Part shown: in pieces, positions 1 to 64,000 of the stretch | Position numbering within the stretch: the first letter of the stretch is position 1 | How the letters are laid out: every line of letters begins with the position of its first letter | Origin: Marsupella aquatica | Taxonomy: Eukaryota > Plantae > Marchantiophyta | DNA length: 64,000 bases | Direction: 5' to 3' | Assembly (NCBI GenBank): GCA_973895155.1 | Contig: OZ316891.1 | Location: forward strand, 32,189,208-32,253,207 | Program-made: the position numbers and the translations under genes | The notes under the pieces: model-generated | The model's database searches: none | What the model was told of the DNA's origin: nothing | What the model saw: only the letters and a program-made list of their open reading frames with translations

Positions 1-3000
1 TCCACTGTCTGGGAGATTGCTTCAATCCATACAAGGACTTGAGCAATCTGCAAACTAACTTCTCTTGGCCCTTCTTCATAAACCCTAGTGGCTGTCTCAT
101 GAAGATCAACTCTTCCAAATTGCCATAAAGAAAAGTAGTAACAACATCCATATAATCCATCACCAGACCAAAAAACACAACAAATTGACACAAGATCCAA
201 ATTGTGGAATACTTAGCCATGGGTGAAAAGACCTCATTGTAATCTACTCCTTTCTCCTGAGTGAATCCCTTGGCAACAAGCCTTGCCTTGTAGATCTTAT
301 CTCCATCCTCTAAAGGACTGTCCTTCAACTTGTAAATCCACTTGCTGTCCATCACTTGCTGACCTCTTGGAAGCTCCATCAACTCCCATGTCTTGTTGTC
401 ACTCAAAGATTGCAACTCCCTCTACATTGTTGCATTCCACTCATGCTTCTGCTCTGAAGCAAAAGCCTCATTGTACGAAGAAGGCTCTCCTTCTTCCAAG
501 ATCAAAGCCATATCATCTTCATCAGGTGCAATGTCAATATCATCTAGCTTAGATGAGTCTGCCCATTGACCATACCTAGTAGGACCTCTAGTAGAACAAC
601 TGGAAGTTCTTCTAGTAGATGATTTAGGCTGATCTGCTGCTGCTGCTGCTGGCTGAATTTGAGGCACCCCAGCAACAATCTGCTCCTCTTGTTCCATCAC
701 AGGAACTAGCTCCAAGCCCGGAGCTTCTCCATCTCTCCTGTCATGAATAGCATCATGACTAATCTCCCCCTCAACCCGGTCCGGGATGGGAGATTTCCCC
801 TTGTCAATATGGGAGTCCTGAGAACTCTCCCCCTCCTTTGATGATCTGAATTCATTAAAGGACACATCTCTACTGACAATTAGTTTATAGGTTACTGGAT
901 CCCATAACCTATAACCCTTCACACCTTTTTGATAACCAAGAAAAATGCACTTCTTTGACTTGGACTCCAGCTTGGATCAAAGCTGGGAAGGTGTAAGCAC
1001 ATAAGCATCACATCCAAAAATCCTCAGATGTGAATAATCTGGTAGACGCCCGTACCTCATTTCAAATGGCGTCTTGAATCCAATAGAACTGGATGGAGAA
1101 AAATTTACCAAAAAAGCTGTAGTGTTGACAATTTCAGCCCAAAACTCATGTGGTAAGCATGATTGACTCAACATACTCATCAAGCGGTCCAATAGTGTTT
1201 GGTTGAGTCTCTCAAAAACACCATTCTACTGAGGAGTATAACTCGTTGTGAGATGGCGGATAATCCCCTGCTCCTTACAATACGTTCTAAATTCCCCAAA
1301 ATTGTATTCACCTTCGTTATTCGATCGAAGATATCTCACCTTGTTACCACTCCAATTCTCAACTTGGGCTTTCCACTCCTTAAAAGTGGCAAAAACATCA
1401 AATTTATTGTGTAGAAAGTATATCCACATATACCTTAAATAATCGTCTATGAACGTGATATAGTATAACCGTCCAGAATGTGAGGGAGTAGGGGCTGGAC
1501 CCCACACATCACTATGTACATACTCAAGTACCTCCTTGCTGGTGTGAGTTCCAACTCCAAAGGGTTTCTTGTGCTACTTCCCAAGCACACAGTGCTCACA
1601 AAATTTTAACTTACAAGATTGCAAATTAGAAAGTAATCCTTTCTTCTGAAGAATAACCAAACCTTTTTCACTCATGTGGCCCAAACAGAAGTGCCACAAC
1701 CGGGCCGTCTCCTCATGAGATAAGGTTACATTGGCTTCATCACAGACTACAATGCCCTCCAAAACGTATAGATTGTTATGTCTTTTTCCCTTCAATACAA
1801 CTTTAGTACCAGTTGAAACATGAAAGACACCATTAGCAGAACTCCATTGATGGCCATTTGCTTCTAAAACTCCAAGTGAAATGAGATTTTTTATCATGCT
1901 GGGAATATGTCTCGAATTCCTCAACGTTCTCATAGCACCATCAAACATTTAAAATCTTACAGATCCAAGTCAAACATTGACATGGGATTCCATTTCCCAT
2001 CAACACTGACCAGTTGGAAACCGTGTAAGAACTGAATAAATCTCTCCTAGAGCAAATGTGAAAAATACATGCACTATCTAGAATCCAGTCATCATTACCT
2101 GGATTTGACACTACGTTGAGAGCATAACCTTGGCATCACAATATGTCATCATCATCGAGTAAATCTACCTCATGCGAGCTCGATGCCGCATTAGCTGATG
2201 CCGTAGGGTCCTTTACTCGACAATCCCTTTTCATATGGCCAGGCTTGCCACATTTCCAACATGCAAGAGGCTTCCTCTCTTGAAATTTTTCTCTGGATTT
2301 AGATCTCCCCCGTGATGTAGATCTAAACCTGTTCTGCCCATTTGTGCACTGCGCTGGTCTTCCACGGTTCACGTTCAACGCAGTGCCAGAAGAAGATGTT
2401 GTCTGTGATTGACCCAGCTTCTTTTGAGCATCATCAGACAGGGGGTAGCGAGGATCATCAGTTATCAGTCATTGATAACTGATATCAGCGGTTGATGTCA
2501 GTTATCAGTTTTTCCGCTGAAATGTTTTTGAATCTCAGTTGAGCAGCTGAGATAACAACTTTGCACTTCCACGCATCTTAGCTAGGCAGCTGAGATTGAC
2601 TCAATCTCAGCTAACCTCACCGAGATCGACGTGCGGAAAAAAAATGGAAAAAAAAATTCTTTTTATTATTTTCTTGAAAAATTCAAAACAAAATTAAAAC
2701 TTTTAAAACTTTTTTGACAAAATTCTGTGTCCGTATCGTACAGATACCTGGCCATCTTGGCTGACCCCGCCGAGAAGTGATGTCCGTACGGTACGGACAC
2801 CCATAGTGAAAAAAATTTCAAAATTTTTTTTTCTTCATCAAATTTTGAGAAAAAAATGGAATTTTTTTTTGCATTTTTTTTTGACATCGCATTTGGTGGC
2901 CTCTCTGAGATGATGTGGCGATTGATATCAAGTCGACTAATAGAAATGACTGATAACTGATAATGATACTCATCAGACAATAAGGAGCTCACCACCTCAT

Positions 3001-3195
3001 TATACGAAATGGACTTCATATCTCTGTACAAGAGCACCTGTGTCGAACCCTGATATGACGGCAATAAGGAGCTTAGCAGAAGCAAGGTCTTATTTTCATC
3101 TTCAACTCATTTTCTCAGGTATGACGGATCCATCGCTAGACTATCAAATTCATCCAGGTGATCCTGCAGCTTGCTCTCTTCCTTGAGCCTAAACT
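1..3195 (-). mobile_element. Decayed Ty1/copia internal region (gag, protease, integrase, start of RT), cut by the window edge
   Basis: Broken ORFs in copia order: gag 2666-3085 (LLLLSSLLPSY), zinc knuckle CWKCGKPGHMKRDC 2136-2378, GAG-pre-integrase LWHFCLGHMSEKG 1574-1948, integrase YYITFIDDY 1226-1507, GYRLWDP 422-922. Colinear with the copia at 34148-40642. Confidence 0.93.
2439..2969. mobile_element. ~530-bp non-autonomous MITE-like insertion in copia gag
   Basis: Flanked by direct repeat TCATCAGA(CA) at 2431-2440 and 2970-2979. Inverted subterminal ATCAGTTATCAGTCATT (~2457-2473 and ~2945-2961). Removing it restores gag SSLLSDDAQK. Confidence 0.75.
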
Positions 3196-3716
3196 TAGGG
3201 TCCTAAAAGGTAAAATAAGTCTAAGACTCTCTATATCTAATTCCTAAAGGTACACTAAACTATGTCCCTCTATATCCTACTCTATCTAACTCATTGGAAA
3301 GCTCAAGAGGTCAGAAAAGAGATAGAAAACGATTTAAGTAACATATGCCAAAAAACCTTGGAGAATCGGTTTGGGTTATTCTGAAGTTGGTCTTTTGGAA
3401 CCAAACTGAAATTCTCCTTATAGCCCTTGGAAAGAGCTTTCCAACGCACCAAATATCTCCTCAAACCGACATCGGACCAATCCGCAATCGTCCGTCAAAG
3501 TTGCTGCCAAAAGTCCAAACCGATTTTTCAACTTCCAAAGCGATTCTTCAGCCGGTCTTTCTGCAAAGCGATTCTTCTGCTTCCTCCCAAAGCGATTTGT
3601 TTCGGATTTCTTTGAAAGCGATTGTTTGTCTGAAACGATTCTTCCTTCCAAACTCAAACTTCTTAGCTTTCTTCCATAACATTCCTTTGAGGCTTAGAAT
3701 GGATTAAGGGGTGACA
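3196..3716. repeat. Probable LTR fragment of an unrelated element
   Basis: Abruptly replaces copia gag. Ends in the LTR-like terminus GGGGTGACA at 3716. No partner copy in the window. Confidence 0.35.
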
Positions 3717-3789
3717 GATAAACCTAAATAAGCTTCAAGTAAGGTTAAAATGTTTTTAAATGGATCACTTTTCACTCCGTAGTTCCTTT

Positions 3790-4425
3790 TTACCTTTCCA
3801 CAACAATTGTAATGCACCTTCTCTTTCGGTTGGGAGTTACATCGTCTTCTGGAACAGAGCGCTTGCTCCTTTGGTACTCAAATCTCTTCCTGTCTGCATC
3901 CTTCCTCCTCTTCTCAAGAATGGAATCTTCCTGCAATTGGTCATCACAACCACAATTATCGTGCTCACCTTCATTTAGTGGATGAAGGTGGGCTGCATGC
4001 ACTTGAGTGCAAGTAGTTTGGGTGCTCTGCCTTGGCATTCGAATGTGGGCGTTGACCTGTGTTGGAATGCTTGCCCTTAGGGTCCTCCGCCTAGACTCTA
4101 AAATCTCAAAATGGCATGAATGCGCAGCCTCCTTGAGATTTTCACTTTCTTCTCGGGCTGTACGCAACATCACAGCGGCAGCTTCATGAACCTCACTAGT
4201 AATTCTCATTGCCTCTGATTGCCCAGCAGCCAATAACTCTCTTTGCCTTCGGTTGCCATCAATCACTAAATCTTGACATTGCTGCTTAGCAATCTCCATC
4301 ATGAGATTGCACTGTTGTTTTGTTTCATGAATCATTTCATCAGTGGGAACTGCCTGTTGACCACCTATGTGCTGACCGTTTGCTATTTGCTCTTGTCTTT
4401 TCAACTTGGATTTGCGATTTGCCAA
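3790..4425 (-). CDS. Unassigned 211-aa helical/coiled-coil ORF, probably a transposon fragment
   Basis: Open frame rich in Q/E/R/K, with a non-ATG start. Lies between TE junctions; no recognisable domain. Confidence 0.3.
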   Translation of the reverse strand: MANRKSKLKRQEQIANGQHIGGQQAVPTDEMIHETKQQCNLMMEIAKQQCQDLVIDGNRRQRELLAAGQSEAMRITSEVHEAAAVMLRTAREESENLKEAAHSCHFEILESRRRTLRASIPTQVNAHIRMPRQSTQTTCTQVHAAHLHPLNEGEHDNCGCDDQLQEDSILEKRRKDADRKRFEYQRSKRSVPEDDVTPNRKRRCITIVVER

Positions 4426-5287
4426 GTGATGGCTGCTAGTGAGTGATTTGAGTCAATGTTCAACCCTTTGATCCTCTTCAGACCTCCTTCGCACTCTTTC
4501 CCAAAGTTCCCGTCATCATCAGCAATGCTTCAGACCCTAATAAAACTTGCAGCTTCATTGCCCTCCTTTTTGCGCTCATTCCCCTTGCTCATGCTTGGAT
4601 TTGAATGTCATCCACGAAGCTTCAGACGCAAATTAAATCTGCAGCTTGATTGGCTGTTTGGGAGAGCTTCAGGTAAACCCTACCCTCCTTTTTGCATGAG
4701 CTTATTCCCCATGCTTTGAAGGCAACACAAATTAGAACATCTTGAATCTCACATCATCGCACGACTGCTCTTGAATGAATTCTCACAGAGGCATCCATCT
4801 TGTGCTTCACGAGGCTAAGTATGGACCCTTGCGCTCGACTTTGATACTTTCTGAACAAATTGTAGCTCGCGCCTAAGTGAGAAGGACTCTCACTCCTAGA
4901 TTTTGAAAATTCCCTACGAAACTAGTAGCGCCGACGACGTTCTCCCATAGAACTAATTGTCCAACTATAAATTACATGTCGGGACAAAAAATGAGTTTCC
5001 CCAAAGGACTTTGACTCCTTGTTTTTGAAAAGTCCTCCATGCAAAACTAATAGCGCCAGCACTCTCCTAGAGAACCAATTGTCCTTCACTCATAAATTAT
5101 AGTTGCAACAAGAAAGGGGTTACCTCAGGAGCTGAAATACTAATGAATGCATCTTATACGCATTTGATTTGTTTAAGTCCTTTTTGACTTTAGATGTGCT
5201 AATCTTGGCCGTTGACAGTCCTTTGGATTAGTGAAAGGACTGGAGACTTTTTGCCTCCTTTGGTAGTCCTCAATCATGCAATCCACC

Positions 5288-7502
5288 ATTAATGATGAAC
5301 ATTTTCCATGATTACTTGAGAAAGTTCATGGAAATCTTCATTGATGACTTTGCAGTATTCGGGAAGGCATCAACACATGCTAAATACCTAAGGAAGACCT
5401 TCATGAGATGCAGAGAGGTAGGTCTCAAGTTACACCCAGATAAATGTTTCTTTGGAGTAACAGAAGGTGTGCTGCTAGGTCACAAGGTATCAAAGAAGGG
5501 CATTGAGATTGACAAGCGTAAGCTAGCAGTGTGGCTTGATATCATGCAACCTAAGACATAAAGGATGTGAGATCCTTCTCTGGGTGCATTGGGTATTATC
5601 GCCGGTTCATCAAGGATTTTGCCAAGCTAGCTTTACCATTAACCAACATGCTCAAGGCAGGCGCAGACTTTGAACCCACACCAGAAAGAGTAACAGCTGT
5701 GGTGGAATTAAAGCAAAAGTTAGTGGAGGCCCCAGTCATGATAGCACCAGACTGGAACAATGATTTTCATGTCTTTGTAGATGTCTCAGGCTTCTGTATC
5801 GGCTCAGTACTAAGTCGGTTGGATGAGAAAGGAAGGGACCATCCCATATACTTTGCAAGCTGCAAGCTTGCTGATGCCAAACGGAACTACTCCACCACAG
5901 AAAGAGAAGCATTAGGAGTCATTTATTCATGTAAAAAGTTTAGGCATTATTTGCTAGGGTACAAAGTAATCTTTCATACCGATCATGAAAGTTTGAAGTA
6001 CCTAGTAAATAAGCTGGACCTTATAGGCAGGGTAGCAAGATGGATTTTGTTATTACAGGAATTGGACTACAAGCTAAAAATCAAGCCGGGAAAGCTACAC
6101 GCCAATGCCAACTTCTTTTCAAGGATCACAGGAGAACCTGCCACGGATTGCATCGATGATCGATTCCCCGACGAGGAGCTATTCGTTGTGGAAATAGCTG
6201 ATACATGGTACCCTGAGATTTTGCACTTTCTCAGTACGTCCAGATTACAGTCAGGGCTAACCCGAGAACAAGCCGCAGTCTTTCTGCGGAAGGTCAGACA
6301 ATATCAGTACATTCAGGGTGTACTACACAGGTATGGAATCAGCGGCACTATTCAAAGGTGGTTGGAGAAGGGAGAGGTAAAACGGTCTTACTGGCTATGC
6401 ATGGAGAGGAGGCCGGAGGACATTTTGCTCCAGTAACCACGTCTAAAAAGATATTAAATATCGGTTACTGGTGGCCCACCTTACACAAGGATGTCTATTA
6501 GTTTATCAAACAATGCAATCCTTGTCAGCAAGCGGGAGGACCAAGGGCGTCTACAAGACATCCACTGCATCCTATTCTACCTCTGGCACCATTTGAGAAG
6601 TGGGGTATTGATTACATTGGACCCCTAAAACCATTAACTCATCCTCGGAGGAACAAGTACATAATCCTGGCCACGGATTATGCAACTAAGTGGGTGGAGG
6701 CCAGGCTGACAATGAAGGATGATGCAATTACTACGGCTCGATTTATGTATGAGCAGATCTTCACCAGGTATGGAGCACCCCTAGACTTAGTTAGTGATGG
6801 AGGAACCCATTTTCTGAATGATATAATTAGTCGTTTAAATGAGCAGTATTTGGTTAGACATAGGTCTACTACTCCTTACCACCCAAAGGCAAATGGGTTG
6901 ACAGAACGAGCCAATGGGATTATAGGAAAAATATTAAACAAGACTGTAGCTTAGAACAAAATCGATTGGGATGATAAATTGTTTGCTACTGTTTTTGCTT
7001 ACAATTTAGCCTATAAATCCACTACTGGTCGTAAACCCTTTTTCTTAACCTTTGGGCAGGAAGCTCTGGTACCCATGCAACTTGAGATACCTACATTTCA
7101 AGTTACAATTGAGGAAAGAGTCTCAGAGGAGGAAAGCCTGAAAGAGCGAGAATATAGATTAGAAGCTTTAGAAGAGGCAAAAATGATTTCAGCCAAGAGA
7201 GTAGAATATAGACAGAATACCATGAAGCAACAGTATGATAAAAAGTTGAAACCAGTTAGTATTCACCCAGGAGATCTTGTATTACTTTATGATAGTAGAT
7301 ATAGTAGGTTCCCAGGTAAACTTTACACTCGCTGGTTAGGACCCTTCAGGGTAAACATGAAGTTCTCCAAATGAATGGCTCCATGCAATTGGCCAACATT
7401 ACTGGAGAAATATACCCAGTTTGCATTCATTACGACCGCCTCAAGAAATACTATATGGATGAAGTTGTTCATGAGGACGCTTCACAATTAAGTGGGGAGC
7501 TA
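5288..7502 (+). pseudogene. Ty3/gypsy family A pol remnant (RT end, RNase H, integrase)
   Basis: FMEIFIDDF, NYSTTEREALG, TTPYHPKANGLTER, KLYTRWLGPF, broken by stops and frameshifts. Closely similar to pol at 40643-42826. Confidence 0.95.
7487..7502 (+). other. Polypurine tract of gypsy A
   Basis: ATTAAGTGGGGAGCTA immediately precedes the LTR start TGTGATGCC. Same motif at 34068-34083 on the minus strand. Confidence 0.85.
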
Positions 7503-8950
7503 TGTGATGCCTAGCCAGGAATCACTAGGCCAGTTAAATGGTAAAATCAGGAGTGTTCCCTGGAAACACCTTAGTATAGTAATAAAAATATGGAAAATAT
7601 AAACAATTAAGGGTGACTATGGAACCCAAGCCAAGGCCGGAAGTAAGGACGCCGAGGGAGGGAACACGATTAGGGTTAGGGCGCGCTAAGTGTCGACGGC
7701 TAGGGGTCACCAACGGGAAGGAAGACCGGGCAATGAGGGGGGTAAGGACCGACCGCAAGGAATGGTGGCTCATTTGCAAGCACGAACTAAGCAGACGACT
7801 ACGGGAGGCCAACTACTGTCAGTTGCTTAGGCAAGCACTCAGGGTGGAGCAGATACCGGCTAATCAACGCAAGAAGGGTATGAGCAACGTCAATCAAGCT
7901 GCTAATTTTTGGGGATGCCTTTTCGAACGGGCAACTGAGTACATTGGGACCTACAAAGATGAAGATGAAGAGAGAGCAGCTAGAGAACGACAAGAGCTCG
8001 CTTGACTGCAGGAGCTGCAAAAGTCTGCCTTCTTAGGAGGAGAACTCATCAAGGCTGAATTCCTGTGGACACCTACTGGCGACGAGCTAGACGACCTTTT
8101 GTTTTGCAAGGACATAATCATCGGCATCCGCGAAGCCATCAAACGCTACAACGACATACACTGGGAGTTAAAAGGTAGCACGGAGGGGTGGACAAAGGCA
8201 ACCGTGCTAGGAGAAACATCCACGGCAGCCACTATGAAGAGGAAGGGGAACAACAACAAAGAAGCCACCCTTGCAAAAAGAACAAGGTTGGCGGCACCTA
8301 GGAAACCAGCACAGTAGGGAAGCAGGAGGCAGGCGGAAGCCGAAGAGGAGGAGGTCAACCCCATCAATGCCATTCCAACAAGAGATGATACCTGGACAGG
8401 CTGGGCGGCGACCCTCCCCAAGGAAGTGCAATTACACTTTGCACGTGAAGAGGATGCATGCTTTACGGCCATGCAAACTTGGAAATACCAGGGCTTCATG
8501 GCCGGATCCGGCTTGGAAGCCTTTGTAAGGTTGCCGTGGTTGAAGCCGGAGGTGCCGGATTCAGACTTACTAGAATTCGTGGGATCATGGGATCCCGAGA
8601 CCAATTCCACAAGGGTGTATGGGAAGGATTTCTATCTCACTCCTCGGGTGATTGCCAAAGTATTTGGCTTGCCGATGGGCAATAAGACCAAAGTAGATAC
8701 TAGGAAGACCTTGCTAGACAAGGAGTTCTGGTCATTTCCAGGGCCATCAACAAAGAATGGCTTCTTCCGAAACACTTGCACCAACCCGCACATAGGAGAG
8801 ATGATCAATTTCTTGCGGGTGTCCATGCATTGCAACTTGCCAAGGGCAGAGATCGGCAAGGCACAGGTCTATCTGGCGGAGAGGCTAGACCCAAGCCGGG
8901 ACTACAACGGGTACCTCCTCACCCAACTAAAGACAGAGCCATGGAGTACG
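7503..8950 (+). repeat. 3' LTR of gypsy A, first part, with the decayed LTR-borne ORF
   Basis: Starts TGTGATGCCTAG like the family B LTRs. ORF pieces 7613-8005, 8099-8317 and 8426-8950 match the N-terminal part of ORF 30305-33991. Confidence 0.9.
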
Positions 8951-9315
8951 ATCAGCCTATTCATTAAAAGTGTATTATTATTTGATTTATGTACATTTGG
9001 GCAGTGAAAAGTGTACTTTTGGGCTTGGAAAAGTGTACATTTGGCCAATGAAAAGTGTACATTTGGGGATAGAAAAGTTTACAATTGGCCTAAAGAGTGT
9101 ACATTTGGGCAATGAAAAGTGTAAATTTGAACATCAAAATAGATACATTTGGCTTTAAAAGTGTACATTTGAGTACATTTGGCCTAGAAAGTGTACATTT
9201 GAGTGCAAAATGCATACATTTGGCTTAACAAGTGTACATTTAAGTGCATTTGGTCTAGAAAGTGTAACTTTTAGTGCAATAAAGTGTACATTTGGCCTAA
9301 AAAGTGTACATTTGC
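8951..9315. repeat. Left TIR plus subterminal AAAGTGTACATTTG array
   Basis: TIR 8951-8976, then more than ten imperfect copies of a near-palindromic TGTACA-core motif at ~22-bp spacing. Confidence 0.9.
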
Positions 9316-9565
9316 CTACCAACTCTTATTATAATCATTTAAAAGAAAGGAATGAATAGAAAAACATTTTTAATTATGTAGAAAAAGCAAACATTCATAT
9401 TTATAATGATCAAAAGTTTAGAAAATGAGGAGATAGTATCACATTAAAACTATTAGAATAGTAAATAACTAGTACATAAATTACTATGTTTGAATGAGTG
9501 ACTATCTTAGTTACATAAAAACTAGTAACTATCTATTTAATTATTATAGCTTCTAACAACTAAGT

Positions 9566-12500
9566 CTACTTGTCCATCCTTTGAAGATAATTTTGGACAG
9601 TTTGTAGAACATTTCGAGGGATCTTCAAACCTCTGCCTGCCATGTTTTCTTCTTTCATTCCAGATTTAAAACCATACATTGCAGAATTTGCATACTGCCA
9701 ATGTTGAGTATTCTCACCAAACCCTGGATCTCGTTCCCATGTCTTAGTGGACATGAAACAATTTAGATACCGCGCACTCTCAGTCACATCAAGTTTACTA
9801 GAGTGTTTAGGCCTCCACCATTCAACTGGGAACATTGGAGCGTACTGTCGAGGCAGAGAAGGGTTTGTTGAAGATGTAGTTGGGACTTCATGCTTTGGGT
9901 CCACCAAACCCAAAGCTCTCACCAACCAGAAATGACCTCCACCATTTTTATTCTCCCAGTCATCCTCGGGTCGAAGAAATACAAAGTTTCCTTCACAAAT
10001 ATCTTGTAAAGGAATCCATCGTCCTTGTTCTCTCTCAGCTCGAGATCCAACAAATGGTGCTGCCTGATCTTCCATCTCTTCCAAGACCTCATTTTGAAGA
10101 GCCGTCATCGTCTGCATTCTCCTCATCTTCACTTGGAGGACCACTTTGTTCCGGTTGGTTGACCTTGTAACCAGTGCCGTGGTTAGTCTTAGGCCAAAAT
10201 CTGTTTTCCAAGGGAAATTGAGTACTTCCCTCCCCTTCTAGTGCGAGCCCATTTGTCAACAACTCCACAATTCTCTCCCAATATTTCACAAGAGGAAATC
10301 TTTCCTTATATGCTATAGATGTCTCATCAGTGCAACTCCTTCTCAAAAAATCAAGGTACTTGTTAAGAAATGGGATAATCTCTTCAGATTTTTTGTGTAT
10401 CTCTCCAATGGATTTAGCTAAGGGCTCTCCACTTGGTAAAAGAAGAGAATTTGTTGTCAGATCTGTTGCCCAAATGCACCTTCCACCAAGTGGAGCCCAA
10501 GCTTGCTTTACATGGGACTTATACTGAAATATTGGTACATTATCTCTCATAGAGAAAAGAAATGATACAGGTTTTGAGTGACCTTGAATATCTTTCACCT
10601 TGAAAGTTTGAAGATATTCTTTGTAAGATGCAACTTCTTGTATCAATCTGGGAACTGGATGAATGCTCTCGCATTCCCATACCTCTGCCATAAGAGCAAG
10701 GAGGGTTGCAACTTCTTTGTGCTGAACTTGATATGATACCTTTGAAAAGAGTGCATCAACATCTTCATGCGTATGACCAACCATTAGAAAAGACATTTGA
10801 ACAGTTTCAAATACTCCTCTACTCACAAGCTCGCTACAAAATGCCATGACAGTCTGGTTTTTGTTGTCCTTTGCTGAATTATCCATCTGCAATGTTAGGT
10901 GCCTTGGCAAGGGCTTGAACGATGGACTGCCTTGCTCTCCTTGCATGTCTTCTCCATCATCCTCATCTTGCTGGTTTGGGACGGTCTCAGTCCGACTCTC
11001 AGCTCCATCTTCAGAACCAATATACCTATTCACCGGTATATTCTTTGGTTCCAAATAACCCGTCAAAAATGCTTCAAAGTCAAGTAGGGCTTGAAAGAAA
11101 GGTCTGTGAGGTTCCCAATGAAGGCCATCCAACATGTCACCTGTCTTGTCTCCATTGTACTCTTCAAGGTCTCGAAGACACTTAGCCAAGGATGTCACCG
11201 TGAAATCGGCATCTCCTGGCCAAAGGCCAGTGACACTAAAGTGTGCATAAACTCCTGGATCCCTCCCGTGGGTCAACATCCCTGTGAGAGCAATAGGTAG
11301 CGGCATTCCATGACCCGAAAGAGATTTAGGAGTACTAACCATTTTTGGAATCCATGTCTTTGCTTGATCCATCTTGTCGTGAATAATGCAAAGATATTCT
11401 CCTGGGTGTTGTTTGGCCATCACTCGATGAGCGTAGTAAACATATCTACGTGACATTTGCTCACGAAGATGTTGCGCTCGTTTTTCTTCAATTTCAGCAC
11501 GTTCTTTTTTCCTTCTTTCTCGCATCAAACTGTCTTTGTATTCACAACAAAGAGTACACTTGGCAAATGCACCATCTTTATGAAAACTGAAGTTTGCAAA
11601 TGAGTTACTCCAGATCTTGTAGAGAGTATTCTCTGTGACAGGAGGAAGCCCTTCTTCCTTCATCTTTGTTCTCACATCTTCCAGAATCTCTAGCTTTTTG
11701 TAACACGCCGGAAGACGGTACTCAATAGAGTCTGTCCCATGTGCCCCTCCATAAGGCATATGAGGCATGGGCTCTGCATTTCGAGTCAAAAAAGCCTCCA
11801 ACAGAGCTCGTGCATGCAAGGTATTTGCCCTTGTTTTCATCAAGCCCGTATTGCCATGGAACCCAATTTTGCAACCCTCCACATATCTCCTTTTGTAATC
11901 ATAATATTTGGTGTGGCTAAAACCGTGGATAATTGCAAATGCATGTCTGCATACGACCATACCCTTAAGAACATGGTGTCCCTTATCACGAACATCATCC
12001 TCTCTATAGTGAAAGAGGTTGAAAATGTGTGACGTTTTTGACTCGCTTGACATCCCATGAAATTCCATCCTAATATCTTCGATGTTTTCCCTTGGCATAA
12101 TGAGACAACATTTTTGCTTGCAACAATTTTCTCTTTTCACGTCATCAATTGACGCCTCTGTTGTTTTTGAAATTGCCTTGGTTTCCAACAACCTCCTCTT
12201 CTTTTCATTTGGATCTACTTGATTCCTCTTGTTAAAATTGTAGGGCCTTGAACGCAGTACTCCTCTATCACTTACATCCGCATTGAGTTCATCCCTATCC
12301 ATTGAGTCCATCCTTTCAGAACCTTCCACCAAAATATCTGACAAAAATTTTCCATTTGCAACTAGTTTTGTTGAATCAATCCGCCATCGAATCAAACTCA
12401 CTACTCCCTTGTGGATGTTGGGAAAGTATTGTGCTGCCACGACATCTTTCACAGCAATCCCAACATGGTCATCACCAAGAATTTCATCATCAACTGCCGC

Positions 12501-13349
12501 CATCACTTGAGGGACAGTGATCGTTCCCGTGGCAACCATTTTGGTTCGATCCAAACCAGTGTAGAGTTCAACCAACTCTGACATCCAGTTTGCCCGATGA
12601 AAATAGTCACACTTAGTGTCTGTGGTGTTTGCCGAACAAGACTGTGAAACAAAATCCGCCTTGTCCTTCTGCTTCTTAGAGGAAGATTTGTTGCTCCCAT
12701 CGATATCAACATTCCATACTTTATTGTGGACGTCAGCCACATCCCATAGAACCCAGGAGCCCTTTGCCTCTTCAATTGTTGCAGCTCCACCATGTGCGTA
12801 AGGTAAAGTCTTACTACCATGAATCACATCTGTGATTTTTACACTAACCCGAGACTCACCGAGTAATATGTTATGACATCTCTCCATTGGATCAGTGTTG
12901 AAAACAACTCCAAAGGCCACACAATGGCCAGAGATAAACATTTCAACCTCATCACCTGGCCTTAGGGTGGTCGAAGCATCCTCCTGTACATTTGCAGAAT
13001 TATGGATGTTGTTATCTTTTCGAGTCGAACAACTACCAATACTGATGCGTTTTTGAGTAATCTTATCCGCAGATCGATATGCACATGACATATCCCAAAT
13101 GACACATGAGTCAATGGCATCATGAAGATTTTCCGCCCTAGGCATTGGAAAAGGGAGCTTCCTGGTCTCACCAAAGGCCTTCTCAATGAGAACCCCAATT
13201 CGATTCTCTCCCAGCACAATATTTTGAACACTCTCTTGCGGATCTGTCTTTTGAACTGTCCCATTTCCAACGTCGTAACCATCCATTGTCAAGGTCACAT
13301 CATCGCCCCTAGAAAACCTTTGAGACATCCTTTTCCTATTATCCTGCAC
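9566..13349 (-). CDS. Transposase, Sola-like / DUF7869-type DDD, with one probable frameshift near 10100
   Basis: 1086-aa ORF with IIHDKMDQ, LQMDNSAKDNKN and FLMVGHTHEDVDALFS catalytic-type motifs and Cys motifs (CCKQKC, VCRHAF, CTLC). First ATG at 13328. ORF 9566-10144 overlaps in another frame and looks like the C-terminus. Confidence 0.85.
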
Positions 13350-13394
13350 ACTGAAAAAAATGGATTACAACCAAAGTCATGCAAATTTTGATTC

Positions 13395-14155
13395 AGACTG
13401 CGATCCTCAAAGTCTGGATTTGGACTACGATCCTTCAATTCTGGATTTGGACCGGGACCATCCGAGTCCGGATTTGGACTACGATCCTCTGATTCTGGAT
13501 TTGGACTAGGACCATCCGAGTCCGGATTTTGACCGGGACCATCCAAGTCCGGATTTGGACTGCAATCCTCTGAGTCTAGATTTGGACTACGATTCTCCGA
13601 TTATGGATTTGGATTGGGACCATCCGAGTCCGGATTTGGACTGGAATCCTCCGAGTCTAGATTTGGAGTACGATCCTCCGATTCTGGATTTGGACTGGGA
13701 CCATCCCAGTCCAAAGTTGGACTAGGACCATCCCAATCCAAACTTGGACTCGGACCATCCCAATCCAAACTAGGACTTGGACCATCCAAGTCCAAACTTG
13801 GACTCGGACCATCCCAATCCAAAGTTGGACTCGGACCATCCTAATCCAAACTTGGACTCGGACCATCCCAATCCAAACTAGGACTTGGACCATCCAAGTC
13901 CAAACTTGGACTCGGACCATCCCAATCCAAAGTTGGACTTGAACCATCCTAATCCAAACTTGGACTCGGACCATCCCAATCCAAACTAGGACTTGGACCA
14001 TCCAAGTCCAAACTTGGACTCGGACCATCCCAATCCAAACTAGGACTTGGACCATCCAAGTTTAAACTTGGACTCGGACCATCCCAATCCAAAGTTGGAC
14101 TCGGATGATCCTAGTCCACATCTGAATCCAAACTTGGACTAGGACCATCCTAGAC
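13395..14155. repeat. 27-bp tandem hairpin-unit array upstream of the transposase
   Basis: Unit ~TTGGACTCGGACCATCCCAATCCAAAC. Gives 9-aa-period shadow ORFs (DWDGPSPSL). Confidence 0.92.
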
Positions 14156-14839
14156 CAACCCATAATGTAACGGGAGATAAACTTCAAACATTTTAAGCTA
14201 AGAAAATTCCAAATTTAGGAAGACTCCGTATTTTACGGATCTCCCTATATGGTGTAGCCTAAAGTTTGCGTGGTCTTAAGGTAGACCCTAATGTCTACAT
14301 ACAGTTTCATGAAATAATGAAACCTAGCCTTATATTTGAATGCGTTAACCTTATACTCACCTTAGTATTAAGATCTGGTAGAATATGAATATCACATCCA
14401 AGGGGGATACATTGTTGTCTGTAGATTGGTAAAAACTTTCCCAGAACCCTGAAATACAAGCTATATGCCACTAAATCTTGGGAGTAAAAAACAAACTGAA
14501 CCCTAAACCACACATGTCTATAAAAGATAAACTGAGAGGACCCCAAAAGTCAAGAAGCTGGCTAAGCTGACCCATTGAAGGTAAGTGGCTCAATACATAA
14601 CACTTTAAGAGAAACTCCGGATTACATGGAGCTTAGATTTGGGAAACTAGAACAAGAATGAGCTCCGAAGTGGGCGTCTCCCGAAATATACCCTTTGCTC
14701 GAGTCGGCTCAAACGGAAATCGCGTGAAGATAAGGGTTGAGTACCCCTTCACCTTAGCTTGCAGCACACCTTATCTTCACGAGCCTAATTGCGCGGGGAC
14801 TACCGTGCAAGGCTGTTAGGTAGGCAGGACATCAAGGAA

Positions 14840-15220
14840 GGAGGCCCGTATGCAGGGTGCGGGCAACGGGCCGTACGCAGGAGCAAGCCGTACGCACTAT
14901 CAGGCCGTACGTAGGAGAAGGAGGCAACCGGCCGTACGCAGGCCGGGGTGAGGCAGGAGGGGGTAAAGGGACGGAGAGGTCCAGCCAGGACCTCATTCTC
15001 ATTCTCACTCTTTCGCTCCTCACTCTGCTCACGCTCTCCACTCTCCGCCTCCGCTCTCTGCTCTTTGCCTTCACTCGCTCGCTCTCCTCGCTCTTTGCTC
15101 TCCGCTCTCTCTCCGCCTCCCCGCCTCTGCCTGCTTCCGCCTCCACCTCCATTCTTTTTCATTGCCCTAAATCGGACGCCTGCTAAGAAGCCACGTGTCA
15201 CTCTGCCACGTGTCAGAAAG
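14840..15220. promoter_or_regulatory. Putative bidirectional promoter between transposase and cargo gene
   Basis: GC-rich island with ~5 GCCGTACG-type repeats (14845-14942), a CT-rich tract (~14990-15155), and two GCCACGTGTCA G-box/ABRE-like motifs (15190-15215) just before ATG 15221. Confidence 0.5.
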
Positions 15221-18200
15221 ATGGAAGCGAATCGCGTCCTTGTGAAGTCCTCCGTGGAAGCAACAGAGGAGTTTGACCTCTCCTCTATGAGCGACAGTGT
15301 AGAACTGGCACTTGAAGACTCCAAACAATTTCAATCAAGAATCCCTAGTAAGTATCCATCACCTATCCTCCCTAAGTCTTAGAGGACTGGGACCATCCGA
15401 GTCCAAAGTTGGACTCGGATGATCCCAATCCAAACTTGGACTCGGACCATCCCAATCCGAACTTGGACTCAGATGATCCTAATCCAAACATGGACTCGGA
15501 TGATCCCAATCCAAAGTTGGACTCGGATGATCCCAGTCCAAAGTTGGACTCGGATGATCCCAATCCAAAGTTGGACTCGGACCATCCCAATCCGAACTTG
15601 GACTCAGATGATCCTAATTCAAACGTGGACTCGGATGATCCCAATCCAAACTTGGACTCGGATGATCCTAATCCATCCAGGAGATTGAATCTCGATTGTA
15701 GGAGCAAGACTAAAACCATCTCAAGTTGGACTAGGACCATCCTAATCCAACAAGAGTTATTCAAATGTTTTAAACTTAATAAGTCTAACATGGATGATGT
15801 TTTTATGATGCAGGGAGCGATCTTGTTGGTTTCAAACCCGCGATTGCACCGACCGACTGCCGGGACGGATTCTTACTAGATGAGAGATCCCCAGGCTTCC
15901 GATGGGGGCTTGAGTTCTCAAGAACCCTGCTTAATAATGAAGTGCCATCAAGCACGATTGAACCTGTTTTGACCTTAAAGTGCAGAGCAAATGATAGCCT
16001 GACTTTGGTTTGCGGACCTGTGGTCTCTGTTGGCATTGGAGGGAGAGGGATGAATTCGGTCATTCTGGAGATGCACGATAGGTCATGCTGGGTTAAAGTT
16101 AACCTTATGTCAAAGGCATACTCCTCAGAATTCAATGTCGAATGGCACGCAAGTGGTGAATTGAGCGTTTTGTCAATGGGATTTTTTCCAAAGACATATG
16201 ACACAAAGAAGTTGGTCATCGGGGTAACTGGTATGCTTCCAGTCGACATTATGTATGGGTTTCAATATTTGAAACTCAACATGATGAAGCACCAAGGCAA
16301 TTTCTCTTTTGCAACTACTTGGACGTTAAGCAATTTACTTGAGAAAGTTGGATTGTTATCGTTGGAGTCAGAGGAGCCTGGTGTTTTAATTGATAAGGAT
16401 GTTGCATTTGATCCCAACTTTGATTTAGTCAAAGCAAAGCAATGGATAGAATCTTTGTCAAAGATGAGAAACCTTCCAACGGTGAATACAAACCCTGTGC
16501 CCGAGAAGGCGCCAGAGAAAGCTCCAGAACCTACAACAGAGACCGCGGGAACTACAGCAGCAACCTCTCAAAGAGCAGTGGGAAAACAAAAACAAAGCCA
16601 AAGGAAACCTCCGGTTGAAAAGAAACTTCCAGTTGAGAAGCTGGTTGAGAAGCCGAGTACGAGAAGCCGAGTTCAGAAGCCAGTTGAGAAGCCGAGTACG
16701 AGAAGCCAAGTTGAGAAGCCAGTTGAGAAGAAACGTCCGGTTGAGAAGCCAAGTGCAAGTGAAAAGAGGCCAAGACAAAAGAAGAAACAGAAAATTGACA
16801 GTGTCATCATGGATGACACTATAGAAAACCTGACAGTGCATTCACAAGATATGGACGAGCAGTTGGACGCTCCTGAGGAGAAGAAGGTCTTAGAAGGTAA
16901 TGAGGTACTACAACAAATGGAGCAATATTATACGTTTGGGATCAATTCGATATTTTCTATTCCCGTAGAGAGTATTTTCCCTGCGTCGGCAAGACTCTGT
17001 TACAGAATGTTGAATGCAGACCATGTAAAGGAGGTGGCCAATTCCATGATAAGAAATCCGGGGCATGAACCACACATAGCAGACTTGATTCCTTACACTA
17101 CAAAACATAGAAACCTAATGCAATATGACAACACGGAATCAGATAGGAGGGACTTTGTAGCAGCCGTGAAAAAGGGGGAGGTTCAATTCCTTGCCATTAG
17201 CGGTCAACATTCAGCCAGAGCAGCCAGATGGATTCGAGAATGGGCAAACAAGGATGCCAAGCTAACAGCATTGGCAAAAAAGCTGGAATTTCGAAAGTCA
17301 AGAATATTATCTCATCGAACACCATCATCAATATTAGTTGAGCATTCAATGCGATCTAATGCTATCAATAGCACGATGGTGTTTCAGTCATGCTTCAAAG
17401 ATACAGTCGTTCATGCTAGGCGGCAATTTGTGGAATGTGGAAAACCTAGCCGGCCAAAACATGGGGACAACAAAACAAACGCTCAAGACAATCAAAAATT
17501 TCAGGTATGAAGTGTTACTGCTTGATTGGTACAATACCGTAGACTCTCCATGTGTGATTACAATTGAGATGGTAGTCTTTGACCACAAAGCTTCAAGTTT
17601 GCTTTGGATTGAGATGGTCCGAGTCCAAATGGATACATTCACATTCAGTAGAATATTTCCACTGATATCGTCTAGTTTTGTGTTGGACTGGGATGGTCCC
17701 AGTCCAAATGGATTCATGCACATTCAATAGACTATTTCCACTGATATTGTCTAGTTTTGTGTTGGACTGGGATGGTCCCAGTCCAAATGGATTCATGCAC
17801 ATTCAGTAGAATATTTCTCCACTGATACCGTCTAGTTTTGTTTTGGATTGGGATGGTCCTAGTCCAAACTAAATCATGCACATTCAATATAATATTTCCA
17901 CTGATACTGTCTACTTCTGTGTTGGACTGGGATGGTCTCACTCCGCACCTGAGTGCTTTCAAACAATTGAGTTATGGAGAACTAACAGACTTTCCTTTGC
18001 AATTGTAGGATTGGTTGGCTCTTGCAAGAATGACCATGGGAAGGAAAGATTGGCGTAATGTCTACTGGTTACTGTTTGCCGACAATGCTCTTTTTGATTT
18101 ATGGAGTTTGGTATGCCAATTGTGGTTGGATGGGAAACTTCCCGATGGAGCTGGTGTAGAAGGAAATGAGAAGTCTGAAAAAGCAATTACTGTTGCCATG

Positions 18201-20381
18201 TTTCGTTGTTTTGATGGTGAGTTGATCTCACAACGAGACATCACAAGAATACTGACGCGGGTGAAGTCAGGAAAGGTATTGCTAAAGAAAGATGCCTCTA
18301 ATAAATCAGACATGCCATCTATAGAGGAGTTGGCCAAAGATGTGAAGATCGTGCGGAAACTCAAGTCCCTTATTGAAGACTACTATTGCACCAAGGATGC
18401 GGTGAATTTCCCGACAAATACTAATTGGGGGAAAGTAGTTGAGGTTCTTCCTACGCTAGCAATTGATTCAGAGTTCAACAGGTGTCGAAGAGCCGCTGGC
18501 GAGGTCTATCTTGCCAACCTTTTAAAGCCAAATCATACGCGGGAGAGCGCAATCTTGCCGACGGCATTGGTATTCCGCCTAGATGATATATACTGCCAGA
18601 GATTTGGCGGAGGATCACGTTCTCGGACCCTACCATGGGTTACATTTTTTAGCGACAATCTCATGAAGACCATTGATCCAGAGTCATTGCAAGAAGCTCC
18701 TCCGACCTGCCCTCTTGCCATTGTTGATTTTAGCCGGCTTCCACAAAAACAGTGGACTGAAGCAGAGATTCTTGTTCTCTTTGAATACATTGTGGAGCTT
18801 CCACAAAATCCCACGATTGTGGTGACGATAACAGTTCATCCTGGACAACTTGCACTGAATGTCCATGGTGCCCTTCGTAAATTGGGACAAGAGAAAGCTT
18901 TGACCATTCACATTGAGTATGGGAGTTATTCACGAGATGATCAACCGCACCCTCATGACTCATGTTGGGGTGGAGGGATTGAAGAAGTTATCTTTGCAGG
19001 GATTTCTCGAGATGAAGACGTCAATTGGAATGAAGTTTTCAAGCCCAACTATCCAAAGCCAAAATTCTTGTATACTTCAAAGGATGTTGATTATGAAGTA
19101 TGCAAGATCGACAAGGGAAAGGGGAAAGCTAAGGAATCAGATGAGGGGACACAAAACGACGACCTAAAAGTGGTTTTGGACCCGGAAGAGGCCGTCAAGA
19201 TTATGAATATGGCCCCTCGATTTGAGACAGTTGGTAGTCGCGGAGGATGGGTTAATCCTCATGCCAAACCCACGCGGATGATCCGAAGGATTATTGAATC
19301 CTTATCAGAACCGGGAGATTTGGTTCTAGATTTTTTCTCCGGTGGCCAAGTCATGAAGACATCATTTTTTTGCGATAGGGAATGCTTTGTTTATTGTGAC
19401 TCTCAGTCCGAGAGGCATTTTGTGGAAGCTTTTGCTTCCTACCTTTGCGAGAGAGTTCCCTCACTTAAAGCCCATTGTGAATCACTTGCTGAAAATTCTT
19501 GACAATGGGCTACCACTATTGCGGCTGTAGCTGTCGCTGTTGAATCCGACGGTTCTGAGTCTGAAGATGTTGCTGACAAAGTGGCTAAAGGCGTAGAGGC
19601 ATCAGACGAGGCATATGTCAAAAATTTGGATGACCGTGTTGGTCAAGGTGAGCCTTACGATGTAGATGATGATATTGGACTTGCACCAAACCGTTCATCT
19701 GGTTTAGATGACATCCCTCCGGGGCCCCATGAAGTTCAAGTTGATGATAACTTGGACAAGGATGATCCCAATCCAACAACGCCGGGAGGACAGATGGAGC
19801 AACTGGAAGGAGCAAGGGTTGATATGTTTGATCATCTTTCTTCAACCAATCTGATCAACGAAGGCGCAACGAGGCTTGGAGATTCAAATGAAGCTGAAAC
19901 TAACGAATTGACTCGTGGGGAAGCCGGCGGATTGCCTGACATTCCCATCAATCCAGGAGGAAATGCATCAACGGCTGCTGACAACCAGGCAGGTGCTTCA
20001 ACTTGTCCTGACACACTCTTTTCAGCTTCTGATGACAAATTGGTGTTCGTTCGTTCACACTCGAGGAGTCCTGTTGTCCTTCCGTTCTCAAAAAAGAAAG
20101 GGAATAGAGTTGGATCAACTGGATGGAGGTCATTGGAACGCGACGCACGATGTTACGTGTGGAAAAGTGGGCCAAATCGAGGCCAAGAAATATCATTGGA
20201 AGCTGCTCCTTCAATTCTCAATAAGGAGGAGTATAAGAGGGGAGAATTGGGGTTCATAACTCCTGTTTGGACTTCTCCTTATTGGGTAGAACAAAGTACT
20301 TCAGATGTCAATTTTGAAATCCAACAGGAGCTTGGTGCTGACATGATTATTGATGAATACGGATCTCTTATTTCGGAATGA
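15221..20381 (+). CDS. Spliced cargo gene with ParB/Srx-like and DNA N6A/N4C methyltransferase-like domains (~1396 codons, one internal TGA at 19500)
   Basis: Exons 15221-15347, 15814-17504 and 18009-20381 join in frame via GTAAGT..CTAAC..CAG (phase 1) and GTATGA..CTAAC..TAG (phase 0). Motifs LNADHVKEVANSM...FLAISGQHS and NPHAKPTRMIRRIIESLSEPGDLVLDFFSGG. ORF 19581-20381 is in frame beyond the TGA. Confidence 0.75.
15383..15750. repeat. 27-bp tandem array inside predicted intron 1 (15348-15813)
   Basis: Unit ~TTGGACTCGGATGATCCCAATCCAAAC, same family as 13395-14155. Confidence 0.9.
17600..17942. repeat. ~80-bp tandem array inside predicted intron 2 (17505-18008)
   Basis: About four units, each containing TTGGACTGGGATGGTCCCAGTCCAA, the reverse complement of the 27-bp motif. 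Confidence 0.88.
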
Positions 20382-20523
20382 AATTCAGCCTTTGACTTTC
20401 TATTTATTCATATCAATCTAAAATACTTCTCGGTCTCACAGAATGGGCTCACCAATTAAAGTCTCCATATCCGTCTACACATTGTGAGGCTTCTAAAAAC
20501 GGTATGTAGGTTAATTTTCGTTT

Positions 20524-21657
20524 TTGTCAGCCATTGTGTTGTATTTTTGGACTGAGACAATCCTAATCCAAAGTTCACTTTTGGTCTTTTCTCTGAGAAT
20601 GGTGTTTGGTGCACTTGCAGAATCGAGACCTGGTCCCGTCAAGCGGAAGTTGCTGATTTTGGACCTTAATAAAATACTTTGGGATTCTATTGAATTCCAA
20701 AACAAGGGCACATCCAGGAATATTGTCACCTCAAGTGGAGTGCATTGGGATAGAAAAAATGGTATTAGTCGCATGTATACAGAACGACCAGGGCTCCATG
20801 AGTTTCTAAAGTTGGTTTTTGACAGATTTGATGTTGCAATTTGGACTTGTGCTGGGGTAGAACGAACAGTGAAAATGCTGAACATGATGTTCACTGTTGA
20901 GGAGCGGTTGAAACTTAAGTTTGTATTCACACAGGTGGAAGCCTTTGACACAGGCATTCAAAGGCGTGACATTACAAACGGAAAGGCAAATGTGCTACTG
21001 AAGGATTTTCAGGTGGTATGGAATGCATTTGGAAATCTATATGATGAAACCAACACCCTCCTTGTGGATGACTCCCCCCTTAAGGCATTTGCCAACCCAG
21101 ACATGACCGGATTATTTCCAGTGCCCTACACGCATGCCAATCGTGGAGATAATTTTCTTCTAGCAATTCTTTGGCCATGTCTTGAGAAACTATCACATGC
21201 AAGTGACATTCGATGCTATCTTCTTCTCAACTCTCCAAAGTGGTCTCTTTTGCACATGAAGAGAGACAAGGCAAAAAATGAGATTACTTATGATCAACTT
21301 AGCAAGAGATTTGCAGCAAAAATTTGGAAGTCACAGTTTACACATAGTGTGTTGGACCTCAACAGTAATGAGATCCCTTGGAATGTAAAGCACCGTATAT
21401 GTAGTTTATGTCCTGAGGTGGAACTTGACAATGCACTTGTCAACTCACTTGCTAAATCATTTTTAGGAAAGGACTATTCAGGTCCATATAGAGAAAATCC
21501 CAGACACTTTTTGCGGGAGATTATAGCCATTAGGAACAACACCACCAGATTTCAACTCCCTGAAAATAAAGTGAGTTGCAACCGTGACAATAGGGTAGAT
21601 AGGAAAGGAGACAGGGGCACATGCTCAAATACACATTGTAGGGAGCACTTGGTTTAG
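20524..21657 (+). CDS. FCP1/NIF-like HAD-family phosphatase domain protein (probable true exon start 20621)
   Basis: KLLILDLNKILW, RPGLHEFLKLVFDRFDVAIWT, LLKDF and NTLLVDDSPLK match the NIF/FCP1 pattern, with DLN in place of DxD. Cys/His-rich tail. Confidence 0.85.
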   Translation: MSAIVLYFWTETILIQSSLLVFSLRMVFGALAESRPGPVKRKLLILDLNKILWDSIEFQNKGTSRNIVTSSGVHWDRKNGISRMYTERPGLHEFLKLVFDRFDVAIWTCAGVERTVKMLNMMFTVEERLKLKFVFTQVEAFDTGIQRRDITNGKANVLLKDFQVVWNAFGNLYDETNTLLVDDSPLKAFANPDMTGLFPVPYTHANRGDNFLLAILWPCLEKLSHASDIRCYLLLNSPKWSLLHMKRDKAKNEITYDQLSKRFAAKIWKSQFTHSVLDLNSNEIPWNVKHRICSLCPEVELDNALVNSLAKSFLGKDYSGPYRENPRHFLREIIAIRNNTTRFQLPENKVSCNRDNRVDRKGDRGTCSNTHCREHLV

Positions 21658-21899
21658 ATATTTAATTGACTTGTGTTAAGCCCCTTGGATAGTACTAGAA
21701 ACATGTTCGTATTCAATGTAAATTTGCAGATAATTGTATAAAGATATTTTATAATCTATTTGGAATGATGTTATTTTGTTCACAGAATATCTGGTCCTTA
21801 AATGGGGATGAAATAACTTTATAAATTTTTATCCTCCATTTCTATGTGAGTTATTAAATAATATAATATGTATTATTTATTAATATAATATTAATGTGA

Positions 21900-22039
21900 T
21901 TTGGCCTATAAAGTGTACATTTAGAGACACAAAAGTGTACATTTGGGTGTCTTGAAGTGTACATTTGGGGACATGAAAGTGTACATTTCAAGACTCATTT
22001 GTGAACAAAAGAAAATACACTTTTAATGAATAGGTTGAT
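21900..22039. repeat. Right subterminal AAGTGTACATTT copies plus right TIR
   Basis: Four motif copies at ~21910-21988; TIR 22014-22039. Confidence 0.9.
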
Positions 22040-22850
22040 TACGGGAGATGTGTGGGGAACTTGCGCTCAGCATCTTTGAGGAGGAGTTGGAGCAGGGACC
22101 CTTTTTCCAGAGGGAGATGTTGGAGAAGCGCCGATCAGAAGAAGCGGTGGCTTTGGAAAGAAGCAAGAAGGACGAGGTCATTTGTCGGCTTAGGGCAAGG
22201 GAAGCCAAGGTAGAAGACCTGAAGGCGGCCAAGAAAACCCAAGATGAACTGCGGATTAAGCGGCATGAGCTAAACATCATGCAGGGGCAATTGGATACCG
22301 CACAGTCTGATAATTGGATTATCGAGAATAAACTGACTCGGACCCAAGGAGAGTTGGCCGAAGCAATCAAGGAGAGGGAGAAGTGGAAGCGAGAGCTAAG
22401 GGACGCAAAGGAGGCCCACATAGCAGCCAACAACTGGGCCATGGCGGAGACCCAGAGAAGGGAGAGGGCGTTGAAGGGGGAGCTCAAGGATATCCTTGAG
22501 CAGAAGGAGGCCGAGTTAGGGAAATCCTATCAGACGATTATTATGCTGCAACAGGAGCTTGCATCCCTGACGGCCAGCTTCAAGGCTGACCTCCGTGAGA
22601 AAGATGACCAGCTCGACTTGACTTATGCCAAGATGAATAAAATGGAGTCTGAGGTCGTAACGGAGCTCAACAAGGAGCTAAGAGCAACCCAGGAGGAGAG
22701 GGCTACCTTAAAGAAGGAGTTGGAGGCAGCCCACAAGGAATTGGAGGAAGCCCAGAAGGAGCTGGAAGAGGCGCGCAAGGACCTGGACGAAGTGCAGGAG
22801 GAGTTGGAGGAAAGCACGTGGAAGATGGAGAACTTACAGCGGCGAGCCAA
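22040..22850 (+). repeat. 3' LTR of gypsy A, continuation (coiled-coil part of the LTR ORF)
   Basis: MCGELALSIFEEELEQGPFF...MENLQRRA matches ORF 30305-33991. Cut at 22850 by the family C LTR. Confidence 0.9.
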
Positions 22851-24348
22851 TGTCACGTCCCTAACCTGGGTCTTAAATCCAGTTTAGTTTCATGGCGCAA
22901 CCTCGACCACCAGTAGGGGTGAGGGTTTGGGCAAGGAGGTGTGTAGTGGCCCCGATTAGCCCTAAGTCGGGCTAAGTTGATATACTTACTGGTATAACAC
23001 TTACGCAATTTGTACTAGTCATAGGTATATTTATTTTCCATTGCTGGAATTTTCCCTCAATTAGTGACTCGGACTAACTCCCGGCTTGGGGCTTTTCAAG
23101 CCATCGACGTGACAGAACCTTGTGACATGCAATGGGTGGCAATCCCTACCATTAGTCCGCACCCGGTACGTCCCTTAAAATGGCGCCTTTGCCCAGACAA
23201 AGCATACACACAACACCAGTTACTTGCGGAAACATTAGAGGGAAAAGGCTACATTTACTCAGCGAAGCATCAGTTTACATGGTTGACTCGACTTCTAAGG
23301 GGGTCAGCAGGCCCAACGGCAGTCGATGCCCAGTCTCTACAAAGCCCCGCCTCACACTTGCCCAGCAAGCTCGACTCTGGCTCTCACTCCTTGGTGCGCT
23401 CTGACCCTACTCAGGCCGGGACTCCCCGTGTCTCGCCTTTTCTTCTGCTGAGATAACTAAGCCTTCTCCCCCTTCCATGGCGGAAGGGGAAGCCTAAATA
23501 CTACAGTTGCAAAAGGGAACCAGAGGATACTACCTTCCGGGATACTACCTACTGACTAACTACCCTCTGACTAACTGGCCGTGCTGTACTGACTGGTTGA
23601 CCATTGACGACAAGAGTGCTAACCGGAATGGCAGCAGCTAAGCCTACTGACAAAATCTAGTCCGTTGATGGACTCCATCCTACGCTGGCGGCTCCTAACT
23701 GATTTGGTCCTAATTCTTCCTACTACCACTAATCGGCGCCTAATGACAGCTATTCTGTCTTTACGCTTAACCAAAAGATGTCGCTGACTCAATTGCCTTG
23801 CGTGGCGCTTGCTTCCACCCTTTGCTAACCACCCCTTACGTGTGTGCTGTGGTTGGACCTGGGTTTGTCCCCCTGTCGGGGCAAGACCTCAAGCCGCCTT
23901 GATCAGAGGTGGGCCCAGGTTTTCCCCGCTGGAGGACAAGCAGGGCAATGCAATCCTGCAAGGCCTTGTTGTCCCGCACCGCCTCCTTCGCCTTGTTTGC
24001 AGCTTCATCGGCCTCTGTCTGGAGCCGCGCTACCTCCAGCTTGAGCTGGTTAATGGAGTTGCAATGGGTCTGGTCCTGTGCCAGCAATTTATCCCGTTCG
24101 GCGGAGAGACTAGCTACCTGCTGAGCTGCCTGTAGGAACTGTTTGTTGAGGTCGGTCAGGCTGGTAACCCGAGCCAAAGATTCTGAGCGCAATTGAAGCA
24201 CGGAATCGTCCAGCTTTTTGAGATCTACTTGCGCTCCGCTCAACTCCTGTGTTAGTCCGTCCCTCTGTTCGACGGTGCGGACTAACTCCTCACGATGGGT
24301 AGTGGCCTCCTCCTCGAGGTGCTCTACCAGCATTTGGAGGCGTTGTCC
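22851..24348 (-). repeat. Gypsy family C 3' LTR, distal part
   Basis: 22851 onward closely matches 63247-64000 (TGTCACGTCCCTAACCTGGG...). Contains coiled-coil ORF end 23836-24333. Confidence 0.9.
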
Positions 24349-26566
24349 TGAGGATAAGCAAAGAGGTGGGAAAAGGCCTCAAGGGACACGCAGGGTGTAT
24401 GGCTGCTTGAGATAGGAAACGCTTGCAAACAAGACAAAGTATCTACCCTAACCTTTCATCCACATCATCACAAGCAAGCAAGCATGCTTTCAAAACTCAA
24501 GCCATTTACATACTCATATCCAATCACAATCAAAATAACTAGTTCAAGCTTCCCAATGTAATCCTCACAAGTCTAAGCCCAACATTCAATTGGTCACCAT
24601 TCCTTTTCCAACACTTGATTGCACACAATCCCTTGCAACCCTCTAAGGTACACAAGTTCAAGCTTACATCAATGTGGTCAAGTTAAGGGTCACTCTTGGT
24701 TGTGGCTAAGACAAGTGGGACATCCAAAGGTATGCAAGGCATCTCTATGCACCATTCAAACATCCAACTGTTGAAACATGGAAAACTACTTTCGAAAAGT
24801 GACCTAGGGTTGGTCAACAAACTCCTTAACAAACATGGAATTGACCTTAGTCCCTTCCTCTAGTAGAACCACCAAGTACAATCCACAAACAACCCATTCC
24901 ATCAATCGAAAATGCCTTCACTCTTTACTCTTGCAACTTCCCTCATGCATAATAACTACTTTTGAAAGTACCTTCATCCAACCCATCTACTTTCAAAAAC
25001 ACCTTCAAGCTCACAACAACATTCAAAAATGGCATGAAGACATTCATTCTAACCATTCCATCACTCATAGCCAAAGCAAGGCATCAACACACATCTCAAA
25101 AATGAGGATACCTCTCCTCTAAATGCATAGCAAGAAGGCACATGTAGCATCATGGCCTCCAAGTAAAAACATGGGTCACAAGCAAGACCCTCCTAGCAAA
25201 AATGAATCATCACCAAGTCTAATCATCAACCAAGCATTCAAAATCCCTCCATAGCCTATCCAAGCTTCAAAACCCTAGTCTCCTTCTCTCATACTTCCTT
25301 CTATCAACCAAATCTACTTTCGAAGCTTCAAGTCAAGGAGTTTACAAGAGAGTAGGCCTTCTTAGTGAGCCATCTCTAATGCAAGACTCCCAAGCTTCAA
25401 CAAGATTAGGTCTCATCTCCTCTAAGCTTTCGAAAATCTCCTACAAGTCCATTCTCCTCAAAACTTGAAGCAACAAACCTACATTCGAGTATGCCTTCTT
25501 GTGGGCAATCTCTCATGCAAGCTCCTTATACTTCCTACTCACATCCTACCTCCTTCCTAAGGCTTTGAGTCAGCCTCTCCTACATTCGAAACCTCTCTCC
25601 AAATCCCTAGAAAAACCGTCACAAAACTCAATCTCTTCACATTCAAAGCTTCTACTCCATTTATCTCTTCACAAAATTGCCTCTACATCTCCTACCCTCA
25701 AAATCCTAAGGCCATGGCCAAGGAGGAGGGCTCCCCCTTCACTCATGCCTCATGCTCGAGCTCCCCTCAAGAGGTTCGCTCCTACAACTAAAAATGGGAC
25801 TTAACACTCCAAAACGGCAAAACGGCAGCACTTCAGCAGCATCTAACTTCCAAACCCTTGGCCAGTCGAACTTCCTCCTTTAGTACCCACGTGGGAAGGA
25901 CCAGGGCACCCACAAGCCCCTCCACTTATGGTTTTAATCCTCATTGAATCACAGCCCTCGATCTCACACCAATTAGATCAAACGGCCAAAAATGAGCCAA
26001 AAAACCCCTCCTTAGTAACTTGTAAACCAAATGAGCTTCGACCTTTTTGAAAAAGCCACGACCTCCACCAAGCCCTAACTCACATCTCCACCTTCAATCC
26101 AAACCATCCATTAACCAAAACCAAGATCCACCGTTGAAGTAGATACATTGAATCTGGTCCATTTAACACAAAAATCTGAATCTGGTCCAAATCTCACAAA
26201 ACTGATGCACTTGGACCAAACCCTCTTACATGCCTTGAACCTGGTCACCTCCTCCATGTATTCAATGAACCTGGTCACCATGTTGCCAAAACCCTAAATA
26301 CCTTGCTTGTTGAGCAAGTAACCTCCATTCCGCCAATCCACCAAATGATAACTTAATCGCTGGTCACAAATGAAAAACATACCCCACAATAGTAACAAGG
26401 GTGGGTAGGCTCAACCTCATCCCTACCTTGACCCTCATAACTCTACTTCCTCCTTCACCTTGGTCAAGTTAGCTCAAGTCAAGTCAACTTGCCCAAGTTA
26501 GAAGCAAAATTGGTTTCAACTTCCTTCACAAAACATGAGGATTCCTTCTTTAGGATGGAAACCTCA
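24349..26566. mobile_element. Probable 2.2-kb solo LTR
   Basis: TGAGG...CCTCA termini, non-coding. Flanks TGTCC/TGACA form a degenerate TSD. Excision plus one 5-bp flank restores the frame IGRCQRLQMLVEH. Confidence 0.7.
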
Positions 26567-28146
26567 TGACAGCGCCCGATCTCATTCCCCTTCGCCACGA
26601 GTTCTTCTTCCAAGCGGCTTACGATCCGTGGTTGGTGCCCTAACATGAAGAAGGCTGGTTGAAAGTACGCCGAGACTTGTTGTCCGATGTACGTTGCCAG
26701 CTCCCCAGACATAGTCTGGCTAAACTTCTGGACCAGGTCGTAGGCCATGGTCCCCGGGGCTACTTGGTAGTCCTCCATCCTCTCGGGTACCGGTGGTTCC
26801 TCGAGCGGGGCAACGATCTCCTCCGTAGTCTGTGCTGGGGAGGGGAAGGTTTCTTTAGGTGGTGGAGGGATTGGGGGTGGTTGCACCGCGGGTAGCGGAG
26901 GCTCAACAGAAGGGGGCGGCGGAATTTCAACAGGAGGAGGTGACGGAGTATTAGTCGGGGCTTCCGGCTTGGGGTTTGGCCGAGGGTTGGTAGTCCGCAC
27001 GCTCGGGGTTTCCTCCTCGAGGGCGGGGGTGACATTAGTCGGGGCTGAGGTGGCCATATTCTTTTCTCTGGCCTCCCAACGTGCCTTGTACCAGGCGAGG
27101 ATGATGGCGATATGACTTCCCAAGTAAGTCTTCCCTCCAATAGCCATACCACCCTGAGCCCGCTTTAGCTCCCTCGAGAATATATGGTAAAAGAATTAGG
27201 CCCAGTTCCGCCGTTTGTACTATTCCACCTGTACGATCGTGCAGAGGGAGATCTCGGATCGTGGCTCAATCATGTGTAGGGTAGTTCGTATGAAGTTAAG
27301 CCGCTCCATGCAGATTAAGTTGGTGCACGACCCCTGCTTGTATCCGTTGTCCGTCTTACCCTCAAGTTTGAAGTGCCGAGGTGTATACTCTTTATCCCGA
27401 ATTCAAAGTTCAACCGGCACTGGTCCGGTTGGCAGGCAGAAGATCTGTGCCAACCGATGCTCCGTGAGTGATAAGGTCTGCCCTAAAACTTTAGTGGTCG
27501 ATGCGTCGGTGTCAAAATTGGAGATGAACTCACAAATCTCCTTTGGCCCGGCGGCACACTGCCTCCATAGCAAGTGAGCAAACTGCTCCAACTGATGCTC
27601 CTTGAGATAGTCCGCGTGTTCCAGTTTCTTGATCGTGATCCACTCTACTTTGGGGACGCGGATTACCTGTAATAAGTTGGACTTTGGGTTATCCGGGGGC
27701 CGTCGGGTCTGGTTGGCCGGGGGGTTTGCCAGGGCAGATGCAGGCACGGCGTTGGTTCACATTGTCAATTTGGGGGCCGGCGCCGTCCTTGCCCACTTAC
27801 GAGAATGCTGCTAGAGTTGCGGACTAACTCGCTCGGAACCCGAAGAACACTCTGTGTTGATCACTGGTTGGACTTGGGACCGGTTTGGAGGTACGCTAGT
27901 GGTCATCGGCTGAGGTGCTGGTGGTGTTGGGGTAGCCATATCCCAGTCAAAGGCGTTAGAACTTTCCCCGAGGAAAGTAAGATTACGCGCCGCTTCCCGT
28001 TGTTTGCTGATGTCTTCTTGGCGCTTTTTGGCTGCGTTTTGCTGGTCTAGGTACCCCGGAATCTTGTCGAACTCCGCTTGAGTAAGCCACTGGTTGCCCT
28101 TCAGCCTAAAGAACTTTGCTGGGACTTCAAGAATTGCCTCTGCTAC
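26567..28146 (-). pseudogene. Family C LTR-borne ORF, middle part (decayed)
   Basis: LEQFAHLLW..ICEFISNFD..LSLTEHRLAQIFCLP aligns by eye with LEAFVRLPW..LLEFVGSWE..FYLTPKVIAEVFGLP, followed by a Pro-rich linker. Confidence 0.75.
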
Positions 28147-28483
28147 TGTGATGCCTAGCCAGGGATCACTAGCCCGGCTTACATGGTAAAGCAGGAGTGT
28201 ACCCTGGAAACACCTTAGTATAGGAACAAAAACAAGGAAAATATAAACAATTAAGGGTGACTATGGAACCAGGGCCGAGGCCAGAAGTAAGGACGCCGGG
28301 GGAGAGAACACGATTAGGGTTAGGGCCCGCTAAGCGTCGGCGGCTAGGGATGACCAACGGGAGGGAAGACCAAAGGAGGAGAGGGGTAAGGACCGCTCGC
28401 AAGGAATAGTGGCTCATTTGCAAGAACAAACTGAGCAGACAACTACGGGAGGCCAAATGCTGTCAATTGCTTAGGCAAGCACT
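28147..28483 (+). repeat. Truncated 5' end of a family A-like LTR
   Basis: Starts TGTGATGCCTAGCCAGG and is colinear with 7503-7839. Confidence 0.88.
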
Positions 28484-29314
28484 TCTAGACTTCTTGGAAT
28501 GTTTCTTCTTCTTATCTTTTTTCTTATGGGGTGATCCCTCCTCTGATGAGGAACTCTCAGACTTAAGCTGTTTCTTCCGGCTTGTGATATCTGCATTAAT
28601 GTATAATTGAATATCCTTAATTGCTTCGGCTAAAGTCTCCGGGTTCTCCTTCCTAATTGCAAAACTCATCTTCTGTGGCAAAGCATTCACCAACCATTGA
28701 AGTTGCATACCTTCAGATGCATTGGTCTTTGTACGTCTTACCAGTTTCTGAAAGCGTTGCAAGAACTTCCTGAAGGATTTGTTCTCCTTGAACCGAAGTT
28801 GTCCCAACTTCAGCACTGCTAGTTCTGAGGTTCCAATGGGTCGAAACTCCTTAACAAAGAGTGTTTTGAAGATATCCCAGATGGCTTGATCTTCCACATC
28901 TAATGCTCTGTACCAAGGCCTAGCCTCACCCTTGAACAGGCCGGGAAGAATCTGCATCTTGATGGCCGATTCTCCATTTGCTGCAGCGGTTCCCTCGAAA
29001 TCATCCAACCATTTGTCCGGATCCTCATCTCCTCTCCCATGAAATGCCTTGTAATGTATGCGCGACCGCTGGCTCAATCTGGTCCCTGGCCTCTCGTCTG
29101 GCCGTGCCTCTGGTTCCCCCATGTCGGTTGGAGACTCACTTCTCCTTACCGACTCTTCTTCTGGTATGTCTTCTTCGACGCCACTTCCAGTTTCGGAGCT
29201 ACCAGCTCTTTCTGCCCCTCTCAGTCGCTGTGTATCATGCCACCCGGTGAGCTGCTGCAGTCGAGCTCTCTCCCGTTGAATCACTCTTTCTTCCCTCGGC
29301 GTAAGGTCAGTCAT
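28480..29314 (-). pseudogene. Second, truncated copy of family B gag
   Basis: Near-identical to ~45888-46722 (FHGRGDEDPDKWLDDFE, LFKGEARPWY). Preceded by a PBS at 29361-29379. Confidence 0.92.
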
Positions 29315-29383
29315 TACCTATGCTTCCGTTCTAACTTCATATCTCACGGCTTAAGAAATGCCCCCTCCATCTAGCGCCAAAAA

Positions 29384-32300
29384 TGTGGTGCGTCCCATGG
29401 CTCCCTAAACCCAAGAAACCCCCCAGCTCAAGCCGATTCCCGCAGGTTTCGTGCTTGGCGAGGCCGTTTCCGCGGCTTAGCGGCATGGGACGCTGCTAAC
29501 CTTCTACTACTACTATTAACATTTTACACACATATACTGGACAGATCCTTCATCGGGTCATGAGATACGTAGCCGGCCTAATATAGGCCTTCCCCTGTCT
29601 TCCCCTGTCTTCCCCTCCGTCTTGTTAGGTATGTTTGGATTCCGCCGCCGGAATGATCCCCAATAGGCTTGGTTAAGCCGCTAAGACCTCTCTCAGCTCG
29701 ACACATCCAACTCTCACTCCCCTGCTTACTTTCCTTCCTTCTGTTGATGTGGGCACTCTTCACACAAGTTAATGCGACACACAAATAGCAAAATGACTCA
29801 TTCTGACTGAGTCATACCATGCACTTGCCATACAAACAGTACATCTCATACACAAGTTCTGCGAACTAAGCCGTGAGGCCAACTCTATTCAGCTCTTAGG
29901 CATGAGGAAACATGAATATACACAAGGGTCACTGTATGACTAACCGAGAGCTTCTCGTACTACTTGATCCCAGCCCGGCTGGTGCAAACTAAAAACTTGC
30001 TAAAGAAGAGGCCCTGAGCTCCCCGCTGCCCAGGTACTTATCCTGGTAGTGGATCCGCCATTCTTTGCATCGTAAGCCTAATCTACCTGACAGTAATCTA
30101 CTTGCCCGAATCTACCTATGTACAGCAAGGCAGGAGCACAAGTGTTGCTCCTACCAGTGGGACCGCAATCCCACTAAGCTAAGTGTCAGGGCCGCTCCTG
30201 GTTCTGATCCTAATCCTAAACGTGGAGATCCGCGCCCGCCCTGCCCACTCACGCCTCCTCCCTCCACGTCCGCCCTCCCTAAAAGGAACGGCGCCCTTGC
30301 ACCGTCACGACACCGGTGGTGGATCCTCAATGGACGCCCCCAACACTTCCTCCTCAGCCACTGCCGTTGGCCCGCCTACTGACAGATTACCTGCCCTTGA
30401 CCGAGTCAACTCTCCATCGGCCTGACTGGGTCCACCTTCGGCCTCAGCCTCGACACCGGCCTCGGCAATACCCACGGCTTCGGCCTCAGCCACTCCAACG
30501 GCTTCGGCTTCAGCCACTCCAACGGCTTCGGCTTCAGCCACTCCCTCGGCTTCAGCCTCCCCTTCCCCTAGGGTAGTTGGATCCTTAGCCGTGACCCTGT
30601 CTGGGGTCGGTGCTGGGTCTACCTCCTTGATCACCACGGCCTGTGAAGTCGTATTACTCCTTGACCCTGAAGGTGTCCGCTTCTTCTTCGTTGGTGGCTC
30701 GGCAGCTGGTCCCTTCCCCTTCCCACTTACTTCCGGCACTGGTGCAGGTGGCGTGGCTTGTCCTTCGGCAATTACCACCCCTGGTAACTGGTTTGTCCCA
30801 ACGGGAGATGGACCTGCTGCAGCTAAGCATTTAAATACTGCGGCTTGTTTCTTCAGCCGCTCTGTTTGGTTGTCGGCCCGCCGCTGTAGGTTCTCCATCT
30901 TCCTCGTGATTTCCTCCAACTCCTCTTGGGTTTCATCCAGGTCCTTACGTGCCCCCTCCAGCTCGTTTTTGGCCTCCTCCTGCTCCCTGTGGGCTTCCTC
31001 CAATTCCTTCTTCAAGGTAGCCCTCTCCTCCTGGGTTGCTCTTAGCTCCTTGTCGAGCTCTGCAATGATGACAGACTCCATCTGGTTCATCTTGGCGTAA
31101 GTCTGTTCGAGCATCTCGTCCTTCTCCCTTAGGTCGGCCTTGAAGCTGGCCGTCAGGGACGCAAGCTCCTGCTGCAGCGCCATAATCCCTTGATAGGATT
31201 TCCCTAACTCGACCTCCTTCTGCTCAAGGGCTCCGCGGATTTTCTCGAGCTCCCCTTTCAACGCCCATTCCTTTCTTTGGGTCTCCGCCATGGCCCGGCT
31301 GTTGGCTGTTATGTGGGCCTCCTCTGTATTCTTCAGCTCTTGCTTCCACTTCTCCCTCTCTTTGATCGTGTCGGCCAACTCTTCCTGCGTCTGAGTCAGT
31401 TTATCCTTGATATTCTGATTATCAGCCTGCGCGGCGTCCAACTGCCCCTGCATGATGTTCAGCTCATGTCGTTTAATCCGCAGTTCATCTTGGGCTTTCT
31501 TGGCCGCCCTTAGATCTTCAATCTCGGCTTCCATCCTCCTAAGCCGCTGAATGACCTCGTCCTTCTTGCTTCTCTCTAAAGCCACCGCTTCTTCTAATTG
31601 GTGCTTCTCCAACTGCTCCCTATGGAAAAAGGGTCCTACCTCCAACTCCTCTCCAAAGATGCCGAGCGCAAGTTCCCCACACATCTCACCATACTCCATG
31701 GCTCTATTCTTAGCGTAGGTGGAGTAAGTAGAAGTGATCGGCATCGCCCATCGTGGCCTCTGCTCCCAAGCCGTCCTACGGATCTCTTCAATCGTGGCTA
31801 GAGGTTTGCTTCCTTTTTCGGCTAGCCGCCTGATGTCCTCCGGCCAATCTCCCCCTGGTAAATCCTTTTCCTTAGCCAGGGCGGCCTCTTCCTCCTGCTT
31901 GATTCGCTCCTGAAATTCCTGCACCGTCTGTTTTATGCCGTCAAAGCTCGGGGGAGCAACATCTGGTGGGGGAGACTCAGGGCTACTCTGCTGGTTGGGG
32001 TCCCCTCGCACTACCCTTGGAAGTGTGGGGACAAACCGGCCACAGGTCCTTACTCCTGGAACGTGATGGTCCGACCCATAGCCGGAATTATCATGGCTGC
32101 AGTCCTCCACTGCCTCCTCTACCTCTTGGACGTCCGGCTTCTCCCTCTCCTCTTCGTCGGTAGGAGCTTCAGGCAATTCTGCCTCAGATTCGGAGCTTGA
32201 GGTTCCCACGTACATTCGAACACCTGGCTTGGATTCCGGCCTGATTCTCTCCTTGTCTCCAGCAAAGGGGTTTTCTCTTGTGAGCCGGTGTTGGCCTACC

Positions 32301-34067
32301 TCTGTAGTAGTGTCCTGCATTGTTGCCGTTGCCGTTGTTGTTGCCGATGCCGATTTCTTTTCTTTCTCCAGTAGTTTCAACAGACTCTGCATGCCTGGTT
32401 GCTGCATCGGCAAGTCTTCCTTCCTGGGCCTAAACACCTGCTCGATCGTAGGACTAACAGGTGGTTGAGGCTTCTCAGCCAACGGCCTCGGCGTTGGAGC
32501 TTCCTCGGGTGCCCTTACCTGCAGGGGAAGTACCGGGGCAAAAGTCTGACTTCTGGCATACCAGCACAACAGCGGCATGTGATAGCCAAGCCGCGATACG
32601 CTCCCCATGCCGATTACCTGCTGCTCCTCCTTTAAGATCTTCTTCAATTGGTTGAGGAGGTACCCGTTGTAGTCCCGGCTTGGGTCTGGCCTTTCTGCCA
32701 GATAGACCTGTGCCTTGCCGATCTCTGCCCTCGGCAAGTTACAATGCATGGTCACCCGCAAGAAGTCGATCATCTCTCCTATGTGCGGGTTGGTGCAGGT
32801 GTTCCGAAAGAAGCCATTCTTCGTTGATGGCCCGGGGAACGACCGGAACTCCTTGTCAGGCAAGGTCTTCCTGGTATCAACTTTGGTCTTATTGCCTATC
32901 GGCAGGCCAAACACTTCGGCAATTACCTTGGGAGTAAGATAGAAATCCTTCCCATATATCCTCGTGCAATTGGTCTCGGGTTCCCATGACCCCACGAATT
33001 CTAATAGGTCTGACTCCGGTACCTCCGGCTTCAGCCATGGTAATCTTACAAAGGCCTCCAAGCCGGATCCGGCCATGAAGCCTTGGTACTTCTTGGTCTG
33101 CATGGCCGTAAAGCATGCATCCTCCTCCCGTGCAAAATGTAGTTGCACCTCCACCGGTAGGGTTGCCGCCCAGCCCTTCCAGGTGTCATCCCTGGTTGGA
33201 ATGGCCTTGATGGGATCGACCTCCTCCTCTTCGGCTTCTCCCTGCCTCCTGCTATGCTGCTCGGCTGGCTTCTTTGGTGCCGCCGACCTCGTTCTTTTTG
33301 CCGGGGTGGCTTCATCGTTGACGGCTCCCTTCCTCTTCATCTCTGCTGCCGTGGAGGTTTCTCCTAGCACCGTTGCCTGGGTCCACCTTTCCGTGCTACC
33401 CTTTAATTCCCAGTGTATGTCGTTGCAGTTCTTGATGGCCTCTCGGATGCCGACGACGCTGTCTTTGCAAAACAGAAGATCGTCGAGTTGATTGGAAGTA
33501 GGCGTCCACAGGAACTCGTCCTTGATGAGTTCGCCTCCTAAGAAAGCCATCTTCTGCAGCTCCCACAATCGAGCGAGCTCCTGCCGTTCTCGAGCTGCCC
33601 TTTCTGACTCCTCGTCCTCGTAAGTCTTGATGTACTCAGTTGCCCGTTCGAACAGGCATCCCCAGAAATGTGCCGCTTGATTGACGTTGCTCATACCCTC
33701 CTTAGGTCGATCGTCGGTATCTACTCTCTCCCCGAGTGCTTGCCTAAGCAGCTGACAGTAGTTGGCCTCCCGTAGTCGTCTGCCTAGTTCGTGCTCGCAA
33801 ATGAGCCACCATCTCCTGCAAGCGCTCCTTACCCCTCTCCTCTGCCGGTCCTTCTTCCTGTTGATCCTTCCTAGCCGCCGACGCTTAACGCGCCCTAACC
33901 CTAATCGGGTTTTCACCCTTAGTCTTACCTCCGGCCTCGGCCCGGGTTCCATGGTTGCCCCTAATTGTTTATATTTTCCTTGTTTTGTCACTATACTAAG
34001 GTGCTCCTAGGGTGCCTTCCTGCTTTACCCACTTAACCGGCCGAGTGATTCCTGTCTAGGCATCACA
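29384..34067 (-). repeat. Family B 3' LTR, 4684 bp
   Basis: Direct repeat of 46792-51450, bounded by the PPT at 34068. Confidence 0.95.
30305..33991 (-). CDS. Intact LTR-encoded accessory protein (1215 aa from ATG 33952): basic N-terminus, globular domain, acidic/Pro linker, long coiled coil
   Basis: Uninterrupted ORF lying wholly inside the LTR. Homologous ORFs occur in the A and C LTRs. Confidence 0.88.
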   Translation of the reverse strand: MTKQGKYKQLGATMEPGPRPEVRLRVKTRLGLGRVKRRRLGRINRKKDRQRRGVRSACRRWWLICEHELGRRLREANYCQLLRQALGERVDTDDRPKEGMSNVNQAAHFWGCLFERATEYIKTYEDEESERAARERQELARLWELQKMAFLGGELIKDEFLWTPTSNQLDDLLFCKDSVVGIREAIKNCNDIHWELKGSTERWTQATVLGETSTAAEMKRKGAVNDEATPAKRTRSAAPKKPAEQHSRRQGEAEEEEVDPIKAIPTRDDTWKGWAATLPVEVQLHFAREEDACFTAMQTKKYQGFMAGSGLEAFVRLPWLKPEVPESDLLEFVGSWEPETNCTRIYGKDFYLTPKVIAEVFGLPIGNKTKVDTRKTLPDKEFRSFPGPSTKNGFFRNTCTNPHIGEMIDFLRVTMHCNLPRAEIGKAQVYLAERPDPSRDYNGYLLNQLKKILKEEQQVIGMGSVSRLGYHMPLLCWYARSQTFAPVLPLQVRAPEEAPTPRPLAEKPQPPVSPTIEQVFRPRKEDLPMQQPGMQSLLKLLEKEKKSASATTTATATMQDTTTEVGQHRLTRENPFAGDKERIRPESKPGVRMYVGTSSSESEAELPEAPTDEEEREKPDVQEVEEAVEDCSHDNSGYGSDHHVPGVRTCGRFVPTLPRVVRGDPNQQSSPESPPPDVAPPSFDGIKQTVQEFQERIKQEEEAALAKEKDLPGGDWPEDIRRLAEKGSKPLATIEEIRRTAWEQRPRWAMPITSTYSTYAKNRAMEYGEMCGELALGIFGEELEVGPFFHREQLEKHQLEEAVALERSKKDEVIQRLRRMEAEIEDLRAAKKAQDELRIKRHELNIMQGQLDAAQADNQNIKDKLTQTQEELADTIKEREKWKQELKNTEEAHITANSRAMAETQRKEWALKGELEKIRGALEQKEVELGKSYQGIMALQQELASLTASFKADLREKDEMLEQTYAKMNQMESVIIAELDKELRATQEERATLKKELEEAHREQEEAKNELEGARKDLDETQEELEEITRKMENLQRRADNQTERLKKQAAVFKCLAAAGPSPVGTNQLPGVVIAEGQATPPAPVPEVSGKGKGPAAEPPTKKKRTPSGSRSNTTSQAVVIKEVDPAPTPDRVTAKDPTTLGEGEAEAEGVAEAEAVGVAEAEAVGVAEAEAVGIAEAGVEAEAEGGPSQADGELTRSRAGNLSVGGPTAVAEEEVLGASIEDPPPVS

Positions 34068-34406
34068 TAGCTCCCCACTTAATTGTGAAGCGTCCTCGCG
34101 AACAACTTCATCTTCGTCCATATAGTATTTCTTGAGGCGGTCATAATTGTTGAGCATAGACGACGATCGCAACGGCAAGCCCATGAACCATCCAACGCAC
34201 AATAGTCGACACAAGAGATACGTGGTTCACCTCCTTGAGGCTACGTCCACGGGAACACACAAGAGAGCTTTACTGAACTCTAAGCCCGTCGGCTATACCG
34301 AGTCTCCACAGTGTAAGCTCTCCCTATCTCTCAAGTGGCTCCATAACAATGAGCCTTGGTTCTACCTCTCCAAGCACACATGCCTCTTATGATATAGTGT
34401 GCAACT

Positions 34407-34530
34407 TAGTTGTACCTAACCACATAGTTGTACCTAATCACGTAGTTGTACCTAACCACATAGTTGTACCTAATCACGTAGTTGTACCTAACCACGTAGT
34501 TGTACCAACCCACGTTGTTGTACCAACCAC
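34407..34530. repeat. 18-bp tandem repeat in the copia LTR (also at ~40481-40604)
   Basis: About 7 copies of TAGTTGTACCTAACCACR. Confidence 0.85.
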
Positions 34531-34759
34531 GTCATACCTAACCTAGACGTAAGAGTAAATACCCAACAATCTTCCCCTTGACTCTGGTCTAGGGGAGAGT
34601 AATACTGCCAATGTATATGATCCCTCAGCGGGAAGTTCTGGACAGAAATCAAACCGGTTTCCCTCTCTAACTAGAGCAAACCAGAACTAAGCCGTAGCCT
34701 AATACATAGGAATGAGGAAGAGCATATATCAGTAATTACAATGAATGTTTAAGAAAACT

Positions 34760-37700
34760 CTACTTGTGATGCAATTGCAAAACCTGCAATACGTCACGGT
34801 GTCTAGAGAAACTCTCCAAAGGAATCACTTTGGTAAATGCGTCAGCCGGGTTGAGTTTACCATCAATCTTGACTAGCTCAAACAAATTATCAGACACAGT
34901 CTGCCTGATAAAATAGTACCTGACGTCAATGTGCTTCACTTTGCTGTCCATCACCTGGTTCACAGCAAGGTGGAGCGCACTTTGACTATCACAATGGAGC
35001 TTCACATTCCCCTGTGGCAATCCCATTTCAGTGATAAGTCTATCCAACCAAATCGCTTCCTTTGCTGCTTCCGCAGCTGCAACATACTCCGCTTCTGTAG
35101 TAGACTGAGCAATACACTTCTGCAAAGTAGACCTCCAACTTATGCATCCACCGCCAAGTGTGAACACGTATCCTGTTGTTGATCTCCTTCGGTCCAAATC
35201 TTGTCCATAGTCAGAATCTACATAGCCAATCAATGATCTAGCATTCTTTGCATTCGCATCAAATAAAAGACCATGATCCACGGTACCCTTCAAGTACCTG
35301 ATAATCCACTTCACTGCTTCCCAGTGTACCTTCCCTGGATTCGACATGTACCTGCTCACCTTGCCCATAGCCATGGCAAGATCAGGTCTAGTGCAAGTCA
35401 TCAAATACATGAGACTCCCCACTGCCTTGTCATATGGAACCTTTGACATCAACCCCTTCTCTGTGTCATCCGTAGAACAGAACGCTGATGATAACTTGAA
35501 GTGTGGAGCCAACGGGGTACTTACTGGCTTGCTATTCTCCATGTTGAACCTTGCAATTACCTTCCTCGCATAACTGCTCTGCGTCAACCATAGCTTGCCA
35601 GCCTCCAAGTCCCTAGTGATCTTCATACCCAAAATCCTCTTAGCTGGCCCTAAGTCCTTCATCTTAAACTCTGCACTAAGCAGTGCCTTGAGCTTAACAA
35701 TCTCAGACCTATCCTTGGCTGCAATTAGCATGTCATCCACATAAAGTACTAAAACAATGAACCCAAAGACAACATTCTTCACCGGTTTCAAATACACACA
35801 AGGGTCAAATACACTTCTGTGAAAACCTTGTGACCGAATCCAATTGTCAAACCGCTTGTTCCACTGTCTTGGTGACTGCTTCAACCCATACAAGGATTTC
35901 AGCAATCTGCAAACCAATTCCTCCTATCCTCTCTTCACAAAACCTAGCGGTTGTCTCATGAAGATCACCTCTTCCAATGTGCCATAGAGGAAAGCTGTGA
36001 CAACATCCATCTGATCTAGGAGCAGACCAAACATTACAACAAGTACACACAATAGTCGTATTGTAGAGTACTTAGCAACTGGTGAGAAGACCTCATTGTA
36101 ATCCACACCTTTCTCTTGTGTGAATCCCTTTGCTACCAATCTAGCCTTGTAGACCTTCGATCCACCTCCTATGGAATTATCCTTCAGCTTGTAAATCCAC
36201 TTGCTGTCCACCACTTGCTGACCCTTAGGCAGCTTAACAAGCTCCCAAGTTTTGTTGTCCTTTAGTGACTGCATCTCCGTTTGCATTCCTGCAGTCCACT
36301 TCTGCTTCTCTTTTGAAGCACTTGCCTCATGAAATGAAGAAGGTTCTCCTTCTTCCAAAATTAACGCATCACCCTCATCATCAGTTGTAAAATCATCCTC
36401 TTGCAGTTGAGATGAATCAACCCACTGTCCATACCTTGATGGAGCGCGTACAGTGCGACCAGATGTTCTTCTAGCCGATGACTCCGGTTGATCTGCGTGT
36501 GCTGGTACAATTTGAAGCTCAACAGCATCCACTTGTTGCTCACCAGCATCAACAAACTCCTCTGGTTCCTCTGGCACAGGAACCAGCTCCATAATTGGAG
36601 CAACTCCTTCTCTCCGGTCATGCACCTCATAACCAATCTCCCCCTCAACGAGATCCGGGATAGGAGATTTTCCTTTGTCAGTACGGGAGATCTGAGTATT
36701 CTCCCCCTCCTTCAATAATCTGGATTCATTGAAGGAAACATCCCTACTGACAACGAGCTTACAGGCAATAGGATCCCATAGCCTATAGGCTTTCACACCA
36801 CTCTGGTACCCAAGAAAAACACATTTCCTGGAGGTAGGATCCAACTTGGTCCTATTCTGCTTTGGTGTGAGAGCATATGCATCACTTCCAAAAATTACCA
36901 AGCCATGATAGTCTGCTTGCCGCTTATAGCGCATCTCAAACGGCGTTTTGAAATTGATAGCACTAGAAGGAGAAAGATTTACCAAATAAGCTGCGGTATT
37001 GACAGCTTCTGCCCAAAATTCTTGTGGTAAACCTGATTGGCTCAACATACTCCGTGACCGCTCCAACAGTGTCCGATTGAGCCTCTCAGCGACACCATTC
37101 TGCTGCGGAGTATAAACTATGGTGAGATGGCGAGTTATCCCCTGTTCTGAACAGTACTCTTCAAATTCCATTGAAGTGTACTCCCCGCCGTTGTCTGACC
37201 TCAAACTCTTCACCCTTGTATCCAAACACTTGATCGTGTTTCCAGTCTGATTCTCCACCTGGGCCTTCCATTTCTTAAAAATGGACAAGACATCAGACTT
37301 ATGCGTCATGAAATAAATCCACACAAATCTTGAGTAATCATCAATAAATGATACATAGTACAACTTTCCAGAGTGTGAGGGAGTCGGGGATGGACCCCAC
37401 ACGTCACTATGTATGTACTCAAGAACCGCTTTGGAACGATGAGTTCCAACACCAAAAGCACGACGATGCTGCTTTCCAAGAATGCAATGCTCACAAAACT
37501 CTAATTTACAAGATTGCAAATCAGAAATGAGTCCATTCTTCCGTAAGATAGCCAAACCCTTCTCACTCATGTGGCCTAGCCGTGAATGCCACAGTTGAGT
37601 CATCTCCTCGTGAGACTTGGTTACATTGGCCTCTCCACATACAGTATTGCCCTGTAACACATACAAATTCTTTTGTCTACTCCCCTTCAAAATCACTGTC

Positions 37701-38032
37701 TCTCCCGACCTGACTTGAAGTTCACCATCAATAACGCTCCATTGATGACCATTTGAATCCAACACACCGAGTGAAATCAGATTCTTACGCATGCCAGGTA
37801 CATACCTGACTCCGGACACTGTGCGCACAGCGCCATCAAACATTTGAATCTTCACAAACCCAATTCCCTCAATTTGACAGGAGTGATCATTTCCCATCAG
37901 AACTGAACCGTTTGAAATAGAGTAAGAACTGAAAAACTCACGAATGTAACAAATATGAAAAGAGCAAGCACAATCAAGAATCCACACATCATCTGCTCTC
38001 CTAGATGACGTGCACAGGGCATACCCCCGGCT
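34760..38032 (-). CDS. Copia pol (protease, integrase, RT, RNase H) with an in-frame TAG at 35924-35926
   Basis: WILDCACSFHI, LRSDNGGEY, QQNGVAERLNRTL, YKARLVAKGF, LVLYVDDML, KHIDVRY. ORFs 35924-37987 and 34760-35917 are in the same frame. Confidence 0.95.
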
Positions 38033-39067
38033 TCATAAAACATACTCATCATTGAGTAAATCAGCTTCTCCATCAGCCCTAGCCACATTTGCCGATGAAG
38101 TTTCCGCTGCCTTTCCCTTACAGTCTCGCTTGAAGTGTCCAACTTGGTTGCACTTCCAACATGTCACCTGCCTCCTCTGAGGGGATTTACCCTTGGACTT
38201 AGATCTGGATTTAGATCTAAACTGGGTTCTACGGTCCCCAGTTGGTCGCTGCATACTCCTCCCACGGTTAACATTGAGGGCAGCACCAGATGATGAAGGC
38301 TGTGACGTGATGTGCATCTTCTGCTGAAGATCATCACTAAGCAGAGAACTTACCACGTCATTGTATGAAATGGTATCCCTATCACGATGCAACAACACTC
38401 GTGATAGGGACTGGTAAGATGGAGGCAATGAACTAAGAAGCTGCAGAGCCTTCGTCTCATCATTCAAAGTCTCCCCAAGGTTTTCCAAGTCAACGACCAT
38501 GTCGTTGAAAGCATCCACATGGTCTTGCAACTTCGTACCAGATTCCTTCATCCTGAAACTCATCAGTTTGTAGGAAGTGTAGAGCCGGTTCGACAACTCC
38601 TTGCGGTGATACTTGCTCTGCAATTCCGCAAATAAGGACATGCAATCCTTATGTGCACCCAACTGCTTGATGATGGGAGGCATGAGATAGAGTGTAACAC
38701 ACCACACTCCCTGCTCCTGCATGCGGTCCCATTGTTTCTCATCAACATCGTCTTCACGAGGGCTCAGCAGTTGGCCCATCCCTGACGCATAAAGCACTCC
38801 CTTCACCTGCTTCTCCCATAGCAAGTAGTCAGAGCGCCCATCATACTTTGTCACTTCATACTTGGGTCCCCCAAGCTTGAAAGTCCCCATCTTCTTCTTT
38901 ACCGTGAGCTCCGGTAGTAGTACTGCTTCCTCCACCACACGCCGCACCGGTGATGGTATCGGTGTCACGTGCTCTTCCTCCTGCTCCTCTCTCTGCCCCT
39001 GAAACCTCCGCGGTGACCCTCGTGCTTCAAGTTCCACGTCTTCGAAAAACTCCTCCGAATCACTCAT
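38033..39067 (-). CDS. Copia gag
   Basis: 344 aa with LLSSLPPSY and zinc knuckle CWKCNQVGHFKRDC. Confidence 0.93.
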   Translation of the reverse strand: MSDSEEFFEDVELEARGSPRRFQGQREEQEEEHVTPIPSPVRRVVEEAVLLPELTVKKKMGTFKLGGPKYEVTKYDGRSDYLLWEKQVKGVLYASGMGQLLSPREDDVDEKQWDRMQEQGVWCVTLYLMPPIIKQLGAHKDCMSLFAELQSKYHRKELSNRLYTSYKLMSFRMKESGTKLQDHVDAFNDMVVDLENLGETLNDETKALQLLSSLPPSYQSLSRVLLHRDRDTISYNDVVSSLLSDDLQQKMHITSQPSSSGAALNVNRGRSMQRPTGDRRTQFRSKSRSKSKGKSPQRRQVTCWKCNQVGHFKRDCKGKAAETSSANVARADGEADLLNDEYVL

Positions 39068-40642
39068 ATGAGAAAGTCACAAAAAATGTTGTTTTTCACA
39101 ACTTCTCAAAAAACTCGAAACTCAACACCGCCGCGTAGCCCACAAAGCTAGGAGTCCAATACTGAAAACCGAAATCAAAATCGAAATTTGACGGAAAAGT
39201 TATTCAAATTTCGGTCGAGGTGGGTAAAACCTTGGGAAACTCCCCCGTTTTGACCACCTCAGGGAATAACCGAAATACCAAGTACAACCCGTTGTCGGAA
39301 TTGCGATGTGATTGGTGCGCTGCATTGCCAACTTCAATGGCTACGACCTCGCCGAAAAATAACCAAAAAAGTTACCGTTCGGCGGATGAAATCTTTGTCG
39401 GACGGTCAAAAAATAGCTCTCTGGTTTTTTGGAATATTCTATGACCCTTGTACAGGCCCTGTGGGAATTTTGGAAGAACAATCGAGGGGCTGACATGTGT
39501 CCTCGAACCCCCAAAACCCCCTACCACCCTTCGTCGTCGAAATCTGGTCGCGCGCGCAGAAAATACACACGGCAGAATGTACCCCTCGACACCAAACGCA
39601 AGATATCTCACTCGGGTTTTGACGAAATCAAGATCCGATTTCAGATTTGGAAACTAGACTCCGAGGCGATGAAGATCGATATAAGAAGCACCCAAAACGA
39701 GGAAAGAACGAGGGAGAAAAAAATTGGTAAAGATGACAGATTTCTCTCAATTGCCATAGCCAATTTCGAATCAGTTTTTCAAAGAGAAAAAAATGGTACC
39801 TTGTCAACAACGAATGTTGATCAATTGCACTTGGTGCCGTCACCAAGTCCAACAAGGTAATTGATTTTGCTTAGCCTTCCTCTTTGCATCAAAGAGCCAA
39901 TCCCGGACTCAAAAACAATCGTCTTGCCTCAATCTCTCCGTTGAGTCAAAACACTTGACGCTTCTCCCTCCGAGTCGATTGCCAACTTTCTTCACAAAAT
40001 CCAGAACAACGAAAACTTAGATCTCTCTGCACCACGAGCTCCGTTCAACGATTTCTTCACACCGTTAGAAAGCTCTTGCCCTGATCTATCCGTTGAGCCC
40101 ATAAACTCCAAGTTCCATGCGATGGAACTCTGGATAATCCACCAACACTCAACGCTGGAAAAACCGTCATGAAATCCCGTCACGAACACACGTCACCTCC
40201 CAAGCATGCTCTGATACCAATTGTTGAGCATAGACGACGATCGCAACGGCAAGCCCATGAACCATCCAACGCACAATAGTCGACACAAGAGATACGTGGT
40301 TCACCTCCTTGAGGCTACGTCCACGGGAACACACAAGAGAGCTTTACTGAACTCTAAGCCCGTCGGCTATACCGAGTCTCCACAGTGTAAGCTCTCCCTA
40401 TCTCTCAAGTGGCTCCATAACAATGAGCCTTGGTTCTACCTCTCCAAGCACACATGCCTCTTATGATATAGTGTGCAACTTAGTTGTACCTAACCACATA
40501 GTTGTACCTAATCACGTAGTTGTACCTAACCACATAGTTGTACCTAATCACGTAGTTGTACCTAACCACGTAGTTGTACCAACCCACGTTGTTGTACCAA
40601 CCACGTCATACCTAACCTAGACGTAAGAGTAAATACCCAACA

Positions 40643-43600
40643 ATAATGGATGCGAACTGGATATACCTCTCCCGTAATGTTGGCCAATTGTACGGAGCCA
40701 TTGGGGAACATCATGGTTACTCTAAAGGGTCCTAACTAGCGAGTGTAAAGCTTTCCTGGAAATCTACTATACCTACTGTCATAAAGTAGCACAAGATCAC
40801 CGGTATGAATACTAACTACTTTTAACCTTTTATCATACTGCTGCTTCATGATATTCTGTCTATATTCTACTCTCTCGGCTGAAATCATTCTCGCTTCCTC
40901 TAAAGCTTCTAACCTATATTCTCGCTCCTTTAGGCTCTCCTCCGCTGAGGCTCTTTCCTCAATTGTAACTTGAAATGTCGGTATCTCAAGTTGCATGGGT
41001 ACCAGTGCTTCTTGTCCAAAGGTTAAGAAGAAGGGTGTATGACCGGTAGTGGATTTATAGGCAAGATTGTAAGCAAAAACAGCAGCAAACAATTTATCAT
41101 CCCAATCGAGTTTGTTCTGAGCTACTGTCTTGTTCAATATCTTTCCTATGATTCCGTTTGCTCGTTCTGTCAACCCGTTTGCCTTTGGATGGTAGGGAGT
41201 AGTAGGCCTATGTTTAACTAAATACTGCTCATTTAAACGACTAATTATATCATTCAAAAAATGGGTTCCTCTATCACTAACTAATTCTAGGGGTGCTCCA
41301 TACCTGGTGAAGATCTGCTCATACATGAATCTAGCCGTAGTAATTGCATCATCCTTCGTTGTTGGTCTGGCCTCTACCCATTTAGTTGCATAATCCGTAG
41401 CCAGGATTATGTACTTGTTCCGTCGAGGGTGGGTCAGTGGTTTCAGAGGTCCAATGTAATCAATACCCCACTTCTCGAATGGTGCCAGAGGTAGAATAGG
41501 GTGCAGTGGATGCCTGGTGGACGCCCTTGGTCCTCCCGCTCATTGACAAGGATCGCATTGTTTGATAAACTGATAGACATCTTTGTGCAAGGTGGGCCAC
41601 CAGTAACCGGCATTTAATATCTTCTTAGACGTGGTTACTGGGGCAAAATGTCCTCCGGCCTCCTCTCCATGCATGGCCCGTAGGACTCGTTTTACCTCTC
41701 TCTTTTCCAAACATCTTTGAATCGTGCCGTTGATTCCATGCTTGTGCAGTATGCCTTTAATGCACTGATACTGTCTGACCTTCCGCACAAAGACTGCGGC
41801 TTGCTCTCGGCTTAATCCTGGCTGTAATCTGGAAGTGCTGAGAAATTGTAAAATCTTAGGGTACCATGTATCAGCTATTTCCACAACGAATAGCTCCTCG
41901 TCAGGGAATCGATCATCGATGCAATCCGTGGCAGGTTTACCTGTGATCCTTGAAAAGAAGTCGGCATTGGCATGTAACTTTCCCGGCTTGATCCTCAGCT
42001 CATAGTCAAACTCCTGTAATAGCAAAATCCATCTTGCTACTCTGCCTGTAAGGTCCGGCTTATTGACTAGGTACTTCAAACTTTCATGATCAGTATGAAA
42101 GATTACCTTGTACCCTAGTAAATAATGCCTAAACTTTTTACAAGAATAAATGACTCCTAATGCTTCTCTTTCCGTGGTAGAGTAGTTCCGTTTGGCATCG
42201 GCAAGCTGACGGCTTGCGAAGTATATGGGATGGTCCCTTCCTTTCTCATCCAACTGACTTAGTACTGAGCCAATACAGAAGCCCGAGACATCTACAAAAA
42301 CATGAAAATCTTTGTTCCAGTCCGGTGCTATCATGACTGGGGCCTCTACTAACATCTGCTTCAATTCTACCACCGCTGTGACTCGTTCGGGTGTGGGTTC
42401 GAAGTCTGCTCCTGCCTTGAGCATATTGGTTAATGGTAAAGCCAGCTTGGCAAAATCCTTGATGAACCGGCGATAGTAACCAATGCATCCCAAGAAGGAT
42501 CTTACATCCTTTATGTTCTTAGGCTGCATGATATCTAGCCATACTGCTAGCTTACCTTTGTCAATCTCAATGCCCTTCCTTGATACCTTGTGACCTAGTA
42601 GCACCCCCTCGGTTACTGCAAAAAAACATTTATCTGGGTGTAACTTGAGACCCACCTCTCTACATCTCATGAAGGTTTTCCTGAGGTATTTAGCATGTTT
42701 CGATGCCTTCCCGAATACTGCAAAGTCATCAATGAAGATTTCCATGAACTTTCTCAAGTAATCATGAAAAATGTTCACCATTAATCGTTGGAACATAGCT
42801 GGTGCGTTGCAGAGTCCAAACGGCATACGATTGAAGACATAGATCCCCCATTCCGTGATGAAGGCCGTCTTGATCTGGTCTTCCTACCGAATCCTGATTT
42901 GGTTATAACCAGAGTATCCATCCATGAATGAATATAGTTCATGACTGGCTACCATGTCTAGTACCATATCAGTAAACGGTAAAGGAAAATGGTCTTTTAA
43001 TGTTGCTTCATTCAGCTTCCTGTAATCCTGACAAACCCGGATCTTGGGTTTACCATCGGGTCCAGCTTTCTTGGGAACTATCACAATTGGAGACACCCAG
43101 TCTGAATGCAGGACTGGAGTGATGAATCCAGCTTCCACTAGTTTGTCGATTTCCGTTTTGACCAGCAGGGAATACTTCGGGTTCATCCTTCGAATTGGTT
43201 GTCAAAATGATTTGGCTCCTAACATGAGATCAATTCGATGTTCCCCTAGTGTTGGATCTACTCCCTTTAGATCTTGGTGACTCCATGCAAACACATCCTG
43301 AAATTCAATCAATAAGTCACTGATCTCTTTCTCGAGCTCAGGTGCTAGGTTTCTCCCTAAGTTCAGTTCTCTTCCCTCTCCTAAGTCGAGCTTCCGATAT
43401 TGCCGTGCTTGGATCATATTAATCTGCTTCTTCAAATTCGGGTCCAGTTCGGCTTCCAGTCTCTCTAATCTCATACCTCCATAAACTGGGATCTCGGCTG
43501 GACTAGCCGAGTCGGTCCCTTCCTTGGTGTCCATAGATTGTCCCCTTACCGGTCTATTCGGTTTTGAATTAGTGGTCGGCTCCCCTTCCTGCCTTGGCTC

Positions 43601-46600
43601 TAGATCGTGTCTGTCCATCTCATCCACCTCTTGCTCCTGAGAGTTAGGCCGCTGTGCTCTCTCGGCTTCTAATAGGGCCTCAATTTGTTCTGCCCTCGTA
43701 ATCGGCTTGTATGCCGATCCCTTGGTATTTAATTCCTTGCCGATGATCGATGGCGTTGTGGACCCCGTCGGCTCTGCCACAACGCCTGCAGAAAATCCAC
43801 TGTCCCTGCTACTGCTCCCCACTTAGCCGTTTCATCCAATTGGTCTACATCCTTTACTTCCTCCGGAATTGCAGCTAAAAAGGTGGATTCTATTGTAAAG
43901 CAGTCCTCGACCTCTTCGTCTTCTTCTTCCAAGTCACCTTCCATTGGTTCTTGCCATAATCCGCTGGGGGGTACCTCTGGTCCAAAGACACCTTCTTCGG
44001 TTAGGTTAGTGAGGCATTCTAACCAACGTACTTCATCGGCTGACTCCAGTCCACTGTCGTACCCATCTACTTCCCTTATGCTTTTCCTACGGTCATCCTT
44101 AGTGTCCCAGGATACCGTGATAGAGGGGGTCCCGAAAGTGAACTACTTTTTACCCCAATCTTCTATTACCTCGGCTAGGTACAGCCATGGCCTACCAATC
44201 AATAGCCGGAATGACGTAGGATTTACCGGCTTCATTACTACATAGTTAATGCTAAAGAAGATACCTCCTATCTCTGTCTTGATGCCGGTTAACACTCCCG
44301 TCGGAATGACCTGATATCCATTGGCCATGTTCAACACTCTTCCAGTCATCTCCGGTGTTAGACCCCACCCTTTTGCTGTTGAATCAATCATAATACATAC
44401 CCCTGATCCTCCATCGATGGGTACCCGTAGTAATAATTCTCCTTGAATCATTAATGGTAATGCTGGGGCTCCTTGATCTTCTTCTATCATTAGTACGTCG
44501 GATCTGGTTGCTACCTTGGGTAATCTCGGCTTGCCGAGAATAGCCTTCCTTAATTGCTTCCGGAAGTACGGGCTATTTTTCAATAGTTGACCTACTGTTG
44601 CCGAGACTCTAGATTCTAGTACATCTTTAGCCAGGTCATAGGGAACAATCGGCTTCTCTTCTGGTGGTGTTTCCGTCTTGGATTCGGCCAGTTTTGCCAC
44701 GCTAGTCTCCACAGCTGTTGGGTCTTCCGAAGCAAACAATGCTTTTGCTCGTTTTACATCCTTGGCAATGGCTTCGGTATTCTCCAGGGTTTCTAATTCT
44801 CTTAGTTGTTCCTTAACACTAGCCGTAACAGAGGGGTAGAACAACTTAGGATGATCTCGATTGAAGTCGCTATCTTGTGAAGGATTGGTTTCACTGGTGG
44901 GCTCATGGCTTACCTGTATTGCCGGAGCCCTCCCTTCTCCTTCTGTTGATGTTGACGAAGAGTCGATCCTTTCCTCCGTAACCTTCCCTTTATTTTTGGC
45001 CAGCCCATCCCACCTTTCCTTCCTTCTGGTAGATCGAGTAGAGACCCGGTAGCAATCATGATCTAAATCCTCCTCTGAGAAGGTTGATAGGGCTTCGGCC
45101 TCATCATCAGATGGTACGAACTCTGCCTCGGCATCCTCTTGCCATCCTAGTTCGATGTGGTTGATTTGAACTCCTCCGGGGGTAGTACCTGGCGGTAAGA
45201 TCTTGATCGGCAAAAGCTTATGATTTGCGGCCAGGCCTGCCAACCAAGTAGGACATTGCCCTAGCATATGACCTTCCTGTCGGCATCCCATACATAGCTG
45301 AGCTGGTTGTCCATCACCCTGTTTGCGTGCATTCGGGCATTCTCTAGCAAAATGGCCAGGTTGACCACAATTATAGCACGCCGCAAATCTTTGCACATTC
45401 GGCCTAGGAGGTACTGACGGGTTCTGAATAATCCGAGGATACATCTCTCCTGGATTGTTCCTTAACCCTGACCACAGAGATGCAGGTCTGTTGGATAGGT
45501 CTCATGCTCCAGTCTCACTGATGCCGAAAACACTATCAGCGGCATCTCCCAAAAAGTACTCTACTTCTCCCTGACATGGTCTGATCTCGGCCACATGCCG
45601 AACATGATTAGTATTAAGCTTAGGACACGCATCTTTATGGTGTCCGGTTTTATAACATAAGGCACACCATACAGAGCTATCCTCCTGTACTACCTTCTTC
45701 TTTGGTTTTACCTCTGCAATGATAGCCTTAAGTTGCTCGGTAAGGGCTACGATGTTATCTGGTGGCTTAGCCTCCATCTTGACTTTCGTCTTCCCTCTCC
45801 TTCTGCCCTTCCTTTTCCTAGTTTTTTCTTCTTCAGAACTAGAAGATGACTCACTCTTGCTACTCCCACTATCCGAGCTTGACTTATCACTTCTAGACTT
45901 CTTGGAATGTTTCTTCTTCTTATCTTTTTTCTTATGGGGTGATCCCTCCTCTGATGAGGAACTCTCAGACTTAAGCTGTTTCTTCCGGCTTGTGATATCT
46001 GCATTAATGTATAATTGAATATCCTTAATTGCTTCGGCTAAAGTCTCCGGGTTCTCCTTCCTAATTGCAAAACTCATCTTCTGTGGCAAAGCATTCACCA
46101 ACCATTGAAGTTGCATACCTTCAGATGCATTGGTCTTTGTACGTCTTACCAGTTTCTGAAAGCGTTGCAAGAACTTCCTGAAGGATTTGTTCTCCTTGAA
46201 CCGAAGTTGTCCCAACTTCAGCACTGCTAGTTCTGAGGTTCCAATGGGTCGAAACTCCTTAACAAAGAGTGTTTTGAAGATATCCCAGATGGCTTGATCT
46301 TCCACATCTAATGCTCTGTACCAAGGCCTAGCCTCACCCTTGAACAGGCCGGGAAGAATCTGCATCTTGATGGCCGATTCTCCATTTGCTGCAGCGGTTC
46401 CCTCGAAATCATCCAACCATTTGTCCGGATCCTCATCTCCTCTCCCATGAAATGCCTTGTAATGTATGCGCGACCGCTGGCTCAATCTGGTCCCTGGCCT
46501 CTCGTCTGGCCGTGCCTCTGGTTCCCCCATGTCGGTTGGAGACTCACTTCTCCTTACCGACTCTTCTTCTGGTATGTCTTCTTCGACGCCACTTCCAGTT

Positions 46601-46722
46601 TCGGAGCTACCAGCTCTTTCTGCCCCTCTCAGTCGCTGTGTATCATGCCACCCGGTGAGCTGCTGTAGTCAAGCTCTCTCCCGTTGAATCACTCTTTCTT
46701 CCCTCGGCGTAAGGTCAGTCAT
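40643..46722 (-). pseudogene. Family B gag-pol, broken by several stops
   Basis: gag 45502-46530, CYNCGQPGHFAREC, protease IDGGSG, RT WVSPIVIVPKK..DGYSGYNQI..FIDDF, RNase H, integrase. The last integrase codons resume at 34084-34147. Confidence 0.95.
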
Positions 46723-46768
46723 TACCTATGCTTCCGTTCTAACTTCATATCTCACGGCTTAAGAAATG

Positions 46769-46787
46769 CCCCCTCCATCTAGCGCCA
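46769..46787 (-). other. Primer-binding site of family B
   Basis: TGGCGCTAGATGGAGGGGG a few bases after the LTR CA end. Repeated at 29361-29379 and ~63211-63229. Cognate tRNA not identified. Confidence 0.8.
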
Positions 46788-46791
46788 AAAA

Positions 46792-49700
46792 TGTGGTGTG
46801 TCCCATGGCTCCCTAAACCCAAGAAACCCCCCAGCTCAAGCCGATTCCCGCAGGTTTCGTGCTTGGCGAGGCCGTTTCCGCGGCTTAGCGGCATGGGACG
46901 CTGCTAACCTTCTACTACTACTATTAACATTTTACACACATATACTGGACAGATCCTTCATCGGGTCATGAGATACGTAGCCGGCCTAATATAGACCTTC
47001 CCCTGTCTTCCCCTGTCTTCCCCTCCGTCTTGTTAGGTATGTTTGGATTCCGCCGCCGGAATGATCCCCAATAGGCTTGGTTAAGCCGCTAAGACCTCTC
47101 TTAGCTCGACACATCCAACTCTCACTCCCCTGCTTACTTTCCTTCCTTCTGTTGATGTGGGCACTCTTCACACAAGTTAATGCGACACACAAATAGCAAA
47201 ATGACTCATTCTGACTGAGTCATACCATGCACTTGCCATACAAACAGTACATCTCATACACAAGTTCTGCGAACTAAGCCGTGAGGCCAACTCTATTCAG
47301 CTCTTAGGCATGAGGAAACATGAATATACACAAGGGTCACTGTATGACTAACCGAGAGCTTCTCGTACTACTTGATCCCAGCCCGGCTGGTGCAAACTAA
47401 AAACTTGCTAAAGAAGAGGCCCTGAGCTCCCCGCTGCCCAGGTACTTATCCTGGTAGTGGATCCGCCATTCTTTGCATCGTAAGCCTAATCTACCTGACA
47501 GTAATCTACTTGCCCGAATCTACCTATGTACAGCAAGGCAGGAGCACAAGTGTTGCTCCTACCAGTGGGACCGCAATCCCACTAAGCTAAGTGTCAGGGC
47601 CGCTCCTGGTTCTGATCCTAATCCTAAACGTGGAGATCCACGCCCGCCCTGCCCACTCACGCCTCCTCCCTCCACGTCCGCCCTCCCTAAAAGGAACGAC
47701 GCCCTTGCACCGTCACGACACCGGTGGTGGATCCTCAATGGACGCCCCCAACACTTCCTCCTCAGCCACTGCCGTTGGCCCGCCTACTGACAGATTACCT
47801 GCCCTTGACCGAGTCAACTCTCCATCGGCCTGACTGGGTCCACCTTCGGCCTCAGCCTCAACACCGGCCTTGGCAATACCCACGGCTTCGGCCTCAGCCA
47901 CTCCAACGGCTTCGGCTTCAGCCACTCCCTCGGCTTCGGCCTCCCCTTCCCCTAGGGTAGTTGGATCCTTAGCCGTGACCCTGTCTGGGGTCGGTGCTGG
48001 GTCTACCTCCTTGATCACCACGGCCTATGAAGTCGTATTACTCCTTGACCCTGAAGGTGTCCGCTTCTTCTTCGTTGGTGGCTCGGCAGCTGGTCCCTTC
48101 CCCTTCCCACTTACTTCCGGCACTGGTGCAGGTGGCGTGGCTTGTCCTTCGGCAATTACCACCCCTGGTAACTGGTTTGTCCCAACGGGAGATGGACCTG
48201 CTGCAGCTAAGCATTTAAATACTGCGGCTTGTTTCTTCAGCCGCTCTGTTCAGTTGTCGGCCCGCCGCTGTAGGTTCTCCATCTTCCTCGTGATTTCCTC
48301 CAACTCCTCTTGGGTTTCATCCAGGTCCTTACGTGCCCCCTCCAGCTCGTTTTTGGCCTCCTCCTGCTCCCTGTGGGCTTCCTCCAATTCCTTCTTCAAG
48401 GTAGCCCTCTCCTCCTGGGTTGCTCTTAGCTCCTTGTCGAGCTTTGCAATGATGACAGACTCCATCTGGTTCATCTTGGCGTAAGTCTGTTCGAGCATCT
48501 CGTCCTTCTCCCTTAGGTCGGCCTTGAAGCTGGCCGTCAGGGACGCAAGCTCCTGCTGCAGCGCCATAATCCCTTGATAGGATTTCCCTAACTCGACCTC
48601 CTTCTGCTCAAGGGCTCCGCGGATTTTCTCGAGCTCCCCTTTCAACGCCCATTCCTTTCTTTGGGTCTCCGCCATGGCCCGGCTGTTGGCTGTTATGTGG
48701 GCCTCCTCTGTATTCTTCAGCTCTTGCTTCCACTTCTCCCTCTCTTTGATCGTGTCGGCCAACTCTTCCTGCGTCTGAGTCAGTTTATCCTTGATATTCT
48801 GATTATCAGCCTGCGCGGCGTCCAACTGCCCCTGCATGATGTTCAGCTCATGTCGTTTAATCCGCAGTTCATCTTGGGCTTTCTTGGCCGCCCTTAGATC
48901 TTCAATCTCGGCTTCCATCCTCCTAAGCCGCTGAATGACCTTGTCCTTCTTGCTTCTCTCTAAAGCCACCGCTTCTTCTAATTGGTGCTTCTCCAACTGC
49001 TCCCTATGGAAAAAGGGTCCTACCTCCAACTCCTCTCCAAAGATGCCGAGCGCAAGTTCCCCACACATCTCACCATACTCCATGGCTCTATTCTTAGCGT
49101 AGGTGGAGTAAGTAGAAGTGATCGGCATCGCCCATCGTGGCCTCTGCTCCCAAGCCGTCCTGCGGATCTCTTCAATCGTGGCTAGAGGTTTGCTTCCTTT
49201 TTCGGCTAGCCGCCTGATGTCCTCCGGCCAATCTCCCCCTGGTAAATCCTTTTCCTTAGCCAGGGCGGCCTCTTCCTCCTGCTTGATTCGCTCCTGAAAT
49301 TCCTGCACCGTCTGTTTTATGCCGTCGAAGCTCGGGGGAGCAACATCTGGTGGGGGAGACTCAGGGCTACTCTGCTGGTTGGGGTCCCCTCGCACTACCC
49401 TTGGAAGTGTGGGGACAAACCGGCCACAGGTCCTTACTCCTGGAACGTGATGGTCCGACCCATAGCCAGAATTATCATGGCTGCAGTCCTCCACTGCCTC
49501 CTCTACCTCTTGGACGTCCGGCTTCTCCCTCTCCTCTTCGTCGGTAGGAGCTTCAGGCAATTCTGCCTCAGATTCGGAGCTTGAGGTTCCCACGTACATT
49601 CGAACACCTGGCTTGGATTCCGGCCTGATTCTCTCCTTGTCTCCAGCAAAGGGGTTTTCTCTTGTGAGCCGGTGTTGGCCTACCTCTGTAGTAGTGTCCT

Positions 49701-51450
49701 GCATTGTTGCCGTTGCCGTTGTTGTTGCCGATGCCGATTTCTTTTCTTTCTCCAGTAGTTTCAGCAGACTCTGCATGCCTGGTTGCTGCATCGGCAAGTC
49801 TTCCTTCCTGGGCCTAAACACCTGCTCGATCGTAGGACTAACAGGTGGTTGAGGCTTCTCAGCCAACGGCCTCGGCGTTGGAGCTTCCTCGGGTGCCCTT
49901 ACCTGCAGGGGAAGTACCGGGGCAAAAGTCTGACTTCTGGCATACCAGCACAACAGCGGCATGTGATAGCCAAGCCGCGATACGCTCCCCATGCCGATTA
50001 CCTGCTGCTCCTCCTTTAAGATCTTCTTCAATTGGTTGAGGAGGTACCCGTTGTAGTCCCGGCTTGGGTCTGGCCTTTCTGCCAGATAGACCTGTGCCTT
50101 GCCGATCTCTGCCCTCGGCAAGTTACAATGCATGGTCACCCGCAAGAAGTCGATCATCTCTCCTATGTGCGGGTTGGTGCAGGTGTTCCGAAAGAAGCCA
50201 TTCTTCGTTGATGGCCCGGGGAACGACCGGAACTCCTTGTCAGGCAAGGTCTTCCTGGTATCAACTTTGGTCTTATTGCCTATCGGCAGGCCAAACACTT
50301 CGGCAATTACCTTGGGAGTAAGATAGAAATCCTTCCCATATATCCTCGTGCAATTGGTCTCGGGTTCCCATGACCCCACGAATTCTAATAGGTCTGACTC
50401 CGGTACCTCCGGCTTCAGCCATGGTAATCTTACAAAGGCCTCCAAGCCGGATCCGGCCATGAAGCCTTGGTACTTCTTGGTCTGCATGGCCGTAAAGCAT
50501 GCATCCTCCTCCCGTGCAAAATGTAGTTGCACCTCCACCGGTAGGGTTGCCGCCCAGCCCTTCCAGGTGTCATCCCTGGTTGGAATGGCCTTGATGGGAT
50601 CGACCTCCTCCTCTTCGGCTTCTCCCTGCCTCCTGCTCTGCTGCTCGGCTGGCTTCTTTGGTGCCGCCGACCTCGTTCTTTTTGCCGGGGTGGCTTCATC
50701 GTTGACGGCTCCCTTCCTCTTCATCTCTGCTGCCGTGGAGGTTTCTCCTAGCACCGTTGCCTGGGTCCACCTTTCCGTGCTACCCTTTAATTCCCAGTGT
50801 ATGTCGTTGCAGTTCTTGATGGCCTCTCGGATCCGCCGACGCTGTCTTTGCAAAACAGAAGATCGTCGAGTTGATTGGAAGTAGGCGTCCACAGGAACTC
50901 GTCCTTGATGAGTTCGCCTCCTAAGAAAGCCATCTTCTGCAGCTCCCACAATCGAGCGAGCTCCTGCCGTTCTCGAGCTGCCCTTTCTGACTCCTCGTCC
51001 TCGTAAGTCTTGATGTACTTAGTTGCCCGTTCGAACAGGCATCCCCAGAAATGTGCCGCTTGATTGACATTGCTCATACCCTCCTTAGGTCGATCATCGG
51101 TATCTACTCTCTTCCCGAGTGCTTGCCTAAGCAGCTGACAGTAGTTGGCCTCCCGTAGTCGTCTGCCTAGTTCGTGCTCGCAAATGAGCCACCATCTCCT
51201 GCAAGCGCTCCTTACCCCTCTCCTCTGCCGGTCCTTCTTCCCGTTGATCCTTCCTAGCCGCCGACGCTTAACGCGCCCTAACCCTAATCGGGTTTTCACC
51301 CTTAGTCTTACCTCCGGCCTCGGCCCGGGTTCCATGGTTGCCCCTAATTGTTTATATTTTCCTTGTTTTGTCACTATACTAAGGTGCTCCTAGGGTGCCT
51401 TCCTGCTTTACCCACTTAACCGGCCGAGTGATTCCTGTCTAGGCATCACA
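46792..51450 (-). repeat. Family B 5' LTR, 4659 bp, with a damaged ORF copy
   Basis: Differs from the 3' LTR by a 24-bp repeat-unit loss (~47900), a 1-bp frameshift (~50832), a stop at 48250 and scattered SNPs. Confidence 0.95.
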
Positions 51451-52550
51451 ACTATTCTCCTCCACACCACACCAAGGTAGCCCACCAAGGACCAAGGACC
51501 AAAGTAACCCACCAAGGACCAAGGACCAAAGTAGCCCACCAAGGACCAAGGACCAAGGTAGCCCACCAAGGACCAAGGACCAAAGTCCAACTAACTACCA
51601 CTCCTACTCAAGCTCCTTCACCTTGTGGTTGCCTGGTCTATTCAACCATCTCCTAGCCGCCCTTGTGCTTGACTTATTCCTGCCTTGTGGTAGCCTCGTT
51701 GAAGCGTTTTTACACTTGGTCGGATTTTGTTATTTGGGAAAAACTATAATTCCCCGGCCCATATTGTACCCATTGCCAAAAATCACCCATAAAGCCAAAA
51801 GGACTTTTGAGTAGATCCATAGATTTTCTTGACATAGGGCTATGTCCTGGTTTACTAAGATCTAAACAAAACCCTATAACCAATTTTCTAAAATTAGGTG
51901 AAGAGGGTTAATTCTTATGTTTTCCAAAATTCTTCTCAACTTTGAGATGCCCCCAAAAAGTAACCAAAGGTAACCAAGTTCTCCCACAAGTTTCCAGGGA
52001 TAGAGTGGACTATATTTAACCTATTTTGCAACTTGGAACCCCTACCTTTTCCCATCAGCTATTTTTCCCGAGACCCGCCATTTGGTAACTTTAAGTTTTG
52101 CCAAAATACTTACAACTCCTAGGTTAAGACCCCACTTGACTTTGTGACTTTTATGTGTGGTCTAGGGACTACCTAGCACCTATAGGGTGAGTCTTAGCAA
52201 AACTTATCACTCAAAAGTATCGGTCATGCCTTTGGCCCGACTTGCCGACTACCATAACTTTTTTTCGCCCTTACCAAATAACTTACTCAACTCTTGATAC
52301 TTCTTAGAGAAACATGTCCTCTCCCTCAATTTATTTCCCTACTCTACTTCCCTAGTTATTAAGTTACCCTAAACCTAACAACTCCGCTAATCACTTAAAA
52401 CTATGTAATTACTACTCCTTGAAAGCAAAAAACTGACGCATTTCCTACTCAAGCCTCCACTGAGCCATTCCACTGTACCAGTAAGTCTCAGAGAACTTAG
52501 CACCTACCTCGCCAAACAAGGTCCAAAATCCCAAGGTTGTAAGGGTCATA
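51451..52550. repeat. Fragment of another LTR-like element with ~27-bp GTAGCCCACCAAGGACCAAGGACCAAR repeats (51471-51590)
   Basis: Non-coding, about four tandem units. It is the sequence that family B inserted into. Confidence 0.45.
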
Positions 52551-52828
52551 CTAACCTCGTAGTCCGGTTCGTTGAGTCCACGTTCCCACCCGGCTAGTCC
52601 TCTTGCTCATGGAGGCCTTGCCCGTCCTGACTAAATCTCGCCACATTTCACTCTTATCCCTTGATAATCTCCTTGTAAAGGTCGACTTGATTTGAGCAGA
52701 AAGGCGAGTGAATGGCAACGCCCGCGAATTCCAAAAAGGTAGAAATGAGCAAATGGCCCACAGCGCCATCGGCTCCTCTCTTATGGAGGTGCCAGGATGA
52801 GCCCGTGCGTGAGAAGGCCAGGCCGTTT

Positions 52829-55800
52829 TGTGTAAGTAGTGAGTAATTCCAAAAGTATAAAGAAACTGGGAATTTTTAAATTTTTTTGAGGTATTTAAAC
52901 TATGTTTACTGCTAACCGTAGAGTAAACTGCATTCCGACTAAACTCTAAGACAATTTACAAGTCGCTAAGTAAACTTCTTATGAGTTTACTAGATTACGG
53001 GTTTACGAGTTGAGTCTGATTACGGGTTTACGGGTTGACGAGTATCGACAATGAGTGTAATTACTGGATTACGACTTACGAGTTGACGACTTACGAGTTA
53101 AGGGTTACGAGTTTGCGGTGTGCGGAGGAGTCTTATGATCATGACGTCTTACGGCTATCTCAATGGATCTTTCTACGGGTTGGGAGTATGCAACGAGAGC
53201 GGCTGAAGCGCAATAGAGAAACGCGCCTTGTTAAGATCTCTTCCACCTCTATCTTATTCCACAATCTTAGTAGCAACTCAAGCAGCAAGAACATCCGGAG
53301 AACCAGCTATGGCAGACCTTGGAGCTGATGAGCAGTACCGCGTTGAATCCCTGGTGTTTCCCAAGGCAGTGTTGGTCCAAATTCCACAGGCGCCCGATAG
53401 CTACGCCAATTTAAGGATGACGTTGCAGCAGCTGGGGTTAGAACTCCTCTTGCATATACCATGGAATGTGGAGTTAGACACATGCTTGCAAGATTTTGTC
53501 AAAGGCACTACTATTTCCCCTGAATTCCATCAAACAATCCAAGCTCGACCAAGTCTGTGGACAGTAGAACAGATTTCTTTTGCCTTCGGTTGCTCATCAG
53601 AAGGATTGGCATTGTATTCCAAGAAGAAGGGCTTGTCATCTCCTTACTTCTCTAGAATCAGAAACCTCACAAATGGATGGAACCTGACTCAGTGCAATTA
53701 CCCCAATCTGAGAATTCTTTTGGAATTTCTAGTACCCATTCTCCATCCAAAAAAGCCAACTATCTGTCCTGTGTCCTTGGCTAACACTATTGTAGCTGCT
53801 CATATGGAGTTATAAAAGTAAATTGGGCCCTACTTTTATTTAACGTTATGAAAGATCAAGTAAGGAGCTTGAAAGCAAGGAGGACTACTTACTTACAACA
53901 TTATCTCTCTCAGCTCTATTATACCTATGACTGTTTACATTTCGAGGAGAGAATAGAAAGGGGATTACTTCTGATCGAGATGGGCATTGAGGAAGAAATC
54001 GATGTAGAAGAACCAGTGGATGCCATTTCCCTGAAATCCAATGATGAGGATATTGATATGGATATAGAAAATGTATTTGTAGGAGATCTTGAAGCTTCGC
54101 CTGAACACAACTTGGAGCTAGTCCAACATCCTTTGAATAACCAAGTGTACTCACGAGAAGTCAGCATGGGAGAACAACCCGTAGCTGAAGAAGATGAAGA
54201 GGATGAAGACCTCTTTGGGCAACAAGAGCATATTGTGGAACCAACTACTGCTGTCATCCTAAGGACCAGCTCGTCCACTCCTTCGAAAGCAGAATCAAAT
54301 CAGCAACTCATTGATAAGTTGATATCTCTTCTCAGTTGCAGTGATGATGGACTCTATGATGCTGTTAATGATTTAAGAATGGAAGCTGTCAGCTTGAAGT
54401 CACCATTCCCTGACCAGTTAAGCCCTATCAGGATGATCTCCCCTAGAAAAATCAACACCAATGGAATATGTGACTTTCACCCTTGCTACTCAACAGGTCC
54501 CTCTTCTAAAATCAAGTGACCCTGTTCCAGTGACAGAAAGTATCAGTTGTGTAGCTATCGTAGATGATCTACTAGAGATACTACAGTGTGAACCTCCACA
54601 GATAACATCTGTGGTCAACAACTTAGTGCAGCAATGTCCAACTGCTACACCTTCTCTTAGTCCAAGTTCCCACCCTTACAGTCCTGATTCCAACTACGAA
54701 CCCATAGAAGGACCGCCCTACAATCAGTCACAGTATGAGCATCCTTATGTTCAAGAGGATCTACCTGAAGATTCTGATCCACCCTCTGATTTTAATTCCA
54801 TTTGATCTTATGATAACTCCTTAACACCGTCACCAAGGCAGGGATTTGAAGATGTTGATACTGCCTTAAGATCCAATCCATACTCAGTAGCAGTTATCAC
54901 CTCGTCTACTCAGACCCCCCGGAATGTTGTTATCGAGAATAGATACCCGAGACCTCCCGAGTTCCAAGTACGTAGGTATGTGGAGACCTGTAAGATTATG
55001 CAGGCCAACAGACCACCGGTTGGAGAGTTCTGGAGATATTACTATATCAAGAAGACGGAGGCCAGTTATATCTTCGACCTCAGGTGTTTTGGGACTTCCA
55101 GGGTGGAGATGACACAATTTGATGAGTTCTGGACTGACTCTCTCTACTTTCGACCTATTCTTGCTATGATGCTACTTCAAGGTGATGTAGAGGTAGAGGA
55201 TCCAGATTTGGTTTTGGCATACTTTGGAAACTTTGCAGCCTATGCCCTGGATTTTGTGGTTTCTTACCTGATGCAAAGTAAGAAGTCTACTGCTCTACAA
55301 CATGATTACATTCCTCAAGGGCCCAAAGTTACCCTTGTTTCAACCAGTTCATTGGCTGAGAAACAGAGGATCTGGAACAATGTCACTACTCAGACCCTAA
55401 CCCACTTCAACCGGTACTTCAGAGATGTCAGATGGAGACTTCGACCTTTCTATTCCAAGATGATGAATAGTGATGAGTTCCTGTATCATTATCCCCAAGT
55501 ATATGCTGCTACCTGTAACAACTATGATGTGATCGGGATGTATAGAGAAGCTCTTCGTATAGATTCATGTTATTTAGTGAAGAGAATGCCTTTGATGTAT
55601 CCTGGGAGACAACTGAGATGCCTACCTTACTCCAGAGGATCCCCACGCCAAGCTGAGCTAATCAAAGTTACACAGAATTGAGCTATTACCCTTGTGGAGT
55701 TACTCGAACCAGAGGACATCCGACAGCAAGCTTGAAGAAGTCTTAAGTTTTTTTTAGTTAGTTTTAAGAGTAGTGCATCTTGTCCAATTTTTAGAAATGT

Positions 55801-56930
55801 GTTCTAGAGCTTTGGAAGCTATCATACTTCTTTAGTGTATAGTCTGTACCTAGGAAAATCTCCTGGAAAAACCTCAGAGTTTTTTGACTTATAGTTAGGA
55901 AGTTAAAAATAGTTGAATTCACTAAGTCTTTAAGAATACCGCATTAATAGTTTACTAGTTTACGAGTATAAGTCATTTACTAGTTACTAGTTTACGAGTT
56001 CAGACAGTCATTTTTCTGACTTTTCACTCACAGTTTTGTAGTTTTAAAATCTTGAGGGGTATGAAGAGGCATGTCTCTTCGACCCTGTGACCTCTCACTT
56101 GGTAGATTTTTACTATAAGATAGCTCTACCACTAGTGTAGTTGATGGTTAAGTTATGCATTTTTGACTTTTCCTTGTGTTAAACTAGTTGATCATGAATC
56201 TATGAGTTCGAGATCAGGTTTAACATTTGGAGAGACTTACCTCCTTGTGTTTTTACCTATGATTATAAACACAGGAAGTAAAATTCCTTTTGTGCAAATC
56301 TTTTGAGTTGTAATGACAGATTCCTTGTTGGTGACTCATTGCAATCTCTTGAGTTCTTAAAGTTAACTCATTGAGTTTATGTCTTAATGAAATTGATGGA
56401 TTTTCTTTTATGTTGCTCAGTACCATCTAAATGTTGAAGTAGCTACCTTTTAGATCTTATCTGAGTACCACTTAGAAAGAAAGGATAAGACGTGTTGACG
56501 GCACTTTAAAAGAGTACTCTAGTAAGCAGTTTAGATCTGAAAAGCAATATGGATTTGAATCCTTAAGTCTTTTCATTTTGACTTATGTTTAAGGAGTAAC
56601 CTTGGAAAATTCCAGACTCCCTTAGCATACTTTGAGATATTTTTCCTTGTGTTTGTTTAATCATTTCCTTTCCATTAATTTATGATTACATGATGTTGAG
56701 TTGTCATTAAAAACCACTCACAGCTTTGGAGCGATCTTCAAAATACCTTAGTAAAGTAATCAATTATGATTACTATGTGTTAGAGAGAGTCTTTAAACTC
56801 TCATTTGTGTTTTTATGTATCAAATCAACCCCATCTTGTTCTTTACGGGAGCGAATACCGAGTTTGAAGACCTTTAAGTGTGTTTTTGGTTTTTCATAAC
56901 AAACTACATTTTGGTCGTTGATAATGAGCT
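52829..56930 (+). mobile_element. Retroelement-derived fragment with decayed accessory ORFs (53309-54805, 54980-55681)
   Basis: GLELLLHIPW..LQDFV..WTVEQISFAFG..TNGW..LLEFLVPILHP..VNWA resembles the LTR-ORF domain. TTACGAG-type repeats near 52980-53110 and 55950-56000. Boundaries are approximate. Confidence 0.5.
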
Positions 56931-57185
56931 GAAGTCGGCGCCTCGGTCCAAGTGTGATTCTTCTAACGGATTTTTACTCCGTCGCCGCCACCGTACCTCG
57001 GTCGCGCATAATAATCCTCCTCCTAAATTTGTAATCATTCAGTCGACTTAACCTACTCCTAATCTATTCATAATGGCAACAGACGGCTATACGTGCTATT
57101 CCACGCTACGGCTATGGTCCTAACAACCGTATAAGACCTAATCTATGACCTGGGTTTGGTTAAGGGACACGTTACCCGTGTCACA
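56931..57185 (-). repeat. Start of family C 3' LTR
   Basis: TGTGACAC on the minus strand follows the PPT GAGTGGGAAGCTA (57186-57198). Left boundary approximate. Confidence 0.7.
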
Positions 57186-60100
57186 TAGCTTCCCACTCAA
57201 GTGTGAAGCGTCCTCGCGAACATCATTACGCTCGTCGTCCTGGTGAAAGTACCTCTTCACACAATCGTAACTAACTCGATTGGGAAAGAGGTCGCCGGCG
57301 TATGTTGATAGCTGGAGGGATCCGTTTGGGTACATCTGCTGGACAATGAAAGGTCCTAGCCAGCATGTGTGTAACTTTCTTGGAAAGTACATGTACCTAC
57401 TGTCATACAGAAGGACAAGATCTCCCGTAGTGATGTCCACCTGGCGCAGTCCCTTATCGTACTGTTTCTTCGTTGCTTCCTGCTTGGCAGCTATGCGTCG
57501 TGATGCCCATAATCTCTATTCTTCTAGACTATCAATCTTATATGCTTGATCGGACAAACTAGCGGCCTCCGGTAACCTGCGGTGGATGCTGATCCGCGGG
57601 GTCTCAACCTCGAACTCGACGGGTACAAGCGCATGTTGTCCGAATACCAAGAAATACGGACTATGGTTTGTCATAGTTTTAAACGCCAAGTTGTACGAAT
57701 AGATCGCCGCAAAAAGCTTGTTGTCCCAGTCCATTTTGTGGGCGGCTACGGTTTTGTTGAGGATTTTTCCTACGATGCCATTAGCCCACTCTGCTAGTCC
57801 ATTACATTTGGGATGATAAGGGGTAGTCTTCCTGTGCTTGACGAGGTAACGGTTAGTCAGTTTTTCCACCGTTTCGTTCAAAAAATGAGTCCTGCGGTCG
57901 CTGATTAATTCCAAGGGAGGTCCGAAAGGGGTGAAGATCTGTTCATACAAGAACCTGGCGGTGGTGGCCGCGTCATCCTTGACCATTGCCCGGGCCTCGA
58001 CCCATTTAGTCGAATAGTTGATAGTAAGAAGGATGTACCGGCAACGCCGACCTCGGGTTATAGGAGTGAATGGTCCGATATAATCGATGCCCCATTTCTC
58101 AAATGGGGCAAGGGGAAAAATTGGGGTAAGAGGATGATTACTCGATCTGCAAGGTTTGCCCGCGCGCTGACACAAGTTGCAACCTCGGATGAAATGGGCT
58201 ACATCGTGATGAAGCGTAGGCCACCAATAACCTGCGTCCAAGATTTTGTGAGCCGTGGTGATCAAGGAAAAGTGTCCTCCTGCCTCCTCCTCGTGCATAG
58301 CTTGCATGACAATGATTGTCTCGTTATAATCTAGGCATCTGCGGATCTTCCCATCGACGCCTTCCTTATGCAGATGTCCGCGTATCATCATGTATGGTGC
58401 GGCCTTGCGCAGGAAGACCGACGCGGCCTCTTGGTTTATGTTACTTGGAATGCGGGCCATTAAGAGGAAGGTGATTAGGTCCCCGTACCACGTTGGTTGG
58501 TCCATTTCCACGCGGAATAATTCTTCATCAGGGAATGCATCATCGACAGGTGCGTCGTCCGATTCCCCTTCAATCCTTGAGAAGAAGTCTGCATTCACGT
58601 GTGCTTTCCCGGGTCGTACCCTGACTTCGCAGTCAAATTCTTGGAGCAACAGGACCCAACGGGCTATTCTCCCCGTCAAGTCTGCTTTGTTTACCATGTA
58701 CTTTAGGCTGTCATGGTCAGTATGGAATACCACCTTATATCCCAATAGATAATGACAAAACTTTTTACACGAGTAGATGATCCCCAAGGCCTCCCGATCG
58801 GTGGGCAAATAGTTTTTCTCTGCCGCAAACAGTTGTCGGCTCGCATAGGAAATGGGGTGGTCGTGTTTTTTGTCGTCCATTTGGCTCAGCACCGACCCGA
58901 TGCAGAATCCAGACAGGTCAACATACACATGGAACTCCTTGTTCCAGTCGGGGGTAGTCAAAATCAGAGCCATAGTTAGCTATTTTTTTAGTTTGTCAAA
59001 GGCTGATATTCGACGGGGAGTCATTTCTATGACCGCGTCCTGCTTCATCATTTCTGTGAGGGGTAGGCTATCTTGGCAAAATCCTGAATGAATCATCGGT
59101 AGTACCCTACGCAGCCTAAGAAGGATCGCACCGCCTTCTGGTCCGCTGGGTAAGGGACATTCATCCACGCGGCCACCTTCTCTTGGTCCACCTCGATCCC
59201 TCGTTTGGATACTCGGTGTCCTAGTAGCACTCCTATTACCCCGAAGAAGCATTTACCCGGGTGTAACTTCAACCCTACTTCTCAGCACTGCTCCAAAGTC
59301 CGCCTCAGGTGTTCTTGGTGTTGAGCGATTGTTCCGAAGATGGCAAAATTGTCTATGAACACCTCCAAAAATTCTTGTAAGAAGTCATGAAAAATATTCA
59401 TAATGATTCGCTGGAACATAGTCGGGGCATTGCATAAGCCAAAGGGCATTCGCCTGAACGCGTAGGTTCCCCACTCCGTTATGAATGTGGTTTTGAGCTG
59501 GTCCGATAGTCTGATCCAAATCTGGTTATAACCCGAATATCCATCTAGGAACGTGTACACCTCATTTCGGGCTACCATGTCAAGGACCATATCCGTGTAA
59601 GGAAGCGGGTAATGGTCTTTCCGAGTAGCGTCGTTGAGCTTTCGATAGTCTTGGCATATTCAAATTTTGGGTTTACCATCAGGCCCTACCTTCTTAGGAA
59701 CCACCACAATGGGGGACACCCATTCACTAGATAAGACGAGGTAGATTATGTCCGCCACAATCAGTTGATCTAACTCCTCCTTTACCAAGATGGAATGTCT
59801 TGGGTTTAGTCTTTGTTGTCTCTCTTGGACGGCATGAGCACCCAAGTTTAGATCAATGACGTGTTCGCCGTAGGCCAGTGAAATTCTGATTAAGTCTCGG
59901 TGACTCCATGTGAAGACGTCCTCATATTCCGATAGGAGTTCTTGGATGGCCTTTTCCTCTGGCGCTCATAGGCCATAACCGATGTTGAATGTCCTCTCCC
60001 TCTTTGTGGTGTATTTGCTAGAGTGTTCCTTGCGGATTACATCCACATGGTCTCTGGTGGCCCGGTCAAGATGGGCCTCCAATTCCTCTAGTCTGGTGCC

Positions 60101-63100
60101 ACCATAGGTCACAGGTTTCCAGACTGTCGGCTACTCCTTGGGGAGCTCCTTGGGTTCCACTATTACGGACGGGACCTCGGGGCTCCATGTAACTTTCTTT
60201 CTTTTGGGAGGAGTGGCGGTCTGGGTAGCGTTTTCCTTGAGTATACCTGGCAAGGTGGGCCGGCCGACGACCTTTGTAGGGCTCACTATTCCGGGGAATT
60301 CTTTGCCCTTTGCCGCATCACCTCTTATTGGCATCCCTGGTGTTTTGATTTGGGCCGCTGGTCTGGGCTGGCTCAGAATATGGGCTTCTCGGACAGCACT
60401 TACCTCGAAGACTTCCTCTTCATCCAGCCGAGAGATTAATTCCACCATATTTACCTCTTCTTCTGAGATTTCCTCCTCCAACTCATATTCTTTGGGTCCT
60501 TGGGGTGTTTCACCCTGATAGTCTTCTTCCTTCCATGACACCGTCGTAGTCGGGTTACCGAATCGTAATTCCTTCTTTCCCCAGTCGGTAACGACTCGGG
60601 CATTGTATAACCAGGGTCTGCCCAGCAGTACTGGATAAGATGAGGGTCGGACTGGTCGCATCACAAGGTAATTTAGAAAAAACTCGAGGCCTCCAATCCA
60701 CGTGGATATCTTGGTCAACGTCCCCAGTGGCATGATCCTGGCGCCGTTTGCTAACCGAATGGCGCGCGCCGTGGGTTGATAAGACGTATATCCCAACCTC
60801 ACAGAAGTGTCCTCCGTCATGATGTTTACACCGGACTCGCCATCTACTGGTACAAACCAAACAGTACAGCCCGCTACCTCGATAGAGACTTCTGGCACTC
60901 CTAAGTCCTGGTAAATCATCATACAGTTGGCTAAGGTGCTTACCCGAGGTAGCCGTCTCCTTCTCTTCCCTATCAGCATCTCCTAGAGTTGTTGCCAATA
61001 CTTTGGGTTATCCTGCAATAGTTGTCCGACAGTGGCCGTGGCTGCATAGTTCTGAACATCTTTTTTGATGTCGTACTGGTTAGACGGTGGGGTCGCAGAT
61101 TTTAATGCTTCTGCTCCCTTGACTTCAACTTGCAAGGCAGTCTCAGCTTTGGCTTTTTCGGCCACCTTAGCATCGGCAATATCCTTCTTAATGGCTTTTT
61201 CATGCTCTTGGGCCTCATAGGCTTCCAATTGCTTTTTGACCAGTTCCTCTACTCGCGGGTAGAATAACTTTGGGTTATCCCGCTGGTAGTCTTCCCGCTC
61301 GTCTGGTTCCATCAAACTATTTTTATCCGCGACCACCTCTTTCTGCTTGGCGTCCTTCCGAGCTCGTTCTTTGTACTTGTCCTTCTTGTGGGATGATCGA
61401 GTAGAAACATGGTAGCACTCGTTGTCTGCGTGCGCTCCTGTTTGCTCGACTACTTCTATGAGGTCGATCCACTCGGTGGAGTCGTCCTGCCATTCCATTG
61501 TTACCATTTGTACTACTGCATCCGTAATTGGTGGGGCCGCAGGTTGAGCAGCTCAAATGGCGCCGGCCTTCGCAGCTAGCACCAAGGGGCAGTTTGACGT
61601 GGAATGTGCTTCGGTTTGATAGACCTGGCACAATGGAATTGCTCTCCCATCCCCTTGCTTCTGTTGCTCCGTGCACTCTCGGGCAAAGTGACTAGGTTTC
61701 TCGCAATTATAGCAAACGGGGGTCCGCCAAACTCCGGGTTTAGGTGGAATACTTGGATTGCTGACCATCTGGGGGCCCCGCCCCTTCACAGGATACGGAT
61801 AAGGGGTATGGAACCCTGGATTGTGGCCGCTTAGGGTGCGAGGTCCCGTCATACTCATCTGGAACACCGCCTCAACCGGATCCTCGAAGAAGTACTCCAT
61901 CGTGCATCCCTCTGGCTCGGACTGTCTGGGCTCCAACTCTATCTGGTGCACACGAGTGTTCCACCTTGGGCATTCTTGCACCACATGTCCCGACTGATAA
62001 CACTTGGAGCACTAAGCATGCGCTCGGATTTCCGGTGGTTTCTTCTTGTCAGGCGGTTTCTCCGCCAAGTGCACCGATAGTGCTTTCAGCCGGTCTGTGA
62101 TTTCGTTCAGCTTTTCTACCTCCGCGGCCTTGGGGTCCGCGGTGACGACCTTGGCTCACGGTTTATGTTTACCCGTATCTGACCGTGATCCCTTCTTTCT
62201 TCGGTGGTTATGAGACTCTGACTCGGTATTGTTGGAGGATGAGCCAGTTGATGTCGGGCTACTGGACAGAGAATTGCTAGACTCTGAATCAGAGTCTGAC
62301 GAAGAGCTTGTCCGGCCCTTCTTCTTATGTCGTCGTTTCTTCTTCCTTTTCTTCTCGTCGTACTCAGAGTCGGAATCGCTGAAGGTATGATACCTCCTGC
62401 TCTTCTTATGCTTGGTCCTCCTATTAAGTTGAGAGGCGTAGTGCGATTCCCTGAAGGACTCAACACTATCAATTGCTTGTTGTAGAGTGGTGGTCTTCTT
62501 TTCTAGCACTGAGAACGCCATCCTTTGGGGTAGCGCGTTGACAAACCATTTCCTCAGTAGAGAATCATCGGGCTTAGGCCAAATCTTGGTGGCAACCTTC
62601 TGGAATCGCTGCAGAAATTTGCGAAGTGAGTCATGCTTACCCATCTGCATTCGTCCGATTTTTGACAAGGCCCGAGATTCGATCCCCACGGGCCTAAATT
62701 CTTGCAAAAATGCCGTCTGGAACTGGCCCCATGTGAAACCAAGGGGTTGCAAGTTATACCACGGGCGCGCTTCTCCTTGTAGCACGCCTGGAAGAATGGT
62801 TAGCTTAATGGCTTCCTCGCCATTTGCCTTGGCCGTGGCCTCAAACTCAGCTATCCATTCATCGGGGTCGTCCGTGGGTCGTCCCTTAAAGGGTCGATAG
62901 TGGAACCGGGATCGCTACGACACGTTCTTAGCTGCAAGGGGCCGCAATGCACCTGGTACCTATGGGGCAGGTGGAACCGGTGGAGTTCCTCCCGCCGTTG
63001 GTGCTTGGGTTCCCATCACAACAAGCGATCCTGCTTGGGAAGCCGAGCTCCCCGCTCCGTCGGATGCGGTATTCCCTTCCAAACTTGATGCTCCATCTGG

Positions 63101-63246
63101 TTGTACGCAGAACGTGACCGGGTAAGGGGCATGCCCCTTCCTACACGTCGAGTACAAAATCAAAGGTTACTAGCTCACTACACGGCTCCACTCATAAGGC
63201 AAAATGAGTGCCCCCTCCATCTAGCGCCAAAAAACCAGTCGCCGTA
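57186..63246 (-). mobile_element. Decayed Ty3/gypsy family C internal region
   Basis: gag 62156-62785, zinc-knuckle region 61553-61984, protease VDGESG 60131-60979, RT pieces 59282-59845, RH/INT 57516-58973. Confidence 0.93.
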
Positions 63247-64000
63247 TGTCGCGTCCCTAACCTGGGCCTTAAATCCAGTTTAGTTTCATGGCGCAACCTC
63301 GACCACCAGTAGGGGTGAGGGTTTGGGCAAGGAGGTGTGTAGTGGCCCCGATTAGCCCTAAGTCGGGCTAAGTCGATATACTTACTGGTATAACACTTAA
63401 GCAATTCGTACTAGTCATAGGTATATTTATTTTCCACCGCTGGAATTTTCCCTCAGTGACTCGGACTAACTCCCGGCTTGGGGCTTTTCAAGCCATCGAC
63501 GTGACAGAACCTTATGACATGCAATGGGTGGCAATCCCTACCATTAGTCCGCACCCAGTACGTCCCTTAAAATGGCGCCTTTGCCCAGACAAAGCATACA
63601 CACAACACCAATTACTTGTGGAAACATTAGAGGGAAAAGACTACATTTACTCAGCAAAGCATCAGTTTACATGGTTGACTCGATTTCTAAGGGGGTCAGC
63701 AGACCCAACGGCAGTCGATGCCCAGTCTCTATGAGGCCCCGCCTCGCTTTTGCCCAGCAAGCTCGACTCTGGCTCTCACTCCTTGGTGCGCTCTGACCCT
63801 ACTCAAGCCGGGACTCCCCGTGTCTTGCCTTTTCTTCTGCTGAGATAACTAAGCCTTCTCCCCCTTCCACGGCAAAGGGGAAACCTAAATACTACAATTG
63901 CGGAAGGGAACTGGAGGATACTACCTTTCGGGATACTACCTACTGACTAACTACCCTATGACTAACTAGCCATGCCGTACTGACTAGTTGACCGTTGACG
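63247..64000 (-). repeat. Family C 5' LTR (runs off the window)
   Basis: Matches 22851-~23610; adjacent to the PBS. Confidence 0.92.

Follow-up and report, generated by a model that had tools for sequence, protein, structure and literature searches.

Sola DNA transposons carry a DDD transposase between short terminal inverted repeats (TIRs) and are flanked by a 4-bp target-site duplication (TSD). They are found in moss, and some exceed 15 kb (PMC10741241); the target AWWT is given as a hallmark of the Sola1 subgroup in PMC3845634. VANC, the accessory protein of VANDAL transposons, is directed to tandem motifs that are specific to each family and lie within introns and non-coding sequence of the element (PMC5735166). 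ParB-Tls loci are named as a known source of eukaryotic methyltransferases (MTases) in PMC4738411; active beta-class N4C enzymes are known in Marchantia and bdelloids, and mutation of the SPPY motif abolishes N4CMT activity (PMC8885841).

In a window of 64,000 nucleotides (the whole stretch of DNA analysed) from the liverwort Marsupella aquatica, we observe a Sola-type transposon of 13,089 bp (positions 8951-22039) in a broken copy; its lineage has a conserved two-gene cargo, which we tentatively interpret as an element-specific DNA-binding helper sustaining expression in the VANDAL/VANC manner.

Element boundaries and insertion site

The termini of the element are formed by the following features.

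8947..8950, no strand: left target-site duplication TACG (sequence and empty-site comparison)
8951..8976, plus strand: left terminal inverted repeat, 26 bp (repeat and pattern searches)
8986..9314, plus strand: left subterminal array, period about 22 bp, core AAAGTGTACATTT (repeat families)
21892..22010, plus strand: right subterminal array, 22-bp period (repeat analysis)
22014..22039, minus strand: right terminal inverted repeat (repeat and pattern searches)
22040..22043, no strand: right target-site duplication TACG (sequence and empty-site comparison)

The TIRs agree at 25/26 positions and can be extended to 34 nt at 88%; their pattern has two matches across the window, with 0.00 expected by chance. 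The boundaries were checked against empty sites: the host element has two further copies in the window, where the insertion point reads as a single TATG, and the joints 8950->22043/22045 are present in contigs of three of the four public runs, the short sides being 22-24 letters. As the empty site holds a single 4-mer, an alternative terminus position or TSD length was rejected. The 26-bp TIRs, the 4-bp TSD and the subterminal arrays near both ends, all proposed in an earlier sequence-only reading, are borne out; the left array likely consists of transposase-binding sites. The same reading had described a clean insertion into an LTR ORF, which does not hold, as the host copy lacks about 935 nt, approximately 20 nt to the left of the insertion, compared to its two window relatives, and its reading frame is interrupted, no continuous frame crossing the empty site.

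Transposase

9566..13364, minus strand: Sola-type DDD transposase (PF25273/DUF7869), frameshifted (Pfam, alignment, contig comparison)

The match to PF25273 (E 2e-43) is above the Pfam cut-off, and the motifs HDKMD, DN..K.NKN and GHTH.D.D are invariant. D666, D828 and D870 (P0001 numbering), retained in at least 16 of the 17 aligned proteins, likely form the DDD triad, judging from their conservation. In the present copy the frame is shifted near 10110, one base at this position being missing from all aligned contigs of four runs. We found no relative of solved structure by sequence with the transposase alignment, and no relatives of the transposase in the viral contigs searched.

The element combines the Sola features, that is, a DDD-type transposase, a 4-bp TSD and terminal inverted repeats, and among related loci with both ends matching 4-bp TSDs were observed in 3/6 (2/5 distinct). 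The closest subgroup is most likely Sola1: a comparison by eye with the Sola1 profile in PMC5751038 places DNSAKDNKN of the transposase at profile positions 82-102 (core DncagqNkn), the agreement covering two of about five profile parts, good at the second Asp and loose at the first. Whereas the Sola1 hallmark target is AWWT, the present element provides one site, TACG; unlike it, the TSDs of related loci are AT-rich, and so are 28 flanks of these loci, with A at position 3 in 20 and T at position 4 in 17.

Cargo gene 1

The cargo occupies 15221-21657, head-to-head with the transposase, so that the proposed arrangement of a DDD transposase facing about 6.4 kb of cargo is confirmed.

15221..15347, plus strand: predicted exon 1 of cargo gene 1 (ATG; donor GTAAGT; splice prediction)
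15814..17504, plus strand: predicted exon 2, with a PH-like domain, a disordered basic linker and a ParB/Srx-like domain with SGQHS (fold prediction, relatives)
18009..20381, plus strand: predicted exon 3, with a helical region, a beta-class amino-MTase fold, an acidic linker and a conserved C-terminal tail (Pfam, fold prediction, alignments)

The predicted spliced gene has 1,396 codons, and its product is predicted to consist of a PH-like domain, a ParB/Srx-like domain, a helical region and a beta-class amino-methyltransferase domain. Support for the PH-like domain is weak (Z ~5), and a search of the ESM Atlas with the N-terminal domain yielded no usable match. For the exon 2 model, the best seven of 48,161 structure chains are proteins of the ParB/Srx fold, with middling Z of 5.5-7.5; in Foldseek this fold ranks top both in PDB (best E 5.8e-3) and among viral models (best E 4e-4), the scores again being middling. 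Thus, the ParB fold suggested by the sequence-only reading was recovered, while Pfam and NCBIfam gave no match to any ParB family. The domain has 84 sequence relatives, its column identity is 0.38 vs 0.14 in the linker, and R, G, H, N and Q residues are near-invariant. CTP-binding ParB proteins, the clamps of ParABS systems, have a canonical arginine-patch motif, GxRR. This patch is absent here, and SGQHS is present instead, in 48/84 matches, with close variants in 12 and the search pattern unmatched in 24. The fusion of the ParB-like and MTase-like parts holds independently of the splice model, because three Riccia proteins (P0139, P0147 and P0160) carry both.

Exon 3 matches PF01555 (E 1.3e-6, above the cut-off), and the best 20 of 48,161 chains for its model are all amino-MTases, the closest being M.MboIIA (1g60; Z 16.2, rmsd 3.0, 182 aligned), with the bdelloid N4CMT at Z 13.8. 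The permuted beta-class Rossmann fold is complete, the motif IV region preceding motif I, and HHalign gives a probability of 97-98% to five phage MTases. Five relatives share 31-45% identity with exon 3 over at least 95% of it; no longer homologues were found for its alignment (1,433-4,090 aa covered). The MTase fold suggested by the sequence-only reading thus has matches in structure comparison. However, the accompanying idea of a DNA-marking kit is weakened, since motif IV, [DNS]PP[YFW], is absent in all ten proteins covering the position, in both HHalign registers, vs its presence in 5/5 phage controls; the position reads DFSR, DFGR, DFTR, DLAR, DLTH, DLIA or DFAR, never DPPY or SPPY. The motif I region retains D(F/L)FSGG, a variant of DxFxGSG, in 9/9 covering proteins, with a conserved K upstream, and the acidic residue following the next strand is variable. 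The domain is likely catalytically dead. No relatives of the MTase part were found in the viral contigs or prokaryotic genomes searched, and phage tblastn gave only weak matches to motif I, none of the 20 listed out of 85 records having an E below 0.01; these searches recovered no close prokaryotic or viral locus.

Cargo gene 2

20599..21657, plus strand: cargo gene 2, NIF/FCP1-like HAD protein, 352 aa (Pfam, alignment)

This protein matches PF03031 over the whole profile length (E 1.8e-15; 57.4 bits vs the cut-off of 21.8), in agreement with the FCP1-phosphatase-like cargo claimed earlier, and also matches UBLCP1 (E 1.2e-9). Motif I of HAD phosphatases is DxDx(T/V). Here it is DLNKIL, the first Asp being kept and the second replaced by Asn; the later T, K and DD residues are retained.

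Internal palindrome arrays

The 25-bp palindrome TTGGAYTNGGANNNTCCNARTCCAA has 39 matches in the window, with 0.02 expected, all of them within the element at 13447-20571.

13447..14158, no strand: 21 copies of the palindrome, 27-bp period (repeat search)
15382..15750, no strand: 12 copies inside the first predicted intron of cargo gene 1 (motif search)
17604..17867, no strand: four copies with a period of 79 bp inside the second predicted intron of cargo gene 1 (motif and repeat search)
20547..20571, no strand: a single copy just before the phosphatase-like ORF (motif search)

The copies avoid the predicted coding exons in 38 of 39 cases, and most lie in predicted introns. The 21-copy array adjoins the long transposase ORF on its 5' side, in what is probably also an intron. 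Arrays of another palindrome core adjoin the cargo of two related loci, L011 and L026. Thus, as with VANC targets, the motif arrays are situated in non-coding parts of the element, and the motif differs in L011 and L026.

Recurrence and decay of the cargo

The Riccia gene model R1sor_025532 (P0175) contains ParB-like, MTase-like and FCP1-like parts in the same order as the window. Riccia has at least 12 cargo gene models, dispersed and often shortened, and in this genome alone the ParB-like domain falls into four or more deep lineages; by locus tags, one of 12 cargo models is within five tags of any of 81 transposase models (008624 and 008628), the chance P being 0.32. In metagenomes, cargo pieces adjoin related transposases in four distinct loci, in one of them within TIRs with a TSD: this is the 11.3-kb element of L011/L012 (TSD ATAT), whose NIF ORFs and transposase lie head-to-head. 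L049, L058 and L026 have ParB-like, NIF-like, or ParB-like, helical and NIF-like pieces upstream of the transposase, the cargo of L026 being in the same orientation as the transposase. Overall, cargo was detected in 5/30 loci (four distinct) with at least 7 kb upstream, the full intact set in none of them, and a Pfam scan of 85 flank ORFs revealed cargo-type domains in L011 only. No cargo was detected in L062 (5.4 kb, TIRs and TSD) or L050 (4.6 kb, TIRs). When the region is divided into 30 bins, every bin, those of the cargo among them, has many contigs aligned to it in four runs, and these contigs fall into several identity classes. The cargo being found in other genomes, a one-off capture is not borne out, and folds and recurrence together support the suggested large Sola-type lineage with its own ParB-like, MTase-like and FCP1-like cargo.

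The present copy is broken by the transposase frameshift and by an in-frame premature TGA at 19500-19502 in exon 3. The sequence-only reading mentions neither lesion, nor does it mention the joining of the ParB-like and MTase-like parts in one spliced gene, the missing motif IV or the internal palindromes. The 40 variants listed, beside 1,509 further ones, include 25 coding variants: five synonymous and ten non-synonymous in the cargo, nine and one, respectively, in the transposase. Many of these are private to the present decaying copy, and this small set shows no sign of recent purifying selection on the cargo.

Possible functions of the cargo

In the scenario that we tentatively prefer, the ParB-helical-MTase unit would derive from a prokaryotic or phage ParB-methylase fusion and would have lost methyl transfer, retaining the cofactor pocket and DNA binding. 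The cargo protein would load on the 25-bp palindromes ahead of and within each gene and, together with the FCP1-like protein, would promote transcription of the element against host silencing, while the transposase would bind the TIRs and the 22-bp subterminal arrays and perform cut and paste. An anti-silencing or self-recognition role of the cargo, as surmised in the sequence-only reading, is plausible. Two considerations run counter to a helper: the palindromes could be bound by the N-terminal domains of the transposase itself instead, and tandem arrays can draw silencing in. A more far-reaching variant, which we consider rather unlikely, is that Sola elements of seed-free plants have taken over a bacterial ParB/parS-like system. 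A ParB-like clamp fused to an MTase fold would load on the element-specific palindromes, extend along the whole element or mark it and, helped by a CTD-type phosphatase, overcome host silencing; if so, no eukaryotic transposon before it would have had a nucleotide-driven clamp or a 4mC/6mA self mark of its own.

ParB loads at palindromic parS sites. The cargo might also be a transposition cofactor, with a ParB-like clamp on the internal palindromes looping or compacting an 11-16-kb element and pairing its distant ends, chromatin marks not being the target. The ParB/Srx fold with its near-invariant residues, the scatter of palindromic sites over the interior and the short length (4.6-5.4 kb) of TIR-bounded relatives without cargo would fit such a clamp, but it is made improbable by SGQHS in place of the arginine patch and by the FCP1-like gene, which it leaves unexplained; moreover, the argument from length is circular, as it is from the cargo that the element gains its length. 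Still more doubtful is an active, atypical amino-methyltransferase that would label the palindromes with 4mC or 6mA and so mark them as self. The complete beta-class fold, the retained D(F/L)FSGG with its upstream K and the active N4C enzymes of Marchantia and bdelloids speak for it; against it are the loss of DPPY/SPPY, given the effect of the SPPY mutation on N4CMT, and the variable acidic residue.

At about the same low level of credence we place an old passenger that brings the element no present benefit, or whose targets are RNA or proteins without relation to the palindromes; slippage would then have produced the arrays as a by-product. It agrees with the neutral appearance of recent variants, the disappearance of the cargo from many copies and the altered catalytic motifs in all three enzyme-like domains, but open frames that remain long at an identity of 25-60% between genomes, invariant motifs and retained gene order require long purifying selection, and the deep ParB-like lineages in Riccia also argue against it. 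NIF-family genes are common in eukaryotes, and the cargo genes have spliceosomal-type introns; nevertheless, a single capture of ordinary host genes by the present copy is largely refuted, and hence highly improbable, in view of the coverage of all bins by many contigs, the dispersed Riccia models and the linkage of cargo to transposases in unrelated loci.

Comparison with known systems

The DDD transposase, 4-bp TSD and short TIRs are common to Sola elements and the present one, which differs from them in its conserved cargo of about 6.4 kb and in the palindrome arrays of its interior. The cargo may account for the great length of some Sola elements, and long moss Sola entries in Repbase may hold the same cargo, unannotated. 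A literature search, whose scope lay outside Repbase and the original Sola paper (Bao et al. 2009), retrieved no description of Sola cargo of this kind and no mention of DUF7869.

Like phage ParB-methylase fusions (ParB-terminase loci), cargo gene 1 has a ParB-like domain on the N-terminal side of a beta-class MTase fold, the fold class of M.MboIIA, M.RsrI, M.PvuII and CcrM, but differs in being eukaryotic and spliced, in the added PH-like domain and in the loss of motif IV. Marchantia DN4MT1 and bdelloid N4CMT have the same fold class and also a bacterial origin; these, however, are host genes with intact SPPY, acting on genes or against transposable elements, whereas the cargo MTase is transposon-borne and lacks the motif. 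It would be a further, so far unlisted, acquisition of the amino-MTase fold by land plants.

Fungal TET/JBP elements, SET-encoding HarbingerS/MuDR and DIRS1 are likewise lineages retaining an epigenetic-type enzyme domain, the DIRS1 MTase being likely inactive, but they belong to other transposase or retroelement classes and carry other cargo. The main text of the TET-element paper does not contain the word Sola, and the compared text of papers on chromatin-enzyme transposons names no FCP1-like passenger. Even if inert, the cargo would be an old, widespread, unannotated gene family confusing bryophyte gene annotation.

Pfam scans gave no VANC match. VANDAL/VANC of Arabidopsis MuDR resembles the present element in combining a transposon-borne accessory gene with family-specific tandem motif arrays, but belongs to another superfamily, while the present cargo, known from sequence and models, is built of ParB-like, MTase-like and HAD folds. 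Should the protein and its motif vary together between families, programmable epigenetic tools may be possible, and a named protein with a named 25-bp target permits direct testing in liverwort or moss. After VANDAL/VANC, to which it is unrelated, the element offers a second candidate for a plant transposon that counters silencing in a sequence-specific way, with a kit assembled from prokaryotic parts.

Boundaries and insertion site

The element spans 8951-22039 (13,089 bp). The 26-bp terminal inverted repeats (TIRs) and the 4-bp target-site duplication (TSD) TACG, both claimed in the sequence-only reading, were recovered: 25 of 26 bases are identical between the two ends, the TIR pattern has only two matches in the whole window (0.00 expected), and TACG is present on both sides of the element. 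The host retroelement has two further copies in the window, and both carry a single TATG at the insertion point. Contigs from three of four public runs join 8950 to 22043/22045, the sides of these joints being short. In one contig (X2, record 15), the alignment ends exactly at 22039, and the 176 letters beyond it do not fit, suggesting that the element also occupies another site. The insertion into the LTR ORF, claimed to be clean, proved otherwise: compared with the two window copies, the host copy is decayed, with approximately 935 nt absent about 20 nt left of the insertion (8927-8928), and no reading frame runs through the empty site of the host element.

The remainder of the window is mostly LTR-retroelement sequence. 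A 5.6-kb block present twice (28480-34067 and 45888-51450; 99.1% identity) has a long ORF (1,233 and 922 aa) without an informative Pfam match; this ORF is homologous to the one split by the Sola element, and is likely to be an additional gene carried by a Ty3-like retroelement. A perfect 426-bp direct repeat (34145-34570 and 40219-40644), flanking a copia-type gag-pol with stops, likely represents the LTRs of an element that inserted very recently.

Transposase

The minus-strand transposase ORF matches PF25273 (E 2e-43), and conserved motifs indicate D666, D828 and D870 as the likely catalytic triad; with the TIRs and the 4-bp TSD, this agrees with the proposed Sola-like DDD type. The second-Asp motif agrees by eye with the compared part of the published Sola1 profile, Sola1 being a candidate subgroup. 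Of its 76 relatives, 39 are named Riccia models, and the nearest named homologues belong to two liverworts, Calypogeia fissa and Riccia sorocarpa, so that the host is probably a seed-free land plant. The homologues carry on into a second frame near 10110, where one base is missing from all aligned contigs of all four public runs; hence either the frame break is peculiar to this copy or the assembly is wrong at this point. The N-terminus (12200-13364, minus strand) comprises repeated domains, with PF26133 in many homologues, which could bind palindromes or subterminal arrays. Metagenome loci L001, L002 and L004 and proteins P0072 and P0075 represent a more distant lineage whose transposase frames are long and near-intact (two clusters, of 83 and 26 members); no cargo was detected in the 10 kb upstream of the L004 transposase.

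Cargo genes and palindromes

Between the divergent genes lies a GC- and CT-rich stretch (14800-15220), which is probably either a promoter acting in both directions or a 5' UTR region. The cargo genes are as follows.

Predicted cargo genes (gene 1 with GT-AG introns)
15221-15347, plus strand: cargo gene 1, exon 1
15814-17504, plus strand: cargo gene 1, exon 2
18009-20381, plus strand: cargo gene 1, exon 3
20599-21657, plus strand: cargo gene 2, ORF spanning the full NIF profile

The spliced model of gene 1 comprises 1,396 codons and is interrupted by a single stop (19500-19502), beyond which all five exon 3 homologues extend, reaching the same C-terminal motif. The structure model of exon 2 (mean pLDDT 79) has two ordered parts. 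For the C-terminal one, ParB/Srx folds are the top seven of 48,161 chains (Z 5.5-7.5) and take the top Foldseek ranks in the PDB and viral libraries, with weak E-values; the N-terminal one weakly matches PH-like folds (Z about 5). The exon 3 model (mean pLDDT 64) matches beta-class amino-methyltransferases, best M.MboIIA (Z 16.2, rmsd 3.0, 182 aligned). Both folds of the claimed ParB and DNA-methyltransferase-like cargo were matched, but none of the ten proteins covering the position has the catalytic [DNS]PP[YFW] motif, under either register of the alignment against five phage enzymes (DPPY in 5/5). The motif I region is conserved in 9/9 proteins.

Gene 2 covers the NIF profile in full, as expected for the FCP1-like phosphatase claimed, and its best solved relative is UBLCP1; its motif I is altered, reading DLNKIL with the second Asp of the canonical motif lost.

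A 25-bp palindrome occurs in 39 copies, all within the element (0.02 expected). The largest group, 21 copies, lies directly 5' of the transposase ORF; predicted cargo introns 1 and 2 contain 12 and 4, respectively, and single copies lie in exon 3 and ahead of the phosphatase ORF. Arrays with a different palindrome core adjoin the cargo of metagenome loci L011 and L026.

Recurrence of the cargo

Four public runs, produced by two studies, cover all 30 bins of region 8000-23000 with contigs ranging from >99% to <90% identity; as contig depth is not copy number, we take this coverage only to mean that several related versions exist. Riccia has 12 dispersed gene models that resemble the ParB-like part and form at least four deep lineages. 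Three models join it to a helical or MTase part, and R1sor_025532 additionally holds an FCP1-like domain (37% identical to that of the window), its three cargo domains following the window's order. The proximity of cargo and transposase locus tags in Riccia is at chance level.

From 455 transposase relatives in metagenomes, 80 loci were kept, 30 of them with at least 7 kb upstream. Cargo was seen beside the transposase in five of the 30, four being distinct, since L011 and L012 share 99.7% identity. The L011 element, 11.3 kb long, has TIRs, the TSD ATAT and NIF ORFs head-to-head with the transposase, an arrangement shared by a ParB-like remnant in L049 (E 1e-5) and a NIF-like remnant in L058; L026 retains, in this order, remnants of the ParB-like, helical and NIF-like parts, in the same orientation as the transposase. 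No cargo was found in the other 25 loci, the copies being heavily decayed. The short TIR-bounded loci L050 and L062 look like deletion derivatives. The single TIR-bounded element of L011 holds about three NIF/FCP1-like remnants in tandem (2300-5400), hence the phosphatase gene can be amplified. In locus L066, a Sola-type transposase remnant lies about 5 kb away from a YEATS-domain ORF (4442-4834; E 1e-28), which is probably a neighbouring host gene.

Possible roles of the cargo

The cargo is clearly conserved at depth: per-column identity reaches 0.38 in the ParB-like domain and 0.20 in the PH-like part, against 0.14 in the linker. Recent variation does not support conservation, the sample being small: the 40 rows listed hold 25 coding variants, of which 5 synonymous and 10 non-synonymous changes fall in the cargo, and 9 and 1, respectively, in the transposase. 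Many cargo variant rows are private to the window copy.

We tentatively favour a putative non-catalytic, element-specific DNA-binding helper, which would load on the palindromes and keep the element transcribed together with the FCP1-like protein. A cofactor pairing the element ends is a less likely role. We consider it rather improbable that the MTase-like part, with its motif I region retained and its catalytic motif absent, is an atypical active methylase; equally doubtful is an inert passenger, which the recent variants favour and the deep conservation opposes. With cargo at four distinct loci, a one-off capture is very improbable.

Comparison with known systems

CTP-binding ParB carries an arginine patch, whereas the ParB-like domain here has SGQHS (48 of 84 matches). 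The parts of the element are of known kinds: a Sola transposase, the phage-type ParB-methylase architecture (PMC4738411), and eukaryotic N4C methylases and TE-borne chromatin enzymes, both already described in the literature. Our literature search, made on paper listings and selected passages, yielded no description of this combination of Sola and cargo; the original Sola paper or Repbase may already list such long elements. According to a review (PMC10741241), Sola elements have a DDD transposase and 4-bp TSDs, are mostly 2-9 kb long, with some >15 kb, and occur in moss. The TSD TACG departs from the AWWT preference given for Sola1 in PMC3845634. The palindrome layout, in turn, matches that reported in PMC5735166 for VANC, the anti-silencing protein of Arabidopsis VANDAL elements: its targets are tandem motifs specific to each family, located in introns and other non-coding parts.

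What the first reader, a model, noticed from the sequence alone, without database searches (positions are those of the whole stretch)
15221..20381. Separate ORFs join into one spliced ParB-MTase-like gene
Introns 15348-15813 (phase 1) and 17505-18008 (phase 0) have GT donors, CTAAC branch points and YAG acceptors. They join MEANRV..RIP/RSDLVG and QKFQ/DWLALAR exactly in frame. One TGA at 19500 (possible CGA>TGA or TGG>TGA) separates the in-frame acidic tail. A prokaryote-style domain pair has thus been converted into a spliced gene, with a basic PVEKP-repeat/NLS-like linker (~16500-16800).
Basis: partly seen in the sequence, partly recalled or inferred. Interest (0 to 1): 0.8.

Follow-up and report, generated by a model that had tools for sequence, protein, structure and literature searches.

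The report
Plant transposon's ParB–pseudo-methylase helper gene
This is a likely spliced, bacterial-style gene (a ParB-like fold joined to a DNA-methylase-like fold that lacks the usual catalytic motif) inside a damaged 13-kb cut-and-paste transposon of a probably moss- or liverwort-like plant, whose protein may bind a mirror-image DNA word repeated 43 times in the element, a design already reported from algae.

Summary
The gene model holds up. Both introns are GT-AG with CTAAC branch points and give one 1396-codon frame with one TGA. Intron 2 is strongly supported by homologues: eight predicted liverwort proteins cross the junction, 38 of 48 anchored genomic relatives break there with a GT-encoded Val (49), and a 32%-identical locus has a 109-nt intron at the same codon. 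The TGA is a lesion: most sister copies read CGA, and all six distinct homologues run into the tail. No RNA run was available. The gene is cargo of a 13.1-kb Sola-like DNA transposon (TIRs 8951/22039, TACG flanks) with a divergent, frameshifted DUF7869 transposase, an FCP1-like passenger gene and 43 copies of a 25-bp palindrome. The folds are PH-like, ParB and beta-class amino-MTase, but DPPY is replaced by DFSR and the ParB arginine by serine. A ParB + N4C/N6A-MTase accessory gene is published for the brown-algal Sola1-1_Ec32. Verdict: real, a land-plant variant of a known kind, mechanism untested.

The parts
8947..8950 (.). left copy of the 4-bp target duplication TACG, inside a Gypsy-like retroelement ORF (MEYGEM)
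   Evidence: empty-site alleles appear as loose ends at 22043 in runs X1 and X2; the right flank here is one G shorter than those alleles
8951..8984 (+). left terminal inverted repeat (34 nt, 88% to the right TIR)
   Evidence: (I22)
8990..9318 (+). left subterminal ~22-bp repeats (AAAGTGTACATTT core)
9566..13328 (-). DUF7869 Sola-like DDD transposase (HDKMD 11381, QMDN 10889, HEDVD 10769); frame broken by one extra base near 10110 in this copy
   Evidence: Pfam PF25273 E 2e-43; 79 homologues; the base at 10110 is absent from all contigs covering it in 4 of 4 runs
13396..14158 (.). array of 27-bp units, each holding a 25-bp palindrome (11-bp arms TTGGACTNGGA / TCCNA(G/A)TCCAA, 3-nt spacer); 23 sites; probably in a 5' intron of the transposase gene
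   Evidence: acceptor-like sequence before the transposase ORF
15221..15347 (+). exon 1 (42 codons + 1 nt); least supported part
   Evidence: ATG, GTAAGT donor and phase; no homologue
15348..15813 (+). intron 1, phase 1, with 12 palindrome sites
15814..17504 (+). exon 2: PH/EVH1-like domain (~15864-16301), basic disordered linker (16500-16838), ParB/Srx-fold domain (~16944-17378; SGQHS at 17199)
   Evidence: AF2 model, mean pLDDT 78.5; VIA Z 9.2, rmsd 2.4, 95 residues to M. xanthus ParB 7bnk; Z 6.4 to the Avo1 PH domain
17505..18008 (+). intron 2, phase 0, 79-bp repeats with 5 palindrome sites; position conserved across the family
18009..19499 (+). exon 3, first part: helical domain, then beta-class amino-MTase fold (~18627-19478); motif IV position DFSR 18726, motif X NPHAKP 19254, motif I DFFSGGQV 19329
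   Evidence: PF01555 E 1.3e-6; VIA Z 16.5, rmsd 4.3, 212 residues to CcrM
19500..19502 (+). premature TGA; CGA in most sister copies
19503..20381 (+). exon 3, tail: acidic disordered stretch and a conserved ~135-aa C-terminal domain
   Evidence: 40% identity over 140 aa to the C-terminus of P0001, E 9e-24
20599..21657 (+). passenger NIF/FCP1-like HAD gene (DLN in place of DxD); one palindrome upstream at 20547
   Evidence: PF03031 E 1.8e-15
21910..21988 (+). right subterminal 22-bp repeats
22006..22039 (-). right terminal inverted repeat; a contig of run X3 also stops matching at 22039
   Evidence: (record 22)
22040..22043 (.). right copy of TACG

Best explanation
This is the likely spliced accessory gene of a 13.1-kb, multi-copy, Sola-like DNA transposon, and its ~1400-aa protein (predicted PH-like, ParB-fold and methylase-like domains) most likely binds the element's own 25-bp palindromes and acts there without ordinary methyl transfer. 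Shown: exon-intron signals, the open frame, element ends, the palindrome map and the sister-copy alleles. Predicted: the three folds. Inferred mechanism: the basic linker takes the protein to the nucleus. The ParB and helical part loads as a dimer on the palindrome arrays that sit in both introns, before the transposase and before the passenger gene. The MTase-like domain keeps its SAM-site motifs but has lost DPPY, so it works as a DNA/SAM-binding module that marks, shields or organises the element (self-recognition or anti-silencing, as VANC does for VANDAL). This copy is damaged: CGA>TGA cuts off the conserved tail after the MTase fold (1103 aa left), and the transposase carries a one-base insertion.
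For: Frame and signals. Eight liverwort gene models cross the intron-2 junction, and P0069 and P0082 hold both the ParB motif and MTase motif I in one chain. 38 of 48 anchored ParB hits end in [FWYL]xV at the junction, against 7% background Val. L001 has a 109-nt GT-AG intron at the same codon. All 6 distinct MTase homologues read into the tail. CGA in sister copies. TIRs, TACG flanks and empty-site alleles. In X1 the closest contigs have similar depth over the transposase (455) and this gene (364-431), a weak hint of joint amplification. 43 palindrome sites lie inside the element, 41 of them non-coding, against 1 marginal site in 50.9 kb of flank and 0.32 per shuffled 64 kb. Folds. PPY is absent here and in 11 of 11 homologues screened, while DFFSGG is kept in 9 of 9 that reach motif I. 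The role of DPPY/SPPY in target binding: PMC10406627 passages. Same design and the same self-binding proposal in algae.
Against: No RNA run, so neither splicing nor expression was seen. The junction-crossing proteins are gene predictions whose RNA support I could not see. Exon 1 has no homologue. No helix-turn-helix match was found for the helical region, so the DNA-binding part is not identified. The palindrome arm was taken from the window itself, and the homologous 109-nt intron of L001 shows no such repeat on reading. The palindromes could instead be transposase sites or passive repeat expansions. The invariant SAM-site motifs and the kept motif-IV Asp also fit an active, non-canonical enzyme. 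Constraint among close sister copies is weak for this gene: 11 of 30 listed changes are synonymous against about 22% expected, versus 18 of 25 for the transposase (only the 40 best rows of each table were shown). Linkage to the transposase in other species was not shown: 1 of 9 Riccia ParB genes lay within 4 locus tags of a DUF7869 gene, chance 0.21.
Confidence: 0.55

Rival explanations
1. Same gene and element, but the MTase-like domain is an active enzyme with a non-canonical site (D-F-x-R in place of DPPY) that methylates the element's DNA (4mC/6mA) or a protein once ParB has brought it to the palindromes.
For: Motif X (NPxxKP), motif I (DFFSGGQV, invariant in 7 of 7) and the motif-IV Asp are kept across 30-48% identity. 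The whole beta-class fold is intact. The Ectocarpus relative is described as a predicted 4mC/6mA MTase.
Against: The Pro carbonyl and stacking Tyr that position the target base in CcrM and N4CMT are missing in every homologue screened. Motif I is one residue shorter than in M.RsrI.
Confidence: 0.2
2. The protein is a transposition co-factor: it binds element DNA and the transposase, pairing ends or steering insertion as MURB or the Harbinger Myb protein do, and has no part in chromatin marking.
For: Head-to-head layout with the transposase; an array directly 5' of the transposase ORF; a PH-like domain that could bind a partner. The MURA-MURB interaction is reported (PMC12973397 passages).
Against: The palindromes are internal, not subterminal; the ends carry a different 22-bp repeat, the more usual transposase-binding position. 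It gives no reason for keeping a SAM site.
Confidence: 0.15
3. The gene is passive captured cargo, and the palindromes are neutral repeat expansions with no link to the protein.
For: This copy is broken. Synonymous excess among close copies is weak. Intron-2 repeat number varies between copies (17541-17790 skipped in X1, X2 and X3).
Against: Motifs, intron position and C-terminal domain are kept across liverwort and lycophyte relatives at 25-60% identity. The same word recurs in 27-bp and 79-bp units and as single sites in four separate non-coding intervals, keeping its symmetry.
Confidence: 0.07
4. The ORFs are separate genes (a ParB gene, an MTase gene and an acidic-tail ORF) and the splice signals are chance.
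For: Most database hits are single ORFs that stop at the introns. No RNA was seen.
Against: Those ORFs stop at a conserved GT position, fused models exist, and L001 has a short intron at the same codon. Homologues read through the TGA position.
Confidence: 0.03

Closest known systems
Accessory protein of Sola1-1_Ec32, Ectocarpus (PMC12477816; main-text passages and supplement rows seen, figures not)
   Same: Sola-type element with 4-bp TSD and TIRs; a second gene on the strand opposite the transposase; ParB-like plus N4C/N6A MTase domain; proposed to bind and modify its own element.
   Different: Land-plant host; 13.1 kb rather than 21.5 kb; 34-bp rather than 282-bp TIRs; catalytic motif lost; added PH-like domain, acidic tail with conserved C-terminal domain, FCP1-like passenger and mapped palindromes in the introns. 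Sequence homology to the Ectocarpus protein was not tested.
PAG2 and PAG3 of red-algal Plavaka (EnSpm) elements (bioRxiv 10.1101/2025.02.11.637652; passages seen, supplements closed)
   Same: Transposon-borne ParB-like domain next to tandem arrays of inverted repeats; a PF01555 methylase domain among the accessory genes.
   Different: There ParB is fused to a 2OG oxygenase and the methylase to a SET domain, in two genes; here ParB and the methylase-like fold are one protein, in a different transposon superfamily.
Beta-class amino-MTases: CcrM, M.MboIIA, M.RsrI, M.PvuII, rotifer N4CMT
   Same: Fold and motif order (IV before I); Z 14-16.5.
   Different: DPPY/SPPY replaced by DF(S/G/T/A)R; fused to ParB; transposon-borne.
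Bacterial ParB/Noc/KorB CTPase clamps with palindromic parS sites
   Same: N-terminal ParB/Srx fold, Z 7-9; palindromic sites nearby.
   Different: The GxxR arginine (motif recalled) is Ser or another residue in all 60 hits where the motif was read; no HTH identified; no ParA.
VANC anti-silencing proteins of VANDAL transposons (as described in passages; otherwise recalled)
   Same: Transposon-encoded accessory protein that acts on motifs in its own element.
   Different: Unrelated fold and superfamily; activity shown for VANC, untested here.

Membership tests
Sola1 DNA transposons | Sola1-type DDD transposase | tested here: inconclusive
   Three acidic motifs present; DUF7869; 31% over 583 aa to a Physcomitrium DUF7869 protein. 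The Ectocarpus element's best hit is Sola1-1_PPa. No named Sola1 sequence was available for direct comparison; that DUF7869 equals Sola1 is my inference.
Sola1 DNA transposons | terminal inverted repeats | tested here: met
   34 nt, 88%
Sola1 DNA transposons | 4-bp target site duplication | tested here: met
   TACG on both sides; one site only; the right flank lacks one G relative to empty alleles
Sola1 DNA transposons | AWWT target preference (PMC3845634 passage) | tested here: not met
   TACG at this single site; the Ectocarpus Sola1 is listed with a different bias (ending in A)
Sola1-1_Ec32-type accessory gene | ParB-like + N4C/N6A MTase-fold fusion on the strand opposite the transposase | tested here: met
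Sola1-1_Ec32-type accessory gene | sequence homology to the algal protein | not tested
   the Ectocarpus protein was not among my hits or tool-held sequences
beta-class N4C/N6A DNA methyltransferase | fold with motif IV N-terminal to motif I | tested here: met
   Z 16.5, rmsd 4.3, 212 residues to CcrM; PF01555 above its cut-off
beta-class N4C/N6A DNA methyltransferase | catalytic (D/N/S)PP(Y/F) motif IV | tested here: not met
   DFSR at the end of the matching strand (model D240; CcrM D31 by range and strand order); no PPY-type motif in 11 of 11 homologues
beta-class N4C/N6A DNA methyltransferase | SAM-binding motif I (FxGxG) and motif X | tested here: inconclusive
   DFFSGGQV invariant and NPxxKP kept, but one residue short against M.RsrI; binding not testable
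beta-class N4C/N6A DNA methyltransferase | methyl transfer to DNA | not testable with these tools
   needs an assay
ParB CTPase clamp | ParB/Srx N-terminal fold | tested here: met
   Z 9.2, rmsd 2.4, 95 residues; Foldseek top ranks all ParB/Noc/Srx but best E 2.7e-3; no Pfam ParB hit
ParB CTPase clamp | GxxR arginine of the CTP site (recalled) | tested here: not met
   SGQHS in 47 of 82 hits, other non-Arg variants in 13, motif not read in 22
ParB CTPase clamp | HTH DNA-binding domain after the ParB domain | tested here: inconclusive
   a helical region follows, split between the two models; no HTH row listed
ParB CTPase clamp | binding to a cognate palindrome | not testable with these tools
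   a candidate palindrome exists

The most novel reading that the evidence does not exclude
Early land plants carry Sola-like transposons with a ParB/parS-like self-recognition system. A spliced ParB-pseudo-methylase protein loads on a family-specific palindrome planted in its own introns and spacers, and uses a SAM-binding but non-DPPY methylase fold, with a passenger FCP1-like protein, to keep the element out of host silencing. That would be a second, unrelated route to VANC-like anti-silencing, built from bacterial parts.
Probability: 0.3. Interest if true: 0.8.

Novelty: new variant of a known kind. Interest (0 to 1): 0.45.

Why it matters
Algal papers of 2025 proposed that ParB-type accessory proteins bind and modify their own transposon, but the passages I read report no test. 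This element supplies a land-plant case with a defined candidate site (a 25-bp palindrome, 43 copies), mapped ends and many near-identical sister copies, so binding and methylation can be tested directly in a bryophyte-type system. It also shows that the land-plant branch has lost the textbook catalytic motifs of both domains while keeping the folds, which argues against simply calling these proteins DNA methyltransferases. For annotation, such genes appear in liverwort and lycophyte assemblies as unnamed host proteins and are probably transposon cargo. My paper searches found no land-plant description; the library lacks most subscription journals and Repbase reports.

Tried and rejected
No whole genome is held for this window, so copy number and a multi-site TSD could not be measured. 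No RNA holder listed; the runs laid cover the introns and gave no joint at either intron, which says nothing about splicing. Pfam found no ParB family in exon 2 or in 46 aligned members beyond weak DndB hits in 2. A profile search of solved structures with the ParB alignment gave only low-complexity matches. tblastn of the MTase part against 50,697 phage records gave no match; PHROGs gave MTase families on the motif-I region only. A viral-contig scan with the ParB alignment could not be run because no block was conserved enough. ESM Atlas gave sub-0.9 leads only: N6_N4_Mtase for exon 3, nothing useful for the N-terminal domain. Riccia locus-tag adjacency of ParB and DUF7869 genes was not above chance. 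TGG>TGA rejected. Kinship with the chlorophyte ParB-HTH Dam fusions of PMC4738411 set aside: those are placed in that paper's group 2, whereas this fold is beta class. The NIF ORF as a fourth exon was considered. Homologues end at or just after the 20381 stop and the ORF has its own ATG at 20599, so it is treated as a separate gene; alternative splicing is not excluded. The original Sola paper was not held. No complex prediction was run.
Full report
Observation. The three exons give a 1396-codon frame with one internal TGA at 19500-19502. The linker at 16500-16838 is basic, repetitive and predicted disordered.

Intron 2. A search with the 204-aa ParB region returned 82 proteins. Local BLAST of the joined translation against 90 fetched proteins found eight that align well across the junction at residue 606: P0004, P0018, P0061, P0064, P0069, P0075, P0082 and P0088; P0085 crosses by 19 residues. 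They are NCBI gene models of Calypogeia fissa (2), Riccia sorocarpa (6) and Diphasiastrum complanatum (P0085); their RNA support is unknown to me. P0069 and P0082 carry both the ParB motif and MTase motif I. Of the 82 hits, 34 lacked my anchor pattern (fragments or misses, including P0069 and P0082). Of the other 48, 39 were flagged with [FWYL]xV at the junction; one (P0018) is a false flag inside a spliced model, leaving 38, with a median of about 10 residues after the Val. Five ran on and four were other cases. A Val there is what read-through of a phase-0 GT donor gives. The one metagenome locus found (1 of 135 pattern matches, 32% identity) has a 109-nt GT-AG intron at the same codon, KEFH|DWE.

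Intron 1 and exon 1. Homologues align from residues 53-70 of the joined protein, and the PH-like domain begins about 60 codons before the first Met of exon 2, so an upstream exon is needed. Diverged sister contigs begin to match at 15802, next to the acceptor. The specific 42-codon exon 1 has no homologue and is inferred from its ATG, donor and phase.

The TGA. In four runs from three organism labels, contigs read C at 19500 in 343 of 475, 4574 of 5278, 14080 of 14080 and 17.8 of 17.8 depth units. The change is CGA>TGA, the usual result of methyl-CpG deamination (established knowledge). The remainder in X1 and X2 suggests that some sister copies share the stop. All six distinct MTase homologues continue through an acidic stretch to a conserved C-terminal domain that ends like the window's. 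The stop leaves 1103 aa with both main folds.

Context. The gene lies in a 13,089-bp element bounded by 34-nt TIRs (8951-8984, 22006-22039) and TACG on both sides, inside a Gypsy-like ORF whose empty alleles appear as loose ends. The ends carry 22-bp subterminal repeats. A DUF7869 transposase with three acidic motifs runs on the minus strand, head to head with this gene; one extra base near 10110 is absent from every covering contig in four runs. A NIF/FCP1-like ORF follows at 20599-21657. The named relatives of both proteins are mostly from liverworts, mosses and a lycophyte, so the host is inferred to be a seed-free land plant. The rest of the window is mostly LTR retroelements. Thousands of variant contigs were laid on the element, so the family is multi-copy; depth is not a copy number.

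Palindrome. The 27-bp repeat of intron 1 and the upstream array, the 79-bp repeat of intron 2 and a single site before the NIF gene share one 25-bp palindrome. With up to 6 mismatches there are 43 sites in the element (23 upstream, 12 in intron 1, 5 in intron 2, 1 in the spacer, 2 in low-complexity coding stretches), 1 marginal site in 50.9 kb of flank, and 0.32 per shuffled window. The arms were taken from the window, and most sites are tandem copies, so they are not independent events.

Folds and motifs. The exon-2 model (46 sequences, mean pLDDT 78.5) matches ParB/Noc/KorB N-domains (best Z 9.2, rmsd 2.4, 95 residues) and, more weakly, PH/EVH1 domains at the N-terminus (Z 6.4). The exon-3 model (7 sequences, mean pLDDT 69.9) matches beta-class amino-MTases (CcrM Z 16.5, rmsd 4.3, 212 residues). 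The strand that ends in DPPY in CcrM ends in DFSR here; this placement comes from the aligned ranges and strand order, not from a printed residue alignment. No PPY-type motif occurs in 11 homologues screened, while D[FL]FSGG is present in the 9 that reach it. PMC10406627 (passages) shows the Asp/Ser, Pro and Tyr of that motif holding the target base. The ParB motif reads SGQHS, without the arginine I recall for ParB CTPases.

Mechanism. Shown: gene structure signals, element anatomy, alleles and palindrome map. Predicted: folds. Inferred: nuclear import through the basic linker, loading on the palindromes, and a non-catalytic, SAM- or DNA-binding role for the methylase fold in marking or shielding the element (0.55). 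Rivals are an active non-canonical methylase (0.2), a transposition co-factor (0.15), passive cargo (0.07) and separate genes (0.03). Against function in the recent family, only 11 of 30 listed sister differences in this gene are synonymous (about 22% expected by chance), against 18 of 25 in the transposase; the tables showed only their 40 best rows of about 800 and 1100. Linkage to the transposase in Riccia was not above chance.

Known systems. PMC12477816 (passages and supplement rows) describes Sola1-1_Ec32, 21.5 kb, 4-bp TSD, with a 1104-aa ParB-like + N4C/N6A MTase gene opposite the transposase, and cites similar algal proteins; one cited chapter (its reference 50) I saw only as a reference line. 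The Bostrychia preprint (passages; supplements closed, and they may hold alignments that bear on homology) describes ParB-containing PAG3 beside inverted-repeat arrays. PMC4738411, PMC3845634, PMC5751038 and PMC12973397 were seen as passages. It works like the algal accessory proteins; it is not filed as an active DNA methyltransferase or as a ParB CTPase, since a defining motif fails in each, and its Sola1 membership is likely but not settled. Earlier notes of this scan report the same design in other plant, animal, fungal and protist windows; they are unchecked and not counted as support, but they suggest that this is a recurring class rather than a one-off.

Verdict.

Noticed in passing
window 20599-21657 (+): FCP1/NIF-like HAD passenger gene inside the transposon, with DLN where active phosphatases have DxD (motif recalled); possible acceptors at 20440 and 20620 and a donor at 20502 hint at 5' exons or alternative splicing from the gene studied.
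   Followed up: partly
window 15864-16301 (+): Well-predicted PH/EVH1-like domain at the N-terminus, conserved in many relatives and not found in Pfam or the ESM Atlas.
   Followed up: partly
window 19980-20381 (+): Conserved ~135-aa C-terminal domain (about 40% identity to P0001) of unknown fold; not modelled.
   Followed up: no
window 12400-13328 (-): The transposase N-terminus holds repeated ~80-aa units (G.G.V...DP.E......LGE.R..V.I); many homologues carry PF26133, possibly this region.
   Followed up: no
window 7586-9007, 22039-22887, 30305-34006, 48250-51018: A Gypsy-like family with a large extra coiled-coil ORF occurs in at least three copies; the copy hit by the transposon also lacks the middle of that ORF just left of the insertion (loose end at 8933).
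   Followed up: no
window 34407-40606: Copia element with 18-bp tandem repeats at 34407 and 40481 (likely in its LTRs), apparently nested in a Gypsy element between two near-identical LTR-like blocks (29589-30559 and 46997-47943).
   Followed up: no
window 14800-15220: GC-rich then CT-rich stretch between the two head-to-head genes, likely a bidirectional promoter and 5' leader; well conserved in X3 (14977-15244, no differences).
   Followed up: no
window 53785-55681 (+): Two unassigned ORFs (244 and 291 aa) without Pfam hits above cut-off.
   Followed up: no

Follow-up and report, generated by a model that had tools for sequence, protein, structure and literature searches.

Can the LTR of a plant retrotransposon hold a gene of its own and, if so, what would its protein do? 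The question is raised by a 64,000-nucleotide stretch of the liverwort Marsupella aquatica genome (the window), in which a Ty3/gypsy element, element B, carries repeats of about 4.7 kb. A first-pass annotation had described the repeat at 29384-34067 and an open reading frame starting about 115 bp into it, in the gag-pol sense and filling about 80% of it. We recovered both (Table 1); the repeat is matched by 46792-51450, and the ORF, on the minus strand from 33952 to 30305, begins at LTR nt 116 and occupies 77.9% of LTR1.

Structure of element B and its LTR

The stretch 29384-34067 is a true Ty3/gypsy LTR, with TG after a polypurine tract, CA before a primer site and mixed flanks beyond. Element B has the RT-RH-INT domain order expected of Ty3/gypsy (Pfam), and its integrase frame crosses the polypurine tract to reach a stop codon at LTR nt 10-12. 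The reading frames of the internal region are broken by stops, and no extra ORF was found there. LTR1 is followed by another primer site and by 904 bp of gag, so it is the shared LTR of a truncated tandem, serving both as the 3' LTR of the full unit B and as the 5' LTR of a second, incomplete unit, whose gag start ends at a 4-bp microhomology. We take the primer site after LTR1 to be of the tRNA-Asn type. The nested copia element is missing from other copies, as seen from a joint between 34142 and 40643 in three of four runs.

At the end of LTR1, loose contig ends stopped at base 29384 in all four runs (16, 37, 4 and 2 contigs) and led into mixed flanks (flank agreement 0.35-0.58). Four LTR heads in the window align from one TG, two of them behind a polypurine tract and two behind unrelated flanks. 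Only three polypurine tract-TG junctions occur in the 64 kb, each immediately after pol, and no short internal repeat was found. The same data bear on whether the true LTR is short and the ORF internal, doubled by tandem duplication or misassembly: the duplication does reach 904 bp into gag, the left end of B is lost at the 28480 junction, which makes a target-site duplication unreadable, and the LTR is not covered from end to end by any one contig, but we reject this very improbable reading on the shared TG starts, the mixed flanks, the position of the three junctions directly behind pol and the internal region of a related family, C, which has no room for the ORF.

Solo LTRs of the family had been proposed as dispersed protein-coding units, which is a conjecture: the data showed no solo LTR flanked on both sides. 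Among the 15 joints listed of 469, none skipped the ORF. In all four runs the summed depth of contigs was 3.3-4.3 times as high over the ORF as over gag, but two runs invert relative to the pol bins; depth here does not equal copy number, and we gave this ratio no weight.

Table 1. Positions of the features of element B and of the related families A and C in the window
Feature	Position	Strand	Remarks
LTR1 of element B	29384..34067	-	4,684 bp, TG...CA
Open frame inside LTR1, 1,215 codons	30305..33952	-	gag-pol sense
Likely translated part from Met87, 1,129 aa	30305..33694	-	selection onset at codon 87
Conserved core domain, aa 241-475, predicted VANC/PMD-like fold	32528..33232	-	
Likely coiled coil, about aa 756-1026	30875..31687	-	
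TATAAA at LTR nt 95, candidate ORF promoter	33968..33973	-	putative function
TATATTA, candidate promoter of genomic RNA	29579..29585	-	202 nt before LTR end
Primer binding site after LTR1	29364..29379	-	
Second primer site and gag start	28480..29383	-	904 bp, 99.8% identical to 45888-46791
Polypurine tract	34068..34080	-	adjoins LTR1 start
Nested Ty1/copia element	34145..40644	-	identical 426-bp LTRs
Internal region of B: primer site, gag, RT, RNase H, integrase	40645..46791	-	
LTR2, 5' LTR of B, with broken ORF copy	46792..51450	-	4,659 bp
Family A 3' LTR head, ORF homologue aa 1-437	7503..8933	+	84% identical; behind pol and polypurine tract
Further part of the family A LTR, with ORF homologue aa 756-1027	22045..22852	+	
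A-type LTR head behind unrelated flank	28147..28483	+	
Family C LTR fragment, decayed ORF homologue	22853..28146	-	
Family C internal region	57186..63245	-	about 65% identical to B in pol

The LTR reading frame and the selection on it

The longest stop-free frame of LTR1 runs for 1,233 codons, compared with a mean of 188 and a maximum of 326 in 200 shuffles of the LTR. LTR1 and LTR2 differ by 24 substitutions and 25 gap columns. The first-pass annotation had credited each element with two copies of the gene; the ORF position is indeed present in both LTRs of B, but the frame is intact in LTR1 only, whereas the LTR2 copy shifts frame after codon 168, is interrupted by stops at codons 1029 and 1104 and has lost 24 bp.

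Comparison with family A showed that amino-acid changes are strongly reduced. Omega was 0.09/0.14 for aa 251-437 and 0.20/0.28 for aa 111-250; in the coiled coil, at 0.30/0.52, purifying selection is weaker. The value for pol in the same comparison was 0.11-0.18, so that selection on the core (omega 0.09-0.14) is pol-like. For aa 87-250, aa 251-437 and the coiled coil alike, none of 2,000 neutral simulations gave so few amino-acid changes. The LTR therefore almost certainly holds a selected gene. The earlier suggestion that the A-B differences in the core imply selection on the protein is thus borne out, and dN/dS across LTR copies is not near 1 there. Codons 1-86 gave no sign of selection, which suggests that the working protein starts at Met87; the frame described as a gene of about 1200 aa is open over its 1,215 codons, but its protein is probably shorter. 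Among the ORF variants listed in the read table, 10 of 18 were synonymous; as the table has 963 further rows, we did not draw on this figure.

The TATATTA that had been noted near 29580, as a hint that the whole ORF lies in U3, was found at 29585-29579; the LTR tails of B and C can be aligned at the primer site only. The placement in U3 is conjectural, and a second TATA-like word, the TATAAA upstream of the ORF, is kept in all four LTR heads. A possible intron, with GTAAG conserved at LTR nt 140, would cover codons 10-67, a purine-rich stretch.

The same arrangement was found in family C. Its pol extends to the polypurine tract, its LTR starts at 57185, and its homologue of the LTR ORF (28% identity, E 1e-16) is located in its LTR, there being no space for it in the internal region. 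Position inside the LTR is therefore common to two related families, and not the short LTR with an internal ORF that had been named as the case against the original description. The decayed homologue in the C LTR fragment retains the core, a proline-rich linker and the coiled coil; this fragment has an inserted stretch of about 2.1 kb, contains no polypurine tract-TG junction and is 94% identical in its end region to 63246-64000.

Predicted fold of the core domain

A model of the core (pLDDT 84.6) had VANC21 as its top row in Foldseek (probability 0.66, TMq 0.46; next row 0.15), at an E-value of 0.28 and a sequence identity of 7-10%. Comparison of the model with 48,161 chains again placed VANC21 first (Z 8.4, rmsd 4.2, 209 residues aligned; next Z 2.1). 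A second model, of a 23%-identical liverwort homologue, had VANC21 as its sole clear match in the structure comparison (Z 6.7, rmsd 4.7, 192 aligned), and VANC21 was missing from its top Foldseek rows. Z values of 6.7-8.4 are middling on the scale of the comparison tool, and the two models were built on shared alignment rows. Language-model leads from the Atlas for the core were Transposase_32 (0.89) and ATHILA (0.87), both below 0.9. On this evidence, the core probably belongs to the fold superfamily of VANC, PMD and ATHILA, of which VANC and PMD have been reported as structural homologues (PMC13547354; bioRxiv 2024.09.27.615353). A shared fold by itself demonstrates no function, and PMD-fold proteins can also promote silencing (PMC5418596).

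Across the 27 members of the alignment, Pfam assigned no family to the core, and the LTR-ORF protein had no match to PF03078, DUF1985 or PF10536. A PDB sequence search returned coiled-coil noise only; a search of a viral fold library turned up a single weak match without a name (E 0.02, TMq 0.33), and the Atlas gave no usable match for aa 45-200. A word-based protein search with aa 240-480 found nothing among proteins of 668-2127 aa, and a word-based profile search found nothing among longer proteins and two proteins among those of near lengths. Of 22 phmmer matches, P0006 (bacterial Ig repeats) and P0020 were dropped from the alignment as likely spurious. Scans of related loci for homologues in other species yielded no confirmed locus.

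Outside the core, the coiled-coil region had a weak coiled-coil Pfam match (E 0.0047), and aa 801-1000 contain no proline. The protein also has acidic stretches and variable regions with tandem peptide repeats. The highest 19-residue hydropathy window was 1.11, which excludes an env-like membrane anchor; an env-like membrane protein, which would need a transmembrane segment, was therefore rejected.

A family-specific DNA word

The word WWGCCGA occurs at 39 sites in 10.9 kb of B (29384..46791), 25 sense and 14 antisense, a count that covers one LTR and the internal region and leaves out the nested copia. TGCCGA was the top 6-mer of the LTR ORF (z 7.0 versus a null maximum of 5.9) and GCCGA the top 5-mer of the internal ORFs (z 5.4 versus 4.7). 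In two disjoint parts of B, WWGCCGA was found 14 times against 3.2/4.7 expected and 20 times against 5.3/9.0 expected. None of 400 synonymous shuffles reached this enrichment under either of two nulls, and the excess persisted under the null that preserves codon-junction dinucleotides. The motif had initially been spotted post hoc: in the first pooled Markov test, correction left no significant 7-mer (best 0.56).

Family C is enriched in a different word. WWGCCGA occurs 39 times in B and 3 times in C, whereas CGGACNA occurs 24 times in C (22 without duplicated LTR sequence) and twice in B. The C counts were 7 against 1.6/3.0 and 7 against 2.1/2.8 expected, reached in 0-1 of 400 shuffles; this motif is weaker, its z of 6.0 equalling the null maximum and its z of 4.5 about the null mean of maxima. 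Motif enrichment thus differs between B and C, and covariation of protein and motif is a comparison of two families only. An unrelated DNA transposon had 8 WWGCCGA sites against 3.6/5.1 expected (6 and 31 of 400 shuffles).

Ten B sites could be aligned to A: three were intact, six were altered by C-to-T at the CG only and one was altered otherwise. CGs within the motif were no better retained in A (7/19) than those elsewhere (80/152). The non-coding LTR parts of B hold one WWGCCGA in 1,294 nt (head 0/373 nt, tail 1/921 nt) and no clear motif array; an 8-mer there came from a 10-bp tandem of three copies (8/200 shuffles). Neither the VANC/PMD-like predicted fold nor the family-specific words, WWGCCGA in B and CGGACNA in C, figured in the first-pass annotation.

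A proposed role for the LTR gene and its alternatives

Our preferred, still tentative, explanation is that B is an Athila-like Ty3/gypsy element whose selected LTR gene encodes a protein that binds WWGCCGA and shields copies of its family from silencing. An Athila-type 3' accessory gene would have become enclosed in the LTR once plus-strand priming lay directly behind pol. Expression would start from a promoter within the first 130 nt of the LTR and translation from Met87, and the protein, with its predicted VANC/PMD-type core and coiled coil, would bind the WWGCCGA sites spread through its own family and so protect these copies. A VANC21-like predicted core, together with an element laced with its own word, suggests that the protein marks the copies of its own family. 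We lean towards binding of the family motif; action against host silencing may follow, and we hold this step with less confidence than the binding.

The fold and the motif would also fit a family-specific DNA-binding protein that is not a silencing antagonist but a transactivator, or one that organises the cDNA or integration complex. The motif sites lie scattered over coding DNA in either orientation and not in arrays like those of VANC, acidic stretches occur in the protein, and retroviral regulatory roles are a standing hypothesis for plant extra ORFs (PMC7264820). However, the nearest solved fold is that of an anti-silencing factor, the promoter-like LTR head and tail are almost devoid of sites, and both words include a CG although the CpG observed/expected ratio of the elements is 0.62-0.83. 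We regard this role as rather unlikely.

We consider it just as unlikely that an Athila-type accessory gene, env-like or a structural oligomer, moved into the LTR while the motif arose independently, for instance as the site of a host transcription factor or through a mutational history peculiar to the family. The ATHILA and Transposase_32 leads would suit such an origin, as would the modelling of ATHILA-domain proteins as coiled-coil pentamers (PMC13547354), and the word, chosen post hoc, has a circumstantial link to the protein at most. By contrast, the hydropathy maximum leaves no env-like anchor, one host factor poorly explains two families in one genome with reciprocally different words, and the enrichment holds under the codon-junction-dinucleotide null.

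Comparison with known systems

MMTV sag and HIV-1 nef are much shorter than the LTR ORF of B. As in these retroviral genes (PMC12789967), a coding frame lies in the LTR just downstream of the last internal gene and is thus present at both element ends; the proteins are unrelated, and a U3 location of the ORF in B is conjectural. MMTV also has extra U3 promoters (PMC12789967).

Athila is a non-chromovirus OTA Ty3/gypsy lineage with a 3' extra ORF, ATHILA ORF-1 (PF03078) (PMC6317226). B resembles it in its gag-RT-RH-INT order, large size and sense extra ORF downstream of pol, in the Atlas lead to that domain, and perhaps in its candidate tRNA-Asn primer site, the lineage being listed with tRNA-Asp or tRNA-Asn sites (Asn 12%; PMC6317226). 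Pfam found no extra RNase H or chromodomain in any of seven pol-region frames of B, and the integrase ends at the LTR. Unlike in Athila, the pol frame of B continues past the polypurine tract and enters the LTR, and the extra ORF follows farther on, within the repeat, and has no Pfam match; membership of B in the lineage is putative. Ogre has LTRs of a similar size range (1.9-6.5 kb), but its extra ORFs have been reported from the internal region, its primer site is for tRNA-Arg, and it encodes an additional RNase H (PMC6431247). The extra archaeal-type RNase H of the Tat clades (TatI-III, Ogre, Retand) was not found in B.

VANC of the Mutator-like VANDAL elements (PMC5735166; PDB 9LNJ/9LNK) shares with the B protein the predicted core fold, a coiled coil and variable regions that contain tandem peptide repeats, and with B a short family-specific motif that differs between related families. 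However, B is a class I element, identity is 7-10% with no DUF1985 match, VANC motifs lie in non-coding tandem arrays (PMC5735166) rather than dispersed in coding DNA, and VANC is described as dicot-specific, whereas the homologues that could be named for B come from a liverwort. PMD-A of Ogre/gypsy elements and PMD-C of MAIN/MAIL1 (PMC5418596; bioRxiv 2024.09.27.615353) are reported members of the VANC fold superfamily, and retrotransposon-encoded members are known; the Ogre PMD ORFs are listed almost all as antisense 3' ORFs, were described from angiosperms and differ from B, which has no PF10536 match.

Implications

The window offers a predicted VANC-like protein and a word that is its candidate target; a different protein-word pair is found in a sister family, so that a cross-binding test would be direct. 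Since the gene is located in the LTR, recombination to a solo LTR would keep it, reversing the usual view that solo-LTR formation disarms an element. A bolder and somewhat doubtful extension is that each LTR is a self-contained cassette of promoter, gene and poly(A) site, whose protein reads a family-private word in the element's codons, and that even a solo LTR could revive its family in trans. If true, this would give a function to the long-unexplained extra ORFs of ATHILA/Transposase_32 type. The VANC/PMD fold would then have served transposon anti-silencing in an early-diverging land plant, well before the dicots. The liverwort origin of the named homologues also bears on whether this fold arose in hosts or in retrotransposons.

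A gene within the LTR of element B

The window is composed of plant transposons nested in one another. Self-comparison revealed a repeat pair, 28480–34067 and 45888–51450, with 99.07% identity, and the Ty3/gypsy element B is arranged as listed in the table. The second primer site and gag segment past LTR1 indicate that LTR1 is the shared LTR of a truncated tandem. The integrase frame continues across the polypurine tract to a stop codon at LTR nucleotides 10–12, and B therefore has no 3′ internal region. We take the primer site to be of the tRNA-Asn type. The empty site of the nested copia element was present in three of the four read sets that were compared with the window. Positions 1–2095 hold a fragment of copia-like pol that shares 72% identity with the nested copia.

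Components of element B in reading order
Feature	Coordinates	Strand	Placement
LTR2	51450–46792	−	first part in reading order
Primer site, then gag-pol with RT, RNase H and integrase domains		−	3′ of LTR2
Nested copia element	40644–34145	−	after gag-pol
Polypurine tract		−	between nested copia and LTR1
LTR1	34067–29384	−	directly after polypurine tract
Second primer site and 904 bp of gag		−	beyond LTR1; cut at 28480

Four LTR heads (both of B, that of the related family A at 7503 and an A-type head at 28147) begin to align at the same TG, preceded by a polypurine tract in two and by unrelated flanks in two. In all four read sets, base 29384 is the exact exit point of contigs with mixed flanks (16, 37, 4 and 2 contigs; flank agreement 0.40, 0.35, 0.54 and 0.58). 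The window has only three polypurine tract–TG junctions, all immediately behind pol, and LTR1 lacks any internal repeat that might represent a shorter LTR. Continuity of the LTR rests on two assembled copies, because no single contig among the four read sets spans it; a false LTR is an unlikely explanation of the 4.7-kb repeat, and the LTR-embedded gene is a real feature.

The ORF (33952–30305, in the sense of gag-pol) has 1,215 codons and fills 77.9% of the LTR; chance ORF length in the LTR reached at most 326 over 200 shuffles. The first-pass annotation had assigned two copies of this ORF to each element. The LTR1 copy is intact, but the LTR2 copy is broken: its frame shifts after codon 168, and it has two stops and a 24-bp deletion. 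LTR1 and LTR2 differ by one unit of a 24-bp tandem repeat (30436–30559) within the ORF's acidic tail.

Selection on the protein, likewise proposed from the sequence, was borne out. Against the family A copy, which is 84% identical and itself decayed (its codons 128 and 232 are stops), omega ranged by region from 0.09 to 0.52, with pol controls at 0.11–0.18. With kappa set to 1 and estimated, respectively, the values were 0.09/0.14 for aa 251–437, 0.20/0.28 for aa 111–250 and 0.30/0.52 for aa 756–1026. Amino-acid changes numbered 32 versus 59.8 simulated in aa 87–250, 16 versus 44.5 in aa 251–437 and 60 versus 80.4 in the coiled coil, with 0 of 2,000 simulations as low in each case; codons 1–86 were neutral-like (27 versus 28.0). 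Met87 (33694) is the likely working start, although ATG1 is present in all four heads and family A indels in that stretch leave the frame intact overall.

TATAAA at LTR nucleotide 95, kept in all four heads, would put a start just beyond ATG1, and the TATATTA noted earlier does occur, 202 nt from the LTR end. In our working model, one of two promoters would serve the ORF and the other the genomic RNA. RNA data are needed to set U3/R/U5 limits, according to excerpts of PMC3601003.

Predicted fold of the core

No Pfam family matched the core (aa 241–475), and the protein has no membrane segment. A phmmer search returned 22 proteins, and close and distant homologue groups align with each other (probability 97.5%, E = 5e-12, 206 columns). 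Every homologue with a named organism came from the liverwort Calypogeia fissa (3 of 10 and 1 of 2 looked up in two sets), which makes a liverwort host likely.

The top Foldseek row for the core model (pLDDT 84.6) was DNA-bound VANC21, a transposon anti-silencing protein; the match was weak (E 0.28, probability 0.66, TMq 0.46; next row 0.15). A wide structure alignment to VANC21 gave Z 8.4 (rmsd 4.2, 209 aligned), and the next best of 48,161 chains gave Z 2.1. For the model of a 23%-identical homologue (pLDDT 84.2), VANC21 was the only chain at Z of at least 2 (Z 6.7, rmsd 4.7, 192 aligned) and was not picked up by Foldseek; the alignments underlying the two models have rows in common. Atlas leads for the core were Transposase_32 (0.89) and ATHILA (0.87), both below 0.9. 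From these models, the core is predicted to have a VANC/PMD-type fold. PMD proteins and VANC are reported structural homologues (excerpts of PMC13547354 and bioRxiv 2024.09.27.615353), and gypsy elements encode PMD-A (PMC5418596, in part).

A third, distant member of the core family lies in another unit at 53309–55681 (+); its profile match is 87.6% (E 3.5e-6), and clusters of TTACGAG/TTACTAG/TTACGGG words stand to either side of it (52987–53113 and 55952–56000).

Homologues in related families

The sister family C is 65% identical to B in pol; its primer site is at 63221, and its pol extends up to a polypurine tract, with the LTR starting at 57185. A C fragment (28146–22853), whose end is 94% identical to the sequence just upstream of the C primer site, contains a decayed homologue of the ORF (28% identity to aa 292–502, E 1e-16), in which the core is followed by a proline-rich linker, a helical part, an insertion and the coiled coil. 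No C LTR head joined to this fragment was found in the window; we assign the homologue to the LTR because the fragment end matches and C has no internal room. The insertion that interrupts the homologue is ~2.1 kb long (approximately 24400–26470). The LTR end lies ~17 nt from the primer site in C (63234–63245) versus 4 nt in B.

The family A LTR holds a 13-kb DNA-transposon-like insertion (about 8950–22040) with inverted ends, subterminal 22-bp repeats, internal 27-bp repeats and ORFs for DUF7869, methylase-like and NIF phosphatase-like proteins. LTR nucleotides 1428–2380 are absent at its site.

Family-specific words

Transposons encoding VANC proteins are enriched in short motifs to which their own VANC proteins bind (PMC5735166). 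The non-coding LTR parts of B have no clear motif array, and a pooled Markov test gave no word significant after correction; its three top 7-mers had GCCGA in common. When words were ranked without bias against synonymous shuffles, the leading 6-mer of the LTR ORF was TGCCGA (z 7.0, compared with a null maximum of 5.9 in 100), and the leading 5-mer of the internal ORFs was GCCGA (z 5.4, compared with a null maximum of 4.7). The 64 GCCGA sites had A/T at −2 in 51 and at −1 in 47.

We compared WWGCCGA, a word defined post hoc, with plain shuffles and shuffles preserving codon-junction dinucleotides (400 each), excluding the 24-bp tandem repeat that holds 4 of the 39 B sites. The two B sets had 14 sites versus 3.2 (plain) and 4.7 (junction) expected, and 20 versus 5.3 and 9.0, with 0 of 400 shuffles as extreme in each test. 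Element B carries 39 copies of the word in 10.9 kb (25 sense, 14 antisense). By comparison, 10.0 kb of C and 6.1 kb of the copia have 3 each, and 13.1 kb of a DNA transposon has 8, a mild excess over its nulls (reached by 6 and 31 of 400 shuffles). Within B, RT-RH-INT was sparse (3 in 2,557 nt) and gag-linker had 17 in 3,499. Family C has its own word, CGGACNA, also post hoc and more weakly enriched: 24 sites (22 unique) versus 2 in B, and 7 versus 1.6/3.0 and 7 versus 2.1/2.8 expected (0–1 of 400).

Of ten B sites alignable to A, three are intact, six are changed only by C-to-T at CG and one otherwise; the word was therefore likely shared by A and B, and probably decayed after insertion. CGs inside the word were not better retained between B and A (7 of 19 kept versus 80 of 152 others). 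A rival explanation is that the word has a cause unrelated to the protein.

Each LTR of the nested copia (34408–34505 and 40482–40579) has an 18-bp tandem array holding six AGTTGTAC, which in its tandem arrangement and non-coding position is like the VANC motif arrays. This 8-mer is identical to the VANC6 AC-type motif in PMC5735166, a post hoc match that may be due to chance.

Comparison with known elements

Judged by lineage-table traits, B fits Athila best, with a primer site probably of the tRNA-Asn type. In the lineage table of PMC6317226, Athila lacks both an extra RNase H and a chromodomain and is primed by tRNA-Asp or tRNA-Asn; Phygy has a Trp site, and Selgy an Ala site and no extra ORFs. 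A review places the extra ORFs of plant elements in the internal region (PMC7264820), as do excerpts of PMC11963269 and PMC6431247. A retroviral precedent is MMTV sag, whose whole ORF lies within the LTR (PMC12789967, in part). Our literature search found no description of a plant LTR holding such a gene, although cases could be hidden among REXdb sense ORFs (5′ and 3′: TatII 23% and 26%, Tekay 33% and 18%; PMC6317226, in part). It also found no VANC-fold protein described in a retrotransposon, and the available parts of PMC12885004, PMC12859917 and PMC13317346 mention neither.

B thus has a selected gene within its LTR, with counterparts in related families and family-specific words. As a rival to an anti-silencing function, the protein may be a transactivator or have a role in integration. 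In the anti-silencing model, an Athila-type 3′ accessory gene would have been incorporated into the LTR, whose head would drive its expression. Recognition of the family word would be the task of the core, with the coiled coil oligomerising the protein along the element. The outcome would be opposition to silencing.
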